64,000 nt of DNA, from positions 248,001 to 312,000 of IMG/VR virus record IMGVR_UViG_3300022602_000024. One strand, 5' to 3'. Both the position numbers and the translations under genes were made by a program. Of this stretch, positions 1 through 64,000 are shown piece after piece (within the stretch, counting starts at the first letter, position 1; every line of letters starts with the position of its first letter). Below the pieces are notes generated by a model that made no database searches, had not been told where the DNA came from, and saw only the letters and a list, made by a program, of their open reading frames with translations.

Positions 1-82
1 CGATAGGAGTGGGTGCATTGGTGCCTTCAACACCACCAACTCCATCTAATATAGTTGTTACAATTGCTATCGGGCTTGGCAT
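1..82 (-). CDS. Partial ORF (N-terminus MPSPIAIVTTILDG...), runs off the window; function unknown
   Basis: ATG at 82 overlaps the TAA of the upstream gene (TAATG coupling); frame is open to the window edge. Confidence 0.5.
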   Translation of the reverse strand, partial: MPSPIAIVTTILDGVGGVEGTNAPTPI

Positions 83-390
83 TAAGTTATGATCCCTTTT
101 CCTGCTGGTTCAATTCCTGTAGTGGTACGAATATAGTGATTTTCTATATCTTTGATTACAGGACCATGCATAATAATATGTATGTTTTTTAACTCTACAT
201 TATTATTTATATCCGCAGAAATTAGGCTTTGCATCAAGCCCAGGCCTTGCTGGCTAGGGATAACTGTACAGGGACGATTAACAGTAAATCCGTCTTCATC
301 AACTGATACAATTTTTGCTACAATTTCGTCGCCATTGGAGATTTTGAAACATACGATGTCACCTGCACCGTAGCCTTTTCGAATTAACAT
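82..390 (-). CDS. Conserved phage hypothetical protein, possibly Sm-like fold
   Basis: 102-aa ORF; the GDIVCFKISNGDEIVAK beta pattern resembles Sm-like proteins of T4-like phages. Confidence 0.55.
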   Translation of the reverse strand: MLIRKGYGAGDIVCFKISNGDEIVAKIVSVDEDGFTVNRPCTVIPSQQGLGLMQSLISADINNNVELKNIHIIMHGPVIKDIENHYIRTTTGIEPAGKGIIT

Positions 391-393
391 ATT

Positions 394-639
394 TTAACCT
401 TTGAGTGTTTGAAAGAATTCTTCGGACTGTTTACGCAATCCGTTGAATCCGCCTTCGACCAATAATTTTCCGTCTTGGTAAATTTGAGGTACTGTGCGAT
501 GACCTTCTGCTAGGATAAAGTCACGTGCATCAGTGTTTTCGTCTATTTTAACTTCTTGAAATTCAATGCCTTTGCTAGCAAGCAGATTTTTAGCTTGCAC
601 ACAGAAGGCACAATTGTTTTTACTATAAACTGTTATCAT
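394..639 (-). CDS. grx: Glutaredoxin
   Basis: CAFC redox motif, RTVPQIY cis-Pro motif and GGF; 81 aa; downstream of nrdAB. Confidence 0.92.
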   Translation of the reverse strand: MITVYSKNNCAFCVQAKNLLASKGIEFQEVKIDENTDARDFILAEGHRTVPQIYQDGKLLVEGGFNGLRKQSEEFFQTLKG

Positions 640-646
640 TCTTTAA

Positions 647-952
647 TTATTCGTTAGATTCTACTACAGTTAGTGTAGTTCCAGTTTCTGCTAGGTACCT
701 ATCAAAAAATACTTTCCAGTCTGGATCAATATGAGCTTCAACATTAACATTTGCATTGTTCCATTTGACTTTGCCGGGCTCGTGTCCTGCTAGTGCTCCG
801 GATGCAATGTTAGCATCGTCAATTGCTTGTTGTTTAGCTTGAGCTGAAGCAAAAGCCGTTTGTTGATCTGCAGGTAATGTTGCAATCCACTCAAGTAAAG
901 TAACCAGTGGTTTGCCTGCAGCAGGTGTATAAGTTAACGTATGAACTAGCAT
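647..952 (-). CDS. Hypothetical protein, paralog of 979..1326
   Basis: Shares W..TL...Q..F and DP.WK....RYLAETG with its neighbour. Confidence 0.7.
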   Translation of the reverse strand: MLVHTLTYTPAAGKPLVTLLEWIATLPADQQTAFASAQAKQQAIDDANIASGALAGHEPGKVKWNNANVNVEAHIDPDWKVFFDRYLAETGTTLTVVESNE

Positions 953-978
953 GTTGATGCTCCTTTAATATATTGTAT

Positions 979-1326
979 TTATTGTTTTATTTCTGTTTCA
1001 ATAATATCAAACTCAATTCCTGTTTCAGCCAAATATCTATTCCAATATTCTTTCCAAGTTGGATCAAAAGGTTTACCTTTACGTGCAGTTTCTTCATCTT
1101 TCCACACATAAAGGGGTTGGCTAGCAGGATTCTTGGGATCAACACTACTAAAATCACGTATCATGTCGCCACGATCAATTGCTTCTTGCCTGTACGCTTC
1201 TTGCCGTTGTTTAGAAGCATAAAAATCTGTTTGTTCGGCAGAAGACAGGGTTTTAACCCAATCTTCAAACTGAATAAACTTTTTTCCCTCTGGCACAGAG
1301 TAATTAAACCGATGCGCGACTGCCAT
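979..1326 (-). CDS. Hypothetical protein, paralog of 647..952
   Basis: DPTWKEYWNRYLAETG; directly follows nrdB. Confidence 0.7.
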   Translation of the reverse strand: MAVAHRFNYSVPEGKKFIQFEDWVKTLSSAEQTDFYASKQRQEAYRQEAIDRGDMIRDFSSVDPKNPASQPLYVWKDEETARKGKPFDPTWKEYWNRYLAETGIEFDIIETEIKQ

Positions 1327-1327
1327 T

Positions 1328-2452
1328 TTACAAACTAAATCCCTTAAATGTATTGTTGTCTACGTCTTGCTTAGTACCACCAATCACATAAGTTGTAATT
1401 TCTGTTTCTTGTGGTGCCACTTGCACTTCTGATCCAGCAATCCATTTAGCAGTCCAGGGTAAGGGGTTAGAACCAGGCTTGATACCACAGTCTAAGCCTA
1501 CCGCAGTCATACGTTTGCATGCCAACCAATCAACATACTGCGCCAACAGTTGTTCGTTAAGGCCAATCATTGATCCGTCCTTGAACAAGTACTTGGCCCA
1601 GTTCTTTTCTTGCTCAGCAGCAGCCAAGAACATGCGAGTACATTCTTCCTTGGTTTCTGCTTTGATTGCGACATAGTCGGGATCATCCTGAGGCAATAGT
1701 TTCAACAGAGTTTGAGTAGATCCTAAGTGCACATTTTCGTCACGTGCAATTAGTTTAATGATCTTGGCATTGCCTTCCATCTTTTTAAGTTCAGCAAAGG
1801 CCCAACTACAAGCAAAACTCACATAGAAACGTATGCCTTCTAGTGCGTTAACACTATTCAAACACAACCACAGTTTCTTTTTAAGTTCATATGGATCTAC
1901 CACAATAGTTTTGCCATTGACAGAGTGTGTGCCGTAGCCCAACATACGATACCAACCCGATGCTTCAATCAATGAATCATAGTACTTGCTGATGTCTGTG
2001 GCGCAAGCCACAATCTCATCCAGATCCATGAGTTCATCAAACACTTCACTGGGATTGGCATACACATTACGAATAATGTGTGTATAACTACGACTGTGAA
2101 TAGTTTCGTTGAATGCCCAAGTTTCGATCCAAGTTTCCAACTCAGGAATAGTGGCCAAGGGCAAGAATGCCAAGTTGGGACTACGACCTTGAACTGAATC
2201 TAATAGGATTTGTCTTTTGAGATTTGACGTAAAGATATGTTTTTCATATTCACTGAGTTCTTTGAAGTCCTTGGCATCATGTACTACATCTACTTCTTCG
2301 GGTCTCCAGAAGAATCCTAACTGCTTATCTGTTAATTTATCAAATTGTCTGTACTTTAACACATCATACCGTTGAACTGCTGGAGTTCCGTTAGTGTCCA
2401 AAAACGCCAGGCTCTTGGTATGATCTGTTTTCTTAATATTAAATACACTCAT
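1328..2452 (-). CDS. nrdB: Ribonucleotide reductase class Ia beta subunit
   Basis: FFWRPEE, LLDSVQGR, ETIHSRSY, EGIRFYVSF, RDENVH and VAPQETE motifs. Confidence 0.98.
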   Translation of the reverse strand: MSVFNIKKTDHTKSLAFLDTNGTPAVQRYDVLKYRQFDKLTDKQLGFFWRPEEVDVVHDAKDFKELSEYEKHIFTSNLKRQILLDSVQGRSPNLAFLPLATIPELETWIETWAFNETIHSRSYTHIIRNVYANPSEVFDELMDLDEIVACATDISKYYDSLIEASGWYRMLGYGTHSVNGKTIVVDPYELKKKLWLCLNSVNALEGIRFYVSFACSWAFAELKKMEGNAKIIKLIARDENVHLGSTQTLLKLLPQDDPDYVAIKAETKEECTRMFLAAAEQEKNWAKYLFKDGSMIGLNEQLLAQYVDWLACKRMTAVGLDCGIKPGSNPLPWTAKWIAGSEVQVAPQETEITTYVIGGTKQDVDNNTFKGFSL

Positions 2453-2462
2453 TTATAATTCC

Positions 2463-4766
2463 TTAGATTACGCAACTATCACAATCTTCTTGATCCATAG
2501 TTTCATCGATTTGTAATGGATTCTGTGCATTGAGTTTATCAACGTCAATTTCACCCTGACCATCATTGGTGTTAAAGTAGTATAACTGTTTGGCACCATA
2601 TTTGTAACACAACAACAGGTGTTGTAGCATCTCGCTCATTGGAATCTTTTCATCTTCGTAGAAACGTGGATTGTAAGAAGTGTTGGTACTGATACCTTGA
2701 TCAATGTATTTCTGTAGCACTGAACATATTTTCAAATAACCTTCTGGAGATCGTTGATCCCATAACAGTTCGTACTTGTTCTTGAGTTTGCGGAACTCAG
2801 GAACCACCTGTTTCAATACACCGTGCTTGCTTTGCTTGATACTGACATAACTACGTGGTGGTTCGATTCCGTTGGTAGCATTACTTATCTGTGCGCTAGT
2901 CTCGGCAGGCATAATTGCCATCAAAGTTGCATTGCGGATACCAGTGTCCAGAATCTGTTCGCGGAGAGCACGCCAAGGCATACGCTCTTGGTGAGCCACT
3001 AGTTCATCGACTTCTTTCTTACGTGTGTCAATGGGCAAACGCCCATCGGCGTATTTTAAATCAGTCCAACGTGTGCAAGCACCTTGTTCCCGGGCCAAGT
3101 CTGCTGATGCTTTGATCAAGTAATAACTCCATGCTTCGGCATATTCATCTACTAATGCCAATGCAGCAGGATCACTGTAACCAACATCGTTCTTGGCCAG
3201 GAAGTAAGCAAGGTTAATGATACCTACTCCCAATGGACGGAATTCTTTTGTAGCCAATTCAGCAGCTTTGATTGGATAGTTTTGATAACTCAACAATGCA
3301 TCCAGTCCGCGCACTGCCAGTGTGCAAGGCTTTTCAAAGTCTGCAGGCGATTTAACATTGCCCCAGTTGATTGCACTCAATGTACACAAGGCAATACGAC
3401 CTAACTCGTCATTGATATCGTTCAATGGTACTGTAGGCAAGTCAATTTCACCACACAGGTTACTCATCTTAACAGGAGCGATTTCTTCTTTGAAAGGACT
3501 GTGTGTATTTGCATGGTCTACATTTTGCAAATAGATACGACCTGTGTCCTTACGCTCTTGCATAAAACGTGTAAACAAATCAATGGCTTTGAACGTTTTC
3601 TTGCGCAGTTTTGTATTGCGCTCTGCACGCTCGTACAGTTCTTTAAAGCGTTCTTGGTTGTTGAAGAAAGCATCGTACATTTCTGGCACATCGTGGGGGC
3701 TAAAACAGGTAATATCGCCGCCTGTGATGAGTCTTTCGTACATTAATTTGTTGAATTGCACGCCATAATCCATGTGACGTACTCTATTATCCTCTGTGCC
3801 TTTGTTGTTCTTTAAAACCAGGAGATCTTCAATTTCCAAATGCCAGATGGGATAGTAAAGTGTTGCAGCACCATTGCGTACACCGCCTTGACTACATGAA
3901 CGTGTTGCACTCTGGAACAACTTGTAAAAAGGTACTACGCCCGTATGGTAGGCGTCGCCAGACCTGATGGGTGATCCCAACGCCCGAATGCGTCCTGCAC
4001 CGATTCCAATGCCGGCTTTCTGTGATACATACTTGACAATGCTGCTAGCAGTAGCGTTAATGCTATCGAGGCTGTCGTCAGTCTCGATAAGAACACAACT
4101 GCTGAATTGCTTCTGCGGAGTCCTAACACCAGCCATAACCGGAGTTGGTAAGCTAATGTCGCCCATGCTGGTTGCATCATAATAATCCTTTACCCAACGT
4201 AGACGTGTTTCTGTGGGATATGTTTGAAATAGTGTTGCGGCAATCAGCATATAAGCCATTTGCGGAGTTTCAAAGATGTCGCCTGTGACACGGTTTTGTA
4301 CCAAGTACTTGCCGCGCCATTGTTCCATGGCCACATAAGTAAAGTTCTCATCACGTTCGTGCTTGATATAACTGTCAAGTGTATTCCACTCATCTGCGGT
4401 GTAGGCGGCGAGAAGGCCCTTGTCGTAAAAACCATTCTCCACATTACGAGTCACTAATTCTAATAAGCTACAAGGTGTGTAACTGTTATAAACTTGTTTA
4501 CGTAAATGATAGTTGATTAATCTACCGGCTACGTATTGATAGTTAGGGGTTTCTTCGCTAATCAAGTCAGCTGCACTCTTAATAAGAGTTTCTTGAATAT
4601 CACTAGTTTTAATTCCGTTGTAAAATTGAATATGGCTTTTGATTTCTACTTCGCTTGCGCTAACCCCAGTTATTCCCTGTGTGGCCCAAAATACTACTTT
4701 GTGTAGTTTCTCTAAGTTGAGGTCTTCTTTATGACCTTCTCTTTTTGTGACTTGAATTGTCGTCAT
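2463..4766 (-). CDS. nrdA: Ribonucleotide reductase class Ia alpha subunit with ATP cone
   Basis: N-terminal VTKREG ATP cone, QFSSCVL, SNLCGEI, MPAETS, KQLYY and C-terminal CDSC. Confidence 0.98.
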   Translation of the reverse strand: MTTIQVTKREGHKEDLNLEKLHKVVFWATQGITGVSASEVEIKSHIQFYNGIKTSDIQETLIKSAADLISEETPNYQYVAGRLINYHLRKQVYNSYTPCSLLELVTRNVENGFYDKGLLAAYTADEWNTLDSYIKHERDENFTYVAMEQWRGKYLVQNRVTGDIFETPQMAYMLIAATLFQTYPTETRLRWVKDYYDATSMGDISLPTPVMAGVRTPQKQFSSCVLIETDDSLDSINATASSIVKYVSQKAGIGIGAGRIRALGSPIRSGDAYHTGVVPFYKLFQSATRSCSQGGVRNGAATLYYPIWHLEIEDLLVLKNNKGTEDNRVRHMDYGVQFNKLMYERLITGGDITCFSPHDVPEMYDAFFNNQERFKELYERAERNTKLRKKTFKAIDLFTRFMQERKDTGRIYLQNVDHANTHSPFKEEIAPVKMSNLCGEIDLPTVPLNDINDELGRIALCTLSAINWGNVKSPADFEKPCTLAVRGLDALLSYQNYPIKAAELATKEFRPLGVGIINLAYFLAKNDVGYSDPAALALVDEYAEAWSYYLIKASADLAREQGACTRWTDLKYADGRLPIDTRKKEVDELVAHQERMPWRALREQILDTGIRNATLMAIMPAETSAQISNATNGIEPPRSYVSIKQSKHGVLKQVVPEFRKLKNKYELLWDQRSPEGYLKICSVLQKYIDQGISTNTSYNPRFYEDEKIPMSEMLQHLLLCYKYGAKQLYYFNTNDGQGEIDVDKLNAQNPLQIDETMDQEDCDSCVI

Positions 4767-4776
4767 TGATACCTCT

Positions 4777-5226
4777 TTAATATTTTTCTAATTGTAAATC
4801 TTCTGCAGTGAATCGATATTTTAACGTTAACAATTTATTAAACTGTTCGATATTTACTACCTCGTTGTCAATCAAATTAAGTATATATTTTCCTTGATCG
4901 AACCAGGATAAATTATACATATATCGAGTTTCTGGATCTTCGTATATTCTTATTTCAGTAGTTAAATTCTTTTTATGCTCAGTTAAGTGCATAGTATACA
5001 CTATTCCCAGACATCTTGCAACATCACAGTAATAATTTTCGTGTATTAATGCCCATGGATCTGGCCAAACTTCAGGAGTATCGTAGTCTAGATAATAGGG
5101 AACGTAAGGAGCACGTGCCCAAAACTCTGCAGTTTGAGTTAATGCCGTTTCTAGAGGTAAAGAATCTAGCCCAGTTCGAAATTCACGCCAGGATCTCAGT
5201 CGATCCTCGGCTGTCAGTTGAAACAT
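4777..5226 (-). CDS. Conserved phage hypothetical protein
   Basis: 149-aa ORF tightly packed in the operon (WPDPWALIHENYYC). Confidence 0.7.
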   Translation of the reverse strand: MFQLTAEDRLRSWREFRTGLDSLPLETALTQTAEFWARAPYVPYYLDYDTPEVWPDPWALIHENYYCDVARCLGIVYTMHLTEHKKNLTTEIRIYEDPETRYMYNLSWFDQGKYILNLIDNEVVNIEQFNKLLTLKYRFTAEDLQLEKY

Positions 5227-5229
5227 TGT

Positions 5230-6405
5230 TTATACGAATTGTGTTATGTTGTATTTAAAGGTTGTAGTGTAAGGAGAAATATTTACATTCCCGGGAGTAC
5301 AAACTAAATTGCCACTGGCAGTAGCATAAAGATTAGCGCCCATGCTAGTCAGTGGTTCAGTCCATTCGTCATCAAAAGAAAGCACACCGTTACTGTTGTT
5401 ATATTTTAATTCACCAATTCTATAATTGTTAGACAAGTCTGTTAGTTGATATCTAACAACTCCGGCGCCAGCCGATAACGAAGTTATTGTAGTTGTTGTA
5501 CTGTTTGGTAAATTTTGTTTTCTTGTATCAAAATAGTTTGTTCTAGTAATTAATCCAGTGGTACTATTGACTGGTTCATAAATTGGTGCGGTTGTACTTC
5601 CAGTTAATACTGAATCTTCAATTTTGATATAGTTAGAAGTTGCCTTAGAATTGTATATTGCCAGGTTATATGTTCCGCCAGAAAATTTAACTTGGTCGAA
5701 TATTATGCCAGTTACACTATCTACATAAAATAAGACTGCACTACCTGTTAGTGCAAAAGTAAGACCTTTAAATGACATGGCTTTGGGCAATGTGGCACCA
5801 TTAGTACCAAATCCAGCTCCAGTTTGAAATAAACTGTCGCAGGTTACAAATGCTGCTCCACCAGTATATGTAGAACTTATAACTGTATTGTCTCTACCAT
5901 CACCAACTATAGTAATGTTTGGTGGAAGTAAAATCTGTCCTGTAATAATGTATGTGCCAGCAGGAAATTTAATTACTCTTTGCGAGTTAATGTATGATGT
6001 ACCATTTAACCCACTATAATAAACTTGTTGTATAGCACGATTGATAGCAACTGTATCGTCTGTGGTTCCGTTACCTTTGGCACCAAAATCTTTAACACTT
6101 ACATCTTCATCTAACAATTGTTGTAGTGTTCGTACTACAGGACTTAATGCATTTGGGCCCGTGATACTTGTATATCCAGATTCTGTTCCTTGAAATGTAT
6201 AACTAATACCAACCTCTAGTAGGTTACTGTATTGTGTTAATATTTCTGTAATACCTTCGGTGGGTGCACCCTCGGCTGTTGTTCCATTGCCAATGTATAA
6301 TTGACGAGTATCTAAACTCCAACCCATTTCGCCACTGGCCAACTGCGGAAGGTCTGAATTTAATCCACGACGAACCTGTATTTGACTGATTTGTACAATT
6401 GCCAT
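5230..6405 (-). CDS. Virion tail/baseplate-associated protein with pectate-lyase-like beta-helix
   Basis: N-terminal IQVRRG...LASGEMGWSLDT fibre head; VSVKDFGAKGNGTTDDT and FPAGTY motifs; late promoter TAAATA at 6429-6434. Confidence 0.75.
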   Translation of the reverse strand: MAIVQISQIQVRRGLNSDLPQLASGEMGWSLDTRQLYIGNGTTAEGAPTEGITEILTQYSNLLEVGISYTFQGTESGYTSITGPNALSPVVRTLQQLLDEDVSVKDFGAKGNGTTDDTVAINRAIQQVYYSGLNGTSYINSQRVIKFPAGTYIITGQILLPPNITIVGDGRDNTVISSTYTGGAAFVTCDSLFQTGAGFGTNGATLPKAMSFKGLTFALTGSAVLFYVDSVTGIIFDQVKFSGGTYNLAIYNSKATSNYIKIEDSVLTGSTTAPIYEPVNSTTGLITRTNYFDTRKQNLPNSTTTTITSLSAGAGVVRYQLTDLSNNYRIGELKYNNSNGVLSFDDEWTEPLTSMGANLYATASGNLVCTPGNVNISPYTTTFKYNITQFV

Positions 6406-6437
6406 ACGTTAAAAATCCTAATATTTTGTATTTATGC

Positions 6438-7424
6438 TTAGGTATCTGAACTGTTCTTCAGTTTAAACAGTTTCTTGGGCAAGTGCTGTTGTGCTGGTAA
6501 GTCTGTATTACTATACATAAATCCACACATGTTACAGGTGTTTTCGGGCGATTTTTGTTTCAAAAACCATTGATCTACTTCAGATTCGGTAGCATTTGTT
6601 GCCAATGATTCGTAGTCGTTGTAATAGCTGTACCAATCAGAATCTTCAGTTAACTTGTAGGTATCTAACGTATGATTTAATACTGCACGCGGAGGACATT
6701 TCCATAAACGATTGTCATATAACTGTATATAATTCTTGATATGACATACTGTATGATTATCATTTAGTGCAACAGCATTGGTGTATTCGTGAAAAGGTTT
6801 TAATGTGGGACCGTACCCGCGATAATGCGGCACAAAATGATCTTCATGTTGTTCTGTCATGTTTAACATGATCATCCGATGCCCGGCATTATTTTCCAGG
6901 CAGGTAAATTTTTTGTGTTCAGTATCCCAGGGTGTAGGAGCAACCCATTGCCATTGATAACTTGGTCTACGCAGTTGGTATTCTGCAAGAATTAAATCTT
7001 GTAAACGTTTATAGTTGTTTAATACCAGACTGGAATAAGGCTCCTCTAGTGTGTGATGTGTAACACTAACAAATGTTTGATTTTCAACAAACAGTTCTTC
7101 TATGTTGTTAAACAGTTTGTCTAGGTAGTATCCATTGGTGTTGAGCCATATAGGTAAGCGTTTACCATCGGTGGCCAAGGGCCAGTACTTGAATGCCAAT
7201 CTGAACCAATCCATGTACTTGGGGTGCATCAATGGCTCGCCACCAAACAAGTGTACTCGTGTGGGATCTATATATTGACTAAAGAACGCAATTGCAGGTT
7301 CTGCATCAGCAGGATTAACTAATCCGTTTATTTTTTGATGGTCACTAAATGTGCAACAACCTTCGCAGGCTAGTTGGCAACTGCGTATAATAACTAAATC
7401 TAGAAAATCAACTTTATATTTCAT
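6438..7424 (-). CDS. Radical SAM protein
   Basis: CQLACEGC, FGGEPLMHP, NTNG and a C-terminal Cys cluster (CNMC). Confidence 0.9.
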   Translation of the reverse strand: MKYKVDFLDLVIIRSCQLACEGCCTFSDHQKINGLVNPADAEPAIAFFSQYIDPTRVHLFGGEPLMHPKYMDWFRLAFKYWPLATDGKRLPIWLNTNGYYLDKLFNNIEELFVENQTFVSVTHHTLEEPYSSLVLNNYKRLQDLILAEYQLRRPSYQWQWVAPTPWDTEHKKFTCLENNAGHRMIMLNMTEQHEDHFVPHYRGYGPTLKPFHEYTNAVALNDNHTVCHIKNYIQLYDNRLWKCPPRAVLNHTLDTYKLTEDSDWYSYYNDYESLATNATESEVDQWFLKQKSPENTCNMCGFMYSNTDLPAQQHLPKKLFKLKNSSDT

Positions 7425-7431
7425 TAAGTAG

Positions 7432-8142
7432 TTATGCCATCAGATAATATAGTTCAACCTTTTTAAGCCACTCGTCAGACCAAAAAGCAAATTCTTCAGG
7501 CTCAACTACAAACTCTTGATACTGCGGAGTTGAGTATGTACCATCTTCTAACTGCTTGGGTTGCACACACATCATGATCACACCTGTGTCGATATTGGTA
7601 CCATGTGTGTCGTTGTGTGCAGCCGCATAAGCAGCCAACTGCATAAAGTAATCGCCAATGTTTTCACGCTTTTTGGGTTTGTTGGTTTGTTTAAAGTCAA
7701 TGATGCTGGGCTGGCCTTTCCACACACCAATGCAATCTGTGGTGCCAGCATACAGTCCACTATAGTAAACAGGAACTTCCACTCCCCAAAACTCATCGAC
7801 ATTACTCAAGCCTTCCATGATAACCTGCGCAGCCATGAACCAGCTGGGGTGTGCATAAGGGTTTGATGGCAAGGGTTTCATGTCATCTTGTAAGATGTAG
7901 GTCTCAAGATAACTGTGCATCCTTGTGCCACGATTAGCGGCTTCAGTGGTAATCTGTTGTGCACGTTCATTCCCAATGGCATTGCGCCAGTTTTGTAAGG
8001 CTTGGCGTGACTCTGCACTTTTAGTCTTGTCTAAGATAGTTGTCACACTGGGTACTTTACTGCCATCAGGAAGACAATAGTGTCGCTTGCCCTCTAAGGT
8101 TGTACGACTAAGAGGTGCATAATTGTATTGTTGTTTTATCAT
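7432..8142 (-). CDS. PD-(D/E)XK exonuclease (Cas4/MGME1-like phage exonuclease)
   Basis: PSVTTIL, RGTRMH, YAGTTD, IIDFKQT and QLAAYA motifs. Confidence 0.88.
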   Translation of the reverse strand: MIKQQYNYAPLSRTTLEGKRHYCLPDGSKVPSVTTILDKTKSAESRQALQNWRNAIGNERAQQITTEAANRGTRMHSYLETYILQDDMKPLPSNPYAHPSWFMAAQVIMEGLSNVDEFWGVEVPVYYSGLYAGTTDCIGVWKGQPSIIDFKQTNKPKKRENIGDYFMQLAAYAAAHNDTHGTNIDTGVIMMCVQPKQLEDGTYSTPQYQEFVVEPEEFAFWSDEWLKKVELYYLMA

Positions 8143-8592
8143 TTATACTTTCTTTATGTCTACGTTGGATTTGGTGAGAAATTGCACACCTGCATCACTG
8201 CGATAGTCTTCGGCATAAAATACACTACGAATACCGCTTTGGAATATGAGTTTAGCACAATCTAAACAAGGAGCATGGGTAATAAACATAGTAGCATCCA
8301 ATCCAGACTCTGTGCTTCTAGCCAGTTTAGCAATGGCATTTGTTTCAGCGTGAAGAACTTCGGGTTTGGTTTTTAACACAGTTCTGTGTATAGCACCTTC
8401 GTATCCTGAATAAAGTTCTACACTTTCATCTTCACAGTTGTTGTCCCATCCTGCAGGCATACCATTGTAGCCAATAGAGATGATTCTGTCGTCTTTGACA
8501 ATGATAGCACCAACATGCAATCTACGTGCTGAACTGAGGTCTGCAAACCTACGTGCAGTATCCATGTATGCTTGAATAAACTTTTCTTTCAA
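8143..8592 (-). CDS. dCMP deaminase
   Basis: [14 protein letters not shown] and PCLDC zinc motifs. Confidence 0.93.
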
Positions 8593-8909
8593 ACTCGAAA
8601 ACTTTCACCGCAACCACAACGGTCACGCTCATTAGGGTTGTTGAACTCAAATCCTTCGTTAAGACCGTTCTTAACATAATCTACTGTTAGACCCTGCAAG
8701 TAAACACAACTTTTTGGATCTACGAATAACTTACAGCCAGCGCAGTCAATGACTTGGTCATCGGGCGCAGGTGTATCTACGTATTCTAACACATAAGCAA
8801 GTCCGCTGCAACCTGTTGTTCTTACACCCAGACGAATTCCTTCGCCATGCCCTCTACGAGCAATAACTTGTTTAACTTTGTTAACGGCTTTTTCGGTTAA
8901 GGTAATCAT
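8589..8909 (-). CDS. iscA: Fe-S cluster assembly A-type carrier IscA
   Basis: TTGCSGLAY and C-terminal CGCGESF. Confidence 0.96.
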
Positions 8910-10228
8910 CGGTTGAAATATAGCGAAACTGGTTTACTAATATTTACGTTTGCTAGTTTATTATTAAAGTTTGATTTATCATCATCAGTCAATAAACTAT
9001 ATAGCTTGGAATTTAAAATAGAAAATTGTGTATTGGTTCTGATATCAAATTCAGCAGTGAAATTTAAATAAAAATTCCATAAATCATCATTGTCATCCCA
9101 TACATCCAATTCATTGATAGTTGCAGAAATAAATCCCTGCATTACCCTTGTTTTGTCTAGGTACCTATCAAATATTGGGTGAGCAGAACACTCTTTAAGT
9201 ATTGCTTTAAGTCCATTCCTATATCTAACTGGTAATGCTTGTATATCTAAGAAATTTGTTCTTTCAACCAAGGTAGTATTTAAAAATGTTATACTTTCAT
9301 TGGCATTAAACCAACCATACCAGTAATCTAGATATTCTTTTATGTAAAATATATTATTAAGACTAAAAACAGGATCTAAAGAAAAATCAAATTGTCTACG
9401 ACTATCAATAGATAAAAAAGATTTTTTAAATTCTAGCATTCGAGTTAGATTATTTTCAATTTTACTAAACTTAACCGGCCATCGAACATATTGATAGTTG
9501 TCGCCCACACTATCAATGCTCATGCCAAACCATATGCTTTTAAATTGCAAAAAGTAGTTTAATAACTCTTCTGACAGATTGACACTTAATGCAGTACTCA
9601 ATTTGATTCCGATACGTGGCGCCAGGCCTTGATCGATGCACCATTTTAATAATTTAAGGGCACCTGGTTGTATTAATGTTTCACCGCCTATTAAAAATAA
9701 ATGAAAAAATTTACAGTCGTTTACTTTATTGATAATATTGGTAGTGATAAAATTCCAATATTCATCTATTTCTGTTATATCTTGCGATAAGAAATCAGAG
9801 TCTGTATTGTTGGTTATCTTAGCAAAGGTAGTACTATCATACGTACTACAACTTCTACAACTCAGGCTGCAAAAGTTACTAAATTTAATTCTAAGTTCTG
9901 TGTTCCTGTTGTAATCAAATGGAAATTCGTTGGCGTTAAGTGCAATTATTGATCGGATACGCTCGGACTGCCCTCCGTGCAATTCTTCATTTTTGCACCT
10001 CCAACATGCAGCAGGAAGATATCCCTGCTCCATAGAACTTTTGATTTCCTTAAAGGGGTCATCTATATGAGAAATTGTAAATTTATTTGTATCAACATTA
10101 CAACAACAAATAATATCCATCTTTGCAGGATTACTACTATGACGTCTTACATCTGTTGTATTGTAAGGAAAAGGGCAGAAACTGGGATTATTTTTAGCCC
10201 ACTCTATTCTTTCATTGACTGTCTGCAT
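8906..10228 (-). CDS. Radical SAM protein with N-terminal twitch/SPASM-like Cys cluster
   Basis: CPFPY...CC...[12 protein letters not shown] and GGET; AT-rich; lies between iscU and iscA. Confidence 0.88.
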
Positions 10229-10605
10229 GTTTCTTTCGATAGTCTTCGACCGCGGCCTTTATGGCATCTTCGGCGAGGATACTGCAATGGATTTTAACAG
10301 GCGGCAAAGCCAACTCATTTGCAATGTCCGAGTTTTTGATTGTTGCAGCTGCATCCAATGTCTTGCCCTTGACCCACTCTGTAACAAGTGAGCTACTCGC
10401 GATAGCTGATCCGCATCCATAGGTTTTAAATCTTGCATCTGTGATAATCCCATCTTTAACTTTGATTTGGAGTCTCATTACATCTCCGTTAACCGCAAGC
10501 TGGGGCACCGACTAAGCCGGTCCCAACTTGCGCATCTCCTTTATCAAAAGTTCCCACATTTCGGGGATTTTCAAAATGATCTATTACATCTTTACTGTAA
10601 GCCAT
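10212..10605 (-). CDS. iscU: Fe-S scaffold IscU interrupted by a 7-nt insertion containing TAA (recoded gene or pseudogene)
   Basis: ATG at 10605 gives MAYSKDVIDHFENPRNVG...GAPACG then TAA (10489-10491). The gene resumes in the +1 frame as GDVMRLQIKV...YGCGSAIASSS...LPPVKIHCSILAEDA. Removing 7 nt gives a 128-aa IscU. Confidence 0.9.
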
Positions 10606-11191
10606 AACTATCTCCTGTTATTGATTCTACTGTCTCTTTAGACTGATAACTATCCCATTTTTTTCTATTCTCTTCACCTAATATATATCTTAGATTTTTC
10701 CTACTACCAATTACTGCTGGAGGTATTCCTAATTCAAATCCTTGTTTATACGGTATAATGTGATCCAATTGGTAATCTGTTTTATGTTTACCAGTTATTT
10801 TAGATATGCCTTCTTTTTTCATAGCATAAACTGTTCTATATGTTGCTCTCCTACACTCCCTTTTATATGCTTCAAATTCATTATCCGTATAGTTTTTTGG
10901 GCGAAGGTTGTTTAATTTACCATCTTTGTTGGGATTATTTTCTAACCATTTTTTTCTTTGGTGTTCATTAGATAATCCTTTATTCCAGCCCCATCCTTTT
11001 TTAAGGCCATCTCTATTTTGTTTTTCCTTTTGTTCTTCACTAAGTGTTATTCCTTTGTTCCAAGGAGTATGCCCGGGGCGGTTATTAGGGTTTTTACAGG
11101 CCTGAGAACAATAATCCAAAAATCGTGGTTTAGTAATAAATGTATCGTTGCAAAAAAGGCACGCCTTTGATATACCATACTTGTTTTTCAT
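10592..11191 (-). CDS. Free-standing HNH-family homing endonuclease
   Basis: CLFC...CSQAC zinc motif, PWNKG/GWNKG NUMOD-like repeats and YQLDHIIP...NLRYI...ENRKK; late promoter at 11197-11202. Confidence 0.82.
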   Translation of the reverse strand: MKNKYGISKACLFCNDTFITKPRFLDYCSQACKNPNNRPGHTPWNKGITLSEEQKEKQNRDGLKKGWGWNKGLSNEHQRKKWLENNPNKDGKLNNLRPKNYTDNEFEAYKRECRRATYRTVYAMKKEGISKITGKHKTDYQLDHIIPYKQGFELGIPPAVIGSRKNLRYILGEENRKKWDSYQSKETVESITGDSYGLQ

Positions 11192-11227
11192 ACAAGTATT
11201 TATGATTGGCGTGCCCGTTTGTGAGTA

Positions 11228-11359
11228 TTATCTTACCGCGGTTGTGTGTTTATGTTTTAAACTCTTTTTAAGAATCTTAAACCAGAATTTCTTTGCTTTT
11301 TCAAGGTTATGCTCAAACTCAGCTCTATTGAGCTTATTAATTAATTTCTGAAGTTTCAT
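11228..11359 (-). CDS. Small basic hypothetical protein (MKLQKLINKLNRAEFEHN...)
   Basis: 43-aa ORF; ATG at 11359 is coupled to the upstream micro-ORF. Confidence 0.55.
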   Translation of the reverse strand: MKLQKLINKLNRAEFEHNLEKAKKFWFKILKKSLKHKHTTAVR

Positions 11360-11462
11360 TTTGTTCTTCCCAAAGTTTAATGGCTTCCCAATAAGAAGCC
11401 CATACACAATTTTCGCAACCACGCCCACAACATGTTGTGGGCTCTTGTGGTTTAGGATACAT
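11337..11462 (-). CDS. 41-aa Cys-rich microprotein of the oxidoreductase-like N-terminal domain type; absent from the ORF track
   Basis: MYPKPQEPTTCCGRGCENCVWASYWEAIKLWEEQNETSEIN; matches the P..P..CCGxGCxxCVW..Y pattern; ATG overlaps the upstream TAA. Confidence 0.8.
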   Translation of the reverse strand: MYPKPQEPTTCCGRGCENCVWASYWEAIKLWEEQNETSEIN

Positions 11463-11782
11463 TAATTGGGAACCGCAACAACTTGCTTAACGCCAGTCTG
11501 TGGATTTACCATCTCTTGCCAGTGATAACCTACAGGTGGTGCTTGTACAACTGTTTGTGGTTGTTGCACAATAACTGGTTGTTGCTCAACAACTACATTA
11601 TTCGGTTGAGCTAGTTCATATCCAACTACACCGCCGATTAGTGCAGGAGCAACCCAACATCCGCCGCAACCATAGCCACCGTGATAATACCCACCGTGCC
11701 ATCCAAATGCACGATATGGGCCATGTGCTGATGCCGCTTGAAAAACAGATATTAACGATAATGCTAATAGTAATTTTTTCAT
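11462..11782 (-). CDS. Secreted or membrane Gly-rich protein
   Basis: Signal peptide MKKLLLALSLISVFQAASA, Gly/His/Tyr-rich segment and WVAPALIGGVVGY; AGGAG Shine-Dalgarno. Confidence 0.75.
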   Translation of the reverse strand: MKKLLLALSLISVFQAASAHGPYRAFGWHGGYYHGGYGCGGCWVAPALIGGVVGYELAQPNNVVVEQQPVIVQQPQTVVQAPPVGYHWQEMVNPQTGVKQVVAVPN

Positions 11783-11801
11783 AATATACTCCTTATAAAC
11801 A

Positions 11802-11830
11802 AGTATACAATATTTATGCTAAAAAGTCAA
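11802..11830 (-). promoter_or_regulatory. Sigma70-type promoter with embedded late motif
   Basis: TTGACT-17 nt-TATACT with TAAATA in the spacer. Confidence 0.7.
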
Positions 11831-11840
11831 TGATTTTTGG

Positions 11841-12275
11841 TTATGCGCCAGCGGCACGTTTGGCCATGCCACTTACGATCTTGCTGGGATCTCCGGCTGG
11901 TGCGCCATGGGCACCCAGGGGATCTGAATCGTCTACTGTGTTTTCTGGTGGTGTTAGATACACATACTTTTCACCAGTGTGATGATCATCGTCGATGCTT
12001 TTGATCATGCCTTTAACAGTTTCATTATCTTTTTGTGCTTTGTCTAATGCAGCATAGTTGAACTGTTCATTGCCGGGAATGGCACGAACACGATCAATAA
12101 CTGTGTCAACTTTAACTCTTGGAGTAACTGCCGAGCTTTCAGCGGCTTCACTACGAAGCCACTCAAGAGTAGATATTAACGCAGCATCGCCACGTGTATC
12201 TGCTTCGTCTTCGATTGCAGACGCTTCCACATCTGCATCAAATTCGCTTTCAAAGATAATTTCTTTAATACGCAT
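11841..12275 (-). CDS. Acidic hypothetical protein, putative head/internal protein
   Basis: N-terminus MRIKEIIFESE; lies in the late gene block. Confidence 0.65.
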   Translation of the reverse strand: MRIKEIIFESEFDADVEASAIEDEADTRGDAALISTLEWLRSEAAESSAVTPRVKVDTVIDRVRAIPGNEQFNYAALDKAQKDNETVKGMIKSIDDDHHTGEKYVYLTPPENTVDDSDPLGAHGAPAGDPSKIVSGMAKRAAGA

Positions 12276-12276
12276 A

Positions 12277-12984
12277 TTAACGACGTGTGCGTCCTAAGTC
12301 TGCGCTACCACCAACTGCTGCATCTGTAGCGGCAAATTGATCTGCACCTGCGTCCAAATCAGCACCACCATCAGCGTCTAGATCACTTTCAGGAGCACCT
12401 AACTCAGCACCGCCCTCAAGGCCTTGGTCTATACCACCTAGGTTCATATCGCCTTGGCCAACTTGTTCACCAGCCAATGTACGGCTAGCATTGTCTGCCG
12501 ACTCACGACCAGAAGTCATGCAATCATACAAACTCTTTAGTACAGGACCAATGGCAGTTTTAAATGCTTCGGCTTGTTCCATGCCAATTTGGTCACGGAT
12601 TGTGTCTACCAGTGCAGGCACTTGTTCGTTTTGCATCTTGGAAACTTTTTCCAACATGTCTTGAATTGAGTCAACAATGTCTTTAGCAGCTAGTACAGCT
12701 TCGCTTTTGCCCATTTCGCTTTCGAATAGGCCTTGCTCACTGTTCAACCATTTGTCTAAGCCTTCTTTGACCAGCATTAGTTCCATGTACTTTGGATTCT
12801 TTTCTGCTGTGTGGCTACCAAAACTACGTTTGATTGCGGTGATATTTTCGCTTAACGCTCGGCTCAAACGTTGTGCTTTTGCATAGGACAAATTATCATA
12901 ATCAATGCTGAAGCCAAAACGACTTTCAGTGATTTTGTTAATTTTTTGTGGCGTTACCGCAGTATGCATTTCAGAGAGTCTCAT
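12277..12984 (-). CDS. Putative prohead core/scaffold-like protein
   Basis: Helical and acidic with a low-complexity C-terminus; start MRLSEM preferred, downstream of a TAAATA motif. Confidence 0.55.
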   Translation of the reverse strand: MRLSEMHTAVTPQKINKITESRFGFSIDYDNLSYAKAQRLSRALSENITAIKRSFGSHTAEKNPKYMELMLVKEGLDKWLNSEQGLFESEMGKSEAVLAAKDIVDSIQDMLEKVSKMQNEQVPALVDTIRDQIGMEQAEAFKTAIGPVLKSLYDCMTSGRESADNASRTLAGEQVGQGDMNLGGIDQGLEGGAELGAPESDLDADGGADLDAGADQFAATDAAVGGSADLGRTRR

Positions 12985-12989
12985 AGTGT

Positions 12990-13517
12990 TTATTCCCAAA
13001 CTTTATTATATTTAGCATGTGTATGTATTTTCGATATTTTGTCCCGAGCAATTTCTAACTGTTTCTGTGCAATTTCTAGCCTTGACTGTCTAATATCCAC
13101 AATTTCGTAGTCTTTTTTTGTTCTTGCCCGGCGTTGACTATTTTGCATAGCCAACACATCTGCATAATTTTTATTTATTTCTTTGTCCAGGGCAATGATT
13201 TCATCTGCCCGGCGTATGTTGTTTTTCATGAGATATACTGCATACAGTATAGCACTGATCTTGTTGTCAAATGTGTGTATGAATTCTCTGTTGGGATCTT
13301 GCACTTCGCAAGTTCGATTCTTGTTTAAAATCAGTGTGTAAAGACCGACTCGGTATCCGTTCTTCAGGGGAATACACAAAGGAGCAGACTGCGCAATTCT
13401 TGCCAGTTCTTTAGTGGTCCAATATGTGATATAGCCAGCCGCTTGGTCAACAAATTCGCTAACCGCCGGGGGCATTGTGTCTTTATTTGATTTTTTTCGT
13501 GTACGTGATCTGGCCAT
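12990..13517 (-). CDS. Hypothetical protein
   Basis: 175-aa ORF with a coiled-coil C-terminus. Confidence 0.7.
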   Translation of the reverse strand: MARSRTRKKSNKDTMPPAVSEFVDQAAGYITYWTTKELARIAQSAPLCIPLKNGYRVGLYTLILNKNRTCEVQDPNREFIHTFDNKISAILYAVYLMKNNIRRADEIIALDKEINKNYADVLAMQNSQRRARTKKDYEIVDIRQSRLEIAQKQLEIARDKISKIHTHAKYNKVWE

Positions 13518-13692
13518 TTTGATTGCGACGCAACAAGATATCTTGTGTGGTTAGTTGATTTGCTATTAGTTGTTCTCGTTCATTGAGACTATTTTTTGAT
13601 ACTGTGGGCTCATGGTCAAAACGACCCAACAAGTCTGCTTGCTCGTTGTTGATAGGCACATGTACTCTATTGAGTAGTTCTACAATTTTCAT
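13483..13692 (-). CDS. Hypothetical protein
   Basis: 69 aa, starts MKIVELL, ATGA-coupled to the upstream gene. Confidence 0.7.
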   Translation of the reverse strand: MKIVELLNRVHVPINNEQADLLGRFDHEPTVSKNSLNEREQLIANQLTTQDILLRRNQNGQITYTKKIK

Positions 13693-13946
13693 TTAAAATG
13701 TGTTGCTAATAATGTTATGATACCGGCGATCATAACACCTAAAATACTTGTGCCGATAGCGATTATTGTTTTATAAGGGCCATTGGCTTTTTCAGTTAGG
13801 GATTCTTTGATGTCAACCAAGTGACCTTCTAACTTGTCCATCCGGTCTTCCAGATTGTTAAGTTTAGTTTCCAAACTGCTATACCTTTCAGCGCATAATT
13901 CTACGTGCGCTTCTAGGCTTTTCTTTTCAATATCCGTACCGGCCAT
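13689..13946 (-). CDS. Coiled-coil protein with one C-terminal TM helix (holin/haemolysin-XhlA-like architecture)
   Basis: Heptad repeats LETKLNNLEDRMDKLE, then hydrophobic IIAIGTSILGVMIAGIITLL. Confidence 0.65.
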   Translation of the reverse strand: MAGTDIEKKSLEAHVELCAERYSSLETKLNNLEDRMDKLEGHLVDIKESLTEKANGPYKTIIAIGTSILGVMIAGIITLLATHFK

Positions 13947-14047
13947 TTTTGTTAATCTTTCTGAGGTGGCGATGCTATTAGTTTTAGTATGCCTTAAAAA
14001 TGAGCCTTAATTATGAGCCTGAGTGGTGCCGTAGCATCAACTATTAT

Positions 14048-14485
14048 TTAGCTGATTTCGCTCTGAACCACATATATGTTCTTGATGCTGCCGTAAGGAT
14101 AGAATATGGGCAACATGAATCTTGCAGTTTCTTCTAAGCCACACACAATAGGTACCTGTTCCAGGTCCTGCAGTAACCCGCCCATTGGGCTGTTAGGCAA
14201 GTCATAGATCCCGTGTTTTTCAACTGCCCACGACCATGTCCAAACAGTCTGGGGTCGCATGTTGTAGAATTCGCCAAATCTGGTACGAGCAATTTCTACA
14301 TTTTGATAGATAATGGGTTCTTGTATGTGCAGGGGTTGAGTACGTAAACCAATGCATTGCAATACTGTTTCCCAGTTGCGTTGTTGATTACGACGTATAT
14401 CATCAGGATCCGAGCTACGTATTACACTAGTGGCAGTAATGTCTACCAATGTATAACCTTTAAAAAATTGTAGTCCTGTGTCCAT
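14048..14485 (-). CDS. Conserved phage hypothetical protein
   Basis: YTLVDIT and RNQQRNWETVLQCIGLR; start moved to the ATG 7 nt after TAAATA (14493-14498). Confidence 0.7.
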   Translation of the reverse strand: MDTGLQFFKGYTLVDITATSVIRSSDPDDIRRNQQRNWETVLQCIGLRTQPLHIQEPIIYQNVEIARTRFGEFYNMRPQTVWTWSWAVEKHGIYDLPNSPMGGLLQDLEQVPIVCGLEETARFMLPIFYPYGSIKNIYVVQSEIS

Positions 14486-14505
14486 GATATAGTATTTATC
14501 GGCCA

Positions 14506-14537
14506 TAAAAAAAGCACTCCTAGAAGTGCTTCTTTTA
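14506..14537 (-). terminator. Rho-independent terminator
   Basis: AAGCACTTCTAGGAGTGCTT hairpin followed by a T-run on the minus strand. Confidence 0.8.
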
Positions 14538-14555
14538 TTTTAACTACACTACTGA

Positions 14556-15011
14556 TTAGGAAGTAGCTAGTTTGAAGTTTACAGAACCAACAACAGTAGC
14601 TGTGTTAGCCCAAATATTACCAGTACCATTACCGATGTTAGCAGTTAAACCTTGGATACGTGTTTGTAATGCTGAAGCAACTGTAGTTGCAGTATAACCA
14701 GAACCTGCAGTAGCAGCAGTGTCAGTACCAGCACCAGATGCTTCTAACAGAATACTGATAGAACCACTGTTAACTTGATACATTGTGATTGTACTGTCAA
14801 CTGCGATAGCACGTAGAATTGTTTCTACTGAACCACCTGTTGCCATATCACCAGCTGCAAAAGTTTGTTGTGAACCAGTTACAACAGAAATTGCGATTGG
14901 GTTCTTTGTCAAACCTGTTGAAATAATACCGCCAAGACCTGCTTGTGCTGTTGCTGAATCGACGTTTACTACGCCATATGAGTCACCTACGTAACGTGTT
15001 TGGATTGCCAT
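14556..15011 (-). CDS. Putative abundant virion structural protein
   Basis: Ala/Thr/Gly-rich; has its own late promoter, a 5' TACGC-GAAA-GCGTA hairpin, an AAGGA SD and a terminator. Confidence 0.6.
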   Translation of the reverse strand: MAIQTRYVGDSYGVVNVDSATAQAGLGGIISTGLTKNPIAISVVTGSQQTFAAGDMATGGSVETILRAIAVDSTITMYQVNSGSISILLEASGAGTDTAATAGSGYTATTVASALQTRIQGLTANIGNGTGNIWANTATVVGSVNFKLATS

Positions 15012-15089
15012 TTTATTTTCCTTTATAAATGTTTACGCTTTCGCGTATGTAAATATTTATGATTTGCGGAAAAAAACGGTATTTTATGC

Positions 15090-16184
15090 TTACTTTGCAA
15101 ACAAGGCTGCACTAAAAGTACCACGGTTTACCAGTTTAACCAGCCCTTGCGGTGTGTTAAACACAAAACCTTCGCCAGCAGGTTTACCATTTACACTTTG
15201 TTGTATACCTTGTACCTGGCGTTCAAGTTGATCTGCTAGGTTTACTTTCAGGGCATATAAACTATTCCATATTGTAAATAGTCCGTTTAGACCTTTGCGA
15301 TTCCTATACAAGTATCCACCTTGGTTATCCCCAATCAAGGATTTGATCTGCTTTGCACTGATTTTGTTAGCAGGATCTTGCAACCAGTCAACCAATTCCA
15401 AGTTAGTTTGACCAGTAATACGTTTATTCATATAGCGTTGTATTGCTTGACGTATTACACCATCTAGTCCTGATAAGAAACTGTCTGCTACTGCACCGTA
15501 CTGGCTGACTGCGTTTTTAGCAGCTTTGGATAACTGCACAGGATCATCCAATTTAAAATTTAATCCGGCGCTGGGTGTTAGTATAACCACCAAGCCATCA
15601 CGTTTGAGTCCTTGCCCAGTCCATTGTACAGGTTTTGCCCCATCATTGGCAAAGTATTGATGCACCACTACTCCGCCTATGCTACGACCAATCTGTTGCC
15701 CTAATGCTGATTTAACCGGAATACGGTATTCTACCACATTGGGCTTGAATTCGTACATGCCTTTAACAGGAGCAAGTCGCTGATACCATAATAAATCGCC
15801 CCAAAAGAATCCAGAGCTTGTACCTACTGCTTCTTCTAATCCTGCCCAAATGTTTTGTAGTTTTGCATACAGGTCTGGACGTAGTCGGCCTGATGCTTTT
15901 TTGCTATCGTATTCTTGCCACCGTGCAGGACTATCTGCAAAGAACTTTGTATCAAACATGTATTTGTCTTGTACAGTAAAACGACCATCAGGCAAACGTC
16001 CAAATATCAATGCAGGAAATCCGTCCCACTTGATAGTAACACTCTGTGGATTTTTAATAACATACTCCAAACTGGCCAAGGCTTGTTGTGCGGCTGCCGC
16101 TCCATCAAATATGCTATCTTCAGGGTGTGGTTGTGCTCCAGTGCGAGCCTCTACCAGCATGTTATTGATAAAATCCAACTTCAT
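15090..16184 (-). CDS. RNA-ligase-like / ATP-grasp nucleotidyltransferase-fold protein
   Basis: Motif I TIKWDG, WGDL, motif IV GEGFV and motif V LVKLV. Confidence 0.65.
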   Translation of the reverse strand: MKLDFINNMLVEARTGAQPHPEDSIFDGAAAAQQALASLEYVIKNPQSVTIKWDGFPALIFGRLPDGRFTVQDKYMFDTKFFADSPARWQEYDSKKASGRLRPDLYAKLQNIWAGLEEAVGTSSGFFWGDLLWYQRLAPVKGMYEFKPNVVEYRIPVKSALGQQIGRSIGGVVVHQYFANDGAKPVQWTGQGLKRDGLVVILTPSAGLNFKLDDPVQLSKAAKNAVSQYGAVADSFLSGLDGVIRQAIQRYMNKRITGQTNLELVDWLQDPANKISAKQIKSLIGDNQGGYLYRNRKGLNGLFTIWNSLYALKVNLADQLERQVQGIQQSVNGKPAGEGFVFNTPQGLVKLVNRGTFSAALFAK

Positions 16185-16954
16185 ACTATGTGCCCCATTT
16201 TACGGAACCAGGCTGCAGTACCAGGTGCATGGTCTTCGGGCAGGGTCAACAAACCTTTGGCTTGATCTTGACGTGCCTGTGCTAGTTTTGCTTCGCGGTC
16301 AGGATCGTTGGCCAAGGCTTTCATTACAGTGGCAACACTGTTTAGGTCTTCGGCTTTTGCTTTGGGATTCAACAACAGTTTAGCTGCGGCTTGACGATTG
16401 TCAGCAACAACTTCATTGTTGTCCCGACGTAGTACTGTACCACCGAAGGCATCAACTTTGACTCCTAGTGCTTTACCAATACTGTTTAACAATATAAACA
16501 ATTGACTGGCCTTGAAGTTAGGGTCATCATACATGCCACGTGGACCATGTTGGTGCCAGTCTGCCACTTTGGCAGCGTTGGGTATGATCATATAATCCAC
16601 TTGTGCAAATGCTTCTCGCCCGTCGGCGTTCTTATAAGGAATGTCTGCATGTACATTACGTCCTTTGACCACTGCAGGAATTTTCTGTGCCGCAAGGTGT
16701 GTTTGTAGGGCTTTTTTGGCCTGTGCAGGATCATCAACACCGTAGTTTTTTAATGTGATTGCTTGATCAATGAATAAGTCAATGTCTCCAGATTTTACTT
16801 TAAACCCAGCTGACCCAATATCTTTAATAACATGGTTTTGTAGTGCAGGTGGTAATAGTCGACGTGCAATTTCTACCACAGTTGGTACATCTTGTTTTAA
16901 TACATCCGTGGTATTGTCAAAGATGGTATGGCTGCTTTCATATACGTACATCAT
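16181..16954 (-). CDS. Pol-beta-superfamily nucleotidyltransferase
   Basis: IGSAG..KSGDIDL and a third acidic residue in QVDYM. Confidence 0.72.
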   Translation of the reverse strand: MMYVYESSHTIFDNTTDVLKQDVPTVVEIARRLLPPALQNHVIKDIGSAGFKVKSGDIDLFIDQAITLKNYGVDDPAQAKKALQTHLAAQKIPAVVKGRNVHADIPYKNADGREAFAQVDYMIIPNAAKVADWHQHGPRGMYDDPNFKASQLFILLNSIGKALGVKVDAFGGTVLRRDNNEVVADNRQAAAKLLLNPKAKAEDLNSVATVMKALANDPDREAKLAQARQDQAKGLLTLPEDHAPGTAAWFRKMGHIV

Positions 16955-17463
16955 AATGCGTGGACTGGTTCTTCTTTTACTTTGCCAAGCTCAGCAGCTT
17001 GGTCATAATACTTGTTAATCTTGCTGATGCTAGTGGAAAGTTTAACTGGGAATAGCCCAGTCTTTGAATCTTTTTTAACTTGCCCTTGTAAATGTTTAGG
17101 GAGTCTAGTTAAGTAATACCCATCCTGTCTTATAATAACATCAATTGTCGGCTCTTCAGGGTACGGAAACCTATATTGTGTTTCATTGTCGGGTAATGTT
17201 TTACTTATATCATTAATTGGTTGAGTTGGCGCAGTTGATACAGGTGGTTGAGTTGGTGCAGTTTGAGCTTGGTCTTTTGGAACCCATTTATTTTGAGCAC
17301 TGTTAAATGACCAATTCTTGTTGTTTGGTCCAGTCCATTGTTGTCCATTTGTTGGATTTAGTGGAATTTGTCGAGATTTATTATAGGATGCGCCCTTGGC
17401 AACCTGTCCAATTTTGCTAAGTGTATCATACCAACTCTCACTTATTATTTCATTAATCTTCAC
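16951..17463 (-). CDS. Hypothetical protein, putative internal head protein
   Basis: GTG start gives MKINEIISES and overlaps the stop of the upstream ORF. Confidence 0.65.
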   Translation of the reverse strand: MKINEIISESWYDTLSKIGQVAKGASYNKSRQIPLNPTNGQQWTGPNNKNWSFNSAQNKWVPKDQAQTAPTQPPVSTAPTQPINDISKTLPDNETQYRFPYPEEPTIDVIIRQDGYYLTRLPKHLQGQVKKDSKTGLFPVKLSTSISKINKYYDQAAELGKVKEEPVHAL

Positions 17464-17701
17464 TGCGCATTCTCCTGACACCGCGACGGAATTTATCGGG
17501 TTCTTGCGTGCGAATGCTGTTAAGTAATCTACGCTCCAACTCTCCGGCTTGTTCAGCATCGTAGTTTTCGCGGATATAGTTTATCAAGTTGATAGCACCT
17601 TGTATTACATGACTGGCCCTACTTTCCACAAGATTTTCACGATCTTTGTGGGTCAGCATGGTGTCTAATTCGTCAAGTATGCTACGAGCTCGCTTTTGCA
17701 A
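17453..17701 (-). CDS. Conserved phage hypothetical protein
   Basis: 82 aa, TTG start with a GGAG SD, downstream of a TAAATA late motif. Confidence 0.75.
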   Translation of the reverse strand: MQKRARSILDELDTMLTHKDRENLVESRASHVIQGAINLINYIRENYDAEQAGELERRLLNSIRTQEPDKFRRGVRRMRSED

Positions 17702-17725
17702 GATTTACTCCAATTTATGTTATAT

Positions 17726-18694
17726 TTATGTTGGGTTAGCAAGTTCCGGGAATACAGTACGCCAGTTAGTGCCTCTGCGTTTATCGCATTTGTCTAAAAA
17801 ATCAAGTGCTTTTTGTTTGTTTTTATACCCTGAGGAAAATATACCCATAACAGGTTGTTGTCTATGTTCGATTTTATCTCCAAGTCTGTTTTCGTTAAAA
17901 TTACTAACCAGCCACAAATTTAGATTATCAAGATTTGCTTGATTTAAAATACCCACAGATGTATTAACGTTAAACATACAATTTACAGGGCTATTATCAA
18001 TGTACCATTGTAAATTATCCGTTACCTGATTCCAGATAGCAGGAAATCTTTGGTACTCAAATCTTTCTCCTATGTCATCAATGCTAAAATCAAGTTGAAC
18101 TAATTTAAATTTACTCCACAAATCTAATAATTCAGCCGATGGCAAAATAGTTCCATTGGTATTATAATCTAGTTCAACTTGTGATTTATGAGGAATTGTC
18201 TGTAAAAAAGTTATATGTTCTTTACTAAGCAATGGTTCGCCACCATTAAAATGAATTAGCCTCAGAGAGCTTGTGTCAAGAGTTTTCCAGAATTGATTTA
18301 CGGATAATTTTTTAATTGGCAAATTTAATTCTTGTTTCCAAGAACTGCTATTTTGCGGACCGCATATTACGCATCTTAGGTTACATGTGTCCCCGGTCCA
18401 ATAGTCTATTTTTGCCAACTCAACATCAGTATTGGTTAAATTTTGACTTTTATACCAGTTGTTTACATTTATTCTTCGGCTGGACCAACCAGACTCTTCT
18501 GTAGATTTACAGGCGCTACATGAACTTGGAAAATTTCCAGTTAGCCATGTTGTTCTTACTTCATTTAAAAACGAATCTTGGTGGAAATTAATGGTATCGG
18601 CTGTATTAGCAGGAGATAAACAACAAGTAGAAAAAGATTGTTGATTATTTTGATACACTATGTTTAAATTTTTAAATGCATCGTAACAAATCAT
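17726..18694 (-). CDS. Radical SAM protein with twitch-like N-terminus
   Basis: CC...CSAC, CNLRCVIC, FNGGEPL, YNTNGT, FSIDD and YQRFP. Confidence 0.9.
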   Translation of the reverse strand: MICYDAFKNLNIVYQNNQQSFSTCCLSPANTADTINFHQDSFLNEVRTTWLTGNFPSSCSACKSTEESGWSSRRINVNNWYKSQNLTNTDVELAKIDYWTGDTCNLRCVICGPQNSSSWKQELNLPIKKLSVNQFWKTLDTSSLRLIHFNGGEPLLSKEHITFLQTIPHKSQVELDYNTNGTILPSAELLDLWSKFKLVQLDFSIDDIGERFEYQRFPAIWNQVTDNLQWYIDNSPVNCMFNVNTSVGILNQANLDNLNLWLVSNFNENRLGDKIEHRQQPVMGIFSSGYKNKQKALDFLDKCDKRRGTNWRTVFPELANPT

Positions 18695-20124
18695 AATCCG
18701 CTTTTTAATCCTGCTAGCATCTGCTTGAGTTTGGTACTTTGTGCATCTCCTGTGACTCTAGGTGCACCACCGGGTTCGATATCCAAGGGATCTGGTATGC
18801 CTGCTTTGAGTGTGGGCTTTTCCCATGTAGATGTTTGTGTTTTGATTTGATTCATGATACTGGTCACTTTAGGAGGGCCATTGCCAGTATCGTTAGAATC
18901 TAACCCAGGATCAGTAATACGCATAGTTTCAATGTTGTATTCCAAATCAATCTTTTGTCCCACGCCTGTACTGTTACGACTTTTCATACACTGAATTTGA
19001 TAGCGTCCACGCTCACGCATTGCACGACTGGTAAAGATACCAAACACATTATCAGCAGTATTAATCTTACTGATACCACCCGAAATATGACTATGATCAA
19101 ATTCAGGTTCATCAACAGCACTACGATTCAACTGACTTGCAGTTACCATCAAGATGCCTAGTTCTTTGGCCAAGTTACGCAGTTCTTCTGACACATACTT
19201 GTCCTTAACAAACAAGTCATTGGGACTTACTTTGGCACTGACTGGCATCAACAAGTCCAGATAGTCTACCATCATAAAGTCAACCTTACGTCCTGTTTGT
19301 ATTTGATATTCTTTTAAGAAACTGCGAATGTCGTTGATATTGCTCTGTGCCGGTAGTGCTTTGACTTGATATGTGCCGGACTTTTTGCCCACCATCTTGA
19401 CCTTAAGTTCTGTTGTTTCAATGTCCTTGCGAATGTCTTTGGTACTCATGCCTGCCAACATGGCATCAGTTCTCAGTGCAGTCATTTCTTCACTTAACTC
19501 TAAACTGATATACACACCGTGTAAGCCTGCTTGCACCCAACTCAGTGCAATGTTCATCATCACTAGAGACTTGCCTGATCCTGATCCGCCAGCAAAGATG
19601 TTTAGTTCACCTCTACTGAATCCACCGTACAACAATCTATCCAGTTGTGGCCAACCTGTACTTACTTGCCCGCCCGAATTAAAATACTTGTTGATACGTG
19701 CCGCAGGATCTGCAAAGTAATCTGTACCTAAGTCTTTGGTTAACGATATCTGCACCGCGTCTTTGATCAATTTTTCTACAGGATCGTAGTCGCCTTTTTC
19801 TAGCAAGTCTGCTGCTTTTAAAATTGCACGTTCCAGTTCCTGCCTACGTGTAAACTGTTCAAACTCATCTGTGAACCAACCAGTGGGCAAAGCAGTAGTT
19901 TCAACTGGTTTTAATTGAACACCATTGGTTGCATTGACTTGTTCAAATGTAGGAAGTGTATTGTATTTGCTGCTGTACTCAGCAATAAACTTAGCAGTTT
20001 CTCTAAGACTGCGATCAAAGTTTTCAGGGTTGTAAATGTTTTGCACACGCACAAATTCTTGTGCGTCACTCATCATGGTTTCTAATAATAATTTTTGTAA
20101 GTCTGCGGAGTATTCTTTTGTCAT
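18691..20124 (-). CDS. DnaB-like replicative helicase (T4 gp41-like)
   Basis: Walker A GGSGSGKS, ISLELSE, MVDYLDL, TASQLNRSA and MKSR. Confidence 0.95.
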   Translation of the reverse strand: MTKEYSADLQKLLLETMMSDAQEFVRVQNIYNPENFDRSLRETAKFIAEYSSKYNTLPTFEQVNATNGVQLKPVETTALPTGWFTDEFEQFTRRQELERAILKAADLLEKGDYDPVEKLIKDAVQISLTKDLGTDYFADPAARINKYFNSGGQVSTGWPQLDRLLYGGFSRGELNIFAGGSGSGKSLVMMNIALSWVQAGLHGVYISLELSEEMTALRTDAMLAGMSTKDIRKDIETTELKVKMVGKKSGTYQVKALPAQSNINDIRSFLKEYQIQTGRKVDFMMVDYLDLLMPVSAKVSPNDLFVKDKYVSEELRNLAKELGILMVTASQLNRSAVDEPEFDHSHISGGISKINTADNVFGIFTSRAMRERGRYQIQCMKSRNSTGVGQKIDLEYNIETMRITDPGLDSNDTGNGPPKVTSIMNQIKTQTSTWEKPTLKAGIPDPLDIEPGGAPRVTGDAQSTKLKQMLAGLKSGL

Positions 20125-20753
20125 AATATTTTCGAAATTAGCTTTGTATTTTTACTTGCCCACGTATCGTATGTTGCATTAAATTGTTCTTGATTAATGT
20201 TTGATTGTAACATAGATTCTACTAGGCTACGACACTTTTTCTTATCAACTATGTCTTTTATGTCAATTCTGTTTAAATTTAATGCTTTCCACCCATTAAG
20301 ACATTTTTGCCAATCATTTCTCATTATGATTTTTACATGTTCATCTGTTAATGGTTTTATTTTTTTAATATCTTTAAATGAATGTGTCCTTAATAAAAAA
20401 TTAAATAATGTTTCGTTTGATGGTGTAATACGTTTGTCTATAAAAATTTCTGTTGTGACATCTAAGTAGTTGCCATCATCAATATAATAAAATTTACATT
20501 CAGGAAATAGATCAACAGTTTCTTTATAGCAATAATGTGTGTTAACTATGTTATTAAAATTTGAATACTCAAAATTTTTAAATTTTGTTAAATAAAAATT
20601 TTTACAAGCGGTTTTAAAATTGGCACTTGGGTGAGTTAATACCATTCCGTTATTGTCTATATCAACTTTATTAGTTTGAGATAACAGGACCACTAGAAAA
20701 TCTCCTGCTGCGCCACCATTAAACGCTATACAAATTTCGGGATTTGAATTCAT
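20121..20753 (-). CDS. Hypothetical protein (P-loop/sulfotransferase-like N-terminus)
   Basis: IAFNGGAAGDFL; very AT-rich gene. Confidence 0.55.
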   Translation of the reverse strand: MNSNPEICIAFNGGAAGDFLVVLLSQTNKVDIDNNGMVLTHPSANFKTACKNFYLTKFKNFEYSNFNNIVNTHYCYKETVDLFPECKFYYIDDGNYLDVTTEIFIDKRITPSNETLFNFLLRTHSFKDIKKIKPLTDEHVKIIMRNDWQKCLNGWKALNLNRIDIKDIVDKKKCRSLVESMLQSNINQEQFNATYDTWASKNTKLISKIL

Positions 20754-21289
20754 TTAAACATCAACTTTATTGTTTTTGCCCATATCATATGTGTTTTAAC
20801 TCCTGGATGAGAAGAACTTACATCACTGTCAATTTGTGGCATTAGATTTATTGCATTGGGATATTTTTTACCTTGGCTTATGTGTTTTATGTTAATATTA
20901 AATTTTTCAACTTCTTTAATTAACTCTGATATATCTTCTTGACCTGGACGGTCAACCCAAAAAAAGATTATTTTAGTGTTATGATAGTTTGTAGATGTTA
21001 TAAAGTTTTTTAAATTTACAATGCTGTCTCTATTTAAATAATTGCCAGCTAATCCGTAGTTATGTGCATTGGGGAAATAAGATACCATTGTTTTATCTTC
21101 TGGTACTCCGATACCAAATACAGTGCTAGCACCAAAAAATGCAAAATCTGGCAACCAGGTGTAGTCTACTGAGCTTCTAAATCCCTGATTATTTAGCTTG
21201 TATGTTATTAAGCCAGTTTGATCTTTTCCCCATTTATTTACTGTTTGCCCACGAAGTTCAAATAATGGTTTATTGACATTATCAATCAT
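20750..21289 (-). CDS. SGNH-hydrolase-like protein
   Basis: NNQGFR, AFFGASTVFGIGV, NYGLAG and D...HPG. Confidence 0.65.
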   Translation of the reverse strand: MIDNVNKPLFELRGQTVNKWGKDQTGLITYKLNNQGFRSSVDYTWLPDFAFFGASTVFGIGVPEDKTMVSYFPNAHNYGLAGNYLNRDSIVNLKNFITSTNYHNTKIIFFWVDRPGQEDISELIKEVEKFNINIKHISQGKKYPNAINLMPQIDSDVSSSHPGVKTHMIWAKTIKLMFK

Positions 21290-22328
21290 GTGCTAGTTTC
21301 TTCTTCTTTAACTCAATTTTTAATCTACTGGTTTCTTTGTAATGCAGAATGGTTTTTAAAACAAACAATTTGCCATAACGTTCCACTGCGGCACTGACAT
21401 CTTTGACATCATCTTCCCACTCAGGGAAACTCACACTCCATCCATATTCTACAGCATCATCAACTAACCGTGCCCCAGCCCGATCTCGATCGGGCACTAG
21501 GATAACTTCACGTGCTAGACTATCAATAATGTCGGCTTGTTGTTCATTGCATTGATTACTTAGTATAGCAACACCATCAATGGCCATGGCATCAAATGGT
21601 CCTTCAACCACAATCACAAACTTTGCATCTGTGGGTTGCAGATCTATGTTAAACACATAGTTAGGTTCGTGACTGTTAAAGTACTTGGGTTTAACATAAG
21701 GATCAAATGCTCTTGCAGTATAACCAATGGTTTTGTTCTTCCAAGTAAAAGGAACAATCACACGTTTGTTCAAGTTGTATTGCGATTCCGGAGTCCACAT
21801 TAGATTGTATTTGATCATATCAATCTCACGGTCCGCGGTGTACATGACTGCTGAGTGATAATCTGCTGGTACATTGTATACATCAGGATTTACTGCACCT
21901 AGGGTATAAAAAGTTTCCCATCCAGTGAAGTTCATTGCTGACTCTGGCAAGGGTCTTGGCTTGAACTCTACTTCTAGTCGTGCTTCTTCTACAAATGTTT
22001 CTGGTGCTACTAGATCTTTAACACGAATGGCTTCAATGACCAGGCGTTTGACTTCTGTTTCCGCGGCACCCAACCACGACAATAGTTTTCGAAACTTATA
22101 AGTTAAGTGGCGTCCAGGAACATAACTGGCTTTGAAGTTGCAGTTAAAGCAATGATAACTTACTCCTCCGTCGGGATTGGCTACTAAACCACCACGGCCA
22201 CGGGTATCTGCTGATTCACCGTTGTGATGACAACAAGGTGCATTAAAACTGATCCATCCGCTTGTGCTGTTGGTCTTCCTTTTATTAGGAAGCAACTGCA
22301 TTACAGAATCTTGAATACTATTAAACAT
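21282..22328 (-). CDS. DNA primase (zinc finger plus TOPRIM)
   Basis: APCC...YHCFNC zinc motif, PKY, VVEGPFDA, PDRDRAG and KDV. Confidence 0.92.
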   Translation of the reverse strand: MFNSIQDSVMQLLPNKRKTNSTSGWISFNAPCCHHNGESADTRGRGGLVANPDGGVSYHCFNCNFKASYVPGRHLTYKFRKLLSWLGAAETEVKRLVIEAIRVKDLVAPETFVEEARLEVEFKPRPLPESAMNFTGWETFYTLGAVNPDVYNVPADYHSAVMYTADREIDMIKYNLMWTPESQYNLNKRVIVPFTWKNKTIGYTARAFDPYVKPKYFNSHEPNYVFNIDLQPTDAKFVIVVEGPFDAMAIDGVAILSNQCNEQQADIIDSLAREVILVPDRDRAGARLVDDAVEYGWSVSFPEWEDDVKDVSAAVERYGKLFVLKTILHYKETSRLKIELKKKKLAHD

Positions 22329-22367
22329 CTTAGTAGTATACACTACTTTTTGGATTAAATCAACAGG

Positions 22368-23132
22368 TTAGATACCATATCTTGAGCGCAATGCCGTAAA
22401 GTTTTGGGTAACTTGCGTTGGGGTTAGCGCGGCACTGTATATCTTCCAGGCTCCGATATATCCGTTGAAGTAGTTAGCAACACCACCTATGTATGAGCCA
22501 CCGTTACCGCCACCAGTTGCGTCGGGCCTGCCCATACTCAAATATGTTGCATAGGGAGTTGTACCTGGCGGATTAGATTTGGTTCCTGCAATAGTCCCAC
22601 CTGCCGCACCATTTACATATGTTCTCACTGTGGCTAAATCATAAGTCATAACTATGTTGTACCATGTACTAGAACTCCATCCCGATTGAGCAATGGTACC
22701 TCCCAAATTGTAAACACCTGCGTTGATAGAACCGGCAATAAAACCCATTTGTGCATCAGTCCACCCGCTGTTCCATGTGCCATTGCTCCATTCAGCAATC
22801 AATGTGCCAGCAGTGCTAGCAGAAAGATTTCTACACCATACATCAAAGGTAAATCCATTATTTAATGTTGTACCATATCCGCCAGTGTATCCAAAGTATT
22901 GGCTACTTGCACTTGATAGTTGTAGCACAGTAGTTCCATTAACTGTTGTAGTAGATGGACTATTATATATTGTAGCATTGTAAGCGTTGGGACTGCTATC
23001 TAAGAATGTACTACCACTGACGCCAGTTGCAGCATCGTAGTTAGCAACCAAATTGGTTGTTACAATCATAGGAACATAGTCGTTCACAATAGTGATACCG
23101 TTGCCAATTTTGATTCCGCCACCTATGTTCAT
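22368..23132 (-). CDS. LamG/concanavalin-A-like domain protein
   Basis: LVANYDA, FTFDVW, WYNIVMTYD, YVNG and IYSAALT..QV.QNF. Confidence 0.85.
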   Translation of the reverse strand: MNIGGGIKIGNGITIVNDYVPMIVTTNLVANYDAATGVSGSTFLDSSPNAYNATIYNSPSTTTVNGTTVLQLSSASSQYFGYTGGYGTTLNNGFTFDVWCRNLSASTAGTLIAEWSNGTWNSGWTDAQMGFIAGSINAGVYNLGGTIAQSGWSSSTWYNIVMTYDLATVRTYVNGAAGGTIAGTKSNPPGTTPYATYLSMGRPDATGGGNGGSYIGGVANYFNGYIGAWKIYSAALTPTQVTQNFTALRSRYGI

Positions 23133-23839
23133 ACACCGTACCTTGTTCTTGTTACCAAATAATTCTGTGCTATTTCTGCGCTGGTTAATACACGATTATA
23201 AATCAGTGCTTGACCAATTTTGCCTTGTAGTGTTTCGCTACCACCAACGTTAGTAGCACCAACCTGTAATAAACTTGATGTGACATTAAGGCCACTAGCT
23301 GTTTGTGAGCCAACTTGACTGCCGTTGAGCCAAATACTTCTAGTAGTCCCGTCCCATTGTGTAAGAATATAGAACCATTGTGTCACAGGACTGAGTGAAG
23401 TTGTAACGGCATAATCATTACCATACCAATAGGCCACAAAAGCATTAGTAGTAGTGGTTCTAAATTGATTGGTTTGACTACCTGTAGTTGAATTACCAAT
23501 ACCAATGATACCTTGCCCATTCCAAGTCGACCCCAATTGGATCCACGCCGACATACTATAAGGACTCGATCCTGTGGGCAAAGTAGTGGACGATTTGTTA
23601 AAGTATCCGTTACTGGTCAAAGTAAAATATCCACCACCTGTACTGGTATAGGAGATGTTGCTAGAGTTCTGCATGGTGACGTTGTTGTTTTGCCCGCTTA
23701 GGTCGTACCATGTGGTGCCTGTGCCAGGATAACTAGTGGTGTTGGCGGCATCAAGATACAATTGTAGATTTGATGTAACAATTGGTTGCTGATCAATTAC
23801 AAATCCAACCCCGCTTAAGGTAATACCACGTATGATCAT
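23129..23839 (-). CDS. LamG/concanavalin-A-like domain protein
   Basis: LYLDAANTTSYPGTGTTWYDLSG and IYNRVLTSAEIAQNY. Confidence 0.87.
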   Translation of the reverse strand: MIIRGITLSGVGFVIDQQPIVTSNLQLYLDAANTTSYPGTGTTWYDLSGQNNNVTMQNSSNISYTSTGGGYFTLTSNGYFNKSSTTLPTGSSPYSMSAWIQLGSTWNGQGIIGIGNSTTGSQTNQFRTTTTNAFVAYWYGNDYAVTTSLSPVTQWFYILTQWDGTTRSIWLNGSQVGSQTASGLNVTSSLLQVGATNVGGSETLQGKIGQALIYNRVLTSAEIAQNYLVTRTRYGV

Positions 23840-24558
23840 ATGCCGTACCTTGTTCTGATTGAGGCATGGTTTTGTGCTATTTCTGCGGCCAACAATGCCC
23901 GACTGTAGACTGCCACTACACTGATATCACCATACCAGTAGTTGTCACCATATGCTACATTTTCGCCACCATTGCTGACCCATTGTGCTAGTGTCTGTCC
24001 TGTGGCACTATACACCGACTGTCCGTTAAAATAGCCCGTCATATTTCCACTACTGTCTTGAGTGACACCCACTGTAAACCATTGCCCAGTTGTCAACGTT
24101 AGAGGATTTGACACTATAGCACCACTTCCAAAACTGCCGTGTATCTCGTAAACTCCCGAACTGGGACTATAGATATAGGTATTGAAGTTTCTGGTACCAG
24201 TTGGGGTACCAAACAAACAACGATAAAGTCCGCTACCAAAACTGGCATTCATTCTTGCCGCAACAAATACAGTCTTACCTGTGTAGGTGGTGTTGTACTT
24301 GCCGGTGGGAGTACTGGCCAGCTGTGTACCGGCACCATTAAACGAAAAATAACTAGCGGCACCAGCACTGGTAAAAGGTGGACTGCCAGTGAATGTGGCG
24401 TTGTTGGTATTTGAGCTTAAATCAGTCCAAGTTGCACCTGATCCTGCGTAACTGGCAGTTTGCCCAGCATCTAGGTACAGCAATGCGTTGGTTTTAACAA
24501 ACGGTTGTTGATCAATTACATACCCAACGTTGTAAAGTGTGGCACCTTTGATTATCAT
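23836..24558 (-). CDS. LamG/concanavalin-A-like domain protein
   Basis: LYLDAGQTASYAGSGATWTDLS and VYSRALLAAEIAQNH. Confidence 0.87.
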   Translation of the reverse strand: MIIKGATLYNVGYVIDQQPFVKTNALLYLDAGQTASYAGSGATWTDLSSNTNNATFTGSPPFTSAGAASYFSFNGAGTQLASTPTGKYNTTYTGKTVFVAARMNASFGSGLYRCLFGTPTGTRNFNTYIYSPSSGVYEIHGSFGSGAIVSNPLTLTTGQWFTVGVTQDSSGNMTGYFNGQSVYSATGQTLAQWVSNGGENVAYGDNYWYGDISVVAVYSRALLAAEIAQNHASIRTRYGI

Positions 24559-24559
24559 A

Positions 24560-27500
24560 TTACCAATCTATCTTTAGTTGACGTACCCAGTTTTGAGCAG
24601 TGGATCCTCCAGTATATGCCGCTACACCAAAGTAATTTCCAGCTGGAGTCCAACTGCCAATGTTAACTGATCCTTGATATATTTCATTGAGATATACTTC
24701 TAACATACGGTTGCCGTTTTGTATCTTGCGAATCTTTAGGGTCAAGTTGTAGAAACTGGTGTAACTAGCGTTCCATAATGTAACTCCAGATGTTACATAG
24801 TTACCGTTACCAATATAGGGAATATTAGTTTGTGTGCCGTTAACATAAACCTCAAACTGACTTGCACTACTATAATAATGGTTCATAACTGCGATACCAC
24901 CAAGAGTGTTGGTATTACCGGGATTACCTGTGATGGCAGCATTAGATCCAAAGTAGATCCATTGTCCATCTGCACCGGTGCCTCCACTAGCACCAATACT
25001 AGCAGTTATAACCATATCATAGTTATAATTGATTGTACTACTATTCCAGTTAATGTAGCCAGACTGTGTAGTACTTGTTGTGGTTAGTTTTAATCCGTAT
25101 GCTTGTGTGCTATCCCAGGTAGCGTTGCCGCCAATAGTACCACTTGGAGTAAATGAACTTAGTGCAGAAGTGGAGTTGGCTTGCCATGTATCCCACAAGA
25201 AACGTGTCTTGGGTCCGCTTGCACCAGCAGCAATAATATTACCAGTGGATGAAACATTACCATATACTGTTAGCTGATTGGTGTTCCCATCCAAGTTCAT
25301 TCGTGTTACCCCAGGAGTAAACCAACGGAATGCGCCATTGTAGTTGTCTATTTCCCAGTTCTGTGTGGTATTGCCATTGAAGAATCCAACACGCGGTGAT
25401 TGTGCTCCAGTTGTGCCAGAATTACCAACAAACACACCAGATATGGTTGTACTTTCATTGAATGCACCAGTAAACTGTCCGTATCCTGAAGTTACCAAAT
25501 TGCCGGCAGTCACGTTACCACTAAATGTAGCACTAGTACCAATACTATTTCCATACTGTGTACCAATGATATTACCGGCGTTTAAATTACCAAGGACGGT
25601 TACGGTATTACCAAACCAAGCAGGCGTAATACTTGTAACAACAAACTGACCCGTACCATCCGGGTTAACTGTAATGTTGGCATTGGTTCCTACCACTGTA
25701 CCAATGGTGCCGCTAGTGTTCATTACAAGATCACCATTGACCGGCATTGTCAAATTGCCAGTAGTATCAAATACATAATTGTAACTGCCGGATACCAATG
25801 TCACATTAGGTTGTGTACCATAGATGTTGCCCACACTACTGATGCCAGTCAGTGCAGCACCATTACCTACAAAGTAGTTGGCAGTAACATTGCCAGTATA
25901 GGTAGCAGATGTGCCTATGCTATTGCCGTATTGTGTGCCAATGATATTGGCTGCTTGTACATTGGCACTGGCAATGACATTACCAATGACATTAATTTGG
26001 CTTTGACTAAATGTAGCAGTCGATACTCCGCCAATTTGTACTACTGCATTGCCACCACTTGTAGCAAATGACAAACTGCTTGTACCATTGCTAACAGTGG
26101 TAATTGAGTTTAATATGTTTACACCATTAGCAAATAAATGATTGTTAGAAATTACGTTACCAACAGTGATATTTGCTGATCCACCAACTGATGATAGAAT
26201 AATTGATCCATTTGAAATTATGTTAACGTTTGCAGGTAATGCTAAGTTACCATCTAACCCAAACACATAATCAGCAAGTCCTGTAAGTAGACTTGAGCTA
26301 ACTCTATTAGGATTATAATTGGTTAGAATAACAGTAGCACCTAGCCCACCTGGTAAAGTTAGAATATCACCATTCTTATATCCTGTACCAGGGTTGGTTA
26401 CAACATAGCTGTTAGGGTAGCCGCCAGTAGCACCATAACTTGCTGTCATGCCTGTACCCGAACCACCTGTTAGACTTTGGTTATTGTATGGTGGACTGTT
26501 ATATCCACCAGCTCCTGTATAGGTGCTAAGTTGATTGTATGTGCCAAAAGCACGAACTGTCAAATTACCATTGCTGGTTCCAACCGCATTTGCAACAAAC
26601 ACATTACTAGCAGCAGCCGCAGTAGTAGTGCCCAGGTTGATGGTAGTTGCGGCACCGCCCATGGAGATTGTGGTTGCTGTACCGTTAAATATTGCAGCGG
26701 ATGTTTGGTTGGTTGTGATAGTACCAATGGTGTTAAGTACTAATCCAGCAGTTGATGTAAATCCAACACCAGTGACTGCCCCAGCACTAGTGATACCAAC
26801 TGAGTTATATGTAGTCAATGCGGTACTGGTCAAAGCCATTCTAGTGCCCATGCCAGCTACTGCGTTAGCAGTACCGCTACCCTGTCCGTTCCAATAGAAG
26901 CTACCGCCATCTATATAAAATTGTCCAGCACCATTGGAGTAGGTGTTGCGAATAAACATAGCACCGTTGCTGCCAAAGTAAGCGTTGTTTAGAATCTGTG
27001 TGGTCGATAAGTTTGTGCCCGTACCTGTACTGATCGTTGTATTGTTACCAACAAATAACTGTGTTATGTTAGCCTGTGTAGGATATGTATTGACGTTGCC
27101 TAATGCAACAATACTATTAGCACTCAACATTGCGACTACGTTGGCATTGCTGTATGTTGTTCCGCCGCCTGATCCACTTGTGAATACTGTACCATTGGCG
27201 TATAAAATATTGCCAGTTGTGGGTATAGTTAAGTTACCAGTGTTGTCAAATATCCAATTGTAGCTGCCAGCTTGTAGTGTTACATTGGGTTGAGTACCAT
27301 AGATATTACCCGCTTGACTATAAGTGAGTCCGGTTAATCCTGATGCTGGTCCATAGAAGTTGGCGGCAATAATATTGCCTGGGGCAATCACGTTGCCTGC
27401 AGATGTTATGGTCAAACGAGTTACTAATGCATTATTACTGGCACCCGGAGTCTTTGTAGCAAATTGTATATTGGCCGAGTAATCACCATTGTCAATGGAA

Positions 27501-30500
27501 TATATTCTTGCTTCTGGTGGTTGTCCTGCACCTGTATAGGTGTATAAGTCAATAGCAGTACCAGCACCAGCTTGTCCGCCAGTGTTGACCAAACTCAATA
27601 CACTGGCCACGTTGCCAGTATTGGCCACTGTAATATTCAGTGGTGTTGCGTAATACAAATTACTAGCAGCCGCACCAATAAACACATTACTGGTTGTGAC
27701 AATATTGGATGAGATACCATTGCTTAAATAACTAGCAACATTGGTGTTACTGTATGTGCTTCCTTGTGGATTAGCAACCAAATAAGCAGCCACATTACTA
27801 TTGCTATAGAATGTTTGTGTTGTTAGGTATGCAGCAACATTGGTATTTGAGTAGGTGCCGCCTATACCAGTCAAAATACTGACACCATTGGCATAATTAT
27901 AACTGTTGCTATAAATGCCATTAGACACAATCATTGAGCCGTTGCCGTACAAGGATGCTATGTTGGAAGTACCAGCATACCATTTGTAGCCAAATGAATT
28001 GGTGGCTTGCGGAATACTGAACCAAGTAAATCCCGACTCAATGCCAACGGCATAGTCAACATTGGTGCTATTAACTTGTGGCCAAAGAATAAGTTTGCTG
28101 CCAACACTACTGGTTGTGAATGTGGGAGTACCAAATCCACTGGCAGTCCAACTGATGTTGCCAGTGAGACTGTTCAATGATGGTGTGGCCGAAATTCCTG
28201 ACAGTATGTTGACGCCATTGGCATAGGTGAATTTGTTTGCCGATACACTATTCACCACAGTAACATTGTTGGCAAACCAAGCATTTTGTGTGTAGCCCAC
28301 AAGTTCAAATATGCTGGCTCCGCCAGTTTGTCCCACTGTGAATCCATCGGGACCTGCTTGTCCTTGTCCAACCACAACATCTACAGTGGCTTGGGCTGTG
28401 GTTTTTGTATAGGCGCCAAGACCGTAACCAATTCTCCAGTTTTGATCTGTTGTTCTGAAATCCAACCAACTGCCAATTGATAGTCCAACATTGCCTGTTG
28501 TGATGTTGCCCAACAAGTACGAGGCAACATTGGCATTGGCATAACTGCTGGTTCCAAAATTTAAATTAGCGTATGTGTAGAAACTTCCAATATTGGCCTG
28601 TAGTGTCGTAATATTAGAACTGAATGCAGCATCATTTGCTTGTATACTAGTAATAATACTAGACGTTGGCAGGTATTGTGCAACCTGTAAGTTACCGTAA
28701 GTAATAATAGGACTGTATCCACCAATTACTTGAATGTCAAACCATTGATTTGATATAGTATTATTAGATAAAGAACTACCTGATGCTGAATATAATTGAA
28801 GTTTAATATTAGCTGTTGAGCTTGTAGTAAGTATTGCTTCAGCAGTAGGAGATCCAGATCCATATGTAAGCCCAGCTGAAGTTTGCGGGACCAATACTGG
28901 ACTACCTATTACTGCACCATTACTAGAAAATACCCATTGTACAAAAGGTTGGCCAAGATTATTGGTGACTCCAGCACTTAAATCTCCTATAGCACCCATT
29001 AATCTATATGTTTTGCCAGCTTGTAAAGTAATATTTCCCGAATTACTATCATAAGAAATATCACTACCTGCAATATTATCTATACCTGAAAATAGTATAG
29101 TAAAGGTACCAGTCCCACTTAAACTTTGTGTTGTGTTTGTTCCATGAGCATAACTTGCAACTACCCCGGTATTAACATATGGTAATCCATTTGCATAGAA
29201 TAACCCGTTTGTATAAAGATTACCAAAGTTACCGCTATACGTTGACAAATATGCATTAACTTGTGTATTGCCATAATTACTACTTGTAAATGGTGTGCCA
29301 TTAGCATAGAAGAATCCTGCAGCTAACACATTGCCAGCAGTGACATTACCACTATGACCCACATTGCCTGCAAAGTAACTGTCGCCAACTACACCCAGTC
29401 CACCTCCGGCAACCACCAGAGTTTGTGAGTTGGTACCAGCAACGTTTCCTGTACCAATTGCGCCAACTGTGGCTTGAGCAGCAGTGATGGTAAATGCAGT
29501 GGGAGTTGAATTATTGTTGATTCTAAAAAACAAAGAACCTGAACTTGCAGCATTTAACCAAGTATTAGTTCCGTTGACCAAAATACTATAGTTACCATTG
29601 GCAGGTGTAATTGCAGTTGAATACAAAGCTGCATAACTACCGCCGCCAGTCCAAGGTTGTAGTGCAATACCTTGTGTGCCTGTACCGCCTTGTAGTGCTC
29701 CAGTTGTTATCACACTACCAGCATACAAGTTTCCGGCAACGCCTACACCACCAGCAACTTGTAGAGCACCTGTTGTTGTGCTGGTGCTGGTAGTGGTTTG
29801 TGCCAATATCAAACCAACATTGTTTTTAAAACGTCCTTGATAGTTGCTGGTTGTACTAAATCCACCTGTGGTAAACACAATGTCATTTGGTCCACCAGTA
29901 CCCAGTATCAAATTACCATTGGTGTTTGCAGTTCCTTGCACATATAGATATCCATCAAGTGCACGATTAAGTTCATTGCCAGTGCCGCCAACAAACCCAC
30001 TGCTGTTGATACCCATATCAATGTAACCAGCACCAGCGGAGCCAGTATCAGCAGTAGCCACATAATCAGTGCTGGCATTGATGCCTGAATTGATATTTTG
30101 ATGATTTACTTGTGCATAACCATTGAAGTTGGTTGAGTTTTGTAATACCGTTTGTGGCTGATAATTATAACCAGAAAGAATACCTGCGTATAGTGCACCA
30201 AAACCTGCGGCGTTACCTTGGAACGTACCAGTAGCAATAGTAATACTATTAACATTACCAACATAATTAATGTTGCCTGTTACTGTTAAATTTCCAGCAG
30301 TCAGATTACCAGCATAAGTCGGCAGATACGTTGACAAATATGCCGACACATTGGCATTGGTATATGAACCGTTCTGTAATGTAGCGACGAGTACATTAGC
30401 CGCCGACACGTTGGCGTTAATGGTATCAATTAATGTTTGTTGCGCACCAGCATTTGCAGTCAATGATGTAGTAAATGAATCCACATAGGTCTTCATTGCT

Positions 30501-31102
30501 GAATTTGCAGTGACTATGGCCAAGTTGGCAGCAGTCACATTGGCATTTATATTAGTAATACTGTTAGTAATAGCACCTATTGCACTGCCTTCGGCAGCTA
30601 AGTTAGCGGCAATCTCTCCTAGTGTATCCAAAGTACCCGGAGCACTGTTGATCAAGTTGTTGATTGCAGTACTGATTTGGTAGTCAGTGTAGCCTTTTAG
30701 AGCAGTATTGGCTGTAATAATGGCTGCATTAGCAGCCAAGATATTTGCATTTATAGCCGAAATAGTAGCGTCATGCGGCAAATATACTGCCACATTGGCA
30801 TTGCCGTAAACCAAATTCTGTAATTCTTCTAAGTTTACATTGGCAAAAAATGATTCAAGCTGGGTAATATTGCCTGTGATACCTGCTATGTTGGCTATTT
30901 CGGTTTGTAATGTAGCAATGGTATTGTTGAGAGTGTTGACATTTGCACCAATTTGGTGTCCACCTTGTGTGACACCATCTTGTACATATACTGAATTGTC
31001 ATCTGTGTTTAATATCAACTCACCGTGAGGACCGGTATATGTACTAATCGTCAGAGTATTACCGCGTTTAATTAGAATTTGTTTTATATTGAGATTAGAC
31101 AT
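24560..31102 (-). CDS. Giant tail fibre / adhesin (2180 aa) with C-terminal L-type lectin-like domain
   Basis: N-terminal IKRG...GELILNTD...QDGVTQGG; APGTLDTLGEIA fibre motif; Gly/Asn/Thr-rich repeats; GADG motif near the C-terminus. Confidence 0.88.
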   Translation of the reverse strand: MSNLNIKQILIKRGNTLTISTYTGPHGELILNTDDNSVYVQDGVTQGGHQIGANVNTLNNTIATLQTEIANIAGITGNITQLESFFANVNLEELQNLVYGNANVAVYLPHDATISAINANILAANAAIITANTALKGYTDYQISTAINNLINSAPGTLDTLGEIAANLAAEGSAIGAITNSITNINANVTAANLAIVTANSAMKTYVDSFTTSLTANAGAQQTLIDTINANVSAANVLVATLQNGSYTNANVSAYLSTYLPTYAGNLTAGNLTVTGNINYVGNVNSITIATGTFQGNAAGFGALYAGILSGYNYQPQTVLQNSTNFNGYAQVNHQNINSGINASTDYVATADTGSAGAGYIDMGINSSGFVGGTGNELNRALDGYLYVQGTANTNGNLILGTGGPNDIVFTTGGFSTTSNYQGRFKNNVGLILAQTTTSTSTTTGALQVAGGVGVAGNLYAGSVITTGALQGGTGTQGIALQPWTGGGSYAALYSTAITPANGNYSILVNGTNTWLNAASSGSLFFRINNNSTPTAFTITAAQATVGAIGTGNVAGTNSQTLVVAGGGLGVVGDSYFAGNVGHSGNVTAGNVLAAGFFYANGTPFTSSNYGNTQVNAYLSTYSGNFGNLYTNGLFYANGLPYVNTGVVASYAHGTNTTQSLSGTGTFTILFSGIDNIAGSDISYDSNSGNITLQAGKTYRLMGAIGDLSAGVTNNLGQPFVQWVFSSNGAVIGSPVLVPQTSAGLTYGSGSPTAEAILTTSSTANIKLQLYSASGSSLSNNTISNQWFDIQVIGGYSPIITYGNLQVAQYLPTSSIITSIQANDAAFSSNITTLQANIGSFYTYANLNFGTSSYANANVASYLLGNITTGNVGLSIGSWLDFRTTDQNWRIGYGLGAYTKTTAQATVDVVVGQGQAGPDGFTVGQTGGASIFELVGYTQNAWFANNVTVVNSVSANKFTYANGVNILSGISATPSLNSLTGNISWTASGFGTPTFTTSSVGSKLILWPQVNSTNVDYAVGIESGFTWFSIPQATNSFGYKWYAGTSNIASLYGNGSMIVSNGIYSNSYNYANGVSILTGIGGTYSNTNVAAYLTTQTFYSNSNVAAYLVANPQGSTYSNTNVASYLSNGISSNIVTTSNVFIGAAASNLYYATPLNITVANTGNVASVLSLVNTGGQAGAGTAIDLYTYTGAGQPPEARIYSIDNGDYSANIQFATKTPGASNNALVTRLTITSAGNVIAPGNIIAANFYGPASGLTGLTYSQAGNIYGTQPNVTLQAGSYNWIFDNTGNLTIPTTGNILYANGTVFTSGSGGGTTYSNANVVAMLSANSIVALGNVNTYPTQANITQLFVGNNTTISTGTGTNLSTTQILNNAYFGSNGAMFIRNTYSNGAGQFYIDGGSFYWNGQGSGTANAVAGMGTRMALTSTALTTYNSVGITSAGAVTGVGFTSTAGLVLNTIGTITTNQTSAAIFNGTATTISMGGAATTINLGTTTAAAASNVFVANAVGTSNGNLTVRAFGTYNQLSTYTGAGGYNSPPYNNQSLTGGSGTGMTASYGATGGYPNSYVVTNPGTGYKNGDILTLPGGLGATVILTNYNPNRVSSSLLTGLADYVFGLDGNLALPANVNIISNGSIILSSVGGSANITVGNVISNNHLFANGVNILNSITTVSNGTSSLSFATSGGNAVVQIGGVSTATFSQSQINVIGNVIASANVQAANIIGTQYGNSIGTSATYTGNVTANYFVGNGAALTGISSVGNIYGTQPNVTLVSGSYNYVFDTTGNLTMPVNGDLVMNTSGTIGTVVGTNANITVNPDGTGQFVVTSITPAWFGNTVTVLGNLNAGNIIGTQYGNSIGTSATFSGNVTAGNLVTSGYGQFTGAFNESTTISGVFVGNSGTTGAQSPRVGFFNGNTTQNWEIDNYNGAFRWFTPGVTRMNLDGNTNQLTVYGNVSSTGNIIAAGASGPKTRFLWDTWQANSTSALSSFTPSGTIGGNATWDSTQAYGLKLTTTSTTQSGYINWNSSTINYNYDMVITASIGASGGTGADGQWIYFGSNAAITGNPGNTNTLGGIAVMNHYYSSASQFEVYVNGTQTNIPYIGNGNYVTSGVTLWNASYTSFYNLTLKIRKIQNGNRMLEVYLNEIYQGSVNIGSWTPAGNYFGVAAYTGGSTAQNWVRQLKIDW

Positions 31103-31105
31103 TTG

Positions 31106-31600
31106 TTAAATAGTCCCGCCATCAATTGAGAAAGTTGTATTTCCCGGAGGTGCAACTGTTGTGCTATAGTATGCTGGTAATACTTCCAAGTCCAAAGGAA
31201 CTCCGTAGTTGTCATCGATATAGACCGGACTGGTTGTATCAGTACTGGTAACTGTGGTTGAAAAAGCCAACTTGTAAAAACGATTTTCTAAACTGTTGAT
31301 GGTGTTGGCATCAAATGTAAACGTGCCTTGTCCTAATTGTATGTTGGCAAAAGTCACTGCATAACTTTTAATAGTAACCTGATTAGTAGGGTCCTGTATG
31401 CTGGCTGTTACAGTACTGCCAGTCAAATTCACCGGCCTTTGGTCTTGATTTTTAATAATGACTTGTACTGGATTGTCTACACCTTGGTAAACTTTGATAG
31501 GACGTGAATACATAACTCGGTTCCGATTTGTAAAAATAGTAGGGTCAAATACCTGTACCTCAACAGTATTTGGATAGACGTAGGCTTTAACGGTGATCAT
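31106..31600 (-). CDS. Putative baseplate/fibre attachment protein
   Basis: VYQGVDN....IKNQDQRPVNLTG Ig-like pattern; start 4 nt after TAAATA. Confidence 0.6.
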   Translation of the reverse strand: MITVKAYVYPNTVEVQVFDPTIFTNRNRVMYSRPIKVYQGVDNPVQVIIKNQDQRPVNLTGSTVTASIQDPTNQVTIKSYAVTFANIQLGQGTFTFDANTINSLENRFYKLAFSTTVTSTDTTSPVYIDDNYGVPLDLEVLPAYYSTTVAPPGNTTFSIDGGTI

Positions 31601-31604
31601 ACAA

Positions 31605-31636
31605 TATTTATCCGGATATTTATTTTGGATTAAATA
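31605..31636. promoter_or_regulatory. Divergent T4-type late promoter pair
   Basis: TAAATA on minus (31605-31610) and plus (31631-31636), each 4-6 nt from an ATG. Confidence 0.7.
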
Positions 31637-31642
31637 CAACTG

Positions 31643-32017
31643 ATGGATGACCACTACACACAATTATTAGCCAAATACCCGTATCTAAGCCACATTACAT
31701 ACGGAGGCAACGATTACATAGGGATTATACAAAATTCCGACGAGGTCATCACTACCTTGTATGATTTTGGTGCGCTGAAAGACGGGGATATGAAACGAGT
31801 ATTCTTAGAATTAGGGGAAACCTGGTGGTGGGAAAGCAACAGGCTCATTCCCATCAACGTGTTCTTGAAGAAGGACTGGAGTGTTTTTAGAATATGTCTA
31901 CGTACTATGAACAGCAAAGACGTAGAAATTGTAATGGGCCCTTATGTGAGCCTAAAGGAAATGGCTACTAAACGTAGCAAACGTAAGTCAATTACCTTGG
32001 TTAGAAAAGTCAGCTGA
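31643..32017 (+). CDS. Conserved phage hypothetical protein
   Basis: 124 aa, YIGIIQN and WWWESNRLIPINVFL. Confidence 0.75.
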   Translation: MDDHYTQLLAKYPYLSHITYGGNDYIGIIQNSDEVITTLYDFGALKDGDMKRVFLELGETWWWESNRLIPINVFLKKDWSVFRICLRTMNSKDVEIVMGPYVSLKEMATKRSKRKSITLVRKVS

Positions 32018-32600
32018 CATCACTGCGGAGTTGTTCGCAGATCAAGTTCATGTGAACTGCCACAAGATGCGCATAAGCCAGGCTGTGCGACTTCTTAAAA
32101 TAGTATTCATCATCTGTTTTGTTCCAAACAGTTTCTGCCACTTCTCGCCAAGTCTTACCAACTAAATGCCGCTTGCCAGGACGTATTAGTGCCAAGAACA
32201 TGGCCATCCTGGGAATACTATTCACTGGCTCAGGACATCGCATCAGCAAGTCATGATGATTGCCAATGTGTATAACAAGACTACAAAATTCAGGATCCAA
32301 CAACAACTCCCACATGGGCTCTTGTGCCATTAGATCTGTTAAGTGTTGCTCGCTCTTTATCTGTGTATATAAAGACACATTCAAAAAGTCCAGTTTGGCG
32401 TAACCTAGATCCTCTGCAGTCTCGTAGTTGATACTAGCAATGCCCAAGAATGGATCTACGGGAATGTCTGTGGCGTATACTCCAGTATTGTGCCGAACTA
32501 ACCGTCCGTCACGTAAGATGCTTGCTGGCGTAACCGACAACAAATCAATGGCCTGTTGCCTGTTTCCAAAGTCAATGTCAATGTCTGACTTAAACTTCAT
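32010..32600 (-). CDS. Miniature DNA polymerase III alpha (DnaE)-like catalytic domain
   Basis: SDIDID, RHNTGVY, AKLDFL, ALIRPG and YYFKKSHSLAYA match the DnaE palm/finger motifs in order. Confidence 0.85.
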   Translation of the reverse strand: MKFKSDIDIDFGNRQQAIDLLSVTPASILRDGRLVRHNTGVYATDIPVDPFLGIASINYETAEDLGYAKLDFLNVSLYTQIKSEQHLTDLMAQEPMWELLLDPEFCSLVIHIGNHHDLLMRCPEPVNSIPRMAMFLALIRPGKRHLVGKTWREVAETVWNKTDDEYYFKKSHSLAYAHLVAVHMNLICEQLRSDVS

Positions 32601-33522
32601 ATATTGTCTCTATATATTTTATAATAGTATTGGCTATGTTCTTATTTGATTCTACACCGGGATGGAGTTTATCTGTCCCAAAATCTACTAGATATTCTGC
32701 CATCCAACTTGCTGGTATAAATTCTTTCATATCATAAAAGTAAGTCTGATCCGATGATGAATATATATTGTTATCTTTATAATTAATTAACCAAAAAACT
32801 AATTTTAATTTTTTTGCACGTGCAATATTGACCATTGATCTTATTTTAACTAATAGTTCATAAAATAAAAAGTCTTTATGGTAAACATCTAACATTGATT
32901 TTGTGGGATGTCGAGCAAACATAAGTTTAATTAATTGCTGAGAGTTTTCTGTACAATAATGAATACGGTCTAATCCTGTAAATTGTACTACAACCAACTG
33001 CCCCGGGTTCATTTCAAGTCTGCTAAATTTATCAAATATTAAATTATTGCTCCCCCCGGGTTCAGATAAATTTAATACTGTTTTATTAAAATAATTTGCA
33101 ACAATATTCGAATACATTGCTTGTCGGTTAGGTAATGCAATCCCATAGGTAAAACTACACCCTAAAAATATCATTTGATCATTTGTAACTGATATTTTTT
33201 TACCCCACTGATAAACATCAAAGCTCATTTGATCTAGATTCTTTACAGTTTTATATTTTAAATTAAAGTCTTTAAGCCAATTTAAAAAGTTGTAGTATTC
33301 AGCATCACTATAAAATTCATCAGGACTGCATTCTGCCCAGTAAACTTCATCTGCTGACTTTAATACCATTTCCAATTCATTTAAGTCGGGGATATCTTGT
33401 ATTGATGTATGCCCCACAACTTCGTTGTTATCAACGGATGTAATTAAATTACTATGAGGTAGTTCAAGTCTTTTGTAATAATTTGCAGTATTATTATGTG
33501 CACTACCAATGATAATTTTCAT
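32590..33522 (-). CDS. SGNH-hydrolase-like protein
   Basis: FLGCSFTYG, NLSEPGGSN and D.LHPG; AT-rich. Confidence 0.7.
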   Translation of the reverse strand: MKIIIGSAHNNTANYYKRLELPHSNLITSVDNNEVVGHTSIQDIPDLNELEMVLKSADEVYWAECSPDEFYSDAEYYNFLNWLKDFNLKYKTVKNLDQMSFDVYQWGKKISVTNDQMIFLGCSFTYGIALPNRQAMYSNIVANYFNKTVLNLSEPGGSNNLIFDKFSRLEMNPGQLVVVQFTGLDRIHYCTENSQQLIKLMFARHPTKSMLDVYHKDFLFYELLVKIRSMVNIARAKKLKLVFWLINYKDNNIYSSSDQTYFYDMKEFIPASWMAEYLVDFGTDKLHPGVESNKNIANTIIKYIETIYEV

Positions 33523-34202
33523 AGTCCTGCTTTCTGTAATATATCTTTAACCCATTCCGTATCAGCCATGTAATCACGAAACTTTTGTTGCCAATAATCG
33601 GGATCAATCCACGGCAATATGATTGCTAGTTGTTCTTCGGACAAGGACTCAAGAAATTCCACACCAGATACACAATTGAATAAAACCCAAGGACTAATCC
33701 TCCCAGTTGTAATATGGTGACAAATGCGATTGCTGTTACCAAACCTAAAATAGTCTCGATAACCGTTTTTAAGATCCGGGTGATCATCTGCATAACTTTC
33801 CATTTCCTTTAAGGTACGCTCCATGGCGTCTTGTACTGCTTCACGTTTGACATAATCGTGTAGCCATTGCTCGTATAAGGTGTCTTTACACCAGTAGTCT
33901 AGTTTTTTATTGTTCTTTAACAACCAGTCTGTAAAACTGTTGGTGTTAACTGCTCTGATAGACACAAGGTATCTACCATATTTTACAAAAGCATTGTAAT
34001 AAGAACTTGTAACAAAATCTTCGTAGCTCTTTAACTTGGCCGAACCCTGTGTGGTTTCATAAAAACGCAAGTATGCACGCAGTCCAAATTGTACGCCTGT
34101 TTCTTTTTCCTGTTGCCATCTGCGTTTTTGTTCGCAGAGATGTGCAGTCAACGTAGACTCTTTACTATAAGATTTGTTACAGTATCGGCAAGTAAAACTC
34201 AT
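33519..34202 (-). CDS. Conserved protein with N-terminal C2H2-type zinc finger
   Basis: FTCRYCNKSYSKESTLTAHLC. Confidence 0.75.
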   Translation of the reverse strand: MSFTCRYCNKSYSKESTLTAHLCEQKRRWQQEKETGVQFGLRAYLRFYETTQGSAKLKSYEDFVTSSYYNAFVKYGRYLVSIRAVNTNSFTDWLLKNNKKLDYWCKDTLYEQWLHDYVKREAVQDAMERTLKEMESYADDHPDLKNGYRDYFRFGNSNRICHHITTGRISPWVLFNCVSGVEFLESLSEEQLAIILPWIDPDYWQQKFRDYMADTEWVKDILQKAGL

Positions 34203-34669
34203 AGTTCTTTTTTAATGTCCCGATCTTCCATGCCCATTGCACGTGCATAGGCTTTGAGTTCTTTGGTATCATTGATTTCACTCATCAATCTCAAATCATC
34301 TTCTTTCAAGTGAGGATACAAGTTGCGCAGGAACTTGATTGCTTTGTTATCAGTGGTCTTTTTCTTTGCAGCCAACCAAGGATGATATTTAACTCCCATA
34401 CCGGGACTTACAGTGGTAGCCAACAACCATTGTAGTTTTTTATGCTTGCTACCACTGATGTCAAAGAAGTGTTTGTTCAAGCGTTCGTTGGTAGCACGCA
34501 CATACCACTCTTGAAACTCAGGGCCAGCATCTACTGTGGCTCCCCAGCGAATCATCAAGAATGGCGCAAACTTTTTCTTTTCGTCTTCGGACAAGTCGTC
34601 AAAGAACGCTCTGTTTTTGCGATCAAACTGTGCCATTTCGTTTTTGATGTTTAATTTATCTTCGCTCAT
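34199..34669 (-). CDS. Putative clamp-loader small subunit-like protein
   Basis: KKFAPFLMIRW...QW.L; size and replication context resemble gp62; start MSEDKL. Confidence 0.5.
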   Translation of the reverse strand: MSEDKLNIKNEMAQFDRKNRAFFDDLSEDEKKKFAPFLMIRWGATVDAGPEFQEWYVRATNERLNKHFFDISGSKHKKLQWLLATTVSPGMGVKYHPWLAAKKKTTDNKAIKFLRNLYPHLKEDDLRLMSEINDTKELKAYARAMGMEDRDIKKEL

Positions 34670-34989
34670 ACTGGATGGTACATAAGTGGTGGTTCTTGTT
34701 CTTTGCTTAAATGATATATAACTATAGCACGTTCTAGGGCTTCTTGCAAGGCAGGATTGTCCTTTGCAGCACGACGTATATTGCCCCAAAGTTGATCTTC
34801 TCTCATGTGTTCGTACAAGGGTCTGCCGTCTGAGGTGCGTTTGTCATAATCAATCTTGTGCCCATTTATGGGATCATAGTCCCACCCAATGGCTTGTCTA
34901 GTAGATGGGTCTGCGCCTATTTCCCTAGCATAAGTCACACCATCTGCTTGTTCGTAAACATAAACTGCGCCAGGTTTAAGTGTTCCCAT
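34666..34989 (-). CDS. Hypothetical protein
   Basis: Start MGTLKPGAVYVYE directly after the upstream stop. Confidence 0.65.
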   Translation of the reverse strand: MGTLKPGAVYVYEQADGVTYAREIGADPSTRQAIGWDYDPINGHKIDYDKRTSDGRPLYEHMREDQLWGNIRRAAKDNPALQEALERAIVIYHLSKEQEPPLMYHPV

Positions 34990-34990
34990 A

Positions 34991-35506
34991 TTACCAAGCC
35001 TTGCTATAATTAATAACCTCACTTTGGCGACTGATGTCTTTGATAAAGTAGGCACACATGGGTTTTTCACCTTCGGTTAACGGAACTGCGAGTAGTTGCC
35101 CGGGCTTTAACTTTGGAAAATACCATTTAACATCTTGATAGATGTCTACAATTTCCACAGGTTTAAACTCTGGTCTAAAACTGCTCAAGGGGTTGAATGT
35201 AAACACACTAAAGCCACGGTCGTTGATACTGGTAAGAGGCACTACTTCTAGGTCTCCTAGATCTGGTTCGCCAATCAACAGTTGCCAATCCACTGGCATA
35301 CGGATAATGTCTTTACCAATACGCAATACCAATGCAGGACTGTTAAATGATTCTAGAAATATCAAAGGTATATAAAAGTAATCAGGTTCTTTGGGATCAC
35401 TGTTATCTAATACACAAAATCTTACTTCGTCTATTTCATCCGGGATTTGATCCATTGGATATGCTTGATTGTCTAAGGTTAGGATACGAATTTTACTTCC
35501 AATCAT
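34991..35506 (-). CDS. Conserved phage hypothetical protein (beta-rich, possibly a degenerate Hint fold)
   Basis: RILTLDN, FLESFNSPALVLRIG and WYFPKLK. Confidence 0.7.
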   Translation of the reverse strand: MIGSKIRILTLDNQAYPMDQIPDEIDEVRFCVLDNSDPKEPDYFYIPLIFLESFNSPALVLRIGKDIIRMPVDWQLLIGEPDLGDLEVVPLTSINDRGFSVFTFNPLSSFRPEFKPVEIVDIYQDVKWYFPKLKPGQLLAVPLTEGEKPMCAYFIKDISRQSEVINYSKAW

Positions 35507-35575
35507 AAATAATATTGCTAGTCGCGATATTGCAAGTATCCACTAGCTCTAACAGTTTATAAGGAACTATCAGTA

Positions 35576-36394
35576 ATGTATTTAAGTAACAAGTACTCCA
35601 AGTGCTATGATAACATCATTCATCGAGCAAAGTCAAGAGATTTACCAAAAGAAATATATACCGAGAAGCATCATATTATCCCACGAAGTCTTGGCGGGAC
35701 CAACAATGTTGCAAATTTGGTCAGATTGACCGCAAAAGAGCATCGACTTGTTCACATTCTTCTCCCTAAGATGACCATTGATCCTGCACACACAAAGAGT
35801 ATGTGGTATGCGTTATGGATGATGCTACGTACTAAAAATAAAGATCAACAACGGCAAGTTTCAAAAGGCAGAGCATTTGAACTTGCTAAAATACAAGTCG
35901 CTGCTGCATTGTCACATCTACATAAAGGTAAAGTAGTTTCGCCCGAAACTCGTAATAAACTATCTAAATCTCGCATAGGCAAGCCAGGTCCAAATAAAGG
36001 CAAATCTATGTCTCAAGAACAAAAAAACAAATTATCGATTGCTAAAAGGGGAATTCGGCAATCGCAGGAAACTATAGCAAAACAAGTTGCATCTCGTGCT
36101 GGCCACAAACATTCAGAAGAAACTAAACAAAAAATCTCAGAATCCAATAAAGGCAAAATTGTTGTTATTACTAAGGAAACTAAACAAAAGATTTCTAACG
36201 CACTCAAAGGGAGACCATCACCTCTTAGAGGGAGACCATCACCTCTTAAAGGAAAACAAGCATCCGCCGAACTAATACAACGGTATAAAGATGGACATAA
36301 AAATAGAGAAATTGTAACCTGTCCACATTGCAATAAGACTTTAACAAAACAGAATTATAATAGATGGCACGGAGACAGATGTAAAAACAAATAA
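35576..36394 (+). CDS. Free-standing HNH homing endonuclease with NUMOD3 repeats
   Basis: YTEKHHIIPRSLGGTN...NLVRLTAKEH...H; repeated HSEETKQKIS; C-terminal CPHC...RWHGDRCK; antisense to its neighbours. Confidence 0.92.
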   Translation: MYLSNKYSKCYDNIIHRAKSRDLPKEIYTEKHHIIPRSLGGTNNVANLVRLTAKEHRLVHILLPKMTIDPAHTKSMWYALWMMLRTKNKDQQRQVSKGRAFELAKIQVAAALSHLHKGKVVSPETRNKLSKSRIGKPGPNKGKSMSQEQKNKLSIAKRGIRQSQETIAKQVASRAGHKHSEETKQKISESNKGKIVVITKETKQKISNALKGRPSPLRGRPSPLKGKQASAELIQRYKDGHKNREIVTCPHCNKTLTKQNYNRWHGDRCKNK

Positions 36395-36396
36395 TT

Positions 36397-37857
36397 CTAT
36401 TGCCAATTTGCTTTTTCTATTGTGTACGGATAGTTGGCTTCCGTATAAAATTTCTTTCTACTGGTCAAGTGTCTTTTTGCAAACTTGCAGGTGCTGGTGA
36501 TGTCCCAGATTTGGACAAAATCTTTATCTTCCGCTTTCCTAATGCCGCGCCCAATTGATTGTATAACTCGTACAAAGCTCTTTCCGGGTTCAACAAGAAC
36601 CAAATTAAAAATACGTGGAATATTAATACCCACAGCGGCCACACCATAAGTCGCCACAATAATCTTGTCAGATGATATCGCCACCGCGTCATATTCTTCC
36701 TTTCTATCTTTTGCTTTAGTTGACCCCGATACAAATACTGCACGATCTCCTAGTCGTTCTACTAGAAGTTTACCAGTGGCAATACGATCTACCAAGACCA
36801 AGGTATTGCCTGTTTCGTTAACTCTATTAATTAGGCTCTGCATGTAATCTAATCTACCATCTGTTTCTAACAGGTATTTTACTTCTGTTTGATAGTCTTT
36901 GTACTCTACATGGTCAACTAATTGTACTATATTAATGTGGCAGTTAGCAAGATGTCCGACTTCTTGCAAGTCGCTGGCACTGAGTTGTCCCACTACCGGT
37001 CCTAGGCTACAAAATATACTGACCTTGGCATAGTCTTCTTTAGGTATTGTTCCTGTTAGTCCCCAACGAATAGGAACATGAGCAAATACTCCTGTCAATA
37101 GAGTCTTCAGTGCATCTGCTTTGGCCATGTGTACTTCATCGACCATGATGCAGACTACACCTTCAATGAAGTCACCAATGTCCACTTCCGCTTCGGCATT
37201 CTTTGTATTCTTTAGCATGTTGTTTAGACTTTGCCAAGTACATATTGTATGTGTCTTGTTGTATTCTTTACGATCGCCGAAGTAAACTCCCACATCAAGT
37301 CCAAGATTTTTGTAGTCATCTTCAGTTTGTGTAACTAGACTTTTGTTGGGCACAATGATAATACTGCGCCCATATGGTTCCACACTCTTACTTAAAGCTG
37401 CGGTCATAATAGTCTTACCTGCACCGGTAGCGATCTCCTGCAGACTCTGAGGATTGTTAAAAAAGTTATTTAAGATAGGAACTTGATAATCACGCAACAT
37501 AATGGGTTCGCCAGCTCGTGGATGGCCTTTGGGCCATGTCTTGTCAGCAAACATATCTTCAGTTGCTACAGGAAATTCAAATGTGGTTCGATAATCCCGG
37601 GTATCATCTATTTCGATGTCATAGCCTTCAGCATCCAGGATAGGAAGTATATCAGGCAACAAATTGATATACGTGCTGCCCCCAAGTTGGAAGAATGCAA
37701 CCTTGCCATCCCACCGGCCTAATCGCACACTTGGTTGAAAACGTGCTCCGGGGATTTCGTATTTGAATTTGTTGGACAAAGTTTTTCTAGTAGAAAGATC
37801 CAGTCCTTCTATCTTGACATTAACTTCATCTCTTATAATCAATTTACAATAGGTCAT
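36397..37857 (-). CDS. uvsW: UvsW-like superfamily 2 DNA helicase
   Basis: LRDYQ, ATGAGKT, DEVH, GLTGT and QSIGRGIR. Confidence 0.92.
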   Translation of the reverse strand: MTYCKLIIRDEVNVKIEGLDLSTRKTLSNKFKYEIPGARFQPSVRLGRWDGKVAFFQLGGSTYINLLPDILPILDAEGYDIEIDDTRDYRTTFEFPVATEDMFADKTWPKGHPRAGEPIMLRDYQVPILNNFFNNPQSLQEIATGAGKTIMTAALSKSVEPYGRSIIIVPNKSLVTQTEDDYKNLGLDVGVYFGDRKEYNKTHTICTWQSLNNMLKNTKNAEAEVDIGDFIEGVVCIMVDEVHMAKADALKTLLTGVFAHVPIRWGLTGTIPKEDYAKVSIFCSLGPVVGQLSASDLQEVGHLANCHINIVQLVDHVEYKDYQTEVKYLLETDGRLDYMQSLINRVNETGNTLVLVDRIATGKLLVERLGDRAVFVSGSTKAKDRKEEYDAVAISSDKIIVATYGVAAVGINIPRIFNLVLVEPGKSFVRVIQSIGRGIRKAEDKDFVQIWDITSTCKFAKRHLTSRKKFYTEANYPYTIEKANWQ

Positions 37858-38723
37858 TCAAAATATACTTGGTTTATGTGTTGCCTTGCAGCAATGTCAG
37901 CAACGATTTGTGCTGGCTCTTGTGTTCTTACTAGTTGTGCAACTGGAAATCGGTAGGGCGCTATAGCATAACTGTACAAGTTATTATAGCCTCTACTGCT
38001 GAAAAAGTCAATATGTTTATGATGATATTCTTTTAACCTAGCCATTTTATTATTGACTTGGTCCATGGTTTCGTCAAACATTCGTATAACAAAATCAGCA
38101 GAATAATAACGAAATGGACGGAACGCATCATCTGCTATATATTGGTCGTTGTCTTGCATTAGATCTTCTGCAGTCTTGCCTATTTCACAATAGTTCAAAC
38201 ACACAGTACCAAATTCGGGCTTTAATACACCATAAGCACCAATCAGGTTAGGAGTTAAAGTTTTGGTTTTAGGTAACCCATACCATGTACACACAAATCT
38301 AGGTTGTGGGGCTCTGCTGACAGTTTCGCATCGGTGTACAGCTATATTTAGATTGGCTAGTGCCTGTCGTACATGCACAGGTGCACGTTGCCAAAACTCA
38401 TGTGTTTGCTGATCCAACAATCCGTGATACACTTCAAATATGTGATGTAGATAATTTAAACAATCTTGATCGCGGATGTTAGTAAACTCACGTTCAATAA
38501 TAGGCTCAAAATTGTTTATAGTTGTTATACATTCATTTATAAATTGTTCAGCCCGTGCTGTTTCTTCAGCCAAGGACCCAAAGCCATAAAATCTCGCAGG
38601 ATCATCCAATGGATAACTTGCACGTGCTTGCATACGCTCAACCCATAGTTTAGCAATGGGAGTATCAAGTACTCGAAATTTTAATGTGTAATTGTCGTGG
38701 CCTAAGTCAATGCAAAGATTCAT
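37854..38723 (-). CDS. Hypothetical protein, distant paralog of 61447..62397
   Basis: LNYLHHIFE, LNIAVHRCE and IGK...D motifs. Confidence 0.7.
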   Translation of the reverse strand: MNLCIDLGHDNYTLKFRVLDTPIAKLWVERMQARASYPLDDPARFYGFGSLAEETARAEQFINECITTINNFEPIIEREFTNIRDQDCLNYLHHIFEVYHGLLDQQTHEFWQRAPVHVRQALANLNIAVHRCETVSRAPQPRFVCTWYGLPKTKTLTPNLIGAYGVLKPEFGTVCLNYCEIGKTAEDLMQDNDQYIADDAFRPFRYYSADFVIRMFDETMDQVNNKMARLKEYHHKHIDFFSSRGYNNLYSYAIAPYRFPVAQLVRTQEPAQIVADIAARQHINQVYFE

Positions 38724-39892
38724 TATGAGATTGAAGTAACTGGTGTATCCTTGTTATTCTTGTTGTACACATCTTTTGTAAAGTAAACAATCTTTTCGGC
38801 TGTTTGAATCCACATTTGTCTGTCGCCGCCAAACAACATACCAGCGGTACTGATAAGCAATGGAATATGTGTAACAGGATATTTAGGAATTCTATTAGTA
38901 TATATCACTTTAGCCGATGAATCTATTGCTGTACTGCCGTCCACTAGTATTTGTATTTGATCAGCAAAGTGCCGATTGAGTTCGGTTAATATCTTCACAT
39001 CAGGGCTGGGTTCGTATACATAAACAGGGAATCGATCAACTGCTTTGATATAGGTTACAAGATCTGCAATTACATCTTCAGTAACCACTTCTCCTTTTAG
39101 TTGACGATTGGTACAAAAACTAGCAAATCTTTCTCCACACTCTGCAGTCACTACTTGAAGTATTTCATCAGATACCGTATAGCCAAATAGTGGTGCAATG
39201 TCTATTAAATGCACTAAGTTGTCGTTGTTTATGCCCCTGTGATGTTGTTTGATATAGTCTATCAAACTTGATTCGGCATTGGTAATCGAAACTGTGCCAT
39301 TCTTAATAACAAGTTCTATTTTGTAATCTGTTTTTTCCACTGCAAGAATAAGATCCATAAGATCTTGCACACTTGCATCAATTTCAAAATTGTGTTGTTT
39401 TGCAAAACTGTAGCAGAAGTTCAAATTCCATTCTGTTAAGTCAGCTTCTTGTAATCGCAGTTCTCTATTAAAGCGTATTTGCCCATGGCTATCTTTGGCA
39501 GCTGTACGCATTTGATCAATCATTTCTGTGTTAAATGGATATCGTAGTCTGATTAGATTGTCTTCGACCCATACTCGTGTAGTACGGTCCACTCGGCGTA
39601 TTGGCATTTTAAAAACAGGATTCTTAACAATACCGATGTCAATGTCTTTTTTAGCAAGCTGCCGTTCGTAGGTTGACAATAACTTTACTGCCAGGGCCGC
39701 TTGCCTATCTGTGTAGGCGGTCCCGATCAAACTCTGCTCTGCCAAACTAGGAACAACTTTGGTATCATACCTAGCCAGGCTAATGAGTGGTTCCACAGTA
39801 GAGAACAAATAGTTACTATCTACTTTGCCGTTAATGCCACGATAGCCAGCAATGACTTCAATGTATTCTTCAATGTAGTTAAATGTAATCAT
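38723..39892 (-). CDS. Conserved phage hypothetical protein
   Basis: 389-aa ORF; TATAAT 5 nt before the ATG. Confidence 0.75.
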   Translation of the reverse strand: MITFNYIEEYIEVIAGYRGINGKVDSNYLFSTVEPLISLARYDTKVVPSLAEQSLIGTAYTDRQAALAVKLLSTYERQLAKKDIDIGIVKNPVFKMPIRRVDRTTRVWVEDNLIRLRYPFNTEMIDQMRTAAKDSHGQIRFNRELRLQEADLTEWNLNFCYSFAKQHNFEIDASVQDLMDLILAVEKTDYKIELVIKNGTVSITNAESSLIDYIKQHHRGINNDNLVHLIDIAPLFGYTVSDEILQVVTAECGERFASFCTNRQLKGEVVTEDVIADLVTYIKAVDRFPVYVYEPSPDVKILTELNRHFADQIQILVDGSTAIDSSAKVIYTNRIPKYPVTHIPLLISTAGMLFGGDRQMWIQTAEKIVYFTKDVYNKNNKDTPVTSIS

Positions 39893-39919
39893 ACAGTATT
39901 ATAACATAGTTATACGAAA

Positions 39920-39949
39920 GAAAAAACCCCAAGTGTTTCCACTTGGGGC
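39920..39949 (-). terminator. Rho-independent terminator
   Basis: CCCCAAGTG-GAAA-CACTTGGGG followed by TTTTTT on minus. Confidence 0.88.
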
Positions 39950-40003
39950 AAAACTACAACCCAGGAGCTAGAACGGATTGTAGGGAAAGGAGCAAACACA
40001 ACT

Positions 40004-40102
40004 TCAACTACATACCAACAAAAACGCTAGTAAGAAAGCAATAATGGGATGACCAAAAACTATGAACAATAGTACAGCAAGCCATCCCATATCTTCCTCC
40101 AT
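40004..40102 (-). CDS. 32-aa membrane microprotein; absent from the ORF track
   Basis: MEEDMGWLAVLLFIVFGHPIIAFLLAFLLVCS; TAATG-coupled to the ATPase. Confidence 0.55.
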   Translation of the reverse strand: MEEDMGWLAVLLFIVFGHPIIAFLLAFLLVCS

Positions 40103-41130
40103 TATGCTGCCTTCATACAAGTAACTTCAGCCATTGCCTTCCAACGCAACGGGAAGCTCTTGCGCAAGTCAGCAACCTTGATTGCCATACGTAAACTGAT
40201 TTCGCGGAACTTGTGCTTGTTGACTTCGAGAAACTCAACAATCTCATCTTGCACACACTTCTCAAAATCGTAGTCGGCAAACAGGGCACCATCTGCAGCA
40301 ATTTGTTTGATACGCAACACTTTGTCACGCATAGTGTCTAGTGTCAAGTCCAGGTAGTGACAACGTGATTGAAGTGCATCCAAGTGATCACGCAGTTTTT
40401 GCGATTTCATTTGATCAAACTTGAGATTGGTAATAAAGATAACACTACCATTGAAAGTAAAACTATCTGGGATACCTTCTCTACGCAACAATGAACTGTC
40501 GCTCAACCATGAAATCTTGCGTTTCTTACCCGAGTCCAGAGCACCTTTAAGCAAGTTGAGTGCAACATCGTCCAATAGGATTGAGTCACAGTCATCAAAC
40601 ACCAACACACAGTTGGGATCTGAATACTTGTATAGAGTTGAATACAAGCCAAGTGCTGTTGCACTACCTTTTACAACCTCGGCACGTAATTTTTTACCTG
40701 CAATTTGATCAAACAAACAGGCTTTCTCAACAATCTTTTCTACACCAAACGATTTGCCAACTCCAGGGGGGCCCGACACAATCATAGCACGAATGTCGCC
40801 ATTGGTAGCAGCTTCTGTCATTTGATCCAGAATCTCGAAGCGTTCGCGAATACGCTCCATAACTGCCTCATCTGTTTCTACTGCCACTTCAGCGGCTTCT
40901 TTAACTTCTGCTACCATGCTATCCCCTTCTGATACAAATTCGTAAGATGAAACACCTTCTACCTTGACGCGAATAACGTCGGGCATGCCAGGGAATACAC
41001 CACCATTTTTAACTGTCACATAGCCACCTTTTGCGGTAGTCTTATATTGTTCCACTAGTTCAAAACAAACACCAGATACATCCGTTGTACGATAAGCACC
41101 TGACTTGACACGAATAAATGCTGTTGACAT
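40102..41130 (-). CDS. AAA+ ATPase
   Basis: Walker A GPPGVGKS, Walker B VFDDCD, FITN and SRC; AGGAG SD before ATG 41130. Confidence 0.88.
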   Translation of the reverse strand: MSTAFIRVKSGAYRTTDVSGVCFELVEQYKTTAKGGYVTVKNGGVFPGMPDVIRVKVEGVSSYEFVSEGDSMVAEVKEAAEVAVETDEAVMERIRERFEILDQMTEAATNGDIRAMIVSGPPGVGKSFGVEKIVEKACLFDQIAGKKLRAEVVKGSATALGLYSTLYKYSDPNCVLVFDDCDSILLDDVALNLLKGALDSGKKRKISWLSDSSLLRREGIPDSFTFNGSVIFITNLKFDQMKSQKLRDHLDALQSRCHYLDLTLDTMRDKVLRIKQIAADGALFADYDFEKCVQDEIVEFLEVNKHKFREISLRMAIKVADLRKSFPLRWKAMAEVTCMKAA

Positions 41131-41162
41131 GTTTACTGCTCCTGTTTTGTTAATATACATAT

Positions 41163-41192
41163 ATTATACTGCAACTTGGGTATTTTGGTCAA
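41163..41192 (-). promoter_or_regulatory. Early sigma70-type promoter
   Basis: TTGACC-18 nt-TATAAT. Confidence 0.7.
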
Positions 41193-41307
41193 CCAAAATT
41201 TGTTGCGTAAATACCACACCGCCGTATGCTTGTTGATACATTTCAGCCACAGATTGCAAGAAAAAAGTGTAAACTTTTCCTGAATTTGTTAGTAACGTAT
41301 ACTGCAT
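41164..41307 (-). CDS. 47-aa early microprotein; absent from the ORF track
   Basis: MQYTLLTNSGKVYTFFLQSVAEMYQQAYGGVVFTQQILVDQNTQVAV; AAGGAG SD and its own promoter. Confidence 0.7.
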   Translation of the reverse strand: MQYTLLTNSGKVYTFFLQSVAEMYQQAYGGVVFTQQILVDQNTQVAV

Positions 41308-41330
41308 TTTGGCTCCTTTTTACTGTCTAT

Positions 41331-41365
41331 GCTGTTATTATAACAAAATGCCCATTTCTGGGCAA
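41331..41365 (-). promoter_or_regulatory. Early promoter, copy 1 of a 35-bp direct repeat
   Basis: TTGCCC-17 nt-TATAAT; identical to 41644..41678. Confidence 0.8.
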
Positions 41366-41380
41366 GTGTGCTTGTTGTTT

Positions 41381-41623
41381 TTAGAACACAGCACCTACAA
41401 AACGCTCGTAATCGTAAAATGCTACTAAAGTATTACTTTTGAAGTATACAGAGAGCCCTCCCAAATCCTCACTAGTATCGTAAGAGATTGTGCCCTCAAA
41501 ACGCTCTTGCAATGCCTCCATTAAGTCGTCCCCAGTTGCCTCAAAACTTGCAATTGCTTCTGCTTCGTAATTGTGCGTATAAGTGGCATTGTTAATTTGT
41601 GTGCTTTGTGCAGATGTTAACAT
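41381..41623 (-). CDS. Small acidic early protein
   Basis: 80 aa with AAGGAG SD and its own promoter. Confidence 0.75.
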   Translation of the reverse strand: MLTSAQSTQINNATYTHNYEAEAIASFEATGDDLMEALQERFEGTISYDTSEDLGGLSVYFKSNTLVAFYDYERFVGAVF

Positions 41624-41643
41624 ACTGGCTCCTTTGTTGTTAA

Positions 41644-41678
41644 GCTGTTATTATAACAAAATGCCCATTTCTGGGCAA
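41644..41678 (-). promoter_or_regulatory. Early promoter, copy 2 of a 35-bp direct repeat
   Basis: TTGCCC-17 nt-TATAAT; identical to 41331..41365. Confidence 0.8.
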
Positions 41679-41706
41679 ATTGCATTTGTAGCATTTTTAC
41701 AACATG

Positions 41707-41784
41707 TTAAGATCTTGGGCGATCGGCGGCATTGCAAGTTTCGATACCCTTGAAGTGCCATTTACGGCAATGTGTACATTCCAT
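41707..41784 (-). CDS. 25-aa Cys/His micropeptide; absent from the ORF track
   Basis: MECTHCRKWHFKGIETCNAADRPRS; AAGGAG SD; promoter TTGCAG-17-TATAAT at 41812-41840. Confidence 0.6.
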   Translation of the reverse strand: MECTHCRKWHFKGIETCNAADRPRS

Positions 41785-41856
41785 CGTGTGCTCCTTTGTT
41801 GTTAAGCTGTAATTATAGCAAGATTGCCATTATCCTGCAATCACCGGTGTTGTTTT

Positions 41857-42078
41857 TTACGAATTTACAGTGATAAAAGGGCTTAAATCTTCGTCTGTAG
41901 AATGTAATACAAAAGTACTATCGTTTGGAACTGCGATACCTGCTCTAAATTCACATTCTTCTACGTAGTCTGCTTCAATATCGGCCATCCAACTATTGTA
42001 TTCCTGATCATACGGAAATAGACTTTCGTACTCGTCAGCATCAAATTCATTCACGGTTTCAAAAAATTTCATACTCAT
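41857..42078 (-). CDS. Small acidic hypothetical protein
   Basis: 73-aa ORF overlapping the end of the upstream gene. Confidence 0.6.
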   Translation of the reverse strand: MSMKFFETVNEFDADEYESLFPYDQEYNSWMADIEADYVEECEFRAGIAVPNDSTFVLHSTDEDLSPFITVNS

Positions 42079-42514
42079 AGTCGCCTACCTTTTCATAGTT
42101 AAGTGTTAACGCAAATTCAATGGCATCGTGCAGTTGGGCTACACTGATACCATGTTCGTAATAACCGTCATACAACATTTCAAGATAATGTTCGCTTGGG
42201 GGCAAATCTGTGTTGCCTTCTAGCATATAGTACACTAATGCTTCAACAGGCTTGCCTTCATGTATGACTGTTACTATCTTACGATCATAATAATAACCGT
42301 ATCCTTCAAGTTTGTCAAGTTCATATAAACAATCGTTGCTTATTTCCCACAGAACTCCATCTGTATCAAAAGTACTGTTTTCCAGAACATCTGCGTGGAC
42401 TGCGAATCTAAATTCGTATCCAGGCAAGGTTGCGATGCCCAAACTCACTGCTTGTGGGCAACGTCGGGCCATTTGATCAAGGTTGGTATTCATACCATAT
42501 GCAAAATATTTCAT
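42059..42514 (-). CDS. Gamma-glutamylcyclotransferase-family protein
   Basis: YFAYGMN...QM..RCP, GVLWEI, LDKLEG and PS..YL. Confidence 0.88.
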   Translation of the reverse strand: MKYFAYGMNTNLDQMARRCPQAVSLGIATLPGYEFRFAVHADVLENSTFDTDGVLWEISNDCLYELDKLEGYGYYYDRKIVTVIHEGKPVEALVYYMLEGNTDLPPSEHYLEMLYDGYYEHGISVAQLHDAIEFALTLNYEKVGDYEYEIF

Positions 42515-42545
42515 AAGTGTATTATAACACCTTATGAATTATGTG

Positions 42546-43676
42546 TCAAATCCAAGTGGGATTGAACATTTGCTGGAAACTTATACCTCTAATTTTGTCT
42601 GTTATTTCAACAAATTTTCGAAATTTGGCAAGTTGCCTGGAATCAAACTCGTAACTGTTGATCCATGATTCCAAAGTTGGATTTGGGTTTTCTTTAAGGT
42701 ACGATTTAAACTTTTCTACATCCTCGGGTGCTGCAGAGTTTACAGTTAAGTAACCTCCTGACCCATATCCTGATTTTGTATATACTTCGTTAAAATGTAT
42801 TTTGATATTGTTGTCTTTTGCGTACTTGATCAAATCAGGCAATGTATAGATACTGCTGTGTTGCAAAACGGTTTCGATAGTTAGTTGTATATTTGGATAT
42901 TTTTTAATTGTGTCAACTGCCTGCACAATCGTTTCCCATTTACTGCCATAACGAATATAATCATTATGCTTTCCAACGCCTTCTAGGCTAGCAGATATTC
43001 CCACTGTTTTAAATCTTGATAATGCAACAAATACTTTTTCAGTAAAACGAGTCATGTTGGTATTGAATGTTACTTTTACATTGGTATCTTCAATGCTGTT
43101 TAGAACATCAACTACCTCAGGAATCATCATTGGTTCTCCGCCAGTCATATGAATGCTTTTTACACGTTGAACCATACTATACAGTTTATCAAGTGCACCG
43201 GGTTCTTCCCACCAACGTATTGTTTTTACATTGTGCACTTTAAAATCGTTACTAGAAAATAGTTCGATGTTTCTTACATATTCCTCGCTTAAACTACTGC
43301 TAGCATAAGGACCACACATCAAGCATTTTAAATTACAATAATTTCCAAACCGAATTTCGATTTGCTGAATTTCAGGAGTATAATTATCTTGCTTAATCGG
43401 ATAACACTTATTATGATGCAATCTCAAATGAAACTGTCCAGGAATAGATTCTTTATTTTTACAATACGTACACCCATCGTCGTGTTGATTGTTTAACATT
43501 TTTTGCCGCAGCAGTTCATTCTCAACTGTCCACCATGTATCAAAATTTGAGAAATTATTTTCGCTTTTGTAAGTGGGAGCAGGATACTTGTATTCACAAC
43601 AAGGCAACATCGATCCGTCTGTATCGATTACCATGGCCCTAAAAGGAGCAGAACAAAAAGAGTTTGAATTGGGCAT
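42546..43676 (-). CDS. Radical SAM protein with twitch-like N-terminus
   Basis: FCSAPF, PCC, CTYC, CNLKCLMC, TGGEPM, NTN and YIRYGSKW. Confidence 0.92.
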   Translation of the reverse strand: MPNSNSFCSAPFRAMVIDTDGSMLPCCEYKYPAPTYKSENNFSNFDTWWTVENELLRQKMLNNQHDDGCTYCKNKESIPGQFHLRLHHNKCYPIKQDNYTPEIQQIEIRFGNYCNLKCLMCGPYASSSLSEEYVRNIELFSSNDFKVHNVKTIRWWEEPGALDKLYSMVQRVKSIHMTGGEPMMIPEVVDVLNSIEDTNVKVTFNTNMTRFTEKVFVALSRFKTVGISASLEGVGKHNDYIRYGSKWETIVQAVDTIKKYPNIQLTIETVLQHSSIYTLPDLIKYAKDNNIKIHFNEVYTKSGYGSGGYLTVNSAAPEDVEKFKSYLKENPNPTLESWINSYEFDSRQLAKFRKFVEITDKIRGISFQQMFNPTWI

Positions 43677-43677
43677 A

Positions 43678-43701
43678 ATAGAAACCCGCCACTAGGGCGG
43701 G
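43678..43701 (-). terminator. Terminator after groEL
   Basis: ACCCGCC-CTAGT-GGCGGGT followed by TTCTATT. Confidence 0.65.
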
Positions 43702-43725
43702 TCGGTTAGTGTAATATTATTTATA

Positions 43726-45643
<1,918 letters not shown>

Positions 45644-45725
45644 AATAATCTCCTTTTATGATTTAATGTATTATATAATAGAAAATGCCAGCATGTCAAC
45701 ATCACTGGCAAAAATTATTTATCTT

Positions 45726-46499
45726 TTAGAAATAGGTACAATTTTTCCTGGGAAAGAAACATTCGTTGTTCTGCAATGGTTTGATTTTCATTGTTTCTAA
45801 CATGCTTTCTTTGCCCAAGCCCATAGCTAAACTATAAACAAAGTTTTGATTGGCCATAACCATATCTGCTCCTGCAACTATGTTGGCCAGTTCCAAAAAG
45901 TCTTGAACTGGATGGTATGGGATTGGAACTCCAGTTACTTTGACAAAATCCCTATGTTCTTCTTTGGTACCCAGAAAAACTCCGTTAACATCCAGCATAC
46001 CCTGGTCGGCCATGTACTCCCAGTATGTATCAGATTCGGGATCTCTATAGCGGAAAGTACGGCTAACCACAATAGGTTTGATCCTAACAGGATCTGCTTC
46101 CAACCAAGGTGTATCATAATCCTGCATTAGGAATGGCAAGCCAAATGTTCTGTGGTATGCTTCCACATAGTTGCCTTCAAAGCCACGGAACAGTACCCCA
46201 CGGAAACGATCCAGGTCTACATCAGGTTCGGGCGTGCCTTGTGTCCATGTGCCAGCATCGGCAATGTAACTTTGGCGGTTGAGTAAGGGCCGTAGCCATT
46301 CATAATCTTGGTAAGTAAATCTTCCCCGGTGTGCAGGATCAACTTCTTCGGGTCTGTATCCATATTGTGCAACACAATGTTCGATATTGTTTAGGGCCAC
46401 AAGGAACATGGCATTGTTCTCTACTGCCATTTTCTTTACCGCACTTAGGCTATAAATCAAATCGCCTAGTGTTCCTGAATGTCTATATGTCGTCATCAA
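45726..46499 (-). CDS. GT9-like (GT-B) glycosyltransferase
   Basis: HSGTLGDLIYS and FLELANIVAGADMVMANQ. Confidence 0.65.
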   Translation of the reverse strand: MMTTYRHSGTLGDLIYSLSAVKKMAVENNAMFLVALNNIEHCVAQYGYRPEEVDPAHRGRFTYQDYEWLRPLLNRQSYIADAGTWTQGTPEPDVDLDRFRGVLFRGFEGNYVEAYHRTFGLPFLMQDYDTPWLEADPVRIKPIVVSRTFRYRDPESDTYWEYMADQGMLDVNGVFLGTKEEHRDFVKVTGVPIPYHPVQDFLELANIVAGADMVMANQNFVYSLAMGLGKESMLETMKIKPLQNNECFFPRKNCTYF

Positions 46500-46681
46500 T
46501 ATCTACTGCCTTCTTGTCCTGGTTCATTGCTGTGTGAGCACTCTAATTCGTGATTGGTTGCTCGGGGGCAACGTTTATTGCCGCAATCCGGGCATACTAT
46601 AAACGTGTAACTGGTTACTGGAATTCCGTTTTCGTCCTCAATTTGACTCAAGCACCGATAACACCAACACTTGTATTTCAT
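46496..46681 (-). CDS. Small Cys-rich zinc-binding protein
   Basis: CWCYRC...CPDCGNKRCPRATNH..C. Confidence 0.75.
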   Translation of the reverse strand: MKYKCWCYRCLSQIEDENGIPVTSYTFIVCPDCGNKRCPRATNHELECSHSNEPGQEGSRY

Positions 46682-47568
46682 AGCGTCTCCAGTATTGCAC
46701 CAGCAATGGCAGCAGTATCAAAATTGTTGTTGCAAGGAGTGTTTCCTTTTTTGCAAATCAATCTACTAACTGGACGTTGCTGAATGTCATTACATCCTGC
46801 ACAATCTTCTAAAGTCTGTATAGCCACTGCGTTTTTACCATCTTCCCAATTTCGGATTGGCACAATGACTTCAGGACGTAGATGTGTTAGTAATGCAATG
46901 ATATGTGTATCACTTGCAGCCGCACACCAATAAGGACCCGAATCAACCCCAGCAAATGCTCGTGCACCATCACACAGCACTTTTATCTGTTGGTTATTAA
47001 ACCGGGCTCTTGCGTCAACAAACAAAGGATGATCAACAAAATGATCAGTCGAGCCACCAACACATACAACCTTAAAGTCGGCTTTTTGTTTAAATACTTG
47101 AGCATATACATCTAACCACACATCCATAGTAATATTCTTAGCAGTCCAATGCCAATTACGCATATGAACCACAATGTATTGATCTAACTCATTTTGTCGT
47201 TGAAACTCAGCAACTGCAGCTTGATCTTCATTAGATGGGAATAATTCTACTCCGTGATTTAGCGAATTAACACCAAACGCACGATACATATAATTCTTTT
47301 GATAATGTTGCGTAGGATTAAGTTCGTATGCATTATCCAAGTTGATGTATATGTCCCAACCTGCTACATTGGGAATTTGATCCACTGGGAAAATGTTTCT
47401 AATATGCGGGTTGTTGCGATATACTTCAGCAAAGTCTGTAGCCACGTCAATATTTGCGTTGGATCCATATTTTAGTTTTAATTCTCTTACTACTGCGGTG
47501 CTCATGATAACATCGCCAATGGCCGCACGACGTTGCACTAATATGTTAATTGGTTGTTCTAATTTCAT
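46678..47568 (-). CDS. Glycosyltransferase family 9 (heptosyltransferase-like)
   Basis: RRAAIGDVIMST, RNNPHI and FAGVDSGP. Confidence 0.85.
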   Translation of the reverse strand: MKLEQPINILVQRRAAIGDVIMSTAVVRELKLKYGSNANIDVATDFAEVYRNNPHIRNIFPVDQIPNVAGWDIYINLDNAYELNPTQHYQKNYMYRAFGVNSLNHGVELFPSNEDQAAVAEFQRQNELDQYIVVHMRNWHWTAKNITMDVWLDVYAQVFKQKADFKVVCVGGSTDHFVDHPLFVDARARFNNQQIKVLCDGARAFAGVDSGPYWCAAASDTHIIALLTHLRPEVIVPIRNWEDGKNAVAIQTLEDCAGCNDIQQRPVSRLICKKGNTPCNNNFDTAAIAGAILETL

Positions 47569-48776
47569 TCTGCTTGTAATTTTGGAAAATAGCGTAAAAA
47601 TCGATCGTTGGCGTTATCTCTACGGGCTTTGATCTTGGATCTAATTTCTTTGTAGAAGTTCCATGCCAGGGGAATGAACAACACCGACTCATCTGTGCCA
47701 ATGCTGTCTAAATAGTCAATGCCTACTACAGGAATATCAGTGCCAGGACAATATAATCCTTGCTTTAAAGGATTATCATCAACAACACAATCCATTTCAA
47801 TTTTGGCGGCATTGATCAATGTCATTCCTTTGGCGGCTGCTCCATATCCAACAACACGATATCCTTGCGCTCTACTACTGTCAATACTGTTTTTCAAGTC
47901 TGACAATAGTGCAGTAACTCCAGTGGCCCAATCCGTATATGTACTGGGTTGATGTAGTTTGGCTTCCATTGCTAGTATGTTTTGCATATGGAAACGATTC
48001 TCTGGTTTCTTAGCCAACACAAAGATATAACTTGTGCCATGTATAGGAGTCTTGACCACATCAACCAAGTACAGGCCAGCACGTTCAGCCAATCTACGCA
48101 TCGATTCTGCATTGTAAAAACTGATGTGCTCGTGATAGATGGTGTCAAACTCACCATTAACAACCATGTCTGCTTGGCTTGTGCTGATAAAGATCTTGCC
48201 ATCATGTCGCAATACACCGGCAGCAATTTGCAAGTATGTTAAAGGATCGGGAATGTGTGCAAAGGCATTTTGACTTGTTATAATATCAAATTCACGTCCC
48301 AGTTGGTCAGCACAGGCTTGATTCCAGAATCCTTGTACCACTTGATGTCTTTTGGCACTACTAACAGGATACAAGTTCTCTGCAGGATCTACTCCGTATG
48401 TATCCATACTCAACCGTCGAAATGCATCAAGTTGACTGCCGTCATTGCACCCAATATCTAACACTGACATAGGACTATGATAAAAATGTTCACGTACAAA
48501 CCTAGCATACCAATCCATATACTCAGTATAGGTCCGACTTGTTCCGCTAACATACAGATAATGTGTATAGATTAATTCAGGATCAACTGCATGTGTAAGT
48601 TGTAAGTGATCGCAATCTTCACATCGGTTAACTGCTAATGGATAACGATCTTCGTGTTCTTGACTGGCAGCGTTGCGAAAATTATTGGCCAGGGGCTGAT
48701 CATTGAGATCTAAGGTCGGCACCAGATCATTGCCACCACAGGCAATGCATTTAAGAATAGATGTACAATGTTCCAT
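47565..48776 (-). CDS. NDP-sugar C-methyltransferase
   Basis: CIAC...QPLAN zinc domain, LDIGCNDG, FDTIYHEH and GYGAAAKG. Confidence 0.9.
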   Translation of the reverse strand: MEHCTSILKCIACGGNDLVPTLDLNDQPLANNFRNAASQEHEDRYPLAVNRCEDCDHLQLTHAVDPELIYTHYLYVSGTSRTYTEYMDWYARFVREHFYHSPMSVLDIGCNDGSQLDAFRRLSMDTYGVDPAENLYPVSSAKRHQVVQGFWNQACADQLGREFDIITSQNAFAHIPDPLTYLQIAAGVLRHDGKIFISTSQADMVVNGEFDTIYHEHISFYNAESMRRLAERAGLYLVDVVKTPIHGTSYIFVLAKKPENRFHMQNILAMEAKLHQPSTYTDWATGVTALLSDLKNSIDSSRAQGYRVVGYGAAAKGMTLINAAKIEMDCVVDDNPLKQGLYCPGTDIPVVGIDYLDSIGTDESVLFIPLAWNFYKEIRSKIKARRDNANDRFLRYFPKLQAE

Positions 48777-49501
48777 TAGTTTTTGATAGGTGATCCGTTG
48801 GGTGCAATTTGACCTTCTACGCCAAGATTGGCAATTTCTTGCACATGTTCTGCGGGCAGGAACTTGGCCAACACGTGTTCAATATCAATGTATCCGCCGG
48901 CATTGACACGTTCAGCAAAGAACATGAAACTGTCGCGATACACTTGAATAACTTCGTCAGTCATTGAGTTAGGCCAAGACCATAGTCTAGCCATGTACTG
49001 CCAAGGTTGTGTGGTTACTTCCACTGGGAATTGGCTTTTGAACTTGGGACCAATGATGATCTTGTCTGTGTTGGCAGAGTCTTCGTACATTGCTGGATCA
49101 AACATGTCATTGAGCACATAGCGCCCTGACATCTTATGCACACGATCAATGCCCTCAAACTTGCCAGAATTATTCAATGCTTCTAGTGCATTACCAAAGC
49201 ACATGATCTCTGTGCCGTTTTTGACTACATCCCAGTTGTCTGAGTCATACATGGCCTGCACGTTGGGATCTTTACTGTAGTCAATGAATCCATTGCTGGC
49301 TGCAATCAAATGATTGGCCTGTTGATCTGTAATGGGTGTTCCGCAACATTCCATAACAAAGATTTTAGCAGTGGGTATCCGGCTACGAATACTGGTAATA
49401 GTATCTAGTGTTTGGTTAAGCCGTTGTGCGGCACTAAAAACACCAAACTTGCTGTTGATTGCACTTGTGACAACAAATGCGTGATTTACTTGGTTAGCCA
49501 A
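48776..49501 (-). CDS. Hypothetical protein in the glycosylation cluster (GT-A-like)
   Basis: VVTSAIN...R..QT..TI.SI, KMSGRY and DIEH. Confidence 0.55.
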   Translation of the reverse strand: MANQVNHAFVVTSAINSKFGVFSAAQRLNQTLDTITSIRSRIPTAKIFVMECCGTPITDQQANHLIAASNGFIDYSKDPNVQAMYDSDNWDVVKNGTEIMCFGNALEALNNSGKFEGIDRVHKMSGRYVLNDMFDPAMYEDSANTDKIIIGPKFKSQFPVEVTTQPWQYMARLWSWPNSMTDEVIQVYRDSFMFFAERVNAGGYIDIEHVLAKFLPAEHVQEIANLGVEGQIAPNGSPIKN

Positions 49502-50526
49502 CGTTTATTCTCCAATGTCCATTGTACCATTCCGGCAATACGCTCACTCAATTTGATCTTAGGTTCCCATCCCAACTGCTTTAGCAAGCCACCATCTAAG
49601 GCATAACGCAAGTCATGTCCGGGACGGCTACCATGGAAGTCCACCATTTCATAAACAAGTTCTTTACCTACACCAGCAGCAATCATTTGTGCCAAGGTCA
49701 AGTTATCAATTTCTTCTGTACCCACTAAGTTAAACTTGGGGCAATGTGCCCATCCGTAATCACCTGTGTGTTTGTAGTTTTGTGGCAATGTTTGTAATAT
49801 AAACATCAGTCCTTCTGCTACATCTCGAGCATGAATATACATACGTGTGCCAGCTGCAGTCTTGGTAGGATCAGCGTGGATGAAAATCTTTTCTCCGTCA
49901 CGTACACGTTGGATACACATGGGAATAAACTTCTCTGGATGCTGACGCTCCCCAAATACGTTCATGGTATGTGTTACAACAATGGGCATCTTGTAAGTGT
50001 TTTCGTAAGCAACGCAGAATTCTTCTGCGGCTGCTTTACTTGCACTGTAGGGATTGGTACTGTTATAACGATCATACTCTTTATAACTTACTCCCGGAGG
50101 TGCAACACCAAAGATCTCGTCTGTGCTAAAGTACACAAAACGCTCTAGGTCGGGCAAGTTTTTACGTGCATAGTCCAACATATTGACTGTGCCCACTGTG
50201 TTGTCTAACACAAACTCCATGGGGTATGTAATACTACGATCCACGTGGCTACTGGCAGCCAAGTGCAACACAATATCAATCGGACCAATGTCGGCTACAA
50301 TTTGACTGTTTAGTTCTGCTTTGATATCGTGAAAGATAATGCGTAAACGTTCACTGACCAATTTGGGATCGTGATCTTTCAACATGTCGTGCAGTCTGTT
50401 TAGATTACCGCTGATGTCCAAACGGTCTAGTGTGACCACATTCCAATCAGTATCTCGTAAAATTTTATCTATAACGTGGTGGGCAATGAATCCCGCACCA
50501 CCGGTGATTAATACGTTCTTTGACAT
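49486..50526 (-). CDS. rfbB: dTDP-glucose 4,6-dehydratase
   Basis: ITGGAGFI, HLAASSHVDRSI, STDE, PYSASKA and RPGHDLRYA. Confidence 0.93.
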   Translation of the reverse strand: MSKNVLITGGAGFIAHHVIDKILRDTDWNVVTLDRLDISGNLNRLHDMLKDHDPKLVSERLRIIFHDIKAELNSQIVADIGPIDIVLHLAASSHVDRSITYPMEFVLDNTVGTVNMLDYARKNLPDLERFVYFSTDEIFGVAPPGVSYKEYDRYNSTNPYSASKAAAEEFCVAYENTYKMPIVVTHTMNVFGERQHPEKFIPMCIQRVRDGEKIFIHADPTKTAAGTRMYIHARDVAEGLMFILQTLPQNYKHTGDYGWAHCPKFNLVGTEEIDNLTLAQMIAAGVGKELVYEMVDFHGSRPGHDLRYALDGGLLKQLGWEPKIKLSERIAGMVQWTLENKRWLTK

Positions 50527-50542
50527 AGTGTTCCTGTTTGAA

Positions 50543-51418
50543 TTAGCTAGTATACGGATATTTTGGCAACAAGTCAACGGCTTTGGCTTCCGGATTGCTC
50601 AAAATAAATTCGGCATACTTTTCTTGATTGTCTACAATGGTTTTAGGGAAGTACGAGTCCAATTCCACAATGCTATAACGATCGTTGGGATTGCCACGAT
50701 TCCATTCTTTGCGTTCGGCAATCGACTTTTCTACATCAATCTGCTCAATAAACTCGGGACGATTAACTTCAGCATGTGCAAAGTTCTTGGCCTTGTTACG
50801 CAACCATTCGTTGTTGCCCATATAACCAAAGTGCCAACCACCATGCTCAATCACTTCACATCCATCGTTCTTGAACTGATAAGGCGCTGACATGAATTGG
50901 AAACGTATGCGTCTGAATTCTGTAGGGGTAATGTCTTTCAATAACGCCCGACGCCCGGCCATGGCCCAAATGTCATATTCGCCTGGAGTGGCTCTCATGT
51001 AATTGAACTTGAAGTTGTGCAGGCTCATACGTAGTGCAAATAGGCTTTGATCGCTAGCAACCATGTACTGTAGTGCAGCCGGACGAATGATTTCATCCAA
51101 GTCACTGATCAAGATCAAATCATCTAGGGCAGCATCAGCAATGCCTTGGCGAATTTGATCTCTGTGGTGTGCTTCGTTAACCCAGGAATCTGGATCATTG
51201 GGCATGTCATCAACTTGGATATGGATAATCTTATCTGCCCACTGTGCGTAGCGGGCCTTATTATCTTCGTAGTAGTAAGGCTTTGGATTACCTTGATGTG
51301 TCATATTGGCTTCAACCAAAACAAAGTGGTCGACAAAATCATATAATTCTGTTAATCTTAGTTCAAGTAGATCCAACTCATTGTAGAAGGGGAAACAATC
51401 GTAGATTTTTATTTTCAT
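50543..51418 (-). CDS. Glycosyltransferase family 17 (beta-1,4-GlcNAc-transferase-like)
   Basis: YDCFPFYNELDLLELR, VLVEA..TH.G.PK, ISDLDEI and GGWHF. Confidence 0.88.
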   Translation of the reverse strand: MKIKIYDCFPFYNELDLLELRLTELYDFVDHFVLVEANMTHQGNPKPYYYEDNKARYAQWADKIIHIQVDDMPNDPDSWVNEAHHRDQIRQGIADAALDDLILISDLDEIIRPAALQYMVASDQSLFALRMSLHNFKFNYMRATPGEYDIWAMAGRRALLKDITPTEFRRIRFQFMSAPYQFKNDGCEVIEHGGWHFGYMGNNEWLRNKAKNFAHAEVNRPEFIEQIDVEKSIAERKEWNRGNPNDRYSIVELDSYFPKTIVDNQEKYAEFILSNPEAKAVDLLPKYPYTS

Positions 51419-51473
51419 AGTGATATTTATTTGCTAATAAATACTGTACATTAATTTTCAAAGGCGGTCAACC

Positions 51474-52157
51474 ATGTATGCTGTTGTAAGCATGTGCACT
51501 TCAAACCTAGATGACCTGGGTAACTTAACAAACAAATACAAACTCGAATACTGTGAACGCCATGGTTATGAGTTCTTCAATATCGGCGACGAAGAAATTG
51601 GCCCAGTAGACGGCCCATGGAGTTTTTCAATGGACTGGCATAAACCACGTTATGTCAGCAACCTATTTGCTCAACGCCCAGATATTGAATGGGCACTAGT
51701 AACCGAAGCCGACGCCACCATTACCAACTTGACCATTCCCATGAGTGATCGGGTAGACAATGACTTCCATGTGGTTGTTCCAGTGGATAGACTCAACATC
51801 AATTCCGGCAACATGTTGGTACGCAATAGCCCAGAAGGTCGTGCTTACTTGCAAGCCATGTTGGCAGACGGAGACAAGTACCTTACAAATACCACCAACA
51901 ATCCCATATTTGGATTGCAGTTATGGATGGTAGATACCATTGATCAACATGGTGATATCACAAAGATTGTACCACAAAAGCACATGAACAGTTACGAACT
52001 GGAAATTTACGACTATTGCGATGTCAGCACCGACATCATGGGCAATAGCGGAGTATGGACCCGGGGCGACTGGATTGTGCACTGGCCTGGTATCAGACAT
52101 GAAGTTAGACTTCAACGTGCTGCATCATTAGAAACAGAAGGAAGGATAACAAGATAA
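51474..52157 (+). CDS. Glycosyltransferase family 34-like
   Basis: YCERHGY, WHK, EADA, INSG.MLVRN and GDWIVHWPG. Confidence 0.8.
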   Translation: MYAVVSMCTSNLDDLGNLTNKYKLEYCERHGYEFFNIGDEEIGPVDGPWSFSMDWHKPRYVSNLFAQRPDIEWALVTEADATITNLTIPMSDRVDNDFHVVVPVDRLNINSGNMLVRNSPEGRAYLQAMLADGDKYLTNTTNNPIFGLQLWMVDTIDQHGDITKIVPQKHMNSYELEIYDYCDVSTDIMGNSGVWTRGDWIVHWPGIRHEVRLQRAASLETEGRITR

Positions 52158-52708
52158 TGGCTATACCATTTGGAGAAGATGACACAATCAAAATAGATCG
52201 GTGTCATGCTGATTTATTAAGAGGCTTGATAGTTGCTGGAAAACCCCGGACTGTATTGGAATTGGGCATCGGCGGTGGACAAGCAACGGATGCAATGCTA
52301 GACGGATTAGCGTATAATCAACAAGCATACGAATACACACTGGTTGATAACTGGCTAGACTTCAACAGTACAATGCCTGCCCGAGTTGGCGAGTTATACA
52401 GCAGTAGAGTCAACATTGTTACATCCGGTGAAAAAGAATTTGTGTTCAGCACCAACAAGAAGTTTGATTTGATAATGAGTGATGCAGATCACCACCATAC
52501 ACAAGAATGGTTTGAGTATGTATACGAGAATCTGCTGAATGATGATGGTATACTTTGTTATCATGATGTTATGTTAACTTCACAGTTTCCAAATTTAATG
52601 GAAATATATAACAAGTGCAAAGAACTTAACCTAAGATACAAACTGTTTGACAAAGATAGTTTATCAACCGAAATGTGCTTTCGTGGCTTTTTAGTAATTT
52701 TTAAATAA
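52157..52708 (+). CDS. Class I SAM-dependent methyltransferase (Methyltransf_24-like)
   Basis: VLELGIGGG, FDLIMSDADH and GILCYHD. Confidence 0.85.
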   Translation: MAIPFGEDDTIKIDRCHADLLRGLIVAGKPRTVLELGIGGGQATDAMLDGLAYNQQAYEYTLVDNWLDFNSTMPARVGELYSSRVNIVTSGEKEFVFSTNKKFDLIMSDADHHHTQEWFEYVYENLLNDDGILCYHDVMLTSQFPNLMEIYNKCKELNLRYKLFDKDSLSTEMCFRGFLVIFK

Positions 52709-52715
52709 GGCAGCA

Positions 52716-53366
52716 ATGACAAGTATTCAAGAAACATTTACTGACATATATGTTAATCGACGTTGGGATGAGCCCAACAAACCCAACGAATCGGCCAGTG
52801 GCAACGGATCAACACTGGACTTCACTAGAAATTTACGTAAAGAACTGCCAAAGTTGTTTGACATGTTTGCTATACAATCAGTATTTGACGCACCGTGTGG
52901 TGATTTAAATTGGATGAGTCAAGTGTTATCAGAGTGCCCAGACATTGACTATATCGGCGGAGACATTGTTGCGCCGTTGATCGATCAACTCACTGAACAG
53001 TATGCCGAATATGCCAACATGGATTTTGTTAACATCAATATTATCAATGACGAGCTACCTGCTGCAGATTTAATGATCTGCAGAGACTGTTTGTTCCATC
53101 TAAGCGAAGCAGATGTCAAAACATTCTTTAGAAACTTTGTCTCTTCCGATATTGCGGCTTTGTTAGTTACATCCGATATACTGCCAGAACCCAACAGAGA
53201 CATTGAGACTGGCGACTATCGTCACCTGAATCTATTCACTGCACCTTACAACTTTACCGCCGATTACATATACGAAATCAGCGATTGGCCTTATCCTACT
53301 CCCGCTACTAGAAAAATGTTTATGTGGAGTAGAGAACAAATTGAAGAAATAGTGAGCAAATTTTAA
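52716..53366 (+). CDS. Class I SAM-dependent methyltransferase
   Basis: SGNGS, VFDAPCGD, YIGGDIV and DLMICRDCLFHL. Confidence 0.85.
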   Translation: MTSIQETFTDIYVNRRWDEPNKPNESASGNGSTLDFTRNLRKELPKLFDMFAIQSVFDAPCGDLNWMSQVLSECPDIDYIGGDIVAPLIDQLTEQYAEYANMDFVNINIINDELPAADLMICRDCLFHLSEADVKTFFRNFVSSDIAALLVTSDILPEPNRDIETGDYRHLNLFTAPYNFTADYIYEISDWPYPTPATRKMFMWSREQIEEIVSKF

Positions 53367-53367
53367 T

Positions 53368-54309
53368 ATGAATATTTTTATTACTGGCATGGCAGGTATG
53401 ATCGGGTTTCATACTGCCAAACATTTAACTGCATTGGGACACACAGTAACAGGCGTAGACAACTTCAATGACTATTACGAAGTCAGTTTAAAAAGAGAAC
53501 GTGCACGTATCCTGCAAGACGAGCATGGAGTCGCTGTAACAGAAGCAGATATCATTACACTAGATTACGACTCTGCATTGTCAGGTGTAGATGTAATTTT
53601 ACATTTATCTGCTTATGCCAACCCACGTCACAGTTTGGAATATCCGCAACTGTACATTGACAACAACATTACTGGCACACAAAGATTGATTGAAGGTGCA
53701 GAGCGCATGGGTATACACAATGTGGTATATGCATCTAGTAGTTGTGTGATGCATGGACAAGAATTGCCTTGGAAGGAATCCGACAATCCTGGACATCAAA
53801 ACAATCCATATGGATGGACCAAACGCAGTAATGAATGTCAATTCATATACAGTAAGATCAAAAACACAATGGGTTTAAGATTCTTTACAGTATATGGACC
53901 TTATGGTCGTCCAGACATGGCCTTGTTTAACTTTACTAAAAACATTTTAAACAATGAACCAATCGATTTGTTTAATTACGGAGATATGAAGCGAGACTTT
54001 ACCTTTGTAGACGATATTGTCCAGGGTATTACCTTGGTTATAGACAACTGTGTCAAGCAAGACCATGTGCACGAAATCTACAACATTGGTTATGGTCAAC
54101 AAGTCAATTTGATGGATTTTGTTAGCGAGATTGAACGTTGCTTGGAGCGGAAGGCAGTGACCAACTTGTTGCCCAAGCACCCAGCAGATGTACCAGCTAC
54201 TTGGGCCGATACAACTAAGATTCAGGGTTTGGGTTATCGGGCAACTACCAGTATTACTGACGGTGTTAGCAAATTCATTGACTGGTATCGCAGTTATTAC
54301 CGGATTTAA
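53368..54309 (+). CDS. NAD-dependent epimerase (UDP-glucuronate 4-epimerase-like)
   Basis: ITGMAGMIG, YASSS, YGWTK, LRFFTVYGPYGRPDMA and RDFTFVDD. Confidence 0.92.
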   Translation: MNIFITGMAGMIGFHTAKHLTALGHTVTGVDNFNDYYEVSLKRERARILQDEHGVAVTEADIITLDYDSALSGVDVILHLSAYANPRHSLEYPQLYIDNNITGTQRLIEGAERMGIHNVVYASSSCVMHGQELPWKESDNPGHQNNPYGWTKRSNECQFIYSKIKNTMGLRFFTVYGPYGRPDMALFNFTKNILNNEPIDLFNYGDMKRDFTFVDDIVQGITLVIDNCVKQDHVHEIYNIGYGQQVNLMDFVSEIERCLERKAVTNLLPKHPADVPATWADTTKIQGLGYRATTSITDGVSKFIDWYRSYYRI

Positions 54310-54983
54310 TAATTAATATAACGGCTATTATGGTTAACGCCATATAGTCGTTCTTTAGTTGCGATATTGATAAACATAATATCAACTTGAACCAACACAT
54401 GATCCCCGGTATGGATTTCTAATAAATCGCTGGGGATAAATCGTTGACTGGCCATGTATTCCAAATACTCTTGTATATTTGGTGCACCTATATTGTATTT
54501 GCCTATAGGGCATTCTAGGTAAACTAAATCCACTGCAGGCAGTATTGTTTCTGCTCCACGTAAGATATCCAACTCAGATCCCTGTGTGTCTATCTTTATA
54601 AAGTTAGGTGCAGGCATTTCGCACTCGTTAACAATAGACTCTAGAGTTCTTGCTGGAACTGTTATTGGCGTTTTACCGTCATAGATTGGTGTATTTTCTT
54701 TGTAGTAACTGTCGCCAGTGCCGCCGTAGCCGTCAGTGGTATAATACTCAACTGAGTCTCTGCCAGGGTTACTTAATATTCCGATATAGTAAGGCAAGTT
54801 AGTTCTTTGTAGTGCAGGTTCGTGTGCAACATTGCCCTCAAACAAGTAGAAGTAACTGTTTCTTAACACGCCTGCTTTCATTGGCACGGCCCAATTGCCT
54901 TGATTGGCTCCTATGTCAAATACTGTTTCTATGCGTAACCCGTCTTGCTGAATTTGTTTGAGATAATTTTCTAATGTGTTCAC
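54306..54983 (-). CDS. FkbM-family methyltransferase
   Basis: FDIGANQG and IKIDTQGSELDILRG. Confidence 0.9.
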   Translation of the reverse strand: MNTLENYLKQIQQDGLRIETVFDIGANQGNWAVPMKAGVLRNSYFYLFEGNVAHEPALQRTNLPYYIGILSNPGRDSVEYYTTDGYGGTGDSYYKENTPIYDGKTPITVPARTLESIVNECEMPAPNFIKIDTQGSELDILRGAETILPAVDLVYLECPIGKYNIGAPNIQEYLEYMASQRFIPSDLLEIHTGDHVLVQVDIMFINIATKERLYGVNHNSRYINY

Positions 54984-55936
54984 AAAAATACCGTTTTGAA
55001 TTTATTCATAACTTGATCTGGGGCAAACTGTTCAACCCGCTTGCGCCAATCTTCTGTTGTTGCAAGATCACGTATATGTAATAATTTATCTCGAATTGTT
55101 TCCTGAGTATAAATTAGTCCCGAGTCTTTTAACATCAGTGCATGATTTTGATCGTTGCCACCAGCCCATGACAATACTGGTTTATTCATGTATAAGGATT
55201 CAGCAACTGCCAGTCCAAAACTTTCACCATTGCTACGTGCGTGCAAGGTAGCATCACAGGTGTTAAAGAAGTTGGCTTTGCGTTGAGTATCATGAAACTC
55301 GGGAATGTATCGAATGTTGGCATGTTCGCCCCAAGGTTGTGTTCCAGCAAATACAAACACAAAATCGTCACGTTGAGTAACGATATCTGCAATGGCCTGT
55401 TTAACAAACATCAAGTCAAAGGTCAAAAAGCCACCTATGCGTCCTATTACTGTTTGACCGGGACGGATGTTGAGTTCTTCACGTAGATCACCTGTTGGCT
55501 CAGGCAGTGTAACAATGTGTGGCACATAAGGGCGGTTATCATTATACTGAGCGTTCATTGCCGACGCTAACCACTCACTGATATAAGCATATTCACGATA
55601 CTCGGGCTTTACCTCATGACGTTGCCACACTTCGTGCATAACCACCGGGCAATTGTCAGGAATGAATCTATTGCCGTTGTACAAGAGATCTACATGTTCT
55701 CTGTCGATGATGTCTTGAAGTTCTTGGATATCATCATAAGCAATAACTGTAAACTCCTCTTGTAAGTTAGCAAGAACTTCAGGTTCTGTACCTACATCAA
55801 GAGTCCAAGGCCTAGCACCATCATAACAAATTATGCTTTCATTGCCCAGTATCGTTTGATTGTATCGTGCATAGTCCGTGATGGCAACTGTGCTACCACG
55901 ATAGTTCAATATATCAGTTTGGAATAAGATTTTCAT
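54980..55936 (-). CDS. GT-B glycosyltransferase (GT4-like)
   Basis: IGRIGG and CDATLHARSNGESFGLAVAE. Confidence 0.82.
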   Translation of the reverse strand: MKILFQTDILNYRGSTVAITDYARYNQTILGNESIICYDGARPWTLDVGTEPEVLANLQEEFTVIAYDDIQELQDIIDREHVDLLYNGNRFIPDNCPVVMHEVWQRHEVKPEYREYAYISEWLASAMNAQYNDNRPYVPHIVTLPEPTGDLREELNIRPGQTVIGRIGGFLTFDLMFVKQAIADIVTQRDDFVFVFAGTQPWGEHANIRYIPEFHDTQRKANFFNTCDATLHARSNGESFGLAVAESLYMNKPVLSWAGGNDQNHALMLKDSGLIYTQETIRDKLLHIRDLATTEDWRKRVEQFAPDQVMNKFKTVFL

Positions 55937-56094
55937 TCGACATCGTCAGCAGTGATCTTTTGCCCAAGGTATTGTTTAACTACACGAATCAATTTGCGTT
56001 CTGTGTCATAAACAAACTCTTTGGTGTCGTCTTCGGTATTGATAACCAAAATAAAACCATTTGCGGCACGACGAATTTCTAAAGTTTCAAACAT
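55933..56094 (-). CDS. 53-aa hypothetical protein; absent from the ORF track
   Basis: MFETLEIRRAANGFILVINTEDDTKEFVYD...; AGGA SD; ATGA-coupled to the next gene. Confidence 0.7.
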   Translation of the reverse strand: MFETLEIRRAANGFILVINTEDDTKEFVYDTERKLIRVVKQYLGQKITADDVE

Positions 56095-56148
56095 AATTGT
56101 TCCTAAAAAGAGTTGATAGCATTATAATAGCATATATTGATTTGTGTG

Positions 56149-56895
56149 TCAAACGTTTGTGATACCAAAACGCCCATAATCAAAAGGCACAATTTGGTTT
56201 TCGTACTGATTGTAGTTTAACATAAGGTCTTTGGCAATATCTTTGAACATGGTGTGATACTCATCACTCATATGGCCAACACGATCCATTTGATATGGCG
56301 TTACACCAATCAAATCACCTTCGTGTGCGCTAATAGTTTCAAATGCAAAGTCTAACAATACACCTCTAGCGAAATGTCTCTTGGCCATTTCTCGTGATAG
56401 CTCTGTATTAGGTAAAAATATAAATCGAGTTTGGGGAAATTGGGCAGGCAAATCTAAACACCATTTGACCATTTGTTCGTAGTTGAACTGGGCCTGTGCT
56501 TGATTGTGCAGGACTTCGTAGTAAAGTCCCAGTGCTTGTATGCACTTTTCTGCTTCGCCGGGCTGAAATAAATGCCGGTCTTCTTCGTAGATAGCTCTGT
56601 TTTCGGCGTGTGCTGATAAGATCTTTTGCCATTTGGGATCATCTATGTACAAACGATTGTCCCAGGTAAAAGTAAAGAAAGCATAATCAAACTCCACGCC
56701 GCGAGCCTGTGCTTCTTTCCATTGTGTGATAGCGTAGTATTGATTGCTACCACCCAACCCTGATGTGATTACAGGAGCATCGAGTTCTTCTAATAGGCGT
56801 TGTGCCCAGATTTTCTTTTCTGGGGGCACTCGATACGTTGGCCAACGATGCCAAACTATGTCAATATAACTGTCACCAAATAGTCCAATTTTCAT
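56149..56895 (-). CDS. SGNH-hydrolase-like protein
   Basis: IGLFGDSY, GLGGSN and C-terminal GH. Confidence 0.65.
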   Translation of the reverse strand: MKIGLFGDSYIDIVWHRWPTYRVPPEKKIWAQRLLEELDAPVITSGLGGSNQYYAITQWKEAQARGVEFDYAFFTFTWDNRLYIDDPKWQKILSAHAENRAIYEEDRHLFQPGEAEKCIQALGLYYEVLHNQAQAQFNYEQMVKWCLDLPAQFPQTRFIFLPNTELSREMAKRHFARGVLLDFAFETISAHEGDLIGVTPYQMDRVGHMSDEYHTMFKDIAKDLMLNYNQYENQIVPFDYGRFGITNV

Positions 56896-56906
56896 TCTTG
56901 TCCTTG

Positions 56907-57179
56907 TGTACTAATAAGTTTGAGCACAATACATCTGCTTTTCGACTGTGGACCACAATGTGTGTTGGAGCGACCAACAACCACTAACTGAGCAAGCTCA
57001 GTATTGTTCATGGAATCTTAAACGTTTTCGCAGTTTTAAAATCTAATATACCCTCGGGAGTACCCGAATCCGCCTATCCAGCGCACGAGGTATGGGTTGT
57101 GAATTGCTTCACTACTGCTACTAAGCCTACCACACGTATCAGATAGTCGCCACACTTTGTGCTCAAACTTATTAATACA
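56907..57179 (-). ncRNA. Putative structured non-coding RNA (~273 nt) of unrecognised family
   Basis: 23-bp terminal stem with one G-U pair; internal GCAA and CUUG tetraloop hairpins; dedicated promoter directly upstream; no credible ORF. Confidence 0.72.
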
Positions 57180-57184
57180 AGCTG

Positions 57185-57213
57185 ATTATAAGTTATTTAC
57201 ACACAAAAGTCAA
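57185..57213 (-). promoter_or_regulatory. Sigma70 promoter with embedded late motif, driving the ncRNA
   Basis: TTGACT-17 nt-TATAAT with TAAATA in the spacer. Confidence 0.8.
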
Positions 57214-57230
57214 GGATTTTTTAAAATAAT

Positions 57231-57318
57231 TGGCGGAAACGGTGAGATTTGAACTCACGGAACTTTTCAAGTCGCTGGTTTTCAAAACCAGAGCCATAGA
57301 CCACTCGACTACGTTTCC
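57231..57318 (-). tRNA. tRNA-Ser(TGA)
   Basis: Cloverleaf with long variable arm; CTGGT-TTTGAAA-ACCAG; G73 and encoded CCA. Confidence 0.93.
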
Positions 57319-57481
57319 AATAAATACTGCATGATATCCGAAGATTTAGAGTTTGCTTATAGACTTTTGTACACACAGTTGGCCAACAAACCGTATGCGC
57401 CTGCGGCATATCATACTAATTCCAGGGATTTTGTGCCGGACCCTATACTAACGGATCCAAAGTTCATGCTAGATGAAGATT

Positions 57482-57557
57482 TGGTGCAACCTCCAGGAAT
57501 CGAACCTGGTTCAACGGCTCTTCAGACCGCCGCTATGACCACATCAGCTAAAGTTGC
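57482..57557 (-). tRNA. tRNA-Phe(GAA)
   Basis: GCGGT-CTGAAGA-GCCGT, GGTTCGATTCC and encoded CCA. Confidence 0.93.
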
Positions 57558-57588
57558 AGATAAATAAGTTTAACTTCAAAGGATTAAT

Positions 57589-58335
57589 ATGTCTTCACCA
57601 GGAATTACAATCGGACCAGGTATTACAATCGGCGGCGGAATAGACATCGGCGGCGGATATAACTCTTACAGCAGTGGCAACGGCAGTTTGCAGTTTTCGA
57701 ATACCGGAGATGTAAAAATTACCGACAGTAATAGATTGAGTTTAAGCACAGGAAACAACTGGACCATTGAAGGTTGGTTTTATTTTAATTCTTATTCGAA
57801 TCAAGACCGCTATTTTGACAAATATAACAACAGCAACAACGAATACATATTCTGGGCCGAAACTGCTGGAACACGTTCGTTTGTTACTTATTCAGCGGGT
57901 GGCGGAACTCAAAACATGGACTGTGCATTTAACAATCCTCCACTGAACACTTGGGTTCATTTGGCCTTTGTAAGATCTGGCAGCACATTCAATGTTTATC
58001 AAAACGGCACAGTGGTTGGAACTTCTACTGGAATAGTTGGTTCTGTTAATGTCAATTCTGGATCCGCATTTGAACTGGGATATAGCGGAAGCTATAATGT
58101 CAGCAACTTTAGGATAGTGCCCGGGGTCGCAGTATATACTGGTGCATTTACGCCACCTGCTGCACCTTTAGGTGTCACTCAATCTAGTGGTACTAATATC
58201 AGTGCAATCACTTCAGGTCAAACTGCACTATTATTGAATACTTATACTGCAACGCCTTTGTTGGATGCATCAGGTTATTATGGTAATGTACCAGTTAATG
58301 GCACAATTACCTACTCATCTGCAGCTCCATTCTAA
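57589..58335 (+). CDS. LamG/concanavalin-A-like domain protein
   Basis: GITIGPGITIGGG N-terminus, WTIEGWFY, WVHLAFVRSG and SNFRIV.G.AVYT. Confidence 0.85.
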   Translation: MSSPGITIGPGITIGGGIDIGGGYNSYSSGNGSLQFSNTGDVKITDSNRLSLSTGNNWTIEGWFYFNSYSNQDRYFDKYNNSNNEYIFWAETAGTRSFVTYSAGGGTQNMDCAFNNPPLNTWVHLAFVRSGSTFNVYQNGTVVGTSTGIVGSVNVNSGSAFELGYSGSYNVSNFRIVPGVAVYTGAFTPPAAPLGVTQSSGTNISAITSGQTALLLNTYTATPLLDASGYYGNVPVNGTITYSSAAPF

Positions 58336-58339
58336 TATT

Positions 58340-58414
58340 TGGTCTGGCCTGCAGGAATCGAACCTACATTCGTAAGGTAGAAGCCTACTGTACTATCCAT
58401 TGTACTAAAGACAG
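58340..58414 (-). tRNA. tRNA-Arg(TCT)
   Basis: GTAGG-CTTCTAC-CTTAC, T-arm and CCA; one acceptor-stem mismatch. Confidence 0.9.
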
Positions 58415-58420
58415 AATGCG

Positions 58421-58507
58421 TGGTGCGGGATACCAGATTTGAACTGGTACGCTTTATTAAGCGGCGGGTTTTAAGCCCGCTGGGTCTGCCGATTCCCCCA
58501 ATCCCGC
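58421..58507 (-). tRNA. tRNA-Leu(TAA)
   Basis: GCGGG-CTTAAAA-CCCGC, long variable arm and CCA. Confidence 0.93.
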
Positions 58508-58527
58508 AAAAAATACTTAATTAAAAG

Positions 58528-58601
58528 TGGTGCCCCACGACAGAATCGAACTGCCATCACAGGATTACAAAACCAGTGTACTACCATTGTACTAGTAGGG
58601 C
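58528..58601 (-). tRNA. tRNA-Thr(TGT)
   Basis: Loop TTTGTAA, T-arm and CCA; two U-U mismatches in the anticodon stem. Confidence 0.85.
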
Positions 58602-58602
58602 T

Positions 58603-58676
58603 TGGCAGGGGAACTAGGGATCGAACCTAGAATAGCAGAATCAAAATCTGTTGTGATACCATTTCACTATTCCCCA
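58603..58676 (-). tRNA. tRNA-Gln(TTG)
   Basis: Loop TTTTGAT, G73 and CCA; U1-U72 mismatch. Confidence 0.9.
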
Positions 58677-58683
58677 ACTAACC

Positions 58684-58759
58684 TGGTGGTAATAAGTAGA
58701 ATCGAACTACTGACAGGCGGCGTATGAAGCCACTGCTCTACCAACTGAGTTAACGATCC
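58684..58759 (-). tRNA. tRNA-Met(CAT)-like gene with unpaired acceptor stem (chimeric or pseudo-tRNA)
   Basis: GTGGC-TTCATAC-GCCGC, intact T-arm and CCA, but 5' GGATCGT pairs with 3' TATTACC at only 2 of 7 positions. Confidence 0.75.
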
Positions 58760-58766
58760 AAATGTG

Positions 58767-58991
58767 TTAGCGAACCTTACGAATTCCTTCAAGTCCCAAC
58801 TCACCATTCTGGATTTCTAGGAGTGCAGTGACTGGTGTATGAAGATGTTCAATACGATTGCTGTGTCTGTTGTTGGCACTGATCTCACGTGCTCGTGCCG
58901 CGGCAATGATAACCAAGTTAAATCGATTGCCACCTACGTTATCCACGCATCGGTTAGTGTCAATATATGTTCCACGACTGATATAACTCAT
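58767..58991 (-). CDS. rpoZ: RNA polymerase omega subunit homolog
   Basis: CVDNVGGNRFNLVIIAAARAREI...PVTALLEIQNG matches the omega pattern NRF.LV..AA.RAR...AL.EI..G. Confidence 0.88.
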   Translation of the reverse strand: MSYISRGTYIDTNRCVDNVGGNRFNLVIIAAARAREISANNRHSNRIEHLHTPVTALLEIQNGELGLEGIRKVR

Positions 58992-59015
58992 AATTGCCTT
59001 TCTTTGTAAGTATGT

Positions 59016-59044
59016 ATTATAACATGTCTTTTGTTTGTTGTCAA
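59016..59044 (-). promoter_or_regulatory. Consensus sigma70 promoter for rpoZ and the tRNA cluster
   Basis: TTGACA-17 nt-TATAAT with extended -10 TG. Confidence 0.88.
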
Positions 59045-59047
59045 CTA

Positions 59048-59644
59048 TTACATTGCAGGTCCATTTCCATTTTTACGGAAATCAACTTCACCTCCTTGTG
59101 CTTTGATGAGTTTGATAGCATCCTCAAACAAGATAGGTGCAAAGTCTGGCAACTGCTCTACACAGGCACACCAGTATCTTGGGTCAACTACCTTGGTGTT
59201 GCCCGCTTTCTTTGTCCATCCTGGCATCATAACACGATTAGCGTGCAAGTGACCATGTATGTTGGTACCAAAGCGTCCCAATGACTCAGGGTGCAAAGGG
59301 ATATGACTCAAGATCATGCCCGACATCACATGGTAAGCTCGCAACTCGCGAAAGTGCTCACGATAGTCTTCGTCTCGGAAAATGTCGTGATTGCCACGGA
59401 TCAGGACTTTGTCTCCGTTTAAGCGATGCATGATTTTCAATGCTCGGCGATTGATCACAACATCGCCCAAATGGTAAACTTTGTCTGTGGGCCGAACACG
59501 TTCGTTCCAAGCCCGAACCATGGCTTCGTCCATTTCTTCTGGATCCGTCCATGGGCGCAATTTTGTCACTCCGTCATCACGTGTGAATCTACATACTCCG
59601 GCATGACCGAAGTGCGTATCACTGACTAAAAATACACTAGGCAT
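59048..59644 (-). CDS. Calcineurin-like metallophosphoesterase
   Basis: SDTHFGH, HLGD, GNHD, SHIP and HGHLH; start MPSVFL. Confidence 0.92.
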   Translation of the reverse strand: MPSVFLVSDTHFGHAGVCRFTRDDGVTKLRPWTDPEEMDEAMVRAWNERVRPTDKVYHLGDVVINRRALKIMHRLNGDKVLIRGNHDIFRDEDYREHFRELRAYHVMSGMILSHIPLHPESLGRFGTNIHGHLHANRVMMPGWTKKAGNTKVVDPRYWCACVEQLPDFAPILFEDAIKLIKAQGGEVDFRKNGNGPAM

Positions 59645-60110
59645 ACCATATCTCCTTAAAGCCCTCTTCTTCAGTGGGCATTTCAAAACTTGCCAACATA
59701 CCTTCCAATACTGCATCAGGAATTTCTTTACCAGGTCGGCTATCTAGTCTACGTTTTAATTCAATCCTTGATGGAGTCCCAAATACCACTGCAATTGCAT
59801 AGTAGTCCGGAAGCATATTGAACTTTCTTGTACGACTAGTAACTGTAGTTGATGTTTGATCCCAAATAATGTCCCGACCAGATTCACGTGCTGCAACAAC
59901 TTCTTGTGCCATTAGTTCAACAGCAGTAGGCATATATTCATTGAATACTTCCGAATATGTTTTGCCTTGTGTAATAGCATAGGCCAGCACAAATTTGTCA
60001 GTGGATATATGCGTACAAGTATCTGCCCAGTCTTGGTTACTGACCCAGGTGCTTTTACCCGATCCAGGCACACCCACTAACACATAAAGTTTTGGTTGTT
60101 TTGTTTCCAT
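59637..60110 (-). CDS. P-loop kinase (polynucleotide kinase-like, AAA_33)
   Basis: VGVPGSGKST, ISTD, IIWDQT and R...R. Confidence 0.88.
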   Translation of the reverse strand: METKQPKLYVLVGVPGSGKSTWVSNQDWADTCTHISTDKFVLAYAITQGKTYSEVFNEYMPTAVELMAQEVVAARESGRDIIWDQTSTTVTSRTRKFNMLPDYYAIAVVFGTPSRIELKRRLDSRPGKEIPDAVLEGMLASFEMPTEEEGFKEIWYA

Positions 60111-60128
60111 ACTGTATTATACTATAAA

Positions 60129-61454
60129 TCACCGTATTTGCAAAATACGATTTTCTTTTTCCAGACAAACTGATCCTGAGTGTTGTTTTAATGCCACAAT
60201 TAACGCATCACTGCGGCTTTTTAGCCACGATAATCCATAACGTGCTATAGTGTGTTCCATGTTATAAGCATTACTGACCCACATATACACATTGCCTTGT
60301 AATGTGTTAACAAAAGTATCGACCTGTTCAGTATCATGTAGATCCAGCAGAGTATAGTCAATCGTTAACTGGCAATACTGTTGCCAAGCAGATTGAAAGT
60401 CTGCGGCAGTCATTCTAGCTGACGTTAAAAATGCTGACACTTCAGTGTCCCATGTATTCCAACTGCGCCAAGCATAAATTAAATCGGAATGTTGTTTTTG
60501 GTACTGATCAAAAACTTGCTGGTAATCAGCAAAGTTACCGTCCCAGTTAGCTACCAAATATCTTTGATAATCCAATGCAGGTTTGCTAATGTCAAATAGG
60601 CTAACTCTGGTATCAGCATCAAATCCTTGAGAATTTAATACTGCCACTGCTTTTAATCCGCCACATACACCTACATAGTGGTCAATCTTACGCGGTGTGG
60701 TTATCAGCACTGGTTCACTATTTAATACATAAACTGTACGTAAGTCATCCGCAAACAAACCACGTATATGACCAGCATATTTTTGTAGCGGTATTACAGT
60801 GGGGTTGAATGTCCAGTCCTTAAACAACTGTTCAAGTTCCTTTTGATTGTCTGTAGGATACAAATAGACTTTTCTATTTCTAATGTTATTGTTTACATTA
60901 ATTAATCGGTATCCATGTTCTAAAAATGTTCGTACTACATGGGTACCAAACTCAAATTCTCGGACTTGATATGTTTGTGTGCCCGTAGCGGGTCGAATCC
61001 AATAGGGAGTATATTCATCATGAAAGTTTTCTTTACTACGTTCTACGCAACAACTAGTAAAACGATATCCCCCAGGTACACCCGGGACTGCGCCGAACCG
61101 TGGCCGACCCACTGCTGTCCACGCCTGCAAGTTCAAACAAAAGAACTGCGGATCAATATTGTAATATCCTCTACGATCCAACAAGTGTCCCACTAATGGA
61201 GCGTTGTTATCGATGCTGTCTGAGATGATTTCATCGTTAATACTGCCCAGGCGTAGATAGTTGCCCAATGCCGACACCACTACGAAATCTACTCCACGGT
61301 CTGCAAGCTCTATCAGTTTATCATCTAAGTGTGTGGTACTATCAAATCGCCAACCCGCTACAGGAAAGTGATAATATTGATTTAATTCTAATAAGCGTGT
61401 GTGTACCACTTCGCCAACATCAGTGTTGTCATAACACAAAAAAACTTTATTCAT
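60129..61454 (-). CDS. Hypothetical protein
   Basis: 441-aa ORF with no recognised family. Confidence 0.7.
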   Translation of the reverse strand: MNKVFLCYDNTDVGEVVHTRLLELNQYYHFPVAGWRFDSTTHLDDKLIELADRGVDFVVVSALGNYLRLGSINDEIISDSIDNNAPLVGHLLDRRGYYNIDPQFFCLNLQAWTAVGRPRFGAVPGVPGGYRFTSCCVERSKENFHDEYTPYWIRPATGTQTYQVREFEFGTHVVRTFLEHGYRLINVNNNIRNRKVYLYPTDNQKELEQLFKDWTFNPTVIPLQKYAGHIRGLFADDLRTVYVLNSEPVLITTPRKIDHYVGVCGGLKAVAVLNSQGFDADTRVSLFDISKPALDYQRYLVANWDGNFADYQQVFDQYQKQHSDLIYAWRSWNTWDTEVSAFLTSARMTAADFQSAWQQYCQLTIDYTLLDLHDTEQVDTFVNTLQGNVYMWVSNAYNMEHTIARYGLSWLKSRSDALIVALKQHSGSVCLEKENRILQIR

Positions 61455-62397
61455 TGACAGTGACTCGTAGTTGATCTGCCGAAAAACTATTTCTACGATT
61501 TCGGAGCATGACCAAAAATTCTTTACCTGATACTACTCGTCCAACAGGCATGCCGCAAATTGCCGGTGTGTATGTTACACCACCTTTGGCTAACCAATTT
61601 TGAAAATCTGTTGTTTTAACAATGTCTGATCTTCTTAATGGCGAAATATCAATCGCTAGTTTTGCTGAGTACCCTAACATATGGGTTATGTCCCATGCTC
61701 CTGCATCATCATCTTCGTAATAAGCAATTATATAATCTTTGCCTAGTATGCTGGTTCCTACCCATACATCATAATCGCCACTATCATCCCAATATGGATA
61801 ATCTTCTTGCTCTATATTAAAAAAACATTCTTTAATAAGTCTGGTGCCATCGTTGATGTAGGTGTTGGCAATAATTTCAACTTGTTGAGCCAATTCTGAA
61901 ATATTATTGGTTTTAAGATCTGTTTTAACATACAGTTCTGTTTTATGTACTATATCATTGATTTGATCTATCAGATACAAAAATCTATCCTGATCCGACT
62001 CCTTTAACTGAAATGTCAAAGGCACTCTATCATTCCACACATACGGCGGACCATCATAATATGAACGATGTGCAGTAGTAAATGCTCGATGCAAGTCATT
62101 CAGATAATGCTGGGTTTCTTTGGTTCTTTTTTGCATCAGATCTACATCAACTTGATATAAAAAGTCGGTACCCATTGCATTTAATTCATTGATAGTATCA
62201 GTGAGACGTTGTATTTGCGTGTCGACAAATCCCTGCGGAGGTGAAAGCATGATTCCGCCATAAGTCTTTGTGTAAAATATTGTCGGATAGTCCAAAAACA
62301 TTTCTGTAATTTTCGAAATAAATTTGTCTGTAAAAGAATTTTTTACAACTTCGATTTGAGAAACACCCAATGGAGATTCTATTGTGATTGTTGACAT
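61447..62397 (-). CDS. Hypothetical protein, distant paralog of 37854..38723
   Basis: LNDLHRAFT, INDIVHKTE and LGK...DDD. Confidence 0.7.
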   Translation of the reverse strand: MSTITIESPLGVSQIEVVKNSFTDKFISKITEMFLDYPTIFYTKTYGGIMLSPPQGFVDTQIQRLTDTINELNAMGTDFLYQVDVDLMQKRTKETQHYLNDLHRAFTTAHRSYYDGPPYVWNDRVPLTFQLKESDQDRFLYLIDQINDIVHKTELYVKTDLKTNNISELAQQVEIIANTYINDGTRLIKECFFNIEQEDYPYWDDSGDYDVWVGTSILGKDYIIAYYEDDDAGAWDITHMLGYSAKLAIDISPLRRSDIVKTTDFQNWLAKGGVTYTPAICGMPVGRVVSGKEFLVMLRNRRNSFSADQLRVTVNE

Positions 62398-62426
62398 GTT
62401 CGTATTTACTCCTATAAATACCCTAT

Positions 62427-63548
62427 ATGAACAATTATTGCCCTGACTTATTCAACACTATCTTTATACAAAAAGTCAATGAATCAGAGTCCGAGATTGG
62501 ACATTGTTGTGTTAGCAAGTTGAGTGACCCAGTATCCACTATTGATTTTCAAAGTGATTTCTTAGCTACCAATCGACAACATTTTTTATCAACAGGCAAT
62601 CTCCCGCCTGCTTGTGTTTACTGCACCACTGCTGAATCCAAAGGGGAAATTTCAAGACGCACTAAACGGTCAAGACCTTATGTAGAAAACAATAACTATC
62701 CAACTGAAGTAGTGGTAGAACATTTAGATTACAATTGCGACAATATATGTAATTTGAAATGTATAATGTGTAGCGGATACTACAGCAGTGCCTGGAGAGA
62801 AGATGAAGTAGCACTAGGTTTCAGAATAGATTATCGTACTAAACCTACCAAACACAACACAATGATATACGATGCTGATGTGAGTAAACTCAAAAGCATT
62901 TATTTCAACGGAGGCGAACCCTTAATGACTCGGGATCATATAAATGTGCTGAATCATGCGTTGTCTAATAGTCAAGAACCACAACATATTCGGATTAGCT
63001 ATAGCAGCAACGGCACCTTTCCGATGACTGACGAGATGGCAGATTTGTGGAAACAGTTCGAAGCAGTTTACATCAACTTCAGCATTGACGCCACAGAAAA
63101 AGAATTTGAGTACATACGGTTTCCTGCAATATGGGCTGACGTTGAAAAAAATATTGATACTTTCCGCTTGCCAAATTTGGTAACAAAAATTACTGCTACC
63201 GTAGGAGTACACAATATATTGTACTTTGACAAATTGTACCATTGGGCAGCTAAACGCAACATAGAAATATATGTACAAGATACCAATGGTAGATCACAAC
63301 TTGCAATACAAAACTTTCCCAGGGCTGGCAAAGATCGTTTGATTGCTTATCTTAATAAATTACCAGAGTCTGGCAGTAAACAATCGTTGTTGAATCTTGC
63401 ACACAACATCAATAACGACGGGCATGCACGATGGATCGAGTATCTTAACAAACTAGACCGTATGCGAGGCAACAACTGGAGAAATAGTCTAAGTAGACTG
63501 AATGAAATCAACAGGTCATGGATGTATGGAGTAAGGGGTGAGATTTGA
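62427..63548 (+). CDS. Radical SAM protein with twitch-like N-terminus
   Basis: HCC, CVYC, CNLKCIMC, FNGGEPL, FSIDA and YIRFP; TATAAATA promoter at 62413-62420. Confidence 0.92.
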   Translation: MNNYCPDLFNTIFIQKVNESESEIGHCCVSKLSDPVSTIDFQSDFLATNRQHFLSTGNLPPACVYCTTAESKGEISRRTKRSRPYVENNNYPTEVVVEHLDYNCDNICNLKCIMCSGYYSSAWREDEVALGFRIDYRTKPTKHNTMIYDADVSKLKSIYFNGGEPLMTRDHINVLNHALSNSQEPQHIRISYSSNGTFPMTDEMADLWKQFEAVYINFSIDATEKEFEYIRFPAIWADVEKNIDTFRLPNLVTKITATVGVHNILYFDKLYHWAAKRNIEIYVQDTNGRSQLAIQNFPRAGKDRLIAYLNKLPESGSKQSLLNLAHNINNDGHARWIEYLNKLDRMRGNNWRNSLSRLNEINRSWMYGVRGEI

Positions 63549-63604
63549 ACTCACGGTTGTACTGGTTTGCAATCAGTTGCCTTGGACCACTCGGCCACCC
63601 TTAC
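63527..63604 (-). tRNA. tRNA-Cys(GCA)
   Basis: Loop TTGCAAA, U73 and CCA; 3' end overlaps the end of the convergent radical SAM gene. Confidence 0.9.
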
Positions 63605-63605
63605 A

Positions 63606-64000
63606 TTATTTTTTTTGCCGAACTAAACGAACAGGTCCTTGAATCATACGAGAACCTGGTTGACTAACAGGATTTACTAAAGAGATATACTTGTCGTAGT
63701 ATTTTTTATCCATAGTAAGATTTAATTTGTTTAAAAAACTTAAAAAGTAATCCCAATTTCTCCAGATTTGTTCAATATCAATTTCATAATCAAACAAACC
63801 CGAATTATAATATTTTCGAATGTCATTTTCAATAATACGTTTATTTTCAGCTGGGTCTCCATTGGCGGATGGTATCAGACCTGTTTTTAATATAAGGTCT
63901 TTATTGACTCTATCAAAATCCAAACTGTACAGATATATCTTGATTTGATTTTTTTCTACTATATTTTTGTATGAACATGTTGATATCTGTTGAAAATATA
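63606..64000 (-). CDS. Partial AT-rich hypothetical protein; 5' end probably outside the window
   Basis: ORF C-terminus ends at 63606. Confidence 0.5.
   Translation of the reverse strand, partial: YFQQISTCSYKNIVEKNQIKIYLYSLDFDRVNKDLILKTGLIPSANGDPAENKRIIENDIRKYYNSGLFDYEIDIEQIWRNWDYFLSFLNKLNLTMDKKYYDKYISLVNPVSQPGSRMIQGPVRLVRQKK

What the first reader, a model, noticed from the sequence alone, without database searches (positions are those of the whole stretch)
11841..17463. Shared N-terminal M-[KR]-[IL]-x-E motif suggests capsid-packaged proteins, including two nucleotidyltransferases
Seen: N-termini MRIKEIIFESE, MRLSEM, MKIVELL and MKINEIISES, plus looser MKLDFINNMLVEA and MMYVYES, in one late-promoter block. 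Established: T4 internal proteins carry short N-terminal capsid-targeting peptides cleaved after Glu by the prohead protease. Inference: the RNA-ligase-like KxDG protein (15090) and the Pol-beta NTase (16181) may be packaged and injected as a ready-made RNA repair or anti-defence pair.
Basis: inference. Interest (0 to 1): 0.6.

Follow-up and report, generated by a model that had tools for sequence, protein, structure and literature searches.

The report
Capsid-targeting leader on jumbo-phage proteins
A 354-kb T4-like jumbo phage puts a short, conserved N-terminal "address label" ending in a protease site on otherwise unrelated proteins. In a cultured relative, proteins with this label are mostly found in the virion, so the label probably marks proteins loaded into the head, perhaps including a mini DNA-polymerase-X-like enzyme.

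Summary

**The leader.** Four of them (MRIKEIIFES, MKINEIISES, MKIVELL, MRLSEM) belong to a leader M-[KR]-[IL]-x-[ED]-[IVLMF]; the full form continues [IL]-x-E.
- It is enriched at N-termini: 5-6 found against 0.9 expected.
- It is conserved as protein, with synonymous codon changes.
- It stays fixed on a hypervariable gene slot, as at the T4 internal-protein locus.

**Support for capsid targeting.**
- The genome encodes gp23, a gp21-type prohead protease and gp22/67/68-like core proteins.
- In the relative PA5oct, 7 of 9-10 leader-bearing genes are virion proteins by mass spectrometry, against 93 of 461 genes overall (P about 3e-4 to 8e-4).

**The two enzymes.**
- The "Pol-beta NTase" is a minimal family-X polymerase fold. 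Its best match is ASFV Pol X (Z 10.4). Its N-terminus does not fit the leader, but its PA5oct homologue is virion-associated.
- The KxDG protein (DUF6267) has a ligase-type adenylyltransferase fold (Z 5-7). It carries an appended, disordered N-terminal extension ending in L-x-E. Its leader match is only borderline, and its possible PA5oct counterpart was not detected in virions.

**Not shown.** Packaging and cleavage in this phage are inferred. An RNA-repair role is unsupported; DNA gap-filling plus sealing fits the folds better.

The parts
17453..17701 (-). g82: conserved 82-aa protein (TTG start, GGAG RBS) that opens the block; homologue of PA5oct EST35_0225
   Evidence: blastp 1e-22 to EST35_0225
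17723..17729 (-). ATAAATA late-promoter-like core upstream of g82
16951..17463 (-). g170: gene in the hypervariable slot. GTG start, leader MKINEIISE|S, body of unknown function.
   Evidence: Every related locus has a gene here starting (V/M)KI[NK][ED][IV]. The bodies are 102-262 aa, and only 15 of 91 pairs are detectably similar. No Pfam family.
17437..17463 (-). 9-codon leader of g170 (M-K-I-N-E-I-I-S-E), ending in I-x-E
16181..16954 (-). g257: minimal family-X-polymerase-like nucleotidyltransferase (palm + thumb). GS motif G46-S47; acidic triad D56, D58, D119. Short N-terminal MYVYE precedes the fold. Conserved C-terminal tail LPE..PGTAAWFRKxGH.
   Evidence: Alignment A1. AF2 model pLDDT 83.5. 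Foldseek: Pol lambda/mu, E about 3e-5. VIA-align: ASFV Pol X Z 10.4, rmsd 3.0, 156 residues aligned (chain of 176). hhalign to the PA5oct virion protein EST35_0231: 92%, E 7e-7.
15090..16184 (-). g364: DUF6267 protein with a ligase/capping-type adenylyltransferase fold. Motif I K52-W-D-G; EGFVF at 338-342; K350. Helical insert about 216-323; no OB domain. The N-terminal 17 residues are a disordered extension ending L-V-E12|A.
   Evidence: Pfam PF19782 5e-30. Alignment A2. AF2 pLDDT 88.7, residues 1-17 below 50. VIA-align: 19 of the top 20 matches are RNA/DNA ligases, Z 5.3-7.2. The extension is absent from the cyanophage homologue.
15054..15060 (-). ATAAATA late-promoter-like core upstream of g151
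14556..15011 (-). g151: conserved 151-aa protein without a leader (MAIQTRY...), function unknown
   Evidence: no family
14048..14506 (-). g152: homologue of PA5oct virion protein EST35_0234, no leader
   Evidence: blastp 4e-7; ESI-MS/MS flag
13689..13946 (-). g85: coiled-coil protein with a C-terminal membrane helix, XhlA/hemolysin-like
   Evidence: phrog_1193 2.5e-6; weak PF10779
13483..13692 (-). g69: 69-aa protein with the short leader form MKIVE|LL; matches a PHROG annotated as virion structural protein
   Evidence: phrog_16215 2e-4; N-terminus invariant in 24 loci; homologue in phage Phosso starts MRFYEI
12990..13517 (-). g175: basic 175-aa protein without a leader
12277..12984 (-). g235: MRLSE|M leader; homologue of PA5oct virion protein EST35_0237
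   Evidence: phrog_14154 9e-13; blastp 8e-11; ESI-MS/MS flag
13009..13015 (-). CTAAATA late-promoter-like core upstream of g235
11841..12275 (-). g144: acidic 144-aa protein with the full leader MRIKEIIFE|S. Positional counterpart of PA5oct virion protein EST35_0238 (VKIKDILVES) and Phosso MRLSEIINES.
   Evidence: In related loci the protein in this position keeps MRIxEIIxE[SD] even where the rest is about 32-35% identical. Codon analysis. PA5oct and Phosso.

Best explanation
**Setting.** The window lies in a 354-kb T4-like jumbo myophage. It belongs to the clade that includes Pseudomonas phage PA5oct, Sinorhizobium phage Phosso and Vibrio phage 2.275.O.

**The leader.** Its genes carry an N-terminal leader of about 9 residues: M-[KR]-[IL]-x-[ED]-[IVLMF]-[IL]-x-E, followed by a small residue. 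[quoted passage not shown]
1. Late in infection, the leader docks the protein onto the scaffolding core (gp22/gp67/gp68-like) of the assembling prohead.
2. The gp21-family serine protease then cuts after the Glu of the [IL]-x-E site.
3. The mature protein stays free inside the head and leaves with the DNA.

**Leader-bearing genes in the block 11841-17701.**
- g170 sits in a hypervariable slot, analogous to the T4 IP locus, and is likely under arms-race selection.
- g144 carries the full leader. g235 and g69 carry a shorter form ending [IL]-x-E at residue 5.

**The two enzymes.**
- g257 is a minimal Pol X-like nucleotidyltransferase. It is probably a virion passenger too, because its PA5oct homologue is virion-associated and sister phages carry a second NTase with a canonical leader (MKIRDIILE|GG).
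- g364 is ligase-like. It carries an appended, disordered L-x-E-terminated extension and may be packaged at low copy.
- If both are delivered, the most economical job is gap-filling plus nick-sealing on the incoming DNA, as ASFV Pol X and ligase do. This fits better than RNA repair.

**Shown:** the motif, its conservation, the protease, the folds, and the PA5oct virion association.
**Inferred:** targeting, cleavage, injection, and substrate.
For: **T4-type head machinery is present.**
- gp23 (PF07068, 7e-99).
- Peptidase_S77 (gp21), 4.8e-26.
- gp22-, gp67- and gp68-like genes homologous to PA5oct gp153, gp150 and gp151.

**The leader is conserved.**
- It is shared by non-homologous proteins here and in 28 related loci.
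- It is invariant on a slot gene whose bodies are mostly unalignable (15 of 91 pairs), while the flanking genes are about 49-97% identical.
- Amino acids are conserved through synonymous and K/R codon changes.
- Positions 7 (I) and 9 (E) are fixed and position 8 is free, which mirrors the T4 L/I-X-E rule (rule from PMC9026906).

**PA5oct virion association.**
- Leader-bearing annotated starts gp150 (gp67-like), gp175, gp205, gp230, gp238, gp380 and gp381 are all flagged ESI-MS/MS. gp75, gp382 and (by an alternative start) gp271 are not.
- That is 7 of 9-10 against 93 of 461 overall, hypergeometric P 3e-4 to 8e-4.

**The block is syntenic with PA5oct EST35_0225-0241, which lies upstream of RNR.** Homologies:
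- g82 to 0225.
- g235 to 0237 (MS).
- g152 to 0234 (MS).
- g257 to 0231 (MS).

**Other support.**
- Phosso's syntenic block also has the leaders MKAIEILSES and MRLSEIINES.
- The g364 N-terminus is disordered (pLDDT below 50 for residues 1-17).
- E12 of g364 is invariant, with L at P3 and a free P2, even in two homologues with a 4-residue deletion.
- The g364 extension is missing from the cyanophage DUF6267 protein.
- Late-promoter cores flank the block.
- The T4 precedent of diverse internal proteins sharing only a CTS is stated in PMC3012670.
Against: - There are no proteomic or N-terminal data for this phage. Everything about packaging is transferred from PA5oct, whose MS list also includes non-structural enzymes such as RNR.
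- The regex was derived from the data.
- g257's N-terminus does not match the leader profile (rank 180-295 of 441). Its PA5oct homologue starts directly at the mature-like SGN, so it enters virions (if it does) without this leader.
- g364 matches only marginally (rank 17, z 1.8).
- The possible PA5oct counterpart gp228 (KIDG motif, MNIAEIQ start) was not MS-detected. Its homology to g364 is limited to motifs IV-V.
- The cyanophage DUF6267 gene sits in a replication module and is not annotated as a virion protein.
- The short forms (g69, g235) score weakly in leave-one-out tests.
Confidence: 0.68

Rival explanations
1. The leader is real and is a prohead-core address. But the tagged proteins are scaffold or core accessories like T4 gp67/gp68, which are degraded or stay as structural debris. 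They would not be injected effectors. The two enzymes would be ordinary intracellular late DNA-repair or replication proteins that are not packaged.
For: - The same leader sits on the gp67-like core protein of PA5oct.
- g69 and g144 are small, acidic or helical proteins.
- g257 lacks the leader.
- PA5oct gp228 was not detected in virions.
- Cyanophage DUF6267 lies beside DNA polymerase, UvsX and the helicase.
Against: - PA5oct gp231, the g257 homologue, is MS-detected.
- Sister phages carry an NTase with a canonical leader.
- Large multi-domain enzymes elsewhere in the genome also carry the leader: amidoligase, and deaminase+GNAT.
- The hypervariable slot behaves like an arms-race locus, not a scaffold part.
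Confidence: 0.2
2. The N-terminal pattern is not a protein signal. It would be a by-product of A/T-rich, Lys-rich translation-initiation regions of highly expressed late genes. Its link to virion proteins would then only reflect late, high expression.
For: - MK- starts are common.
- The leader codons are A/T-rich.
- All the genes sit behind late-promoter-like motifs.
- The MS-detected set is dominated by late genes.
Against: - K and R interchange through unrelated codons (AAA against CGT).
- I, E and D are kept through synonymous changes, while position 8 is free.
- Most late structural genes (portal, MCP, tail genes, g151, g152) lack the pattern.
- The pattern ends in a protease-site-like [IL]-x-E.
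- It is retained across PA5oct, Phosso and this phage despite different codon usage.
Confidence: 0.06
3. One reading: the ligase-like protein and the NTase are an injected RNA-repair pair, for example to reseal tRNAs cut by host anticodon nucleases, as T4 Rnl1/Pnkp do.
For: - The g364 fold matches RNA ligases (Naegleria Rnl, T4 Rnl2, REL1) about as well as DNA ligases.
- Pol-beta NTases include CCA-adding and tailing enzymes (lower ranks).
Against: - g257 aligns over palm plus thumb with family-X DNA polymerases (Z 9-10.4, 156-176 residues). With RNA-specific NTases it aligns only over the palm (about 95 residues, Z 8.3 or less).
- I saw no kinase/phosphatase end-healing partner in the block.
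- Packaging of g364 is uncertain.
Confidence: 0.12

Closest known systems
Capsid-targeting sequence (CTS) of the phage T4 internal proteins IPI/IPII/IPIII and Alt, removed by the gp21 prohead protease
   Same: - A short N-terminal peptide of about 10 residues, shared by otherwise unrelated proteins.
- It ends in [L/I]-X-Glu.
- The phage encodes a gp21-family protease and gp22/67/68-type core proteins.
- One locus combines a fixed leader with a hypervariable body.
(PMC9026906, PMC3012670)
   Different: - The consensus differs (M-K/R-I-x-E/D-I-I-x-E).
- The host phage is a distant jumbo clade (Arenbergviridae-like), not Tevenvirinae.
- The cargo includes large enzymes.
- Targeting and cleavage have not been demonstrated.
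- I made no sequence comparison with the T4 CTS itself.
Virion-associated proteins of Pseudomonas phage PA5oct (EST35_0226-0241, 0150, 0175, 0205, 0380, 0381; Lood et al. 2020, PMC7318152)
   Same: - A syntenic block upstream of ribonucleotide reductase.
- Homologues of g82, g235, g152 and g257.
- The same leader on seven MS-detected proteins.

   Different: - PA5oct proteins are 25-45% identical at best.
- The order of the NTase and the ligase-like gene differs.
- The PA5oct NTase has no leader.
- In the passages I searched, the PA5oct paper has no hit for 'N-terminal' and mentions 'cleav-' only for a cell-wall hydrolase.
African swine fever virus Pol X (pO174L, PDB 5HR9), a minimal family-X polymerase
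   Same: - Best structural match to g257: Z 10.4, rmsd 3.0 A, 156 residues aligned (chain of 176).
- Palm and thumb only; no fingers or 8-kDa domain.
- A ligase(-like) gene is also encoded by the same virus.

   Different: - 11% sequence identity.
- g257 has an extra C-terminal region of about 50 residues with an invariant tail.
- Activity and template use are unknown.
- This is a bacterial virus.
ATP-dependent polynucleotide ligases: adenylyltransferase domain (T4 Rnl2, Naegleria RNA ligase, Lig IV, T4/T7 DNA ligases); Pfam DUF6267
   Same: - Invariant KxDG motif I.
- EGFV and K-containing C-terminal strands.
- 19 of the top 20 structural matches are ligases.

   Different: - Z is only 5.3-7.2, and Foldseek finds nothing significant.
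- A roughly 110-residue helical insert; no OB or other C-terminal domain.
- No sequence-level match to any solved ligase.
- In cyanophage S-PM2 the family is fused to a cytidylyltransferase-like domain.

Membership tests
T4-type capsid-targeting propeptide (CTS) | Short N-terminal peptide shared by proteins that are otherwise unrelated | tested here: met
   g144, g170, g235, g69, the 136-aa and 650-aa proteins elsewhere in the genome, and an extra NTase in relatives; slot-gene bodies mostly unalignable
T4-type capsid-targeting propeptide (CTS) | Ends in an L/I-X-Glu site for the prohead protease | tested here: met
   Positions 7-9 are I-x-E, with x free and E fixed in 14 of 15 g144 orthologues. 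The slot genes have I/V/M-x-E or I-T-E. This is a sequence pattern only.
T4-type capsid-targeting propeptide (CTS) | Phage encodes a gp21-family protease and a gp22/gp67/gp68-type core | tested here: met
   PF03420, 89 bits; homology to PA5oct gp150-153
T4-type capsid-targeting propeptide (CTS) | Leader-bearing proteins are present in virions | tested here: inconclusive
   Met only by proxy: 7 of 9-10 leader-bearing PA5oct genes carry ESI-MS/MS flags. There are no data for this phage.
T4-type capsid-targeting propeptide (CTS) | Leader is cleaved off, and is necessary and sufficient for encapsidation | not testable with these tools
   Needs N-terminal proteomics and fusion experiments.
T4-type capsid-targeting propeptide (CTS) | g364 and g257 carry the leader | tested here: inconclusive
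   g364 ranks 17th of 441 (z 1.8) and has a disordered, appended L-x-E extension. g257 ranks 180-295th, i.e. not met for g257.
Family X DNA polymerase / Pol-beta NTase superfamily (g257) | hG[GS] motif plus DxD and a third acidic residue | tested here: met
   Invariant G46-S47, D56-I-D58 and D119 in 22 sequences
Family X DNA polymerase / Pol-beta NTase superfamily (g257) | Palm + thumb architecture of Pol X enzymes | tested here: met
   The top 8 VIA matches are all family X (Z 9.0-10.4, 156-176 aligned). Other NTases align over the palm only. Foldseek: Pol lambda/mu, E about 3e-5.
Family X DNA polymerase / Pol-beta NTase superfamily (g257) | Fingers and 8-kDa dRP-lyase domains of canonical Pol beta/lambda | tested here: not met
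   Only 256 aa. Alignments cover only the palm-thumb of the targets. ASFV Pol X lacks these domains too.
Family X DNA polymerase / Pol-beta NTase superfamily (g257) | Template-directed dNTP incorporation | not testable with these tools
   Biochemical assay needed.
ATP-dependent ligase / capping covalent nucleotidyltransferases (g364) | Motif I KxDG with the catalytic lysine | tested here: met
   K52, D54 and G55 invariant in 19 sequences; also in S-PM2d138
ATP-dependent ligase / capping covalent nucleotidyltransferases (g364) | Adenylyltransferase fold with motifs III, IV and V | tested here: inconclusive
   19 of the top 20 VIA matches are ligases, but Z is 5.3-7.2 and Foldseek E is 0.09 or worse. 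I assigned GDLL, EGFVF and K350 by eye.
ATP-dependent ligase / capping covalent nucleotidyltransferases (g364) | OB-fold or other nucleic-acid-binding C-terminal domain | tested here: not met
   The model shows the NTase domain plus a helical insert only.
Pfam DUF6267 | Match above the gathering threshold | tested here: met
   PF19782, 105.6 bits against a cut-off of 27

The most novel reading that the evidence does not exclude
A whole clade of T4-related jumbo phages (PA5oct, Phosso, and these freshwater 350-kb phages) uses a recognisable 9-residue address label to load a large, fast-evolving enzyme arsenal into the head. That arsenal would include a ready-made DNA gap-filling and sealing kit (mini Pol X plus a DUF6267 ligase-like enzyme). 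The kit would act on the incoming genome before any phage gene is expressed. This would be a bacterial-virus counterpart of the virion-borne repair enzymes of ASFV.
Probability: 0.2. Interest if true: 0.8.

Novelty: new variant of a known kind. Interest (0 to 1): 0.6.

Why it matters
If the leader is a capsid address, the injected proteome of an entire, mostly uncultured jumbo-phage clade can be read directly from sequence.
- The hypervariable slot gene and the leader-tagged multi-domain enzymes become prime candidates for new anti-defence factors.
- It would extend the T4 capsid-targeting principle far outside the T-even phages.
- It would offer a natural tag for loading cargo into very large capsids.
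- A virion-borne Pol X-like enzyme would be an unusual passenger for a bacterial virus.
- It would give the uncharacterised family DUF6267 a testable role.

Tried and rejected
- **Nucleotide search.** Megablast of the block against cultured phages found nothing.
- **tblastn against cultured phages.** g257 and g152 found nothing. g235 hit only Xanthomonas phage XaC1, weakly. g69 hit only Phosso.
- **Pfam.** No family for g144, g170, g257, g151, g152, ten slot variants, the extra NTase, or PA5oct gp227-231.
- **Solved structures.** A sequence-profile search with the g364 alignment gave only noise. Foldseek with the g364 model gave nothing significant. The ligase assignment rests on VIA-align and motif I.
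- **Complex prediction.** g364 with g257 returned 'no answer' (score 0.00). This is neither for nor against binding.
- **Rosetta-stone idea.** I tested whether the 591-aa S-PM2 DUF6267 protein is a ligase-PolX fusion. It is not; its C-terminal domain is cytidylyltransferase-like.
- **Weak homologies.** hhalign of the extra 338-aa NTase against g257 was not significant, so I call it an NTase from its GS / GDIDL / VQVDFM motifs only. hhalign of g364 against PA5oct gp228 matched only motifs IV-V, so that orthology stays uncertain. PA5oct has no tblastn match to g364 and no phrog_16215 match.
- **Literature.** No supplementary tables are held for the PA5oct paper, so peptide coverage of N-termini could not be checked. 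No paper mentions DUF6267.
- **Left out.** I did not score T4's own CTS peptides against the leader profile.
- **Not used.** The large protein-representatives search and the reads tools, because no claim here rests on absence of relatives or on expression.

Full report
**What is there.**
The window is bases 248001-312000 of a 354,429-bp IMG/VR virus record, estimated 98% complete. The finding covers a run of minus-strand genes. In order of transcription they are:
- g82 (17453-17701)
- g170 (16951-17463)
- g257 (16181-16954)
- g364 (15090-16184)
- g151, g152, g85
- g69 (13483-13692)
- g175
- g235 (12277-12984)
- g144 (11841-12275)

MKINEIISES needs a GTG start at 17463. That start has an AGGAG 8 nt upstream, and a GTG or ATG is kept at the same place in 13 related loci. 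The heptamer ATAAATA, the core of the T4 late promoter, is the most enriched word upstream of genes in this genome: 40 genes against 3 expected. It occurs four times on the coding strand of the block, once as CTAAATA. So 'one late-promoter block' is fair.

**What kind of phage.**
The genome encodes:
- a gp23-type major capsid protein (PF07068, 7e-99);
- a gp21-type prohead protease (Peptidase_S77, 4.8e-26);
- portal, gp67-like, gp68-like and gp22-like genes in T4 order.

By capsid protein its closest cultured relatives are Vibrio phage 2.275.O (70%), Sinorhizobium phage Phosso (69%) and Pseudomonas phage PA5oct (67%). Hundreds of close homologues of g257 and g364 sit on metagenomic contigs of up to about 360 kb. 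The phage therefore belongs to a large, mostly uncultured jumbo clade.

**Is the motif more than chance?**
- M[KR][IL]xE occurs at 5-6 of 443 predicted N-termini against 0.9 expected from column shuffles (P about 8e-4). After internal Met the rate is 0.15%. This test is partly circular, so I looked for independent evidence.
- In 28 related loci the block is syntenic. The protein in the g144 position keeps MRIxEIIxE[SD] even where the rest of the protein is only 32-35% identical.
- The slot upstream of g257 always holds a gene that starts (V/M)KI[NK][ED][IV]. The bodies are 102-262 residues long, and only 15 of 91 pairs are detectably similar. The flanking genes are about 49-97% identical.
- At codon level, K and R alternate through unrelated codons, and I, E and D are held through synonymous changes. 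Position 8 is free while I7 and E9 are fixed. That is protein-level selection on a pattern ending in I-x-E.
- A profile built from 14 leader families ranks g170, g144, a 136-aa protein (genome 344007-344417), a 650-aa protein (genome 126360-128312) and g235 at the top of 441 N-termini. It also brings up a second cluster at genome 126-137 kb.

**Does it mean 'packaged'?**
Established knowledge:
- T4 gp21 cuts after L/I-X-Glu.
- The first 10 residues of IPIII suffice for encapsidation.
- T-even internal proteins are diverse and share only this capsid-targeting sequence (PMC9026906 and PMC3012670).

The best available test was the published virion proteome of PA5oct, with 93 of 461 gene products (PMC7318152), as flagged in its GenBank record.
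- I applied the regex I had already used on the related loci to the whole PA5oct genome. I then read the annotation at each hit.
- Of the annotated starts that bear the leader, these are ESI-MS/MS-positive: gp150, gp175, gp205, gp230, gp238 (VKIKDILVES), gp380 and gp381.
- gp150 is the gp67-like head-core protein and starts MKINDIITEG.
- gp75 and gp382 are not positive, and gp271 bears the leader only from an alternative start.
- That is 7 of 9-10 against a 20% background, P 3e-4 to 8e-4.
- The PA5oct block EST35_0225-0241, just upstream of ribonucleotide reductase, is syntenic with the window block and consists mostly of MS-flagged 'structural proteins'. Homologies are g82 to 0225 (1e-22), g235 to 0237 (8e-11) and g152 to 0234 (4e-7).
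- Phosso's syntenic block also starts genes with MKAIEILSES and MRLSEIINES.

I conclude that the leader is a clade-wide head-targeting signal of the T4 CTS kind. Cleavage and injection remain inferences.

**The two enzymes.**

*g257.*
- It has invariant GS, DxD and a third Asp.
- Its AlphaFold model (pLDDT 83.5) matches family-X polymerases over palm plus thumb: ASFV Pol X at Z 10.4, rmsd 3.0 A, 156 residues aligned (chain of 176). Next come Pol beta palm-thumb, TdT, Pol lambda and Thermus PolX.
- RNA-specific NTases and CD-NTases align only over the palm (Foldseek). It is therefore a minimal Pol X-like enzyme, not just 'a Pol-beta NTase'.
- Its N-terminus (MYVYE, then the fold) does not match the leader profile.
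- Its PA5oct homologue gp231 (hhalign 92%, E 7e-7) starts directly at the equivalent of the residue after that Glu, and it is MS-positive.
- Several sister phages carry an additional 321-339-aa NTase (GS ... GDIDL ... VQVDFM) between g257 and g364, with a canonical leader MKIRDIILE|GG.

*g364.*
- It belongs to DUF6267.
- It has an invariant KWDG.
- Its model (pLDDT 88.7) has 19 polynucleotide ligases among its 20 best structural matches. The Z scores are modest (5.3-7.2), and Foldseek alone was not significant.
- Residues 1-17 are disordered in the model.
- E12 is invariant, with L at P3 and a variable P2. Two homologues with a 4-residue deletion still read L-K-E or I-T-E.
- The cyanophage S-PM2 homologue starts directly at the fold, without this extension.
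- This fits a propeptide. However, the first half of the extension is out of register with the canonical leader (rank 17 of 441).
- The only candidate PA5oct counterpart is gp228 (KIDG motif, MNIAEIQ start). It was not MS-detected, and its homology to g364 is weak.

**How it most likely works.**
1. Late transcription produces the proteins.
2. The amphipathic leader binds the gp22/67/68-type core of the prohead.
3. The gp21-type protease cuts after E9 of the full form, or after E5 of the short form. In the g144 family position 5 alternates E and D, while position 9 is E in 14 of 15 sequences. In T4, Asp at the cleavage position blocks processing but not targeting. This argues that E9 is the cut site.
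4. The mature proteins ride in with the DNA.

For the enzymes, a Pol X-like gap-filler next to a ligase-like sealer suggests repair or processing of the incoming DNA. This is an inference from folds. RNA repair is not excluded but is less well supported. The prediction of a g257-g364 complex gave no answer.

**Confidence.**

| Claim | Confidence |
|---|---|
| Leader is a head-targeting propeptide | about 0.7 |
| g257 is virion-borne | about 0.55 |
| g364 is virion-borne | about 0.35-0.4 |
| The two enzymes are a DNA repair pair | about 0.3 |

**Novelty.**
The principle is known from T4. The papers I could search pair 'capsid targeting' or 'propeptide' only with T4 and phiKZ/SPN3US-type phages, not with PA5oct or RaK2-type phages. 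In the passages I searched, the PA5oct paper does not discuss N-terminal leaders. I therefore rate this a new variant of a known kind. It has a new consensus and sits in a distant jumbo clade. Its predicted cargo is unusual: a Pol X-like NTase, possibly a DUF6267 ligase-like enzyme, a hypervariable slot protein and, elsewhere in the genome, leader-like starts on amidoligase, deaminase-GNAT and PGDYG multi-domain proteins.

**Compliance with the operators' notes.**
No other genetic code was needed. No reads tools were used.

Noticed in passing
Outside the window: genome G000:C1:126360-137752, minus strand (loci L035, L055): A second cluster of genes with leader-like N-termini:
- MKITEF, 650 aa, Amidoligase_2.
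- MQTKEIL, 654 aa, dCMP/cytidine deaminase + GNAT.
- MRASDFLIEG, 127 aa, weak M91/DUF6647.
- MKFEEIVTE, DUF6321.
- MLLNDIV, 705 aa.
- MKPTEFVTE, 651 aa, weak PGDYG.
- MYITELSE, 362 aa, with a GRFQPFHKGHH cytidylyltransferase-type motif.

The domain mix recalls the injected 'polyvalent proteins' of Iyer et al. 2017.
   Followed up: partly
Related loci L011:7039-8001, L015:6988-8001, L024:6985-8001, L027:2066-3079, L028:856-1869: Sister phages carry an extra 321-339-aa Pol-beta-type NTase (GS, GDIDL, VQVDFM motifs) between the g257 and g364 orthologues. It has a canonical leader MKIRDIILE followed by GG. The gene is absent from the window.
   Followed up: partly
L001:5863-7638 (Synechococcus phage S-PM2, S-PM2d138): The cyanophage DUF6267 protein is fused to a C-terminal cytidylyltransferase-like (HxGH) domain. 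It lies in the replication module next to DNA polymerase, UvsX, gp41 and MazG. This hints that DUF6267 works with a second nucleotidyltransferase in other phages as well.
   Followed up: partly
window 16181-16260 (C-terminus of g257): The last ~20 residues of g257 (L-P-E, then PGTAAWFRKxGH) are nearly invariant across 22 homologues but are modelled with low confidence. They could be a docking peptide or a C-terminal propeptide, since L-P-E fits the protease motif.
   Followed up: no
window 10212-10605, minus strand: An IscU-like Fe-S scaffold gene is split into two ORFs by an in-frame TAA and a frame change at about 10490-10500 (…APACG* / GDVMRLQIK…). This could be a pseudogene, an assembly error or recoding. 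It sits among HesB/IscA-like and radical-SAM-like genes.
   Followed up: partly
window 43726-45643, minus strand: From the N-terminal translations alone (no family scan was run), the phage appears to carry GroEL-like (539 aa) and GroES-like (95 aa) chaperonin genes. The window also holds ribonucleotide reductase alpha/beta-like genes (1328-4766) and many sugar-modification-type genes (46-56 kb).
   Followed up: no
window 11462-11782 and 13689-13946, minus strand: Two non-leader genes in or next to the block look membrane-directed. One is a 106-aa Gly/Tyr-rich protein with a signal-peptide-like start (MKKLLLALSLISVFQAASA). The other is an XhlA/hemolysin-like coiled-coil protein with a C-terminal transmembrane helix.
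   Followed up: no
L034:2525-3865 (PA5oct EST35_0228): This PA5oct 'hypothetical protein' has H-L-D-N, a KIDG motif I and an EGYV...KIV motif IV-V like DUF6267, yet it misses the Pfam model. It is probably an unrecognised ligase-like relative.
   Followed up: partly

What the first reader, a model, noticed from the sequence alone, without database searches (positions are those of the whole stretch)
32010..32600. A 196-aa minimal C-family (DnaE-like) polymerase
Seen: all three catalytic aspartates in DnaE-type motifs (SDIDID, KLDFL), plus H..GV, ALIRPG and Y.F.KSH..AY, in the correct order within 196 aa. There is no PHP, beta-binding, HhH or OB domain, and most thumb/finger sequence is missing. 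Established: DnaE proteins are normally over 1000 aa. The flanking genes are not the missing parts and no intein motifs are visible. Inference: either one subunit of a split multi-gene polymerase or a stand-alone minimal nucleotidyltransferase with a new role such as priming, repair or signalling. It sits in the same gene block as UvsW, a zinc-finger protein and a clamp-loader-like protein.
Basis: partly seen in the sequence, partly recalled or inferred. Interest (0 to 1): 0.75.

Follow-up and report, generated by a model that had tools for sequence, protein, structure and literature searches.

The report
Half of a split mini DnaE-like polymerase
This 196-residue jumbo-phage protein is the metal-binding half of a very small DnaE-like enzyme whose nucleotide-binding half is encoded 115 kb away; the two-gene arrangement was predicted computationally in 2021, and I found no experimental test of it.

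Summary
Window 32010-32600 (minus strand) encodes a 196-aa protein carrying the C-family polymerase motifs. D6, D8, K69, D71 and P141 are invariant in 89 diverse homologs. A family profile matches only Pol III alpha in the PDB. An AlphaFold2 model (pLDDT 96.4) aligns over 190 residues to Pol III alpha (Z 9.6; best unrelated chain Z 3.2).

It is not a polymerase on its own, because it lacks the G-R-G-S nucleotide-binding motif. That motif sits on a 172-aa protein at G000:C1:165330-165848, 115 kb away, which passes Pfam DNA_pol3_alpha and ends where this ORF begins (E. coli residues about 393/399). The two genes co-occur in jumbo phages and are always separate. They are predicted to bind each other (ipSAE 0.89, best control 0.01). 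Rare 375-376-aa proteins carry both halves fused.

The genome has an intact B-family polymerase. PHP, finger and HhH profiles found nothing, and a full-length DnaE profile found only these two genes. No intein is present.

Iyer et al. 2021 (PMC7824862) already described this split minimal Pol III in group 2.2 jumbo phages, so this is a new member of a known, biochemically untested kind. Its role is most likely short-patch DNA synthesis beside the B-family replicase; that part is inference.

The parts
32010..32600 (-). C-terminal (metal-binding plus mini-fingers) subunit of the split minimal Pol III alpha-like enzyme, 196 aa
   Evidence: ORF. phrog_11778, E 1e-60. Family profile hits only Pol III alpha in the PDB. 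AF2 model pLDDT 96.4. VIA Z 9.6 to 3e0d_A with 190 residues aligned; E. coli 2hnh 399-781 at Z 8.8.
32571..32585 (-). Codons D6-I-D8-I-D10, the first two catalytic carboxylates (E. coli D401/D403)
   Evidence: D6 and D8 are invariant in 89/89 homologs and D10 in 88/89. Aligned to E. coli MPDFDVDF 399-405.
32481..32492 (-). Codons H37-N-T-G40 in the beta-hairpin that replaces the thumb
   Evidence: H37 in 88/89 and G40 in 87/89 homologs. Strands 24-30 and 33-42 are joined by a two-residue turn in the model. The correspondence to the DnaE H-x-x-G-V strand is my reading of the alignment.
32388..32396 (-). Codons K69-L-D71, the third catalytic carboxylate (E. coli K553/D555)
   Evidence: K69 and D71 are invariant in 89/89 homologs. 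Aligned to E. coli KFDFLGL.
32172..32183 (-). Codons R140-P141-G142-K143, a fingers motif (E. coli R-P-G, the last three residues of the stretch aligned up to 641)
   Evidence: R140 in 88/89, P141 in 89/89 and K143 in 82/89 homologs. Aligned to E. coli ALFRPG, which ends at residue 641.
32070..32096 (-). Codons K169-K-S-H172-S-L-A-Y176-A177, a fingers motif (the E. coli NKSHSAAYA stretch within 740-769)
   Evidence: K169 in 81/89, K170 as K or R in 86/89, H172 in 88/89, Y176 in 78/89 and A177 in 83/89 homologs. Aligned to E. coli 740-769. phrog_405 positions 772-809.
33519..34202 (-). C2H2 zinc-finger protein, a conserved upstream neighbour; role unknown, candidate accessory factor
   Evidence: phrog_11058, E 2.3e-56. 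zf-C2H2 E 1e-3, below the Pfam cut-off. Directly upstream on the same strand in 71 of 80 related loci. Also upstream in the distant locus L025.
31643..32017 (+). Small convergent gene overlapping the 3' end of the C-subunit gene by 8 nt; function unknown
   Evidence: phrog_11637, E 1.4e-33. Present on the opposite strand directly downstream in 79 of 80 loci. Also lies beside the fused form in L024 and in 121Q and Atu_ph07.
32590..33522 (-). 310-aa ORF inserted between the zinc-finger gene and the C-subunit gene; lineage-specific and not part of the enzyme
   Evidence: No PHROG match. Pfam gave only a sub-threshold RepL hit, E 0.12. Present in 2 of 80 related loci.
36397..37857 (-). UvsW-type helicase, part of the conserved replication block
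   Evidence: Pfam UvsW_N 27.5 bits (cut-off 25.3), plus ResIII and Helicase_C. phrog_16, E 4.7e-73.
21282..22343 (-). DnaG-type primase, replication block downstream of the C subunit
   Evidence: phrog_47, E 1.6e-37. Toprim_2. Primase also follows the C subunit in 121Q and Atu_ph07.
18691..20124 (-). DnaB-like replicative helicase
   Evidence: phrog_19, E 3.7e-71. DnaB_C, E 6.9e-22.

Best explanation
The ORF encodes the C-terminal subunit of a two-gene, minimal C-family (Pol III alpha-like) nucleotidyltransferase of a freshwater jumbo myovirus.

Shown or computed:
- This subunit carries all three catalytic carboxylates (D6, D8, D71), K69, and a cut-down helical fingers module with the R-P-G and K-S-H..A-Y motifs.
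- A separate 172-aa protein, encoded 115 kb away at G000:C1:165330-165848 (minus strand), supplies the first half of the palm with the invariant G-R-G-S-S loop.
- The break falls between E. coli DnaE residues about 393 and 399.

Inferred:
- In Pol-beta-fold enzymes the G-R-G-S loop holds the triphosphate of the incoming nucleotide (established knowledge).
- The two chains associate without covalent joining into a roughly 368-aa enzyme that performs two-metal nucleotidyl transfer onto a 3'-OH.
- PHP, finger (PF17657) and HhH profiles found nothing in the genome; the thumb is replaced by a two-residue turn, and a full-length DnaE profile found no clamp-binding or OB part. It should therefore be weakly processive by itself and should work beside the phage's intact B-family replicase.
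- Its most likely job is template-directed short DNA synthesis, such as primer extension, gap filling or recombination-dependent synthesis. I put about 0.55 on DNA-templated DNA polymerase activity specifically.
For: Identity of this subunit:
- phrog_11778, E 1e-60.
- Family profile hits only Pol III alpha in the PDB.
- Foldseek top 10 are all Pol III alpha, probability 0.80-0.99 (0.93 or more for the first eight).
- VIA Z 9.6, 9.4 and 8.8 to Taq, M. tuberculosis and E. coli Pol III alpha over 180-190 residues; the next unrelated chain is Z 3.2.
- AFDB and BFVD searches return only orthologs and DnaE-type polymerases among the confident hits.
- Catalytic residues are invariant.

The partner:
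- Pfam PF07733 at 35.9 bits against a cut-off of 23.9, covering profile positions 23-94.
- phrog_11127, E 6.5e-42.
- Family profile matches E. coli 319-392.
- The model aligns E. coli 277-393 at Z 9.4-10.5.

The two work together:
- C and N subunits are found in 96 and 93 phage records with the same host make-up.
- Both are present in all 5 reference jumbo phages checked.
- Both are present in 4 of 5 large IMG/VR contigs; the exception is only 18% complete.
- The genes are always separate, 4 to 182 kb apart in the five reference phages and 115 kb here.
- Predicted complex ipSAE 0.89 against a best control of 0.01. That mark was reached by 58 of 80 solved complexes and 2 of 110 mismatched pairs. 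The G-R-G-S loop packs on the D-x-D and K-x-D strands.
- Natural fusions of 375-376 aa occur in three 90% clusters from separate assemblies.

Selection:
- At least 7,900 clusters at 90% identity for each half.
- 22 synonymous against 6 non-synonymous among the 28 best-supported natural variants, none at an invariant residue.

Context:
- Conserved replication block.
- Intact B-family polymerase with exonuclease domain.

Literature: the same inference was made by Iyer et al. 2021, PMC7824862.
Against: - No biochemical or genetic data were found for any member of the family.
- No RNA run was listed for this gene.
- The complex score may reflect the model's memory of single-chain DnaE structures, so it shows likeness rather than binding (caveat stated).
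- The thumb and about 100 residues of fingers (E. coli about 642-740) are missing. From memory, that region contributes to nucleotide and DNA contacts in Pol III, so template-directed synthesis is not assured.
- The window's own C subunit hits no Pfam family.
- No clamp-binding element or proofreading partner was found; there is no RNase_T-type exonuclease in this genome.
Confidence: 0.85

Rival explanations
1. The heterodimer forms, but it is not a DNA replication or repair polymerase. It would use the Pol-beta-type active site for another nucleotidyl transfer, for example untemplated 3' tailing, RNA or tRNA repair, RNA-primer synthesis or extension, or making or consuming a nucleotide signal in phage-host conflict.
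For: Thumb, PHP, clamp-binding and about half of the fingers are missing. The phage already has a complete B-family replicase with exonuclease. Weak structural echoes of MenT and Cid1 nucleotidyltransferases appear below the Pol III hits.
Against: The conserved motifs outside the palm (R-P-G, K-S-H..A-Y) are specific to the C-family fingers and are nearly invariant. The MenT and Cid1 matches have probability 0.13 or less and TM about 0.2. The gene sits in a conserved block with UvsW, primase and DnaB-like helicase.
Confidence: 0.25
2. The 196-aa protein is a stand-alone minimal nucleotidyltransferase that works without the 172-aa protein.
For: It carries all three carboxylates and folds confidently on its own (pLDDT 96.4).
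Against: It lacks the G-R-G-S triphosphate-binding loop, which is on the partner. The two genes co-occur strictly. Natural fusions exist. The predicted interface buries the D-x-D strand against the partner's G-R-G-S loop.
Confidence: 0.05
3. The two pieces are joined by a split intein, or by another joining event, into a conventional DnaE.
For: Split-intein DnaE is known in cyanobacteria (from memory).
Against: The N subunit aligns to DnaE through its last residues (E. coli 392/393). The C subunit aligns from residue 1-3 (E. coli 397-399). That leaves no room for intein halves. No PHP, finger or HhH domain exists in the genome, and a full-length DnaE profile found only these two genes, so no clamp-binding or OB part either. 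Even joined, the product would be about 368 aa. Contigs laid on the region show no joint linking the two loci.
Confidence: 0.01
4. It is a decaying remnant of a captured DnaE gene with no function.
For: It is very short compared with DnaE, and the gene is in pieces.
Against: Catalytic residues are invariant across homologs only 30-58% identical. There are thousands of clusters of near-constant length. Natural variants are 22 synonymous to 6 non-synonymous. The split site is the same in every lineage examined.
Confidence: 0.02

Closest known systems
Split minimal DNA polymerase III alpha of 'group 2.2' jumbo phages (Iyer, Anantharaman, Krishnan, Burroughs, Aravind 2021, Viruses 13:63, PMC7824862)
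   Same: It has the same two-protein arrangement: an N-terminal NTP-binding unit and a C-terminal Mg2+ and template-binding unit. The genes are far apart, a family B polymerase is present, and other Pol III domains are absent. Atu_ph07, a group 2.2 phage named in that paper, holds proteins 46% (C) and 40-42% (N) identical; 121Q, which that paper does not name, holds proteins 42-44% identical. Both halves fall in the same PHROGs as the known phage proteins.
   Different: Nothing essential differs. This copy comes from an uncultivated 354-kb freshwater phage. It has a lineage-specific 310-aa ORF inserted just upstream. The fused 375-376-aa relatives, the conserved zinc-finger and convergent-gene neighbours, and the controlled complex prediction were not seen in the passages of that paper that I read.
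Bacterial replicative C-family polymerases (DnaE / Pol III alpha, PolC)
   Same: Same palm fold and the same catalytic D-x-D...K-x-D, G-R-G-S, R-P-G and K-S-H..A-Y motifs in the same order.
   Different: DnaE is one chain of 1000 residues or more; this enzyme is two chains totalling about 368. It has no PHP domain, no thumb (a two-residue turn instead), no counterpart of E. coli about 642-740 or anything beyond about 784, and no clamp-binding, HhH or OB part. Domain boundaries of E. coli DnaE are quoted from memory of Lamers et al. 2006.
Cyanobacterial split-intein DnaE
   Same: It is a C-family polymerase encoded by two distant genes.
   Different: In cyanobacteria the break lies in the fingers and intein halves splice the pieces into a full-length DnaE (from memory). 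Here the break lies in the palm just before the D-x-D strand, there is no intein sequence, and no full-length product is possible.
Other split enzymes of T4-like and jumbo phages (split family B polymerase of MIJ3/PA5oct; multi-piece RNA polymerases of phiKZ-like phages)
   Same: A single-chain cellular enzyme is encoded as separate polypeptides that are thought to assemble.
   Different: The MIJ3 family B polymerase split is described with an intein and a homing endonuclease between adjacent genes. Here the halves are tens to hundreds of kb apart, and the split site is the same in all lineages examined.

Membership tests
C-family DNA polymerase catalytic core (Pol III alpha / DnaE / PolC) | Pol-beta-like palm fold with Pol III alpha topology | tested here: met
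   AF2 model pLDDT 96.4. Foldseek top 10 are all Pol III alpha. VIA Z 9.6 with 190 residues aligned, against 3.2 for the best unrelated chain.
C-family DNA polymerase catalytic core (Pol III alpha / DnaE / PolC) | Three catalytic carboxylates (E. coli D401, D403, D555) | tested here: met
   D6, D8 and D71 are invariant in 89 homologs and align to the E. coli motifs.
C-family DNA polymerase catalytic core (Pol III alpha / DnaE / PolC) | G-R-G-S nucleotide-binding loop and first half of the palm on the same polypeptide | tested here: not met
   Absent from the 196-aa ORF. Present on a separate 172-aa protein 115 kb away: PF07733 35.9 bits, E. coli 319-392, Z 9.4-11.6.
C-family DNA polymerase catalytic core (Pol III alpha / DnaE / PolC) | PHP domain | tested here: not met
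   PF02811 finds nothing in the 98%-complete genome, while all 14 control genomes are detected.
C-family DNA polymerase catalytic core (Pol III alpha / DnaE / PolC) | Thumb domain between the palm strands | tested here: not met
   35 residues here span what takes about 122 residues in E. coli (417-539). The model shows a beta-hairpin, strands 24-30 and 33-42, joined by a two-residue turn.
C-family DNA polymerase catalytic core (Pol III alpha / DnaE / PolC) | Complete fingers domain | tested here: inconclusive
   The R-P-G and K-S-H..A-Y motifs are present, and 52 of 89 family members hit PF17657 weakly. The window's own protein has no Pfam hit, PF17657 finds nothing in the genome, and E. coli about 642-740 and everything beyond about 784 have no counterpart.
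C-family DNA polymerase catalytic core (Pol III alpha / DnaE / PolC) | Clamp-binding, HhH and OB C-terminal region | tested here: not met
   PF14579 finds nothing. The full-length phrog_405 profile matches only the two small genes.
C-family DNA polymerase catalytic core (Pol III alpha / DnaE / PolC) | Template-directed DNA polymerase activity | not testable with these tools
   Needs biochemistry. No experimental report was found.
Split minimal Pol III alpha of group 2.2 jumbo phages (Iyer et al. 2021) | Separate N (NTP-binding) and C (Mg2+/template-binding) proteins encoded by distant genes | tested here: met
   N subunit at G000:C1:165330-165848 and C subunit at 280010-280600, same strand.
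Split minimal Pol III alpha of group 2.2 jumbo phages (Iyer et al. 2021) | Accompanied by a family B polymerase, with no other Pol III domains | tested here: met
   896-aa ORF with DNA_pol_B plus exonuclease domains. No PHP, finger or HhH domain.
Split minimal Pol III alpha of group 2.2 jumbo phages (Iyer et al. 2021) | Orthology to the proteins of Rak2-like and Atu_ph07-like jumbo phages | tested here: met
   Full-length matches at 42-50% identity (C) and 39-47% identity (N), with the same PHROGs.
Split minimal Pol III alpha of group 2.2 jumbo phages (Iyer et al. 2021) | Jumbo genome with T4-type replication set (UvsW, DnaB-like helicase, primase) | tested here: met
   354,429-bp record. UvsW_N, DnaB_C and Toprim hits.
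Split-intein DnaE | Intein halves at the break, giving a full-length DnaE after splicing | tested here: not met
   Both chains align to DnaE up to their termini, so there are no extra residues for intein halves.

The most novel reading that the evidence does not exclude
The N+C pair, about 368 aa, could be a self-sufficient, template-directed DNA polymerase. That would make it by far the smallest C-family polymerase. It might act as a dedicated primer-extension or gap-filling enzyme that hands over to the B-family replicase, in the way Pol alpha does in eukaryotes or DnaE does for PolC in Bacillus (the comparisons are from memory). The always-adjacent C2H2 zinc-finger protein might serve as a DNA-binding accessory that stands in for the missing thumb.
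Probability: 0.3. Interest if true: 0.75.

Novelty: new member of a known kind. Interest (0 to 1): 0.45.

Why it matters
If the pair is active, it defines the minimal working core of the bacterial-type replicative polymerase: a palm plus a stub of fingers, split across two chains. That would make a small, tractable model for C-family catalysis and a test case for ideas on how Pol III arose. It would also mean a large, globally common group of jumbo phages runs two unrelated polymerase families side by side, which raises the question of how labour is divided between them. The family is very abundant in metagenomes and I found no experimental work on it. As a discovery it is not new, because the arrangement was published in 2021.

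Tried and rejected
- Pfam on the ORF alone gave no hit. Single-sequence search of the PDB gave only a chance hit, E 0.61. Family profiles were needed.
I rebuilt the alignment without them.
- I tried one alignment with the fused protein on top and both halves beneath it, so as to fold the fused form. MAFFT placed the N-subunit sequences under the C half. I discarded that alignment and folded the N subunit alone instead.
- I tested whether the 200-aa gene directly upstream of the C subunit in the nearest split relative (L025) is the N subunit, which would have been an adjacent-gene intermediate. It is not. It is the zinc-finger neighbour.
- I looked for an epsilon-type proofreading exonuclease, as annotated in Atu_ph07. 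This genome has none.
- I looked for transcription evidence. No RNA run was listed, and the PA5oct omics paper gives no gene-level statement in its main text.
- Megablast of 10 kb of the window against phage records found nothing.
Full report
**What the window is.** The window is G000:C1:248001-312000 of a 354,429-bp IMG/VR virus record estimated 98% complete. Near-identical sequence is held by freshwater and lake metagenomes from 2016 to 2023. It has no close DNA relative among deposited phages. Its proteins place it with the Rak2 / 121Q / PA5oct / Atu_ph07 type of jumbo myoviruses.

**The observation.** An ATG-started ORF of 196 aa lies on the minus strand at 32010-32600. It contains, in DnaE order, DIDID (6-10), HNTGV (37-41), KLDFL (69-73), ALIRPG (137-142) and YYFKKSHSLAYA (166-177).
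- Alone, the protein hits no Pfam family and nothing meaningful in the PDB by sequence.
- It matches phrog_11778 'DNA polymerase' at E 1e-60, and weakly matches full-length DnaE PHROGs at the K-S-H motif.
- The all-against-all representative search gave 397 relatives at 50% clustering, 247 of them below 1e-10.
- In an alignment of 89 of these, 30-58% identical to the query, D6, D8, K69, D71 and P141 are invariant. D10, H37, G40, R140, K143, K169 and H172 are conserved at 90% or more.
- A profile of that alignment matches only Pol III alpha chains in the PDB (E. coli, Thermus, M. tuberculosis; E 1.6e-5 to 1.4e-4). The match is colinear with E. coli 399-417, 539-641 and 740-769.
- Scanned one by one, 52 of the 89 members hit Pfam DNA_pol3_finger; no other family is hit by more than two.

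**Structure.** With an 84-row alignment, AlphaFold2 gives pLDDT 96.4 and pTM 0.89.
- Foldseek's first ten PDB matches are all Pol III alpha (probability 0.80-0.99, 0.93 or more for the first eight).
- VIA-align gives Z 9.6 (3e0d_A, model 1-194 on chain 458-841), Z 9.4 (M. tuberculosis DnaE1) and Z 8.8 (E. coli 2hnh, model 3-193 on 399-781). PolC-type entries follow at Z 6.5-6.8. The best unrelated chain is Z 3.2.
- AlphaFold DB clusters and BFVD return orthologs and DnaE-type polymerases.
- About 190 residues therefore cover what takes about 385 residues in E. coli.
- The alignment and the model show where the difference lies. The stretch between the D-x-D strand and the K-x-D strand is 35 residues here against about 122 in E. 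coli. In the model it forms a beta-hairpin (strands 24-30 and 33-42) with a two-residue turn, so the thumb is deleted.
- E. coli about 642-740 has no counterpart either, and the protein ends at about E. coli 784. The E. coli domain names are from memory of Lamers et al. 2006.

**The missing half.** Searching the whole genome with Pfam DNA_pol3_alpha found one place outside the window, over the curated cut-off.
- It is a 172-aa ORF at L002:1510-2028 (minus strand), which is G000:C1:165330-165848.
- It scores 35.9 bits against a cut-off of 23.9, on profile positions 23-94 of 260. It belongs to phrog_11127 'DNA polymerase', E 6.5e-42.
- Its last residues read G-L-G-R-G-S-S...E-E-F-L-K then stop. 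Its family profile aligns residues 99-171 to E. coli 319-392.
- Its model (pLDDT 87.2) aligns residues about 73-172 to E. coli 277-393, M. tuberculosis 307-413 and PolC, at Z 9.4-11.6.
- The window's ORF starts at E. coli about 397-399. The palm is therefore cut just before the D-x-D strand. The N piece has the triphosphate-binding G-R-G-S loop, and the C piece has all the metal ligands.
- Residues 1-72 of the N piece lie outside every Pol III match and vary among distant relatives.
- A full-length 1190-position DnaE profile finds only these two genes in the genome. PHP, finger and HhH profiles find nothing.
- The genome has an intact 896-aa family B polymerase with its exonuclease domain. It has no RNase_T-type exonuclease.

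**Do the halves work together?**
- Co-occurrence: the C piece is found in 96 phage records and the N piece in 93, with the same host make-up. Both are in each of five reference phages: Atu_ph07, 121Q, PA5oct, RsoM2USA and RAS14. Both are in four of five large IMG/VR contigs, and the exception is an 18%-complete fragment.
- Separation: in the five reference phages and this genome the two genes are on the same strand but apart. The distances are 4.2 kb (RsoM2USA), 14 kb, 31 kb, 43 kb, 115 kb (this genome) and 182 kb. In the large IMG/VR contigs they are about 41-44 kb apart, and about 237 kb in the near-complete one. The break is at the same place in all.
- Predicted binding: the complex scores ipSAE 0.89 in three runs, against 0.01 for the best of three controls. 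That mark was reached by 58 of 80 solved complexes and 2 of 110 mismatched pairs. My own alignments were used, so these counts hold only roughly. The interface puts N residues 133-146 (the G-R-G-S loop) and 169-172 (its C-terminus) against C residues 1-12, 65-75 and 169-172. Because the pair mimics one chain of solved DnaE structures, this shows likeness, not proven binding.
- Natural fusions: representative P0290 (375 aa) matches the C piece at residues 190-372 and the N piece at 15-180 (31% identity, E 4e-22). A ten-residue linker joins the halves. Two more clusters of 376 aa, 78-81% identical, come from other assemblies, and the ORFs are continuous on their contigs. The fused gene sits at the C locus, next to the same small convergent gene. 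Its nearest relatives, 51-59% identical, are ordinary split C pieces. The direction of change cannot be told without a root.

**Selection.**
The listed N pieces are almost all exactly 172 aa.
- Contigs from four lake metagenomes laid on the region show 28 well-supported differences inside the gene. Taken singly, 22 are synonymous and 6 are not. The six fall at residues 33, 36, 149, 150 and 194, none of them conserved.

**Context.**
- Across 80 IMG/VR loci with C pieces 53-77% identical, a C2H2 zinc-finger protein (window 33519-34202) lies directly upstream on the same strand in 71.
- A small convergent gene (31643-32017) overlaps the 3' end in 79.
- The ORF at 34199-34789 lies further upstream in 64.
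- The 310-aa ORF that separates the zinc-finger gene from the C piece here occurs in only 2 of the 80.
- The wider block holds a UvsW helicase (36397-37857; UvsW_N over the cut-off), a DnaG-type primase (21282-22343) and a DnaB-like helicase (18691-20124). The order is the same as in 121Q and Atu_ph07.
- For the ORF at 34199-34669, language-model look-alikes carry Pfam Phage_clamp_A (T4 gp62) in 11-13% of members.

**What is known.** Iyer et al. [quoted passage not shown] They note that it accompanies a family B polymerase, and they suggest a role in synthesis of one strand or in repair. RefSeq and PHROGs already label both halves 'DNA polymerase'. The Atu_ph07 paper noted a Pol III alpha gene. 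Four literature searches found no experimental work on the enzyme.

**Mechanism.** Shown or computed: the fold, the conserved active-site residues, the partner, co-occurrence, fusions, purifying selection, and the absence of the other DnaE domains. Inferred:
- the two chains assemble without covalent joining;
- they catalyse two-metal nucleotidyl transfer;
- the substrate is a primed DNA template, because the conserved non-palm motifs are those of C-family fingers and the genes sit among replication genes;
- the enzyme is poorly processive alone and works beside the B-family replicase.

I put 0.85 on the identity and two-subunit architecture, and about 0.55 on templated DNA synthesis as the activity.

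**Verdict.** The feature is a new member of a published but biochemically untested kind.

Noticed in passing
window 33519-34202 (-): A C2H2 zinc-finger protein (phrog_11058) lies directly upstream of the C-subunit gene in 71 of 80 related loci, and also in a distant lineage (L025). Its function is unknown. It is a candidate accessory of the mini polymerase.
   Followed up: partly
window 31643-32017 (+): A small gene (phrog_11637) converges on the C-subunit gene and overlaps its 3' end by 8 nt. The arrangement is kept in 79 of 80 loci, in 121Q and Atu_ph07, and beside the fused form. Function unknown.
   Followed up: partly
window 32590-33522 (-): A 310-aa ORF with no PHROG match, and only a sub-threshold Pfam RepL hit (E 0.12), is inserted between the zinc-finger gene and the C-subunit gene. 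It is present in only 2 of 80 related loci, so it looks like a recent insertion.
   Followed up: partly
window 35576-36394 (+): An HNH homing endonuclease (phrog_655, E 1.3e-47) lies on the opposite strand inside the replication gene block. It is present in 4 of 80 related loci and is probably a mobile insertion.
   Followed up: partly
window 34199-34669 (-): A small helical protein (phrog_11758). Its language-model look-alike clusters carry Pfam Phage_clamp_A (T4 gp62 clamp-loader small subunit) in 11-13% of members. The longer TTG-started frame to 34789 is probably not the real start.
   Followed up: partly
window 24560-31102 (-): A 2180-aa fibre-like ORF, rich in G, N, T, S and A with recurring short motifs, sits between the C-subunit block and the primase. 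Three smaller ORFs of 236-254 aa follow at 22368-24558. The two that were scanned (22368-23132 and 23836-24558) are similar to virion structural proteins (phrog_8510).
   Followed up: no
window 17726-18694 (-): A radical-SAM protein (phrog_14086, E 9e-14) lies next to the DnaB-like helicase gene.
   Followed up: no
window 40102-41160 (-): An AAA+ protein (phrog_1250, E 6e-83) with weak similarity to clamp loader and DnaC-like loaders. It is possibly the large clamp-loader subunit.
   Followed up: no
L002:667-1038 (-), G000:C1:164487-164858: A GroES-like co-chaperonin lies two genes downstream of the N-subunit gene. The same N-subunit / small gene / chaperonin order is annotated in PA5oct.
   Followed up: partly
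L024:519-1649 (+), L023:1066-2193 (+): Natural single-chain (fused) forms of the mini Pol III, 375-376 aa, occur on short metagenome contigs. In L024 the position that holds a 200-aa zinc-finger gene in the nearest split relative (L025) appears to be taken by the N half.
   Followed up: partly

What the first reader, a model, noticed from the sequence alone, without database searches (positions are those of the whole stretch)
56907..57213. Unrecognised ~275-nt structured RNA with its own promoter next to the phage tRNA cluster
Seen: a TTGACT-17-TATAAT promoter (57185-57213, with a late TAAATA inside the spacer) points into an ORF-free stretch. The first and last 23 nt of that stretch (57157-57179 and 56907-56929) are complementary. 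Their single difference is a U-G wobble only on the minus strand, which matches the promoter direction. Inside are GUGAA-GCAA-UUCAC, ACUGAG-CUUG-CUCAGU, UCGGG-UACU-CCCGA and UGUUGG-UCGCU-CCAACA hairpins, a CUAUC/GAUAG long arm and a CGACU/AGUCG long-range pair. It lacks tmRNA, RNase P, SRP and tRNA hallmarks. Inference: a multi-branched phage ncRNA, possibly expressed both early and late and released from a processing stem. It could be a ribozyme, scaffold or decoy, comparable in context to the tRNA-associated GOLLD/ROOL RNAs but much smaller. The SD of the downstream SGNH gene lies just 3' of the stem.
Basis: partly seen in the sequence, partly recalled or inferred. Interest (0 to 1): 0.85.

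Follow-up and report, generated by a model that had tools for sequence, protein, structure and literature searches.

The report
New structured RNA in phage tRNA arrays
The flagged stretch is a real, roughly 273-nucleotide folded RNA gene that matches no catalogued RNA family, recurs at one fixed slot in the tRNA gene clusters of very large uncultured phages, and has an unknown job.

Summary
A near-consensus sigma-70-type promoter (57213-57185, minus strand) ends 5 nt before a 273-nt stretch (57179-56907). Its first and last 23 nt pair, with one U-G wobble on the minus strand only.

I found 34 distinct homologues (49-97% identical) on large IMG/VR and metagenome phage contigs. None was found in 185,579 prokaryote species genomes or 50,697 deposited phage records.

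Across the family about 13 helices are kept by compensatory changes. On 68 pairs, 91% are paired and 199 double-change cells compare with 60±6 in shuffles. About 65 positions in the 30-sequence alignment are invariant, many of them in junctions and loops. No ORF is conserved. Rfam 15 gives no match.

The gene sits in a fixed slot: tRNA-Ser, then the RNA, then tRNA-Thr. It either starts 0-3 nt after the tRNA's CCA or has a TATAAT box a few nt upstream.

It is therefore a stand-alone stable RNA gene of phage tRNA arrays. It is not a riboswitch of the downstream gene, a MITE or a coding region. It is probably matured together with the tRNAs. Its function is unknown. The closest analogues by context only are GOLLD/ROOL and T4 RNAC/RNAD.

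The parts
57185..57213 (-). Sigma-70-type promoter TTGACT-17-TATAAT. The -10 box ends 5 nt before the first base of the terminal stem.
   Evidence: 11 of 12 matches. Most relatives that are not fused to a tRNA carry an equivalent -10 box, often with TTGACA, at the same short distance from P1.
56907..57179 (-). The RNA gene, 273 nt: a member of a new family of about 263-305-nt structured RNAs.
   Evidence: nhmmer and CM hits in 34 distinct sequences. Covariation. No Rfam match.
57157..57179 (-). P1, 5' strand of the terminal stem (23 nt here, about 18 bp in most relatives).
   Evidence: Nearly every P1 pair shows compensatory changes, for example CG:18 UA:7 AU:5.
56907..56929 (-). P1, 3' strand of the terminal stem.
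57145..57156 (-). P2 hairpin AGU[GUGGCG]ACU. The loop core UGGC is invariant in the family.
   Evidence: All three pairs show double changes (GC/AU/CG, GC/AU, UA/CG).
57140..57143 (-). P3 5' strand UCUG, pairs with 56934-56937 (CAGA).
   Evidence: G-C changes to A-U in L018 and L029.
56934..56937 (-). P3 3' strand CAGA.
57130..57137 (-). P4 5' strand AC-G-U-GUGG, pairs with 56945-56951. The window group has a G-A mismatch at the variable pair.
   Evidence: The variable pair reads AU:12-13 UA:10 CG:7 GC:1.
56945..56951 (-). P4 3' strand CCAC-A-GU, inside the block CAUUGUGGUCCAC, which is invariant in the pattern-1 set. It is followed by the conserved bulge CGAAAAG (56938-56944).
57115..57118 (-). 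P5 5' strand GCAG, pairs with 57030-57033 (CUGC). It closes the domain that holds P5a and P6.
   Evidence: GC/AU, CG/UA and AU/GC alternations. The flanking GAGUA...GAAA is replaced by a Watson-Crick helix in the L046 group (read).
57030..57033 (-). P5 3' strand CUGC.
57099..57112 (-). P5a hairpin GUGAA-GCAA-UUCAC, a variable insertion present in some lineages only.
   Evidence: a similar GUAGAGCAAUCUAC occurs in L048, L053, L043 and L061.
57051..57090 (-). P6 three-way junction: CCU/GGG closing stem, P6a hairpin CGCU-GGAUA-GGCG (57083-57071) and P6b hairpin UCGGG-UACU-CCCGA (57067-57054).
   Evidence: P6b apical pair GC:20 AU:12-13 CG:1; P6a shows several pair types. P6a is the only part that differs from the 97%-identical relatives, and it keeps pairing there.
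57008..57013 (-). P10 5' strand CCAUGA, pairs with 56953-56958 (UUGUGG).
   Evidence: Two independent compensatory changes: L061 C-G to U-A and L063 A-U to G-C.
56953..56958 (-). P10 3' strand UUGUGG.
56987..57002 (-). P7 hairpin ACUGAG-CUUG-CUCAGU. Most relatives have GCCU-GGGA-AGGC here.
56960..56984 (-). P8 (GUG/CAC) enclosing the P9 hairpin UGUUGG-UCGCU-CCAACA.
   Evidence: P9 pairs read GC/AU/CG/UA.
57231..57318 (-). tRNA-Ser(UGA), the upstream neighbour on the same strand. tRNA-Ser is the usual upstream neighbour of the family.
56895..56905 (-). SD AAGGA and ATG of the 248-aa gene (56895-56149). It starts 12 nt after P1, with no promoter or terminator called in between.

Best explanation
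57179-56907 (minus strand) encodes a stable, highly folded non-coding RNA of a previously uncatalogued family. The family belongs to the tRNA gene arrays of very large phages known only from metagenomes.

Shown:
- The family exists.
- Its fold has about 13 helices: a long terminal stem P1, then P2-P4, leading to a junction that carries a P5/P6 domain and a P10/P7-P9 domain.
- That fold is kept by compensatory mutation.
- About 65 positions in the 30-sequence alignment are invariant, many of them in junctions and loops.
- The gene keeps a fixed slot between tRNA-Ser and tRNA-Thr, on the tRNA strand.

Inferred:
- The RNA is made either by read-through of the tRNA operon or from its own sigma-70-type promoter. 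That promoter would place the transcript start at about the first base of P1.
- Its ends are cut by the host enzymes that mature the neighbouring tRNAs: an endonuclease just after the upstream CCA, RNase P at the downstream tRNA, then 3' trimming. P1 would stop that trimming and protect both ends.
- In this window, where a protein gene follows instead of tRNA-Thr, the RNA would have to be released by a cut in or after P1 (RNase III or RNase E type). Otherwise it stays as a protective 5' end on that mRNA.
- The folded RNA then acts in trans, most likely on the translation or tRNA machinery, as a ribonucleoprotein, a binder or a ribozyme. Which of these applies is unknown.
For: Homologues:
- nhmmer E-values down to 1e-86.
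- 10 plus 6 viral contigs and 29 metagenome contigs from two independent conserved-block patterns.

Covariation:
- RNAalifold predicts 54 pairs, 28 of them compensatory.
- On 68 hand-placed pairs, 91% are paired. 39 pairs and 199 cells show double changes, against 25±2.5 pairs and 60±6 cells in shuffles (0 of 500 shuffles reach the observed values). Slid controls give 15-17 pairs and 36-40% paired.
- On the CM alignment, 27 pairs are 97% paired, with 81 double-change cells against 26±3 (0 of 500).

Strand: 93 G-U cells against 24 A-C cells in the variable pairs.

Selection: the element is 97.1% identical to a relative whose neighbouring gene is 91.2% identical (17.7% divergence at third codon positions) and whose upstream spacer is 86.5% identical.

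Context:
- P1 starts -2 to 0 nt from the annotated end of a tRNA in L058, L047, L028, L008 and L025, and 2-6 nt after the tRNA-Ser end in L064, L063 and L061.
- tRNA-Thr follows 11-18 nt after P1 in 11 of the 34 variants.
- Most variants separated from the upstream tRNA by inserted genes have a TATAAT-like box a few nt upstream, often with TTGACA.
- There is one copy per contig, and a single CM hit in the window.
- No ORF is conserved.
Against: - There is no expression data of any kind. Transcript ends, stability and processing are all inferred.
- In the window, and in L018 and the DctP-linked lineages, an ORF with an SD starts 12-45 nt after P1 with no terminator. There the RNA is formally a 5' leader.
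- P1 is only about 18 bp in most members, which is short for RNase III.
- Nothing identifies a partner or an activity.
- The family could already be among the 8,495 unnamed IMG/VR candidates of PMC10690425. I could not check this because the supplements are not held.
Confidence: 0.72

Rival explanations
1. It is a cis-acting 5' leader (riboswitch, thermosensor or mRNA stabiliser) that controls the gene immediately downstream, here the 248-aa GDS-motif protein.
For: In the window the promoter, the RNA and the SD/ATG are contiguous, with no terminator or second promoter called. L018, whose protein is only 41% identical, has the same RNA-then-gene arrangement. In L023 and L026 a DctP-like ORF starts 36-44 nt after the RNA.
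Against: The downstream partner is not conserved. tRNA-Thr follows at 11-18 nt in 11 variants, a DctP-like gene in others, and the GDS-motif gene only in the window group and L018. There is no alternative-structure expression platform: the SD lies outside P1 and is never sequestered. Several members are fused to the 3' end of a tRNA rather than to a promoter. No riboswitch family matches.
Confidence: 0.08
2. It is a DNA-level element: a miniature inverted-repeat transposable element or other mobile insertion bounded by 23-bp terminal inverted repeats.
For: It has perfect-looking terminal inverted repeats. The element is absent from the syntenic position upstream of the homologous gene in L007, where tRNAs sit instead.
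Against: There is a single copy in the window and one per contig. No target-site duplication flanks the repeats (...CAGCU|UGUA...UACA|CAAGG...). The slot between tRNA-Ser and tRNA-Thr stays fixed across 49-97% sequence divergence. The arms covary to keep pairing and tolerate G-U but not A-C. The interior is more conserved than the arms.
Confidence: 0.02
3. It is a very divergent or reduced member of a known universal RNA class that phages sometimes carry (tmRNA, RNase P RNA, SRP/4.5S RNA, 6S RNA or Y RNA), too far diverged for the Rfam models.
For: Its size, its paired 5' and 3' ends, its several GNRA-type loops and its position among tRNAs all suit such RNAs. The invariant hairpin loop UGGC could pair with the GCCA 3' end carried by 25 of the 26 distinct phage tRNA-Ser genes. 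That would resemble the NCCA-binding motifs of RNase P L15 and T-box RNAs (from my own knowledge).
Against: No Rfam 15 model reaches E of 10 or better on the element alone, either in the window or in L058, with permissive filters. The one exception is a chance lncRNA match on the wrong strand. None of ten homologue loci gives a hit either. ARAGORN finds no tmRNA. There is no 3' CCA or T-arm, no tag ORF, no P4-type pseudoknot with the CR-I/CR-V sequences, and no SRP domain IV hairpin (read).
Confidence: 0.05
4. It encodes a small protein. Candidates are the 39-codon ORF 57011-56892, whose stop overlaps the downstream ATG, and the 39-codon GTG ORF 57155-57036.
For: An ATGA start/stop overlap with the downstream gene exists in the window. 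The AUG lies in the CCAUGAA block, which is invariant in the 30-sequence set.
Against: From that AUG the reading frame is open for 7 to more than 35 codons, in shifting frames across the family, and the peptides are unrelated. Substitutions are paired across helices rather than at third codon positions. The window and its 91%-identical-gene relative differ at only 1 of 150 nt here.
Confidence: 0.02

Closest known systems
GOLLD and ROOL RNAs (large ornate RNAs of phages and prophages)
   Same: They are phage-encoded, elaborately folded, of unknown function and 'often near tRNA islands' (PMC12286853). GOLLD is sometimes linked to tRNAs in the same transcript. They show similar evidence of selection on structure.
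   Different: There is no sequence or structure homology: the Rfam GOLLD and ROOL models do not match. This RNA is two to three times smaller (263-305 nt, against roughly 580 to over 800). It has a fixed slot between tRNA-Ser and tRNA-Thr and a long terminal stem. Whether it oligomerises is unknown.
Phage T4 RNAC and RNAD (stable small RNAs of the T4 tRNA region)
   Same: They are stable RNAs transcribed from a phage tRNA gene region, with roles that are still unknown (PMC3014915). From my own knowledge, they are matured from the tRNA precursor transcripts.
   Different: From my own knowledge they are about half the size. No sequence similarity was found: blastn of two family members against 50,697 phage records, a collection expected to include T4-like phages, returns nothing.
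Processing stems of rRNA operons and T7 early mRNAs (RNase III sites)
   Same: The 5' and 3' flanks pair into a long duplex that encloses the functional RNA, inside a polycistronic transcript that also carries tRNAs (established knowledge).
   Different: Here the stem is part of the conserved mature-looking structure. Its sequence is partly conserved as well as its pairing, and it is only about 18 bp in most members. RNase III cleavage is untested.
T-box leader RNAs and the RNase P L15 loop (recognition of the tRNA NCCA end)
   Same: An invariant single-stranded UGGC in a hairpin loop is complementary to the GCCA end of the adjacent tRNA-Ser. This is a lead only.
   Different: No T-box or RNase P model matches. 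There is no specifier loop, no terminator/antiterminator and no P4 core. Four nucleotides of complementarity are expected by chance. The same loop can pair inside the RNA instead (G-C to A-U change at 32/226).

Membership tests
Any Rfam 15 family (4,227 covariance models) | A score at or near the family's gathering threshold against its covariance model | tested here: not met
   The window scan 54000-64000 finds only tRNAs. On the element alone with permissive filters, the only hit is an 11-bit match on the wrong strand at E = 5. L058 gives no hit. Ten homologue loci give only tRNAs.
GOLLD / ROOL | Homology to the conserved GOLLD 3' domain or to the ROOL core (Rfam models) | tested here: not met
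   no match.
GOLLD / ROOL | Phage-encoded and located near tRNA islands | tested here: met
   This is a shared context, not a defining feature on its own.
tmRNA | tRNA-like domain (acceptor stem with 3' CCA, plus T-arm) and an internal tag reading frame | tested here: not met
   ARAGORN finds no tmRNA in the window or in any locus. The 3' end lacks CCA and a T-arm. No ORF is conserved.
RNase P RNA | P4 long-range helix with the CR-I and CR-V sequences; a match to the RNaseP_bact_a/b, arch or type-T models | tested here: not met
   No Rfam hit. The conserved blocks do not include the CR-I/CR-V consensus as I recall it. Catalytic activity is not testable here.
Riboswitch / cis-regulatory leader | A constant functional class of downstream gene, and an expression platform that sequesters a terminator or the SD | tested here: not met
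   The downstream element varies between tRNA-Thr, a DctP-like gene and the GDS-motif gene. The SD lies outside P1.
MITE / small mobile element | Multiple dispersed copies, target-site duplications, terminal inverted repeats conserved as DNA | tested here: not met
   Single copy. No target-site duplication. The arms covary as RNA, with G-U asymmetry.
T4 RNAC / RNAD | Sequence homology to the T4 rnaC or rnaD genes | tested here: not met
   blastn (word size 11) of the window element and of L058 against 50,697 phage records gives no match.
T4 RNAC / RNAD | Stable RNA co-transcribed and co-processed with phage tRNAs | not testable with these tools
   The genomic arrangement fits, but there is no transcript data.
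Structured non-coding RNA (general) | Statistically supported covariation in a conserved secondary structure, and no conserved ORF | tested here: met

The most novel reading that the evidence does not exclude
This is a new class of catalytic or tRNA-binding RNA specific to giant phages. One possibility is an RNA that grips the GCCA/NCCA 3' ends of tRNAs through its invariant UGGC loop, and then helps process, protect or sequester phage or host tRNAs during takeover. Another is a self-assembling RNA-only particle like ROOL and GOLLD. The invariant junction nucleotides, the several GNRA-type loops, the possible sarcin-ricin-like AGUA/GAA motif next to P5, and two mutually exclusive pairings that are both 100% conserved would all fit an active, possibly switching, tertiary fold.
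Probability: 0.2. Interest if true: 0.92.

Novelty: new variant of a known kind. Interest (0 to 1): 0.78.

Why it matters
Large, intricately folded bacterial and phage RNAs with many invariant junction nucleotides are rare. Those whose function is known are ribozymes, riboswitches or the cores of essential ribonucleoproteins.

This family is mid-sized (about 265 nt), so it is tractable for SHAPE, crystallography or cryo-EM. It has a well-defined covariation-supported fold and an unusually precise genomic address inside tRNA arrays. It may be a third, independent case alongside GOLLD/ROOL and T4 RNAC/RNAD, which would suggest that phages routinely ship structured RNAs with their tRNAs.

That makes an old open question directly testable: what do these tRNA-island RNAs do? 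Here it can be asked with a small RNA that has clear mutational targets. It also gives annotators a model for a gene that metagenome pipelines currently leave blank or over-call as small ORFs.

Tried and rejected
Searches that found nothing:
- blastn and tblastn of the element and the downstream protein against INPHARED phages.
- Pfam, PHROGs and NCBIfam on the downstream 248-aa protein.
- A PDB profile search with the protein alignment.
- Foldseek on a confident AF2 model: only weak hits with E above 0.03. GDSL/SGNH entries are among them, so 'SGNH' stays a plausible label and is not shown.

Searching by synteny largely failed. The contigs of the protein's closest relatives below 92% identity lack the RNA at that place (L007) or have it about 900 nt upstream (L008). 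Most of the 12 viral loci found with the protein alignment have no RNA.

An all-against-all column covariation scan was too noisy because of shared phylogeny.

I used a 201-position core model instead.

The second pattern gave 8 hits in prokaryote genomes. All align only over the pattern itself and fail the covariance model, so they are chance matches.

I could not check whether the family is already in the IMG/VR csRNA catalogue, because no supplements are held.

Rejected readings: coding ORF, MITE, riboswitch of the GDS-motif gene, the CUAUC/GAUAG arm, and a conserved late promoter.

The MFE fold of the window sequence alone disagrees with the family structure in the interior. It pairs GGCUUAGUAGCAGUA with the P7 region. 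I did not use it.

Full report
**Source and surroundings.** The window is part of IMGVR_UViG_3300022602_000024, a 354-kb uncultured phage contig. It encodes GroEL, ribonucleotide reductase, replication proteins, several radical-SAM enzymes and sugar-modifying enzymes. The finding lies at the downstream end of a minus-strand tRNA cluster (Gln, Thr, Leu, Arg, Phe, Ser).

**Check of the observation.**
- Promoter: TTGACT-17-TATAAT at 57213-57185 on the minus strand is one of the three best promoter-like sites (11-12 of 12 matches) in the 4 kb scanned.
- Inverted repeat: 56907-56929 and 57157-57179 are 23 nt long and 96% complementary. This is the best inverted repeat in the 64 kb, and shuffles give no chance matches. 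The one mismatch is U-G on the minus strand only.
- Folding: the 286-nt transcript folds with z = -5.2.
- Only ORFs of 39 aa or less occur.
- ARAGORN and Rfam find nothing on the element.
- The SD AAGGA (56905-56901) and ATG (56895) of a 248-aa gene follow directly.

**Finding relatives.** The element has no match among 50,697 phage records. Contigs carrying a 92%-identical copy of the downstream protein (L003-L006) carry the element.
- The element is 97.1% identical there.
- The gene is 91.2% identical, with 17.7% divergence at third codon positions.
- The upstream spacer is 86.5% identical.
- tRNA-Phe is 100% identical.
- The differences cluster in one hairpin, which keeps pairing: CGCU-GGAUA-GGCG against CGCC-AACGAA-GGCG.

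An nhmmer search of loci fetched through more distant protein relatives then found true, diverged homologues. One is in L008/L009 (E = 7e-28) and lies between tRNA-Val and tRNA-Thr. The other is in L018 (E = 2e-12).

Their alignment exposed invariant blocks, which I used as search patterns.
- CATTGTGGTCCACNGTNGNAAAGNAGA found 10 viral and 29 metagenome contigs, and none in one genome for each of 185,579 prokaryote species.
- An independent 5' block, TGGCNNCNNTCTNATACNNGTGGNAG, found six more viral members.
- That second pattern also gave eight genome hits. These align only over the pattern and fail the covariance model, so they are chance.

In all there are 34 distinct sequences, 263-305 nt long and 49-97% identical to the window's. 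There is one copy per contig. Many lie on contigs of 65-357 kb; the rest are on shorter fragments.

**Structure.** RNAalifold on the 30-sequence alignment predicts 54 pairs, 28 of them with compensatory changes. I placed 68 pairs by hand on the trimmed alignment A6.
- 91% of cells are paired.
- 39 pairs and 199 cells carry changes on both sides.
- Column shuffles give 25.2±2.5 pairs and 59.6±6.2 cells, and 0 of 500 shuffles reach the observed values.
- Controls with the partner slid by 1-3 columns give 15-17 pairs, 32-43 cells and 36-40% paired.

A 201-position covariance model of the core (R1) realigned 33 members. On its 27 pairs, 97% of cells are paired and 81 cells have double changes, against 26.4±3.2 in shuffles (0 of 500). 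Slid controls give 17 cells or fewer.

G-U cells outnumber A-C cells 93 to 24 in the variable pairs.

**Fold in window coordinates.**
- P1: 57179-57157 with 56929-56907.
- P2: hairpin 57156-57145, loop GUGGCG.
- P3: 57143-57140 with 56937-56934.
- P4: 57137-57130 with 56951-56945. The conserved CGAAAAG bulge lies between P4 and P3 on the 3' side.
- P5: 57118-57115 with 57033-57030. It encloses the variable hairpin P5a (57112-57099) and a three-way junction P6 (57090-57051) with hairpins P6a and P6b.
- P10: 57013-57008 with 56958-56953. It encloses hairpin P7 (57002-56987) and P8/P9 (56984-56960).

P10 was invariant in the first 30 sequences. It gained two independent compensatory changes in members found with the second pattern: L061 C-G to U-A and L063 A-U to G-C.

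About 65 alignment columns are invariant, many of them in junctions and loops. The CGACU/AGUCG pairing is compatible in all 34 sequences, with one G-C to A-U change, but it competes with P2 and P4, which are themselves supported by covariation. This could be a tertiary contact or a conformational switch, and I leave it open.

**Coding, mobile-element and known-family readings.**
- From the AUG in CCAUGAA (invariant in the 30-sequence set) the frame stays open for 7 to more than 35 codons and gives unrelated peptides.
- There is a single copy, no target-site duplication and a fixed genomic slot, which argues against a MITE.
- Rfam 15 gives nothing for the window element, for L058, or for ten homologue loci, apart from tRNAs.

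**Context.** The recurrent order is tRNA-Ser, RNA, tRNA-Thr(UGU), all on one strand.
- In L058, L047, L028, L025 and L008, P1 begins -2 to 0 nt from the annotated end of the upstream tRNA. In L064, L063 and L061 it begins 2-6 nt after the tRNA-Ser end.
- In 11 variants tRNA-Thr begins 11-18 nt after P1.
- Cassettes of about 1.6 kb are sometimes inserted on one or both sides. They hold a DctP-like plus a redoxin-like gene, or a radical-SAM/SPASM gene.
- Most variants that are not fused to a tRNA, including those with such a cassette upstream, carry a TATAAT or TATACT box a few nt upstream of P1, often with TTGACA at 17 nt. The window is one such case.
- The GDS-motif gene is adjacent only in the window group and L018, and about 900 nt away in L008.

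This pattern of variable neighbours, constant boundaries and two alternative ways of defining the 5' end is what an autonomous RNA gene shows. A leader of a particular gene would not show it.

**How it probably works.** All 149 distinct phage tRNAs in these loci encode CCA. From established knowledge of E. coli-type tRNA maturation, their 3' ends are therefore made by endonucleolytic separation followed by exonucleolytic trimming. A cut just after the tRNA-Ser CCA and RNase P cleavage at tRNA-Thr would leave the RNA with short tails. Those tails would be trimmed back to the 18-23-bp P1, which then protects both ends.

In the window the transcript would start at about 57179-57177 and run into the 248-aa gene. 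Release needs a cut in or after P1 (RNase III or RNase E type). Otherwise the RNA stays as a structured 5' end of that mRNA.

All of this is inference, because there are no expression data. The function is not known. The conserved core and its company point to the tRNA or translation apparatus. One concrete but weak lead is that the invariant P2 loop core UGGC is complementary to the GCCA 3' end carried by 25 of the 26 distinct phage tRNA-Ser genes.

**Comparison with known systems.**
- GOLLD and ROOL are phage RNAs 'often near tRNA islands' with unknown function (PMC12286853).
- This RNA shares the context of both and homology with neither.
- A catalogue of 8,495 unnamed candidate structured RNAs from IMG/VR exists (PMC10690425). 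I could not check whether part of this family is listed there.

**Verdict.** It is a new family of a known broad kind: phage tRNA-island structured RNAs of unknown function. It has unusually strong comparative support and a precise genomic address.

Noticed in passing
window 57231-57318 (minus): tRNA-Ser(UGA) sits between tRNA-Phe and the RNA's promoter in the window and in L033. It is cleanly absent from the otherwise co-linear relatives L003-L006, which are 90-97% identical in the flanks. This is a recent tRNA gain or loss right next to the RNA gene.
   Followed up: partly
window 58677-58760 (minus): A degenerate tRNA-Met(CAU): Rfam tRNA 32 bits covering model positions 8-63 only, and not called by ARAGORN. 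Its 3' two-thirds are identical to the intact tRNA-Met of L003, but the 5' acceptor and D-stem are replaced. Relative to L003, the window has lost tRNA-Val and tRNA-Lys and broken tRNA-Met.
   Followed up: partly
window 59048-60110 (minus): A P-loop kinase with weak similarity to bacterial Pnkp and PNK-3'-phosphatase models overlaps a calcineurin-like metallophosphoesterase, right beside the tRNA cluster. This may be an RNA end-healing (tRNA repair) pair.
   Followed up: partly
L023 4176-5808 and 6124-7603; L026 3089-4618 and 4944-6579; L059 7597-9210: In relatives the RNA is flanked, sometimes on both sides, by duplicated cassettes of a DctP-like (TRAP solute-binding family) gene plus a redoxin-like gene. 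In L026 a radical-SAM/SPASM gene (5284-6579) and a 127-aa ORF take their place on the upstream side. These are odd cargo to find inside a phage tRNA array.
   Followed up: partly
L025 7049-7141, L047 785-874, L058 6459-6548 and others: The tRNA-Ser just upstream of the RNA is often called with anticodon ACU (A34), which is unusual. L029 1901-2001 has a tRNA called with a four-base anticodon 'tacc', and L046 5988-6063 has an unassignable anticodon.
   Followed up: no
window 57589-58335 (plus): A 248-aa concanavalin-A-like/Laminin_G_3 protein is encoded on the opposite strand in the middle of the tRNA cluster. PHROG matches are to virion and baseplate proteins. Its start carries an 18-nt tandem duplication (57597-57632).
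   Followed up: no
window 57331-57567 (plus): A 78-codon ORF antisense to tRNA-Phe is called as a gene in the metagenome annotations of L003 and L006. It is probably a spurious call over the tRNA and the 163-nt Phe-Ser spacer.
   Followed up: no
window 57145-57149 with 56943-56947 (RNA positions 31-35 with 233-237): The pairing CGAC/GUCG is compatible in all 34 family members, yet it is mutually exclusive with P2 and with the outer pairs of P4. Changes at the shared positions are exactly the transitions that keep both partners pairable. This may be a conformational switch or a tertiary contact.
   Followed up: partly
window 8906-10228, 42546-43676, 62427-63548; 43726-45345: The window holds three radical-SAM genes and a full-length GroEL (up to 71% identical to chaperonins in the phage collection), together with a block of sugar-nucleotide and glycosyl/methyl-transferase genes at 48776-55936.
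   Followed up: no
window 56149-56895 (minus): The 248-aa protein belongs to a family of over 100 metagenomic members with invariant G-D-S, N163 and H208. It gives a confident AF2 model (pLDDT 95). It matches no Pfam, PHROG, NCBIfam or PDB sequence, and Foldseek gives only weak similarity to GDSL/SGNH hydrolases. It looks like an uncatalogued hydrolase-like family, and relatives often lie next to tRNAs.
   Followed up: partly
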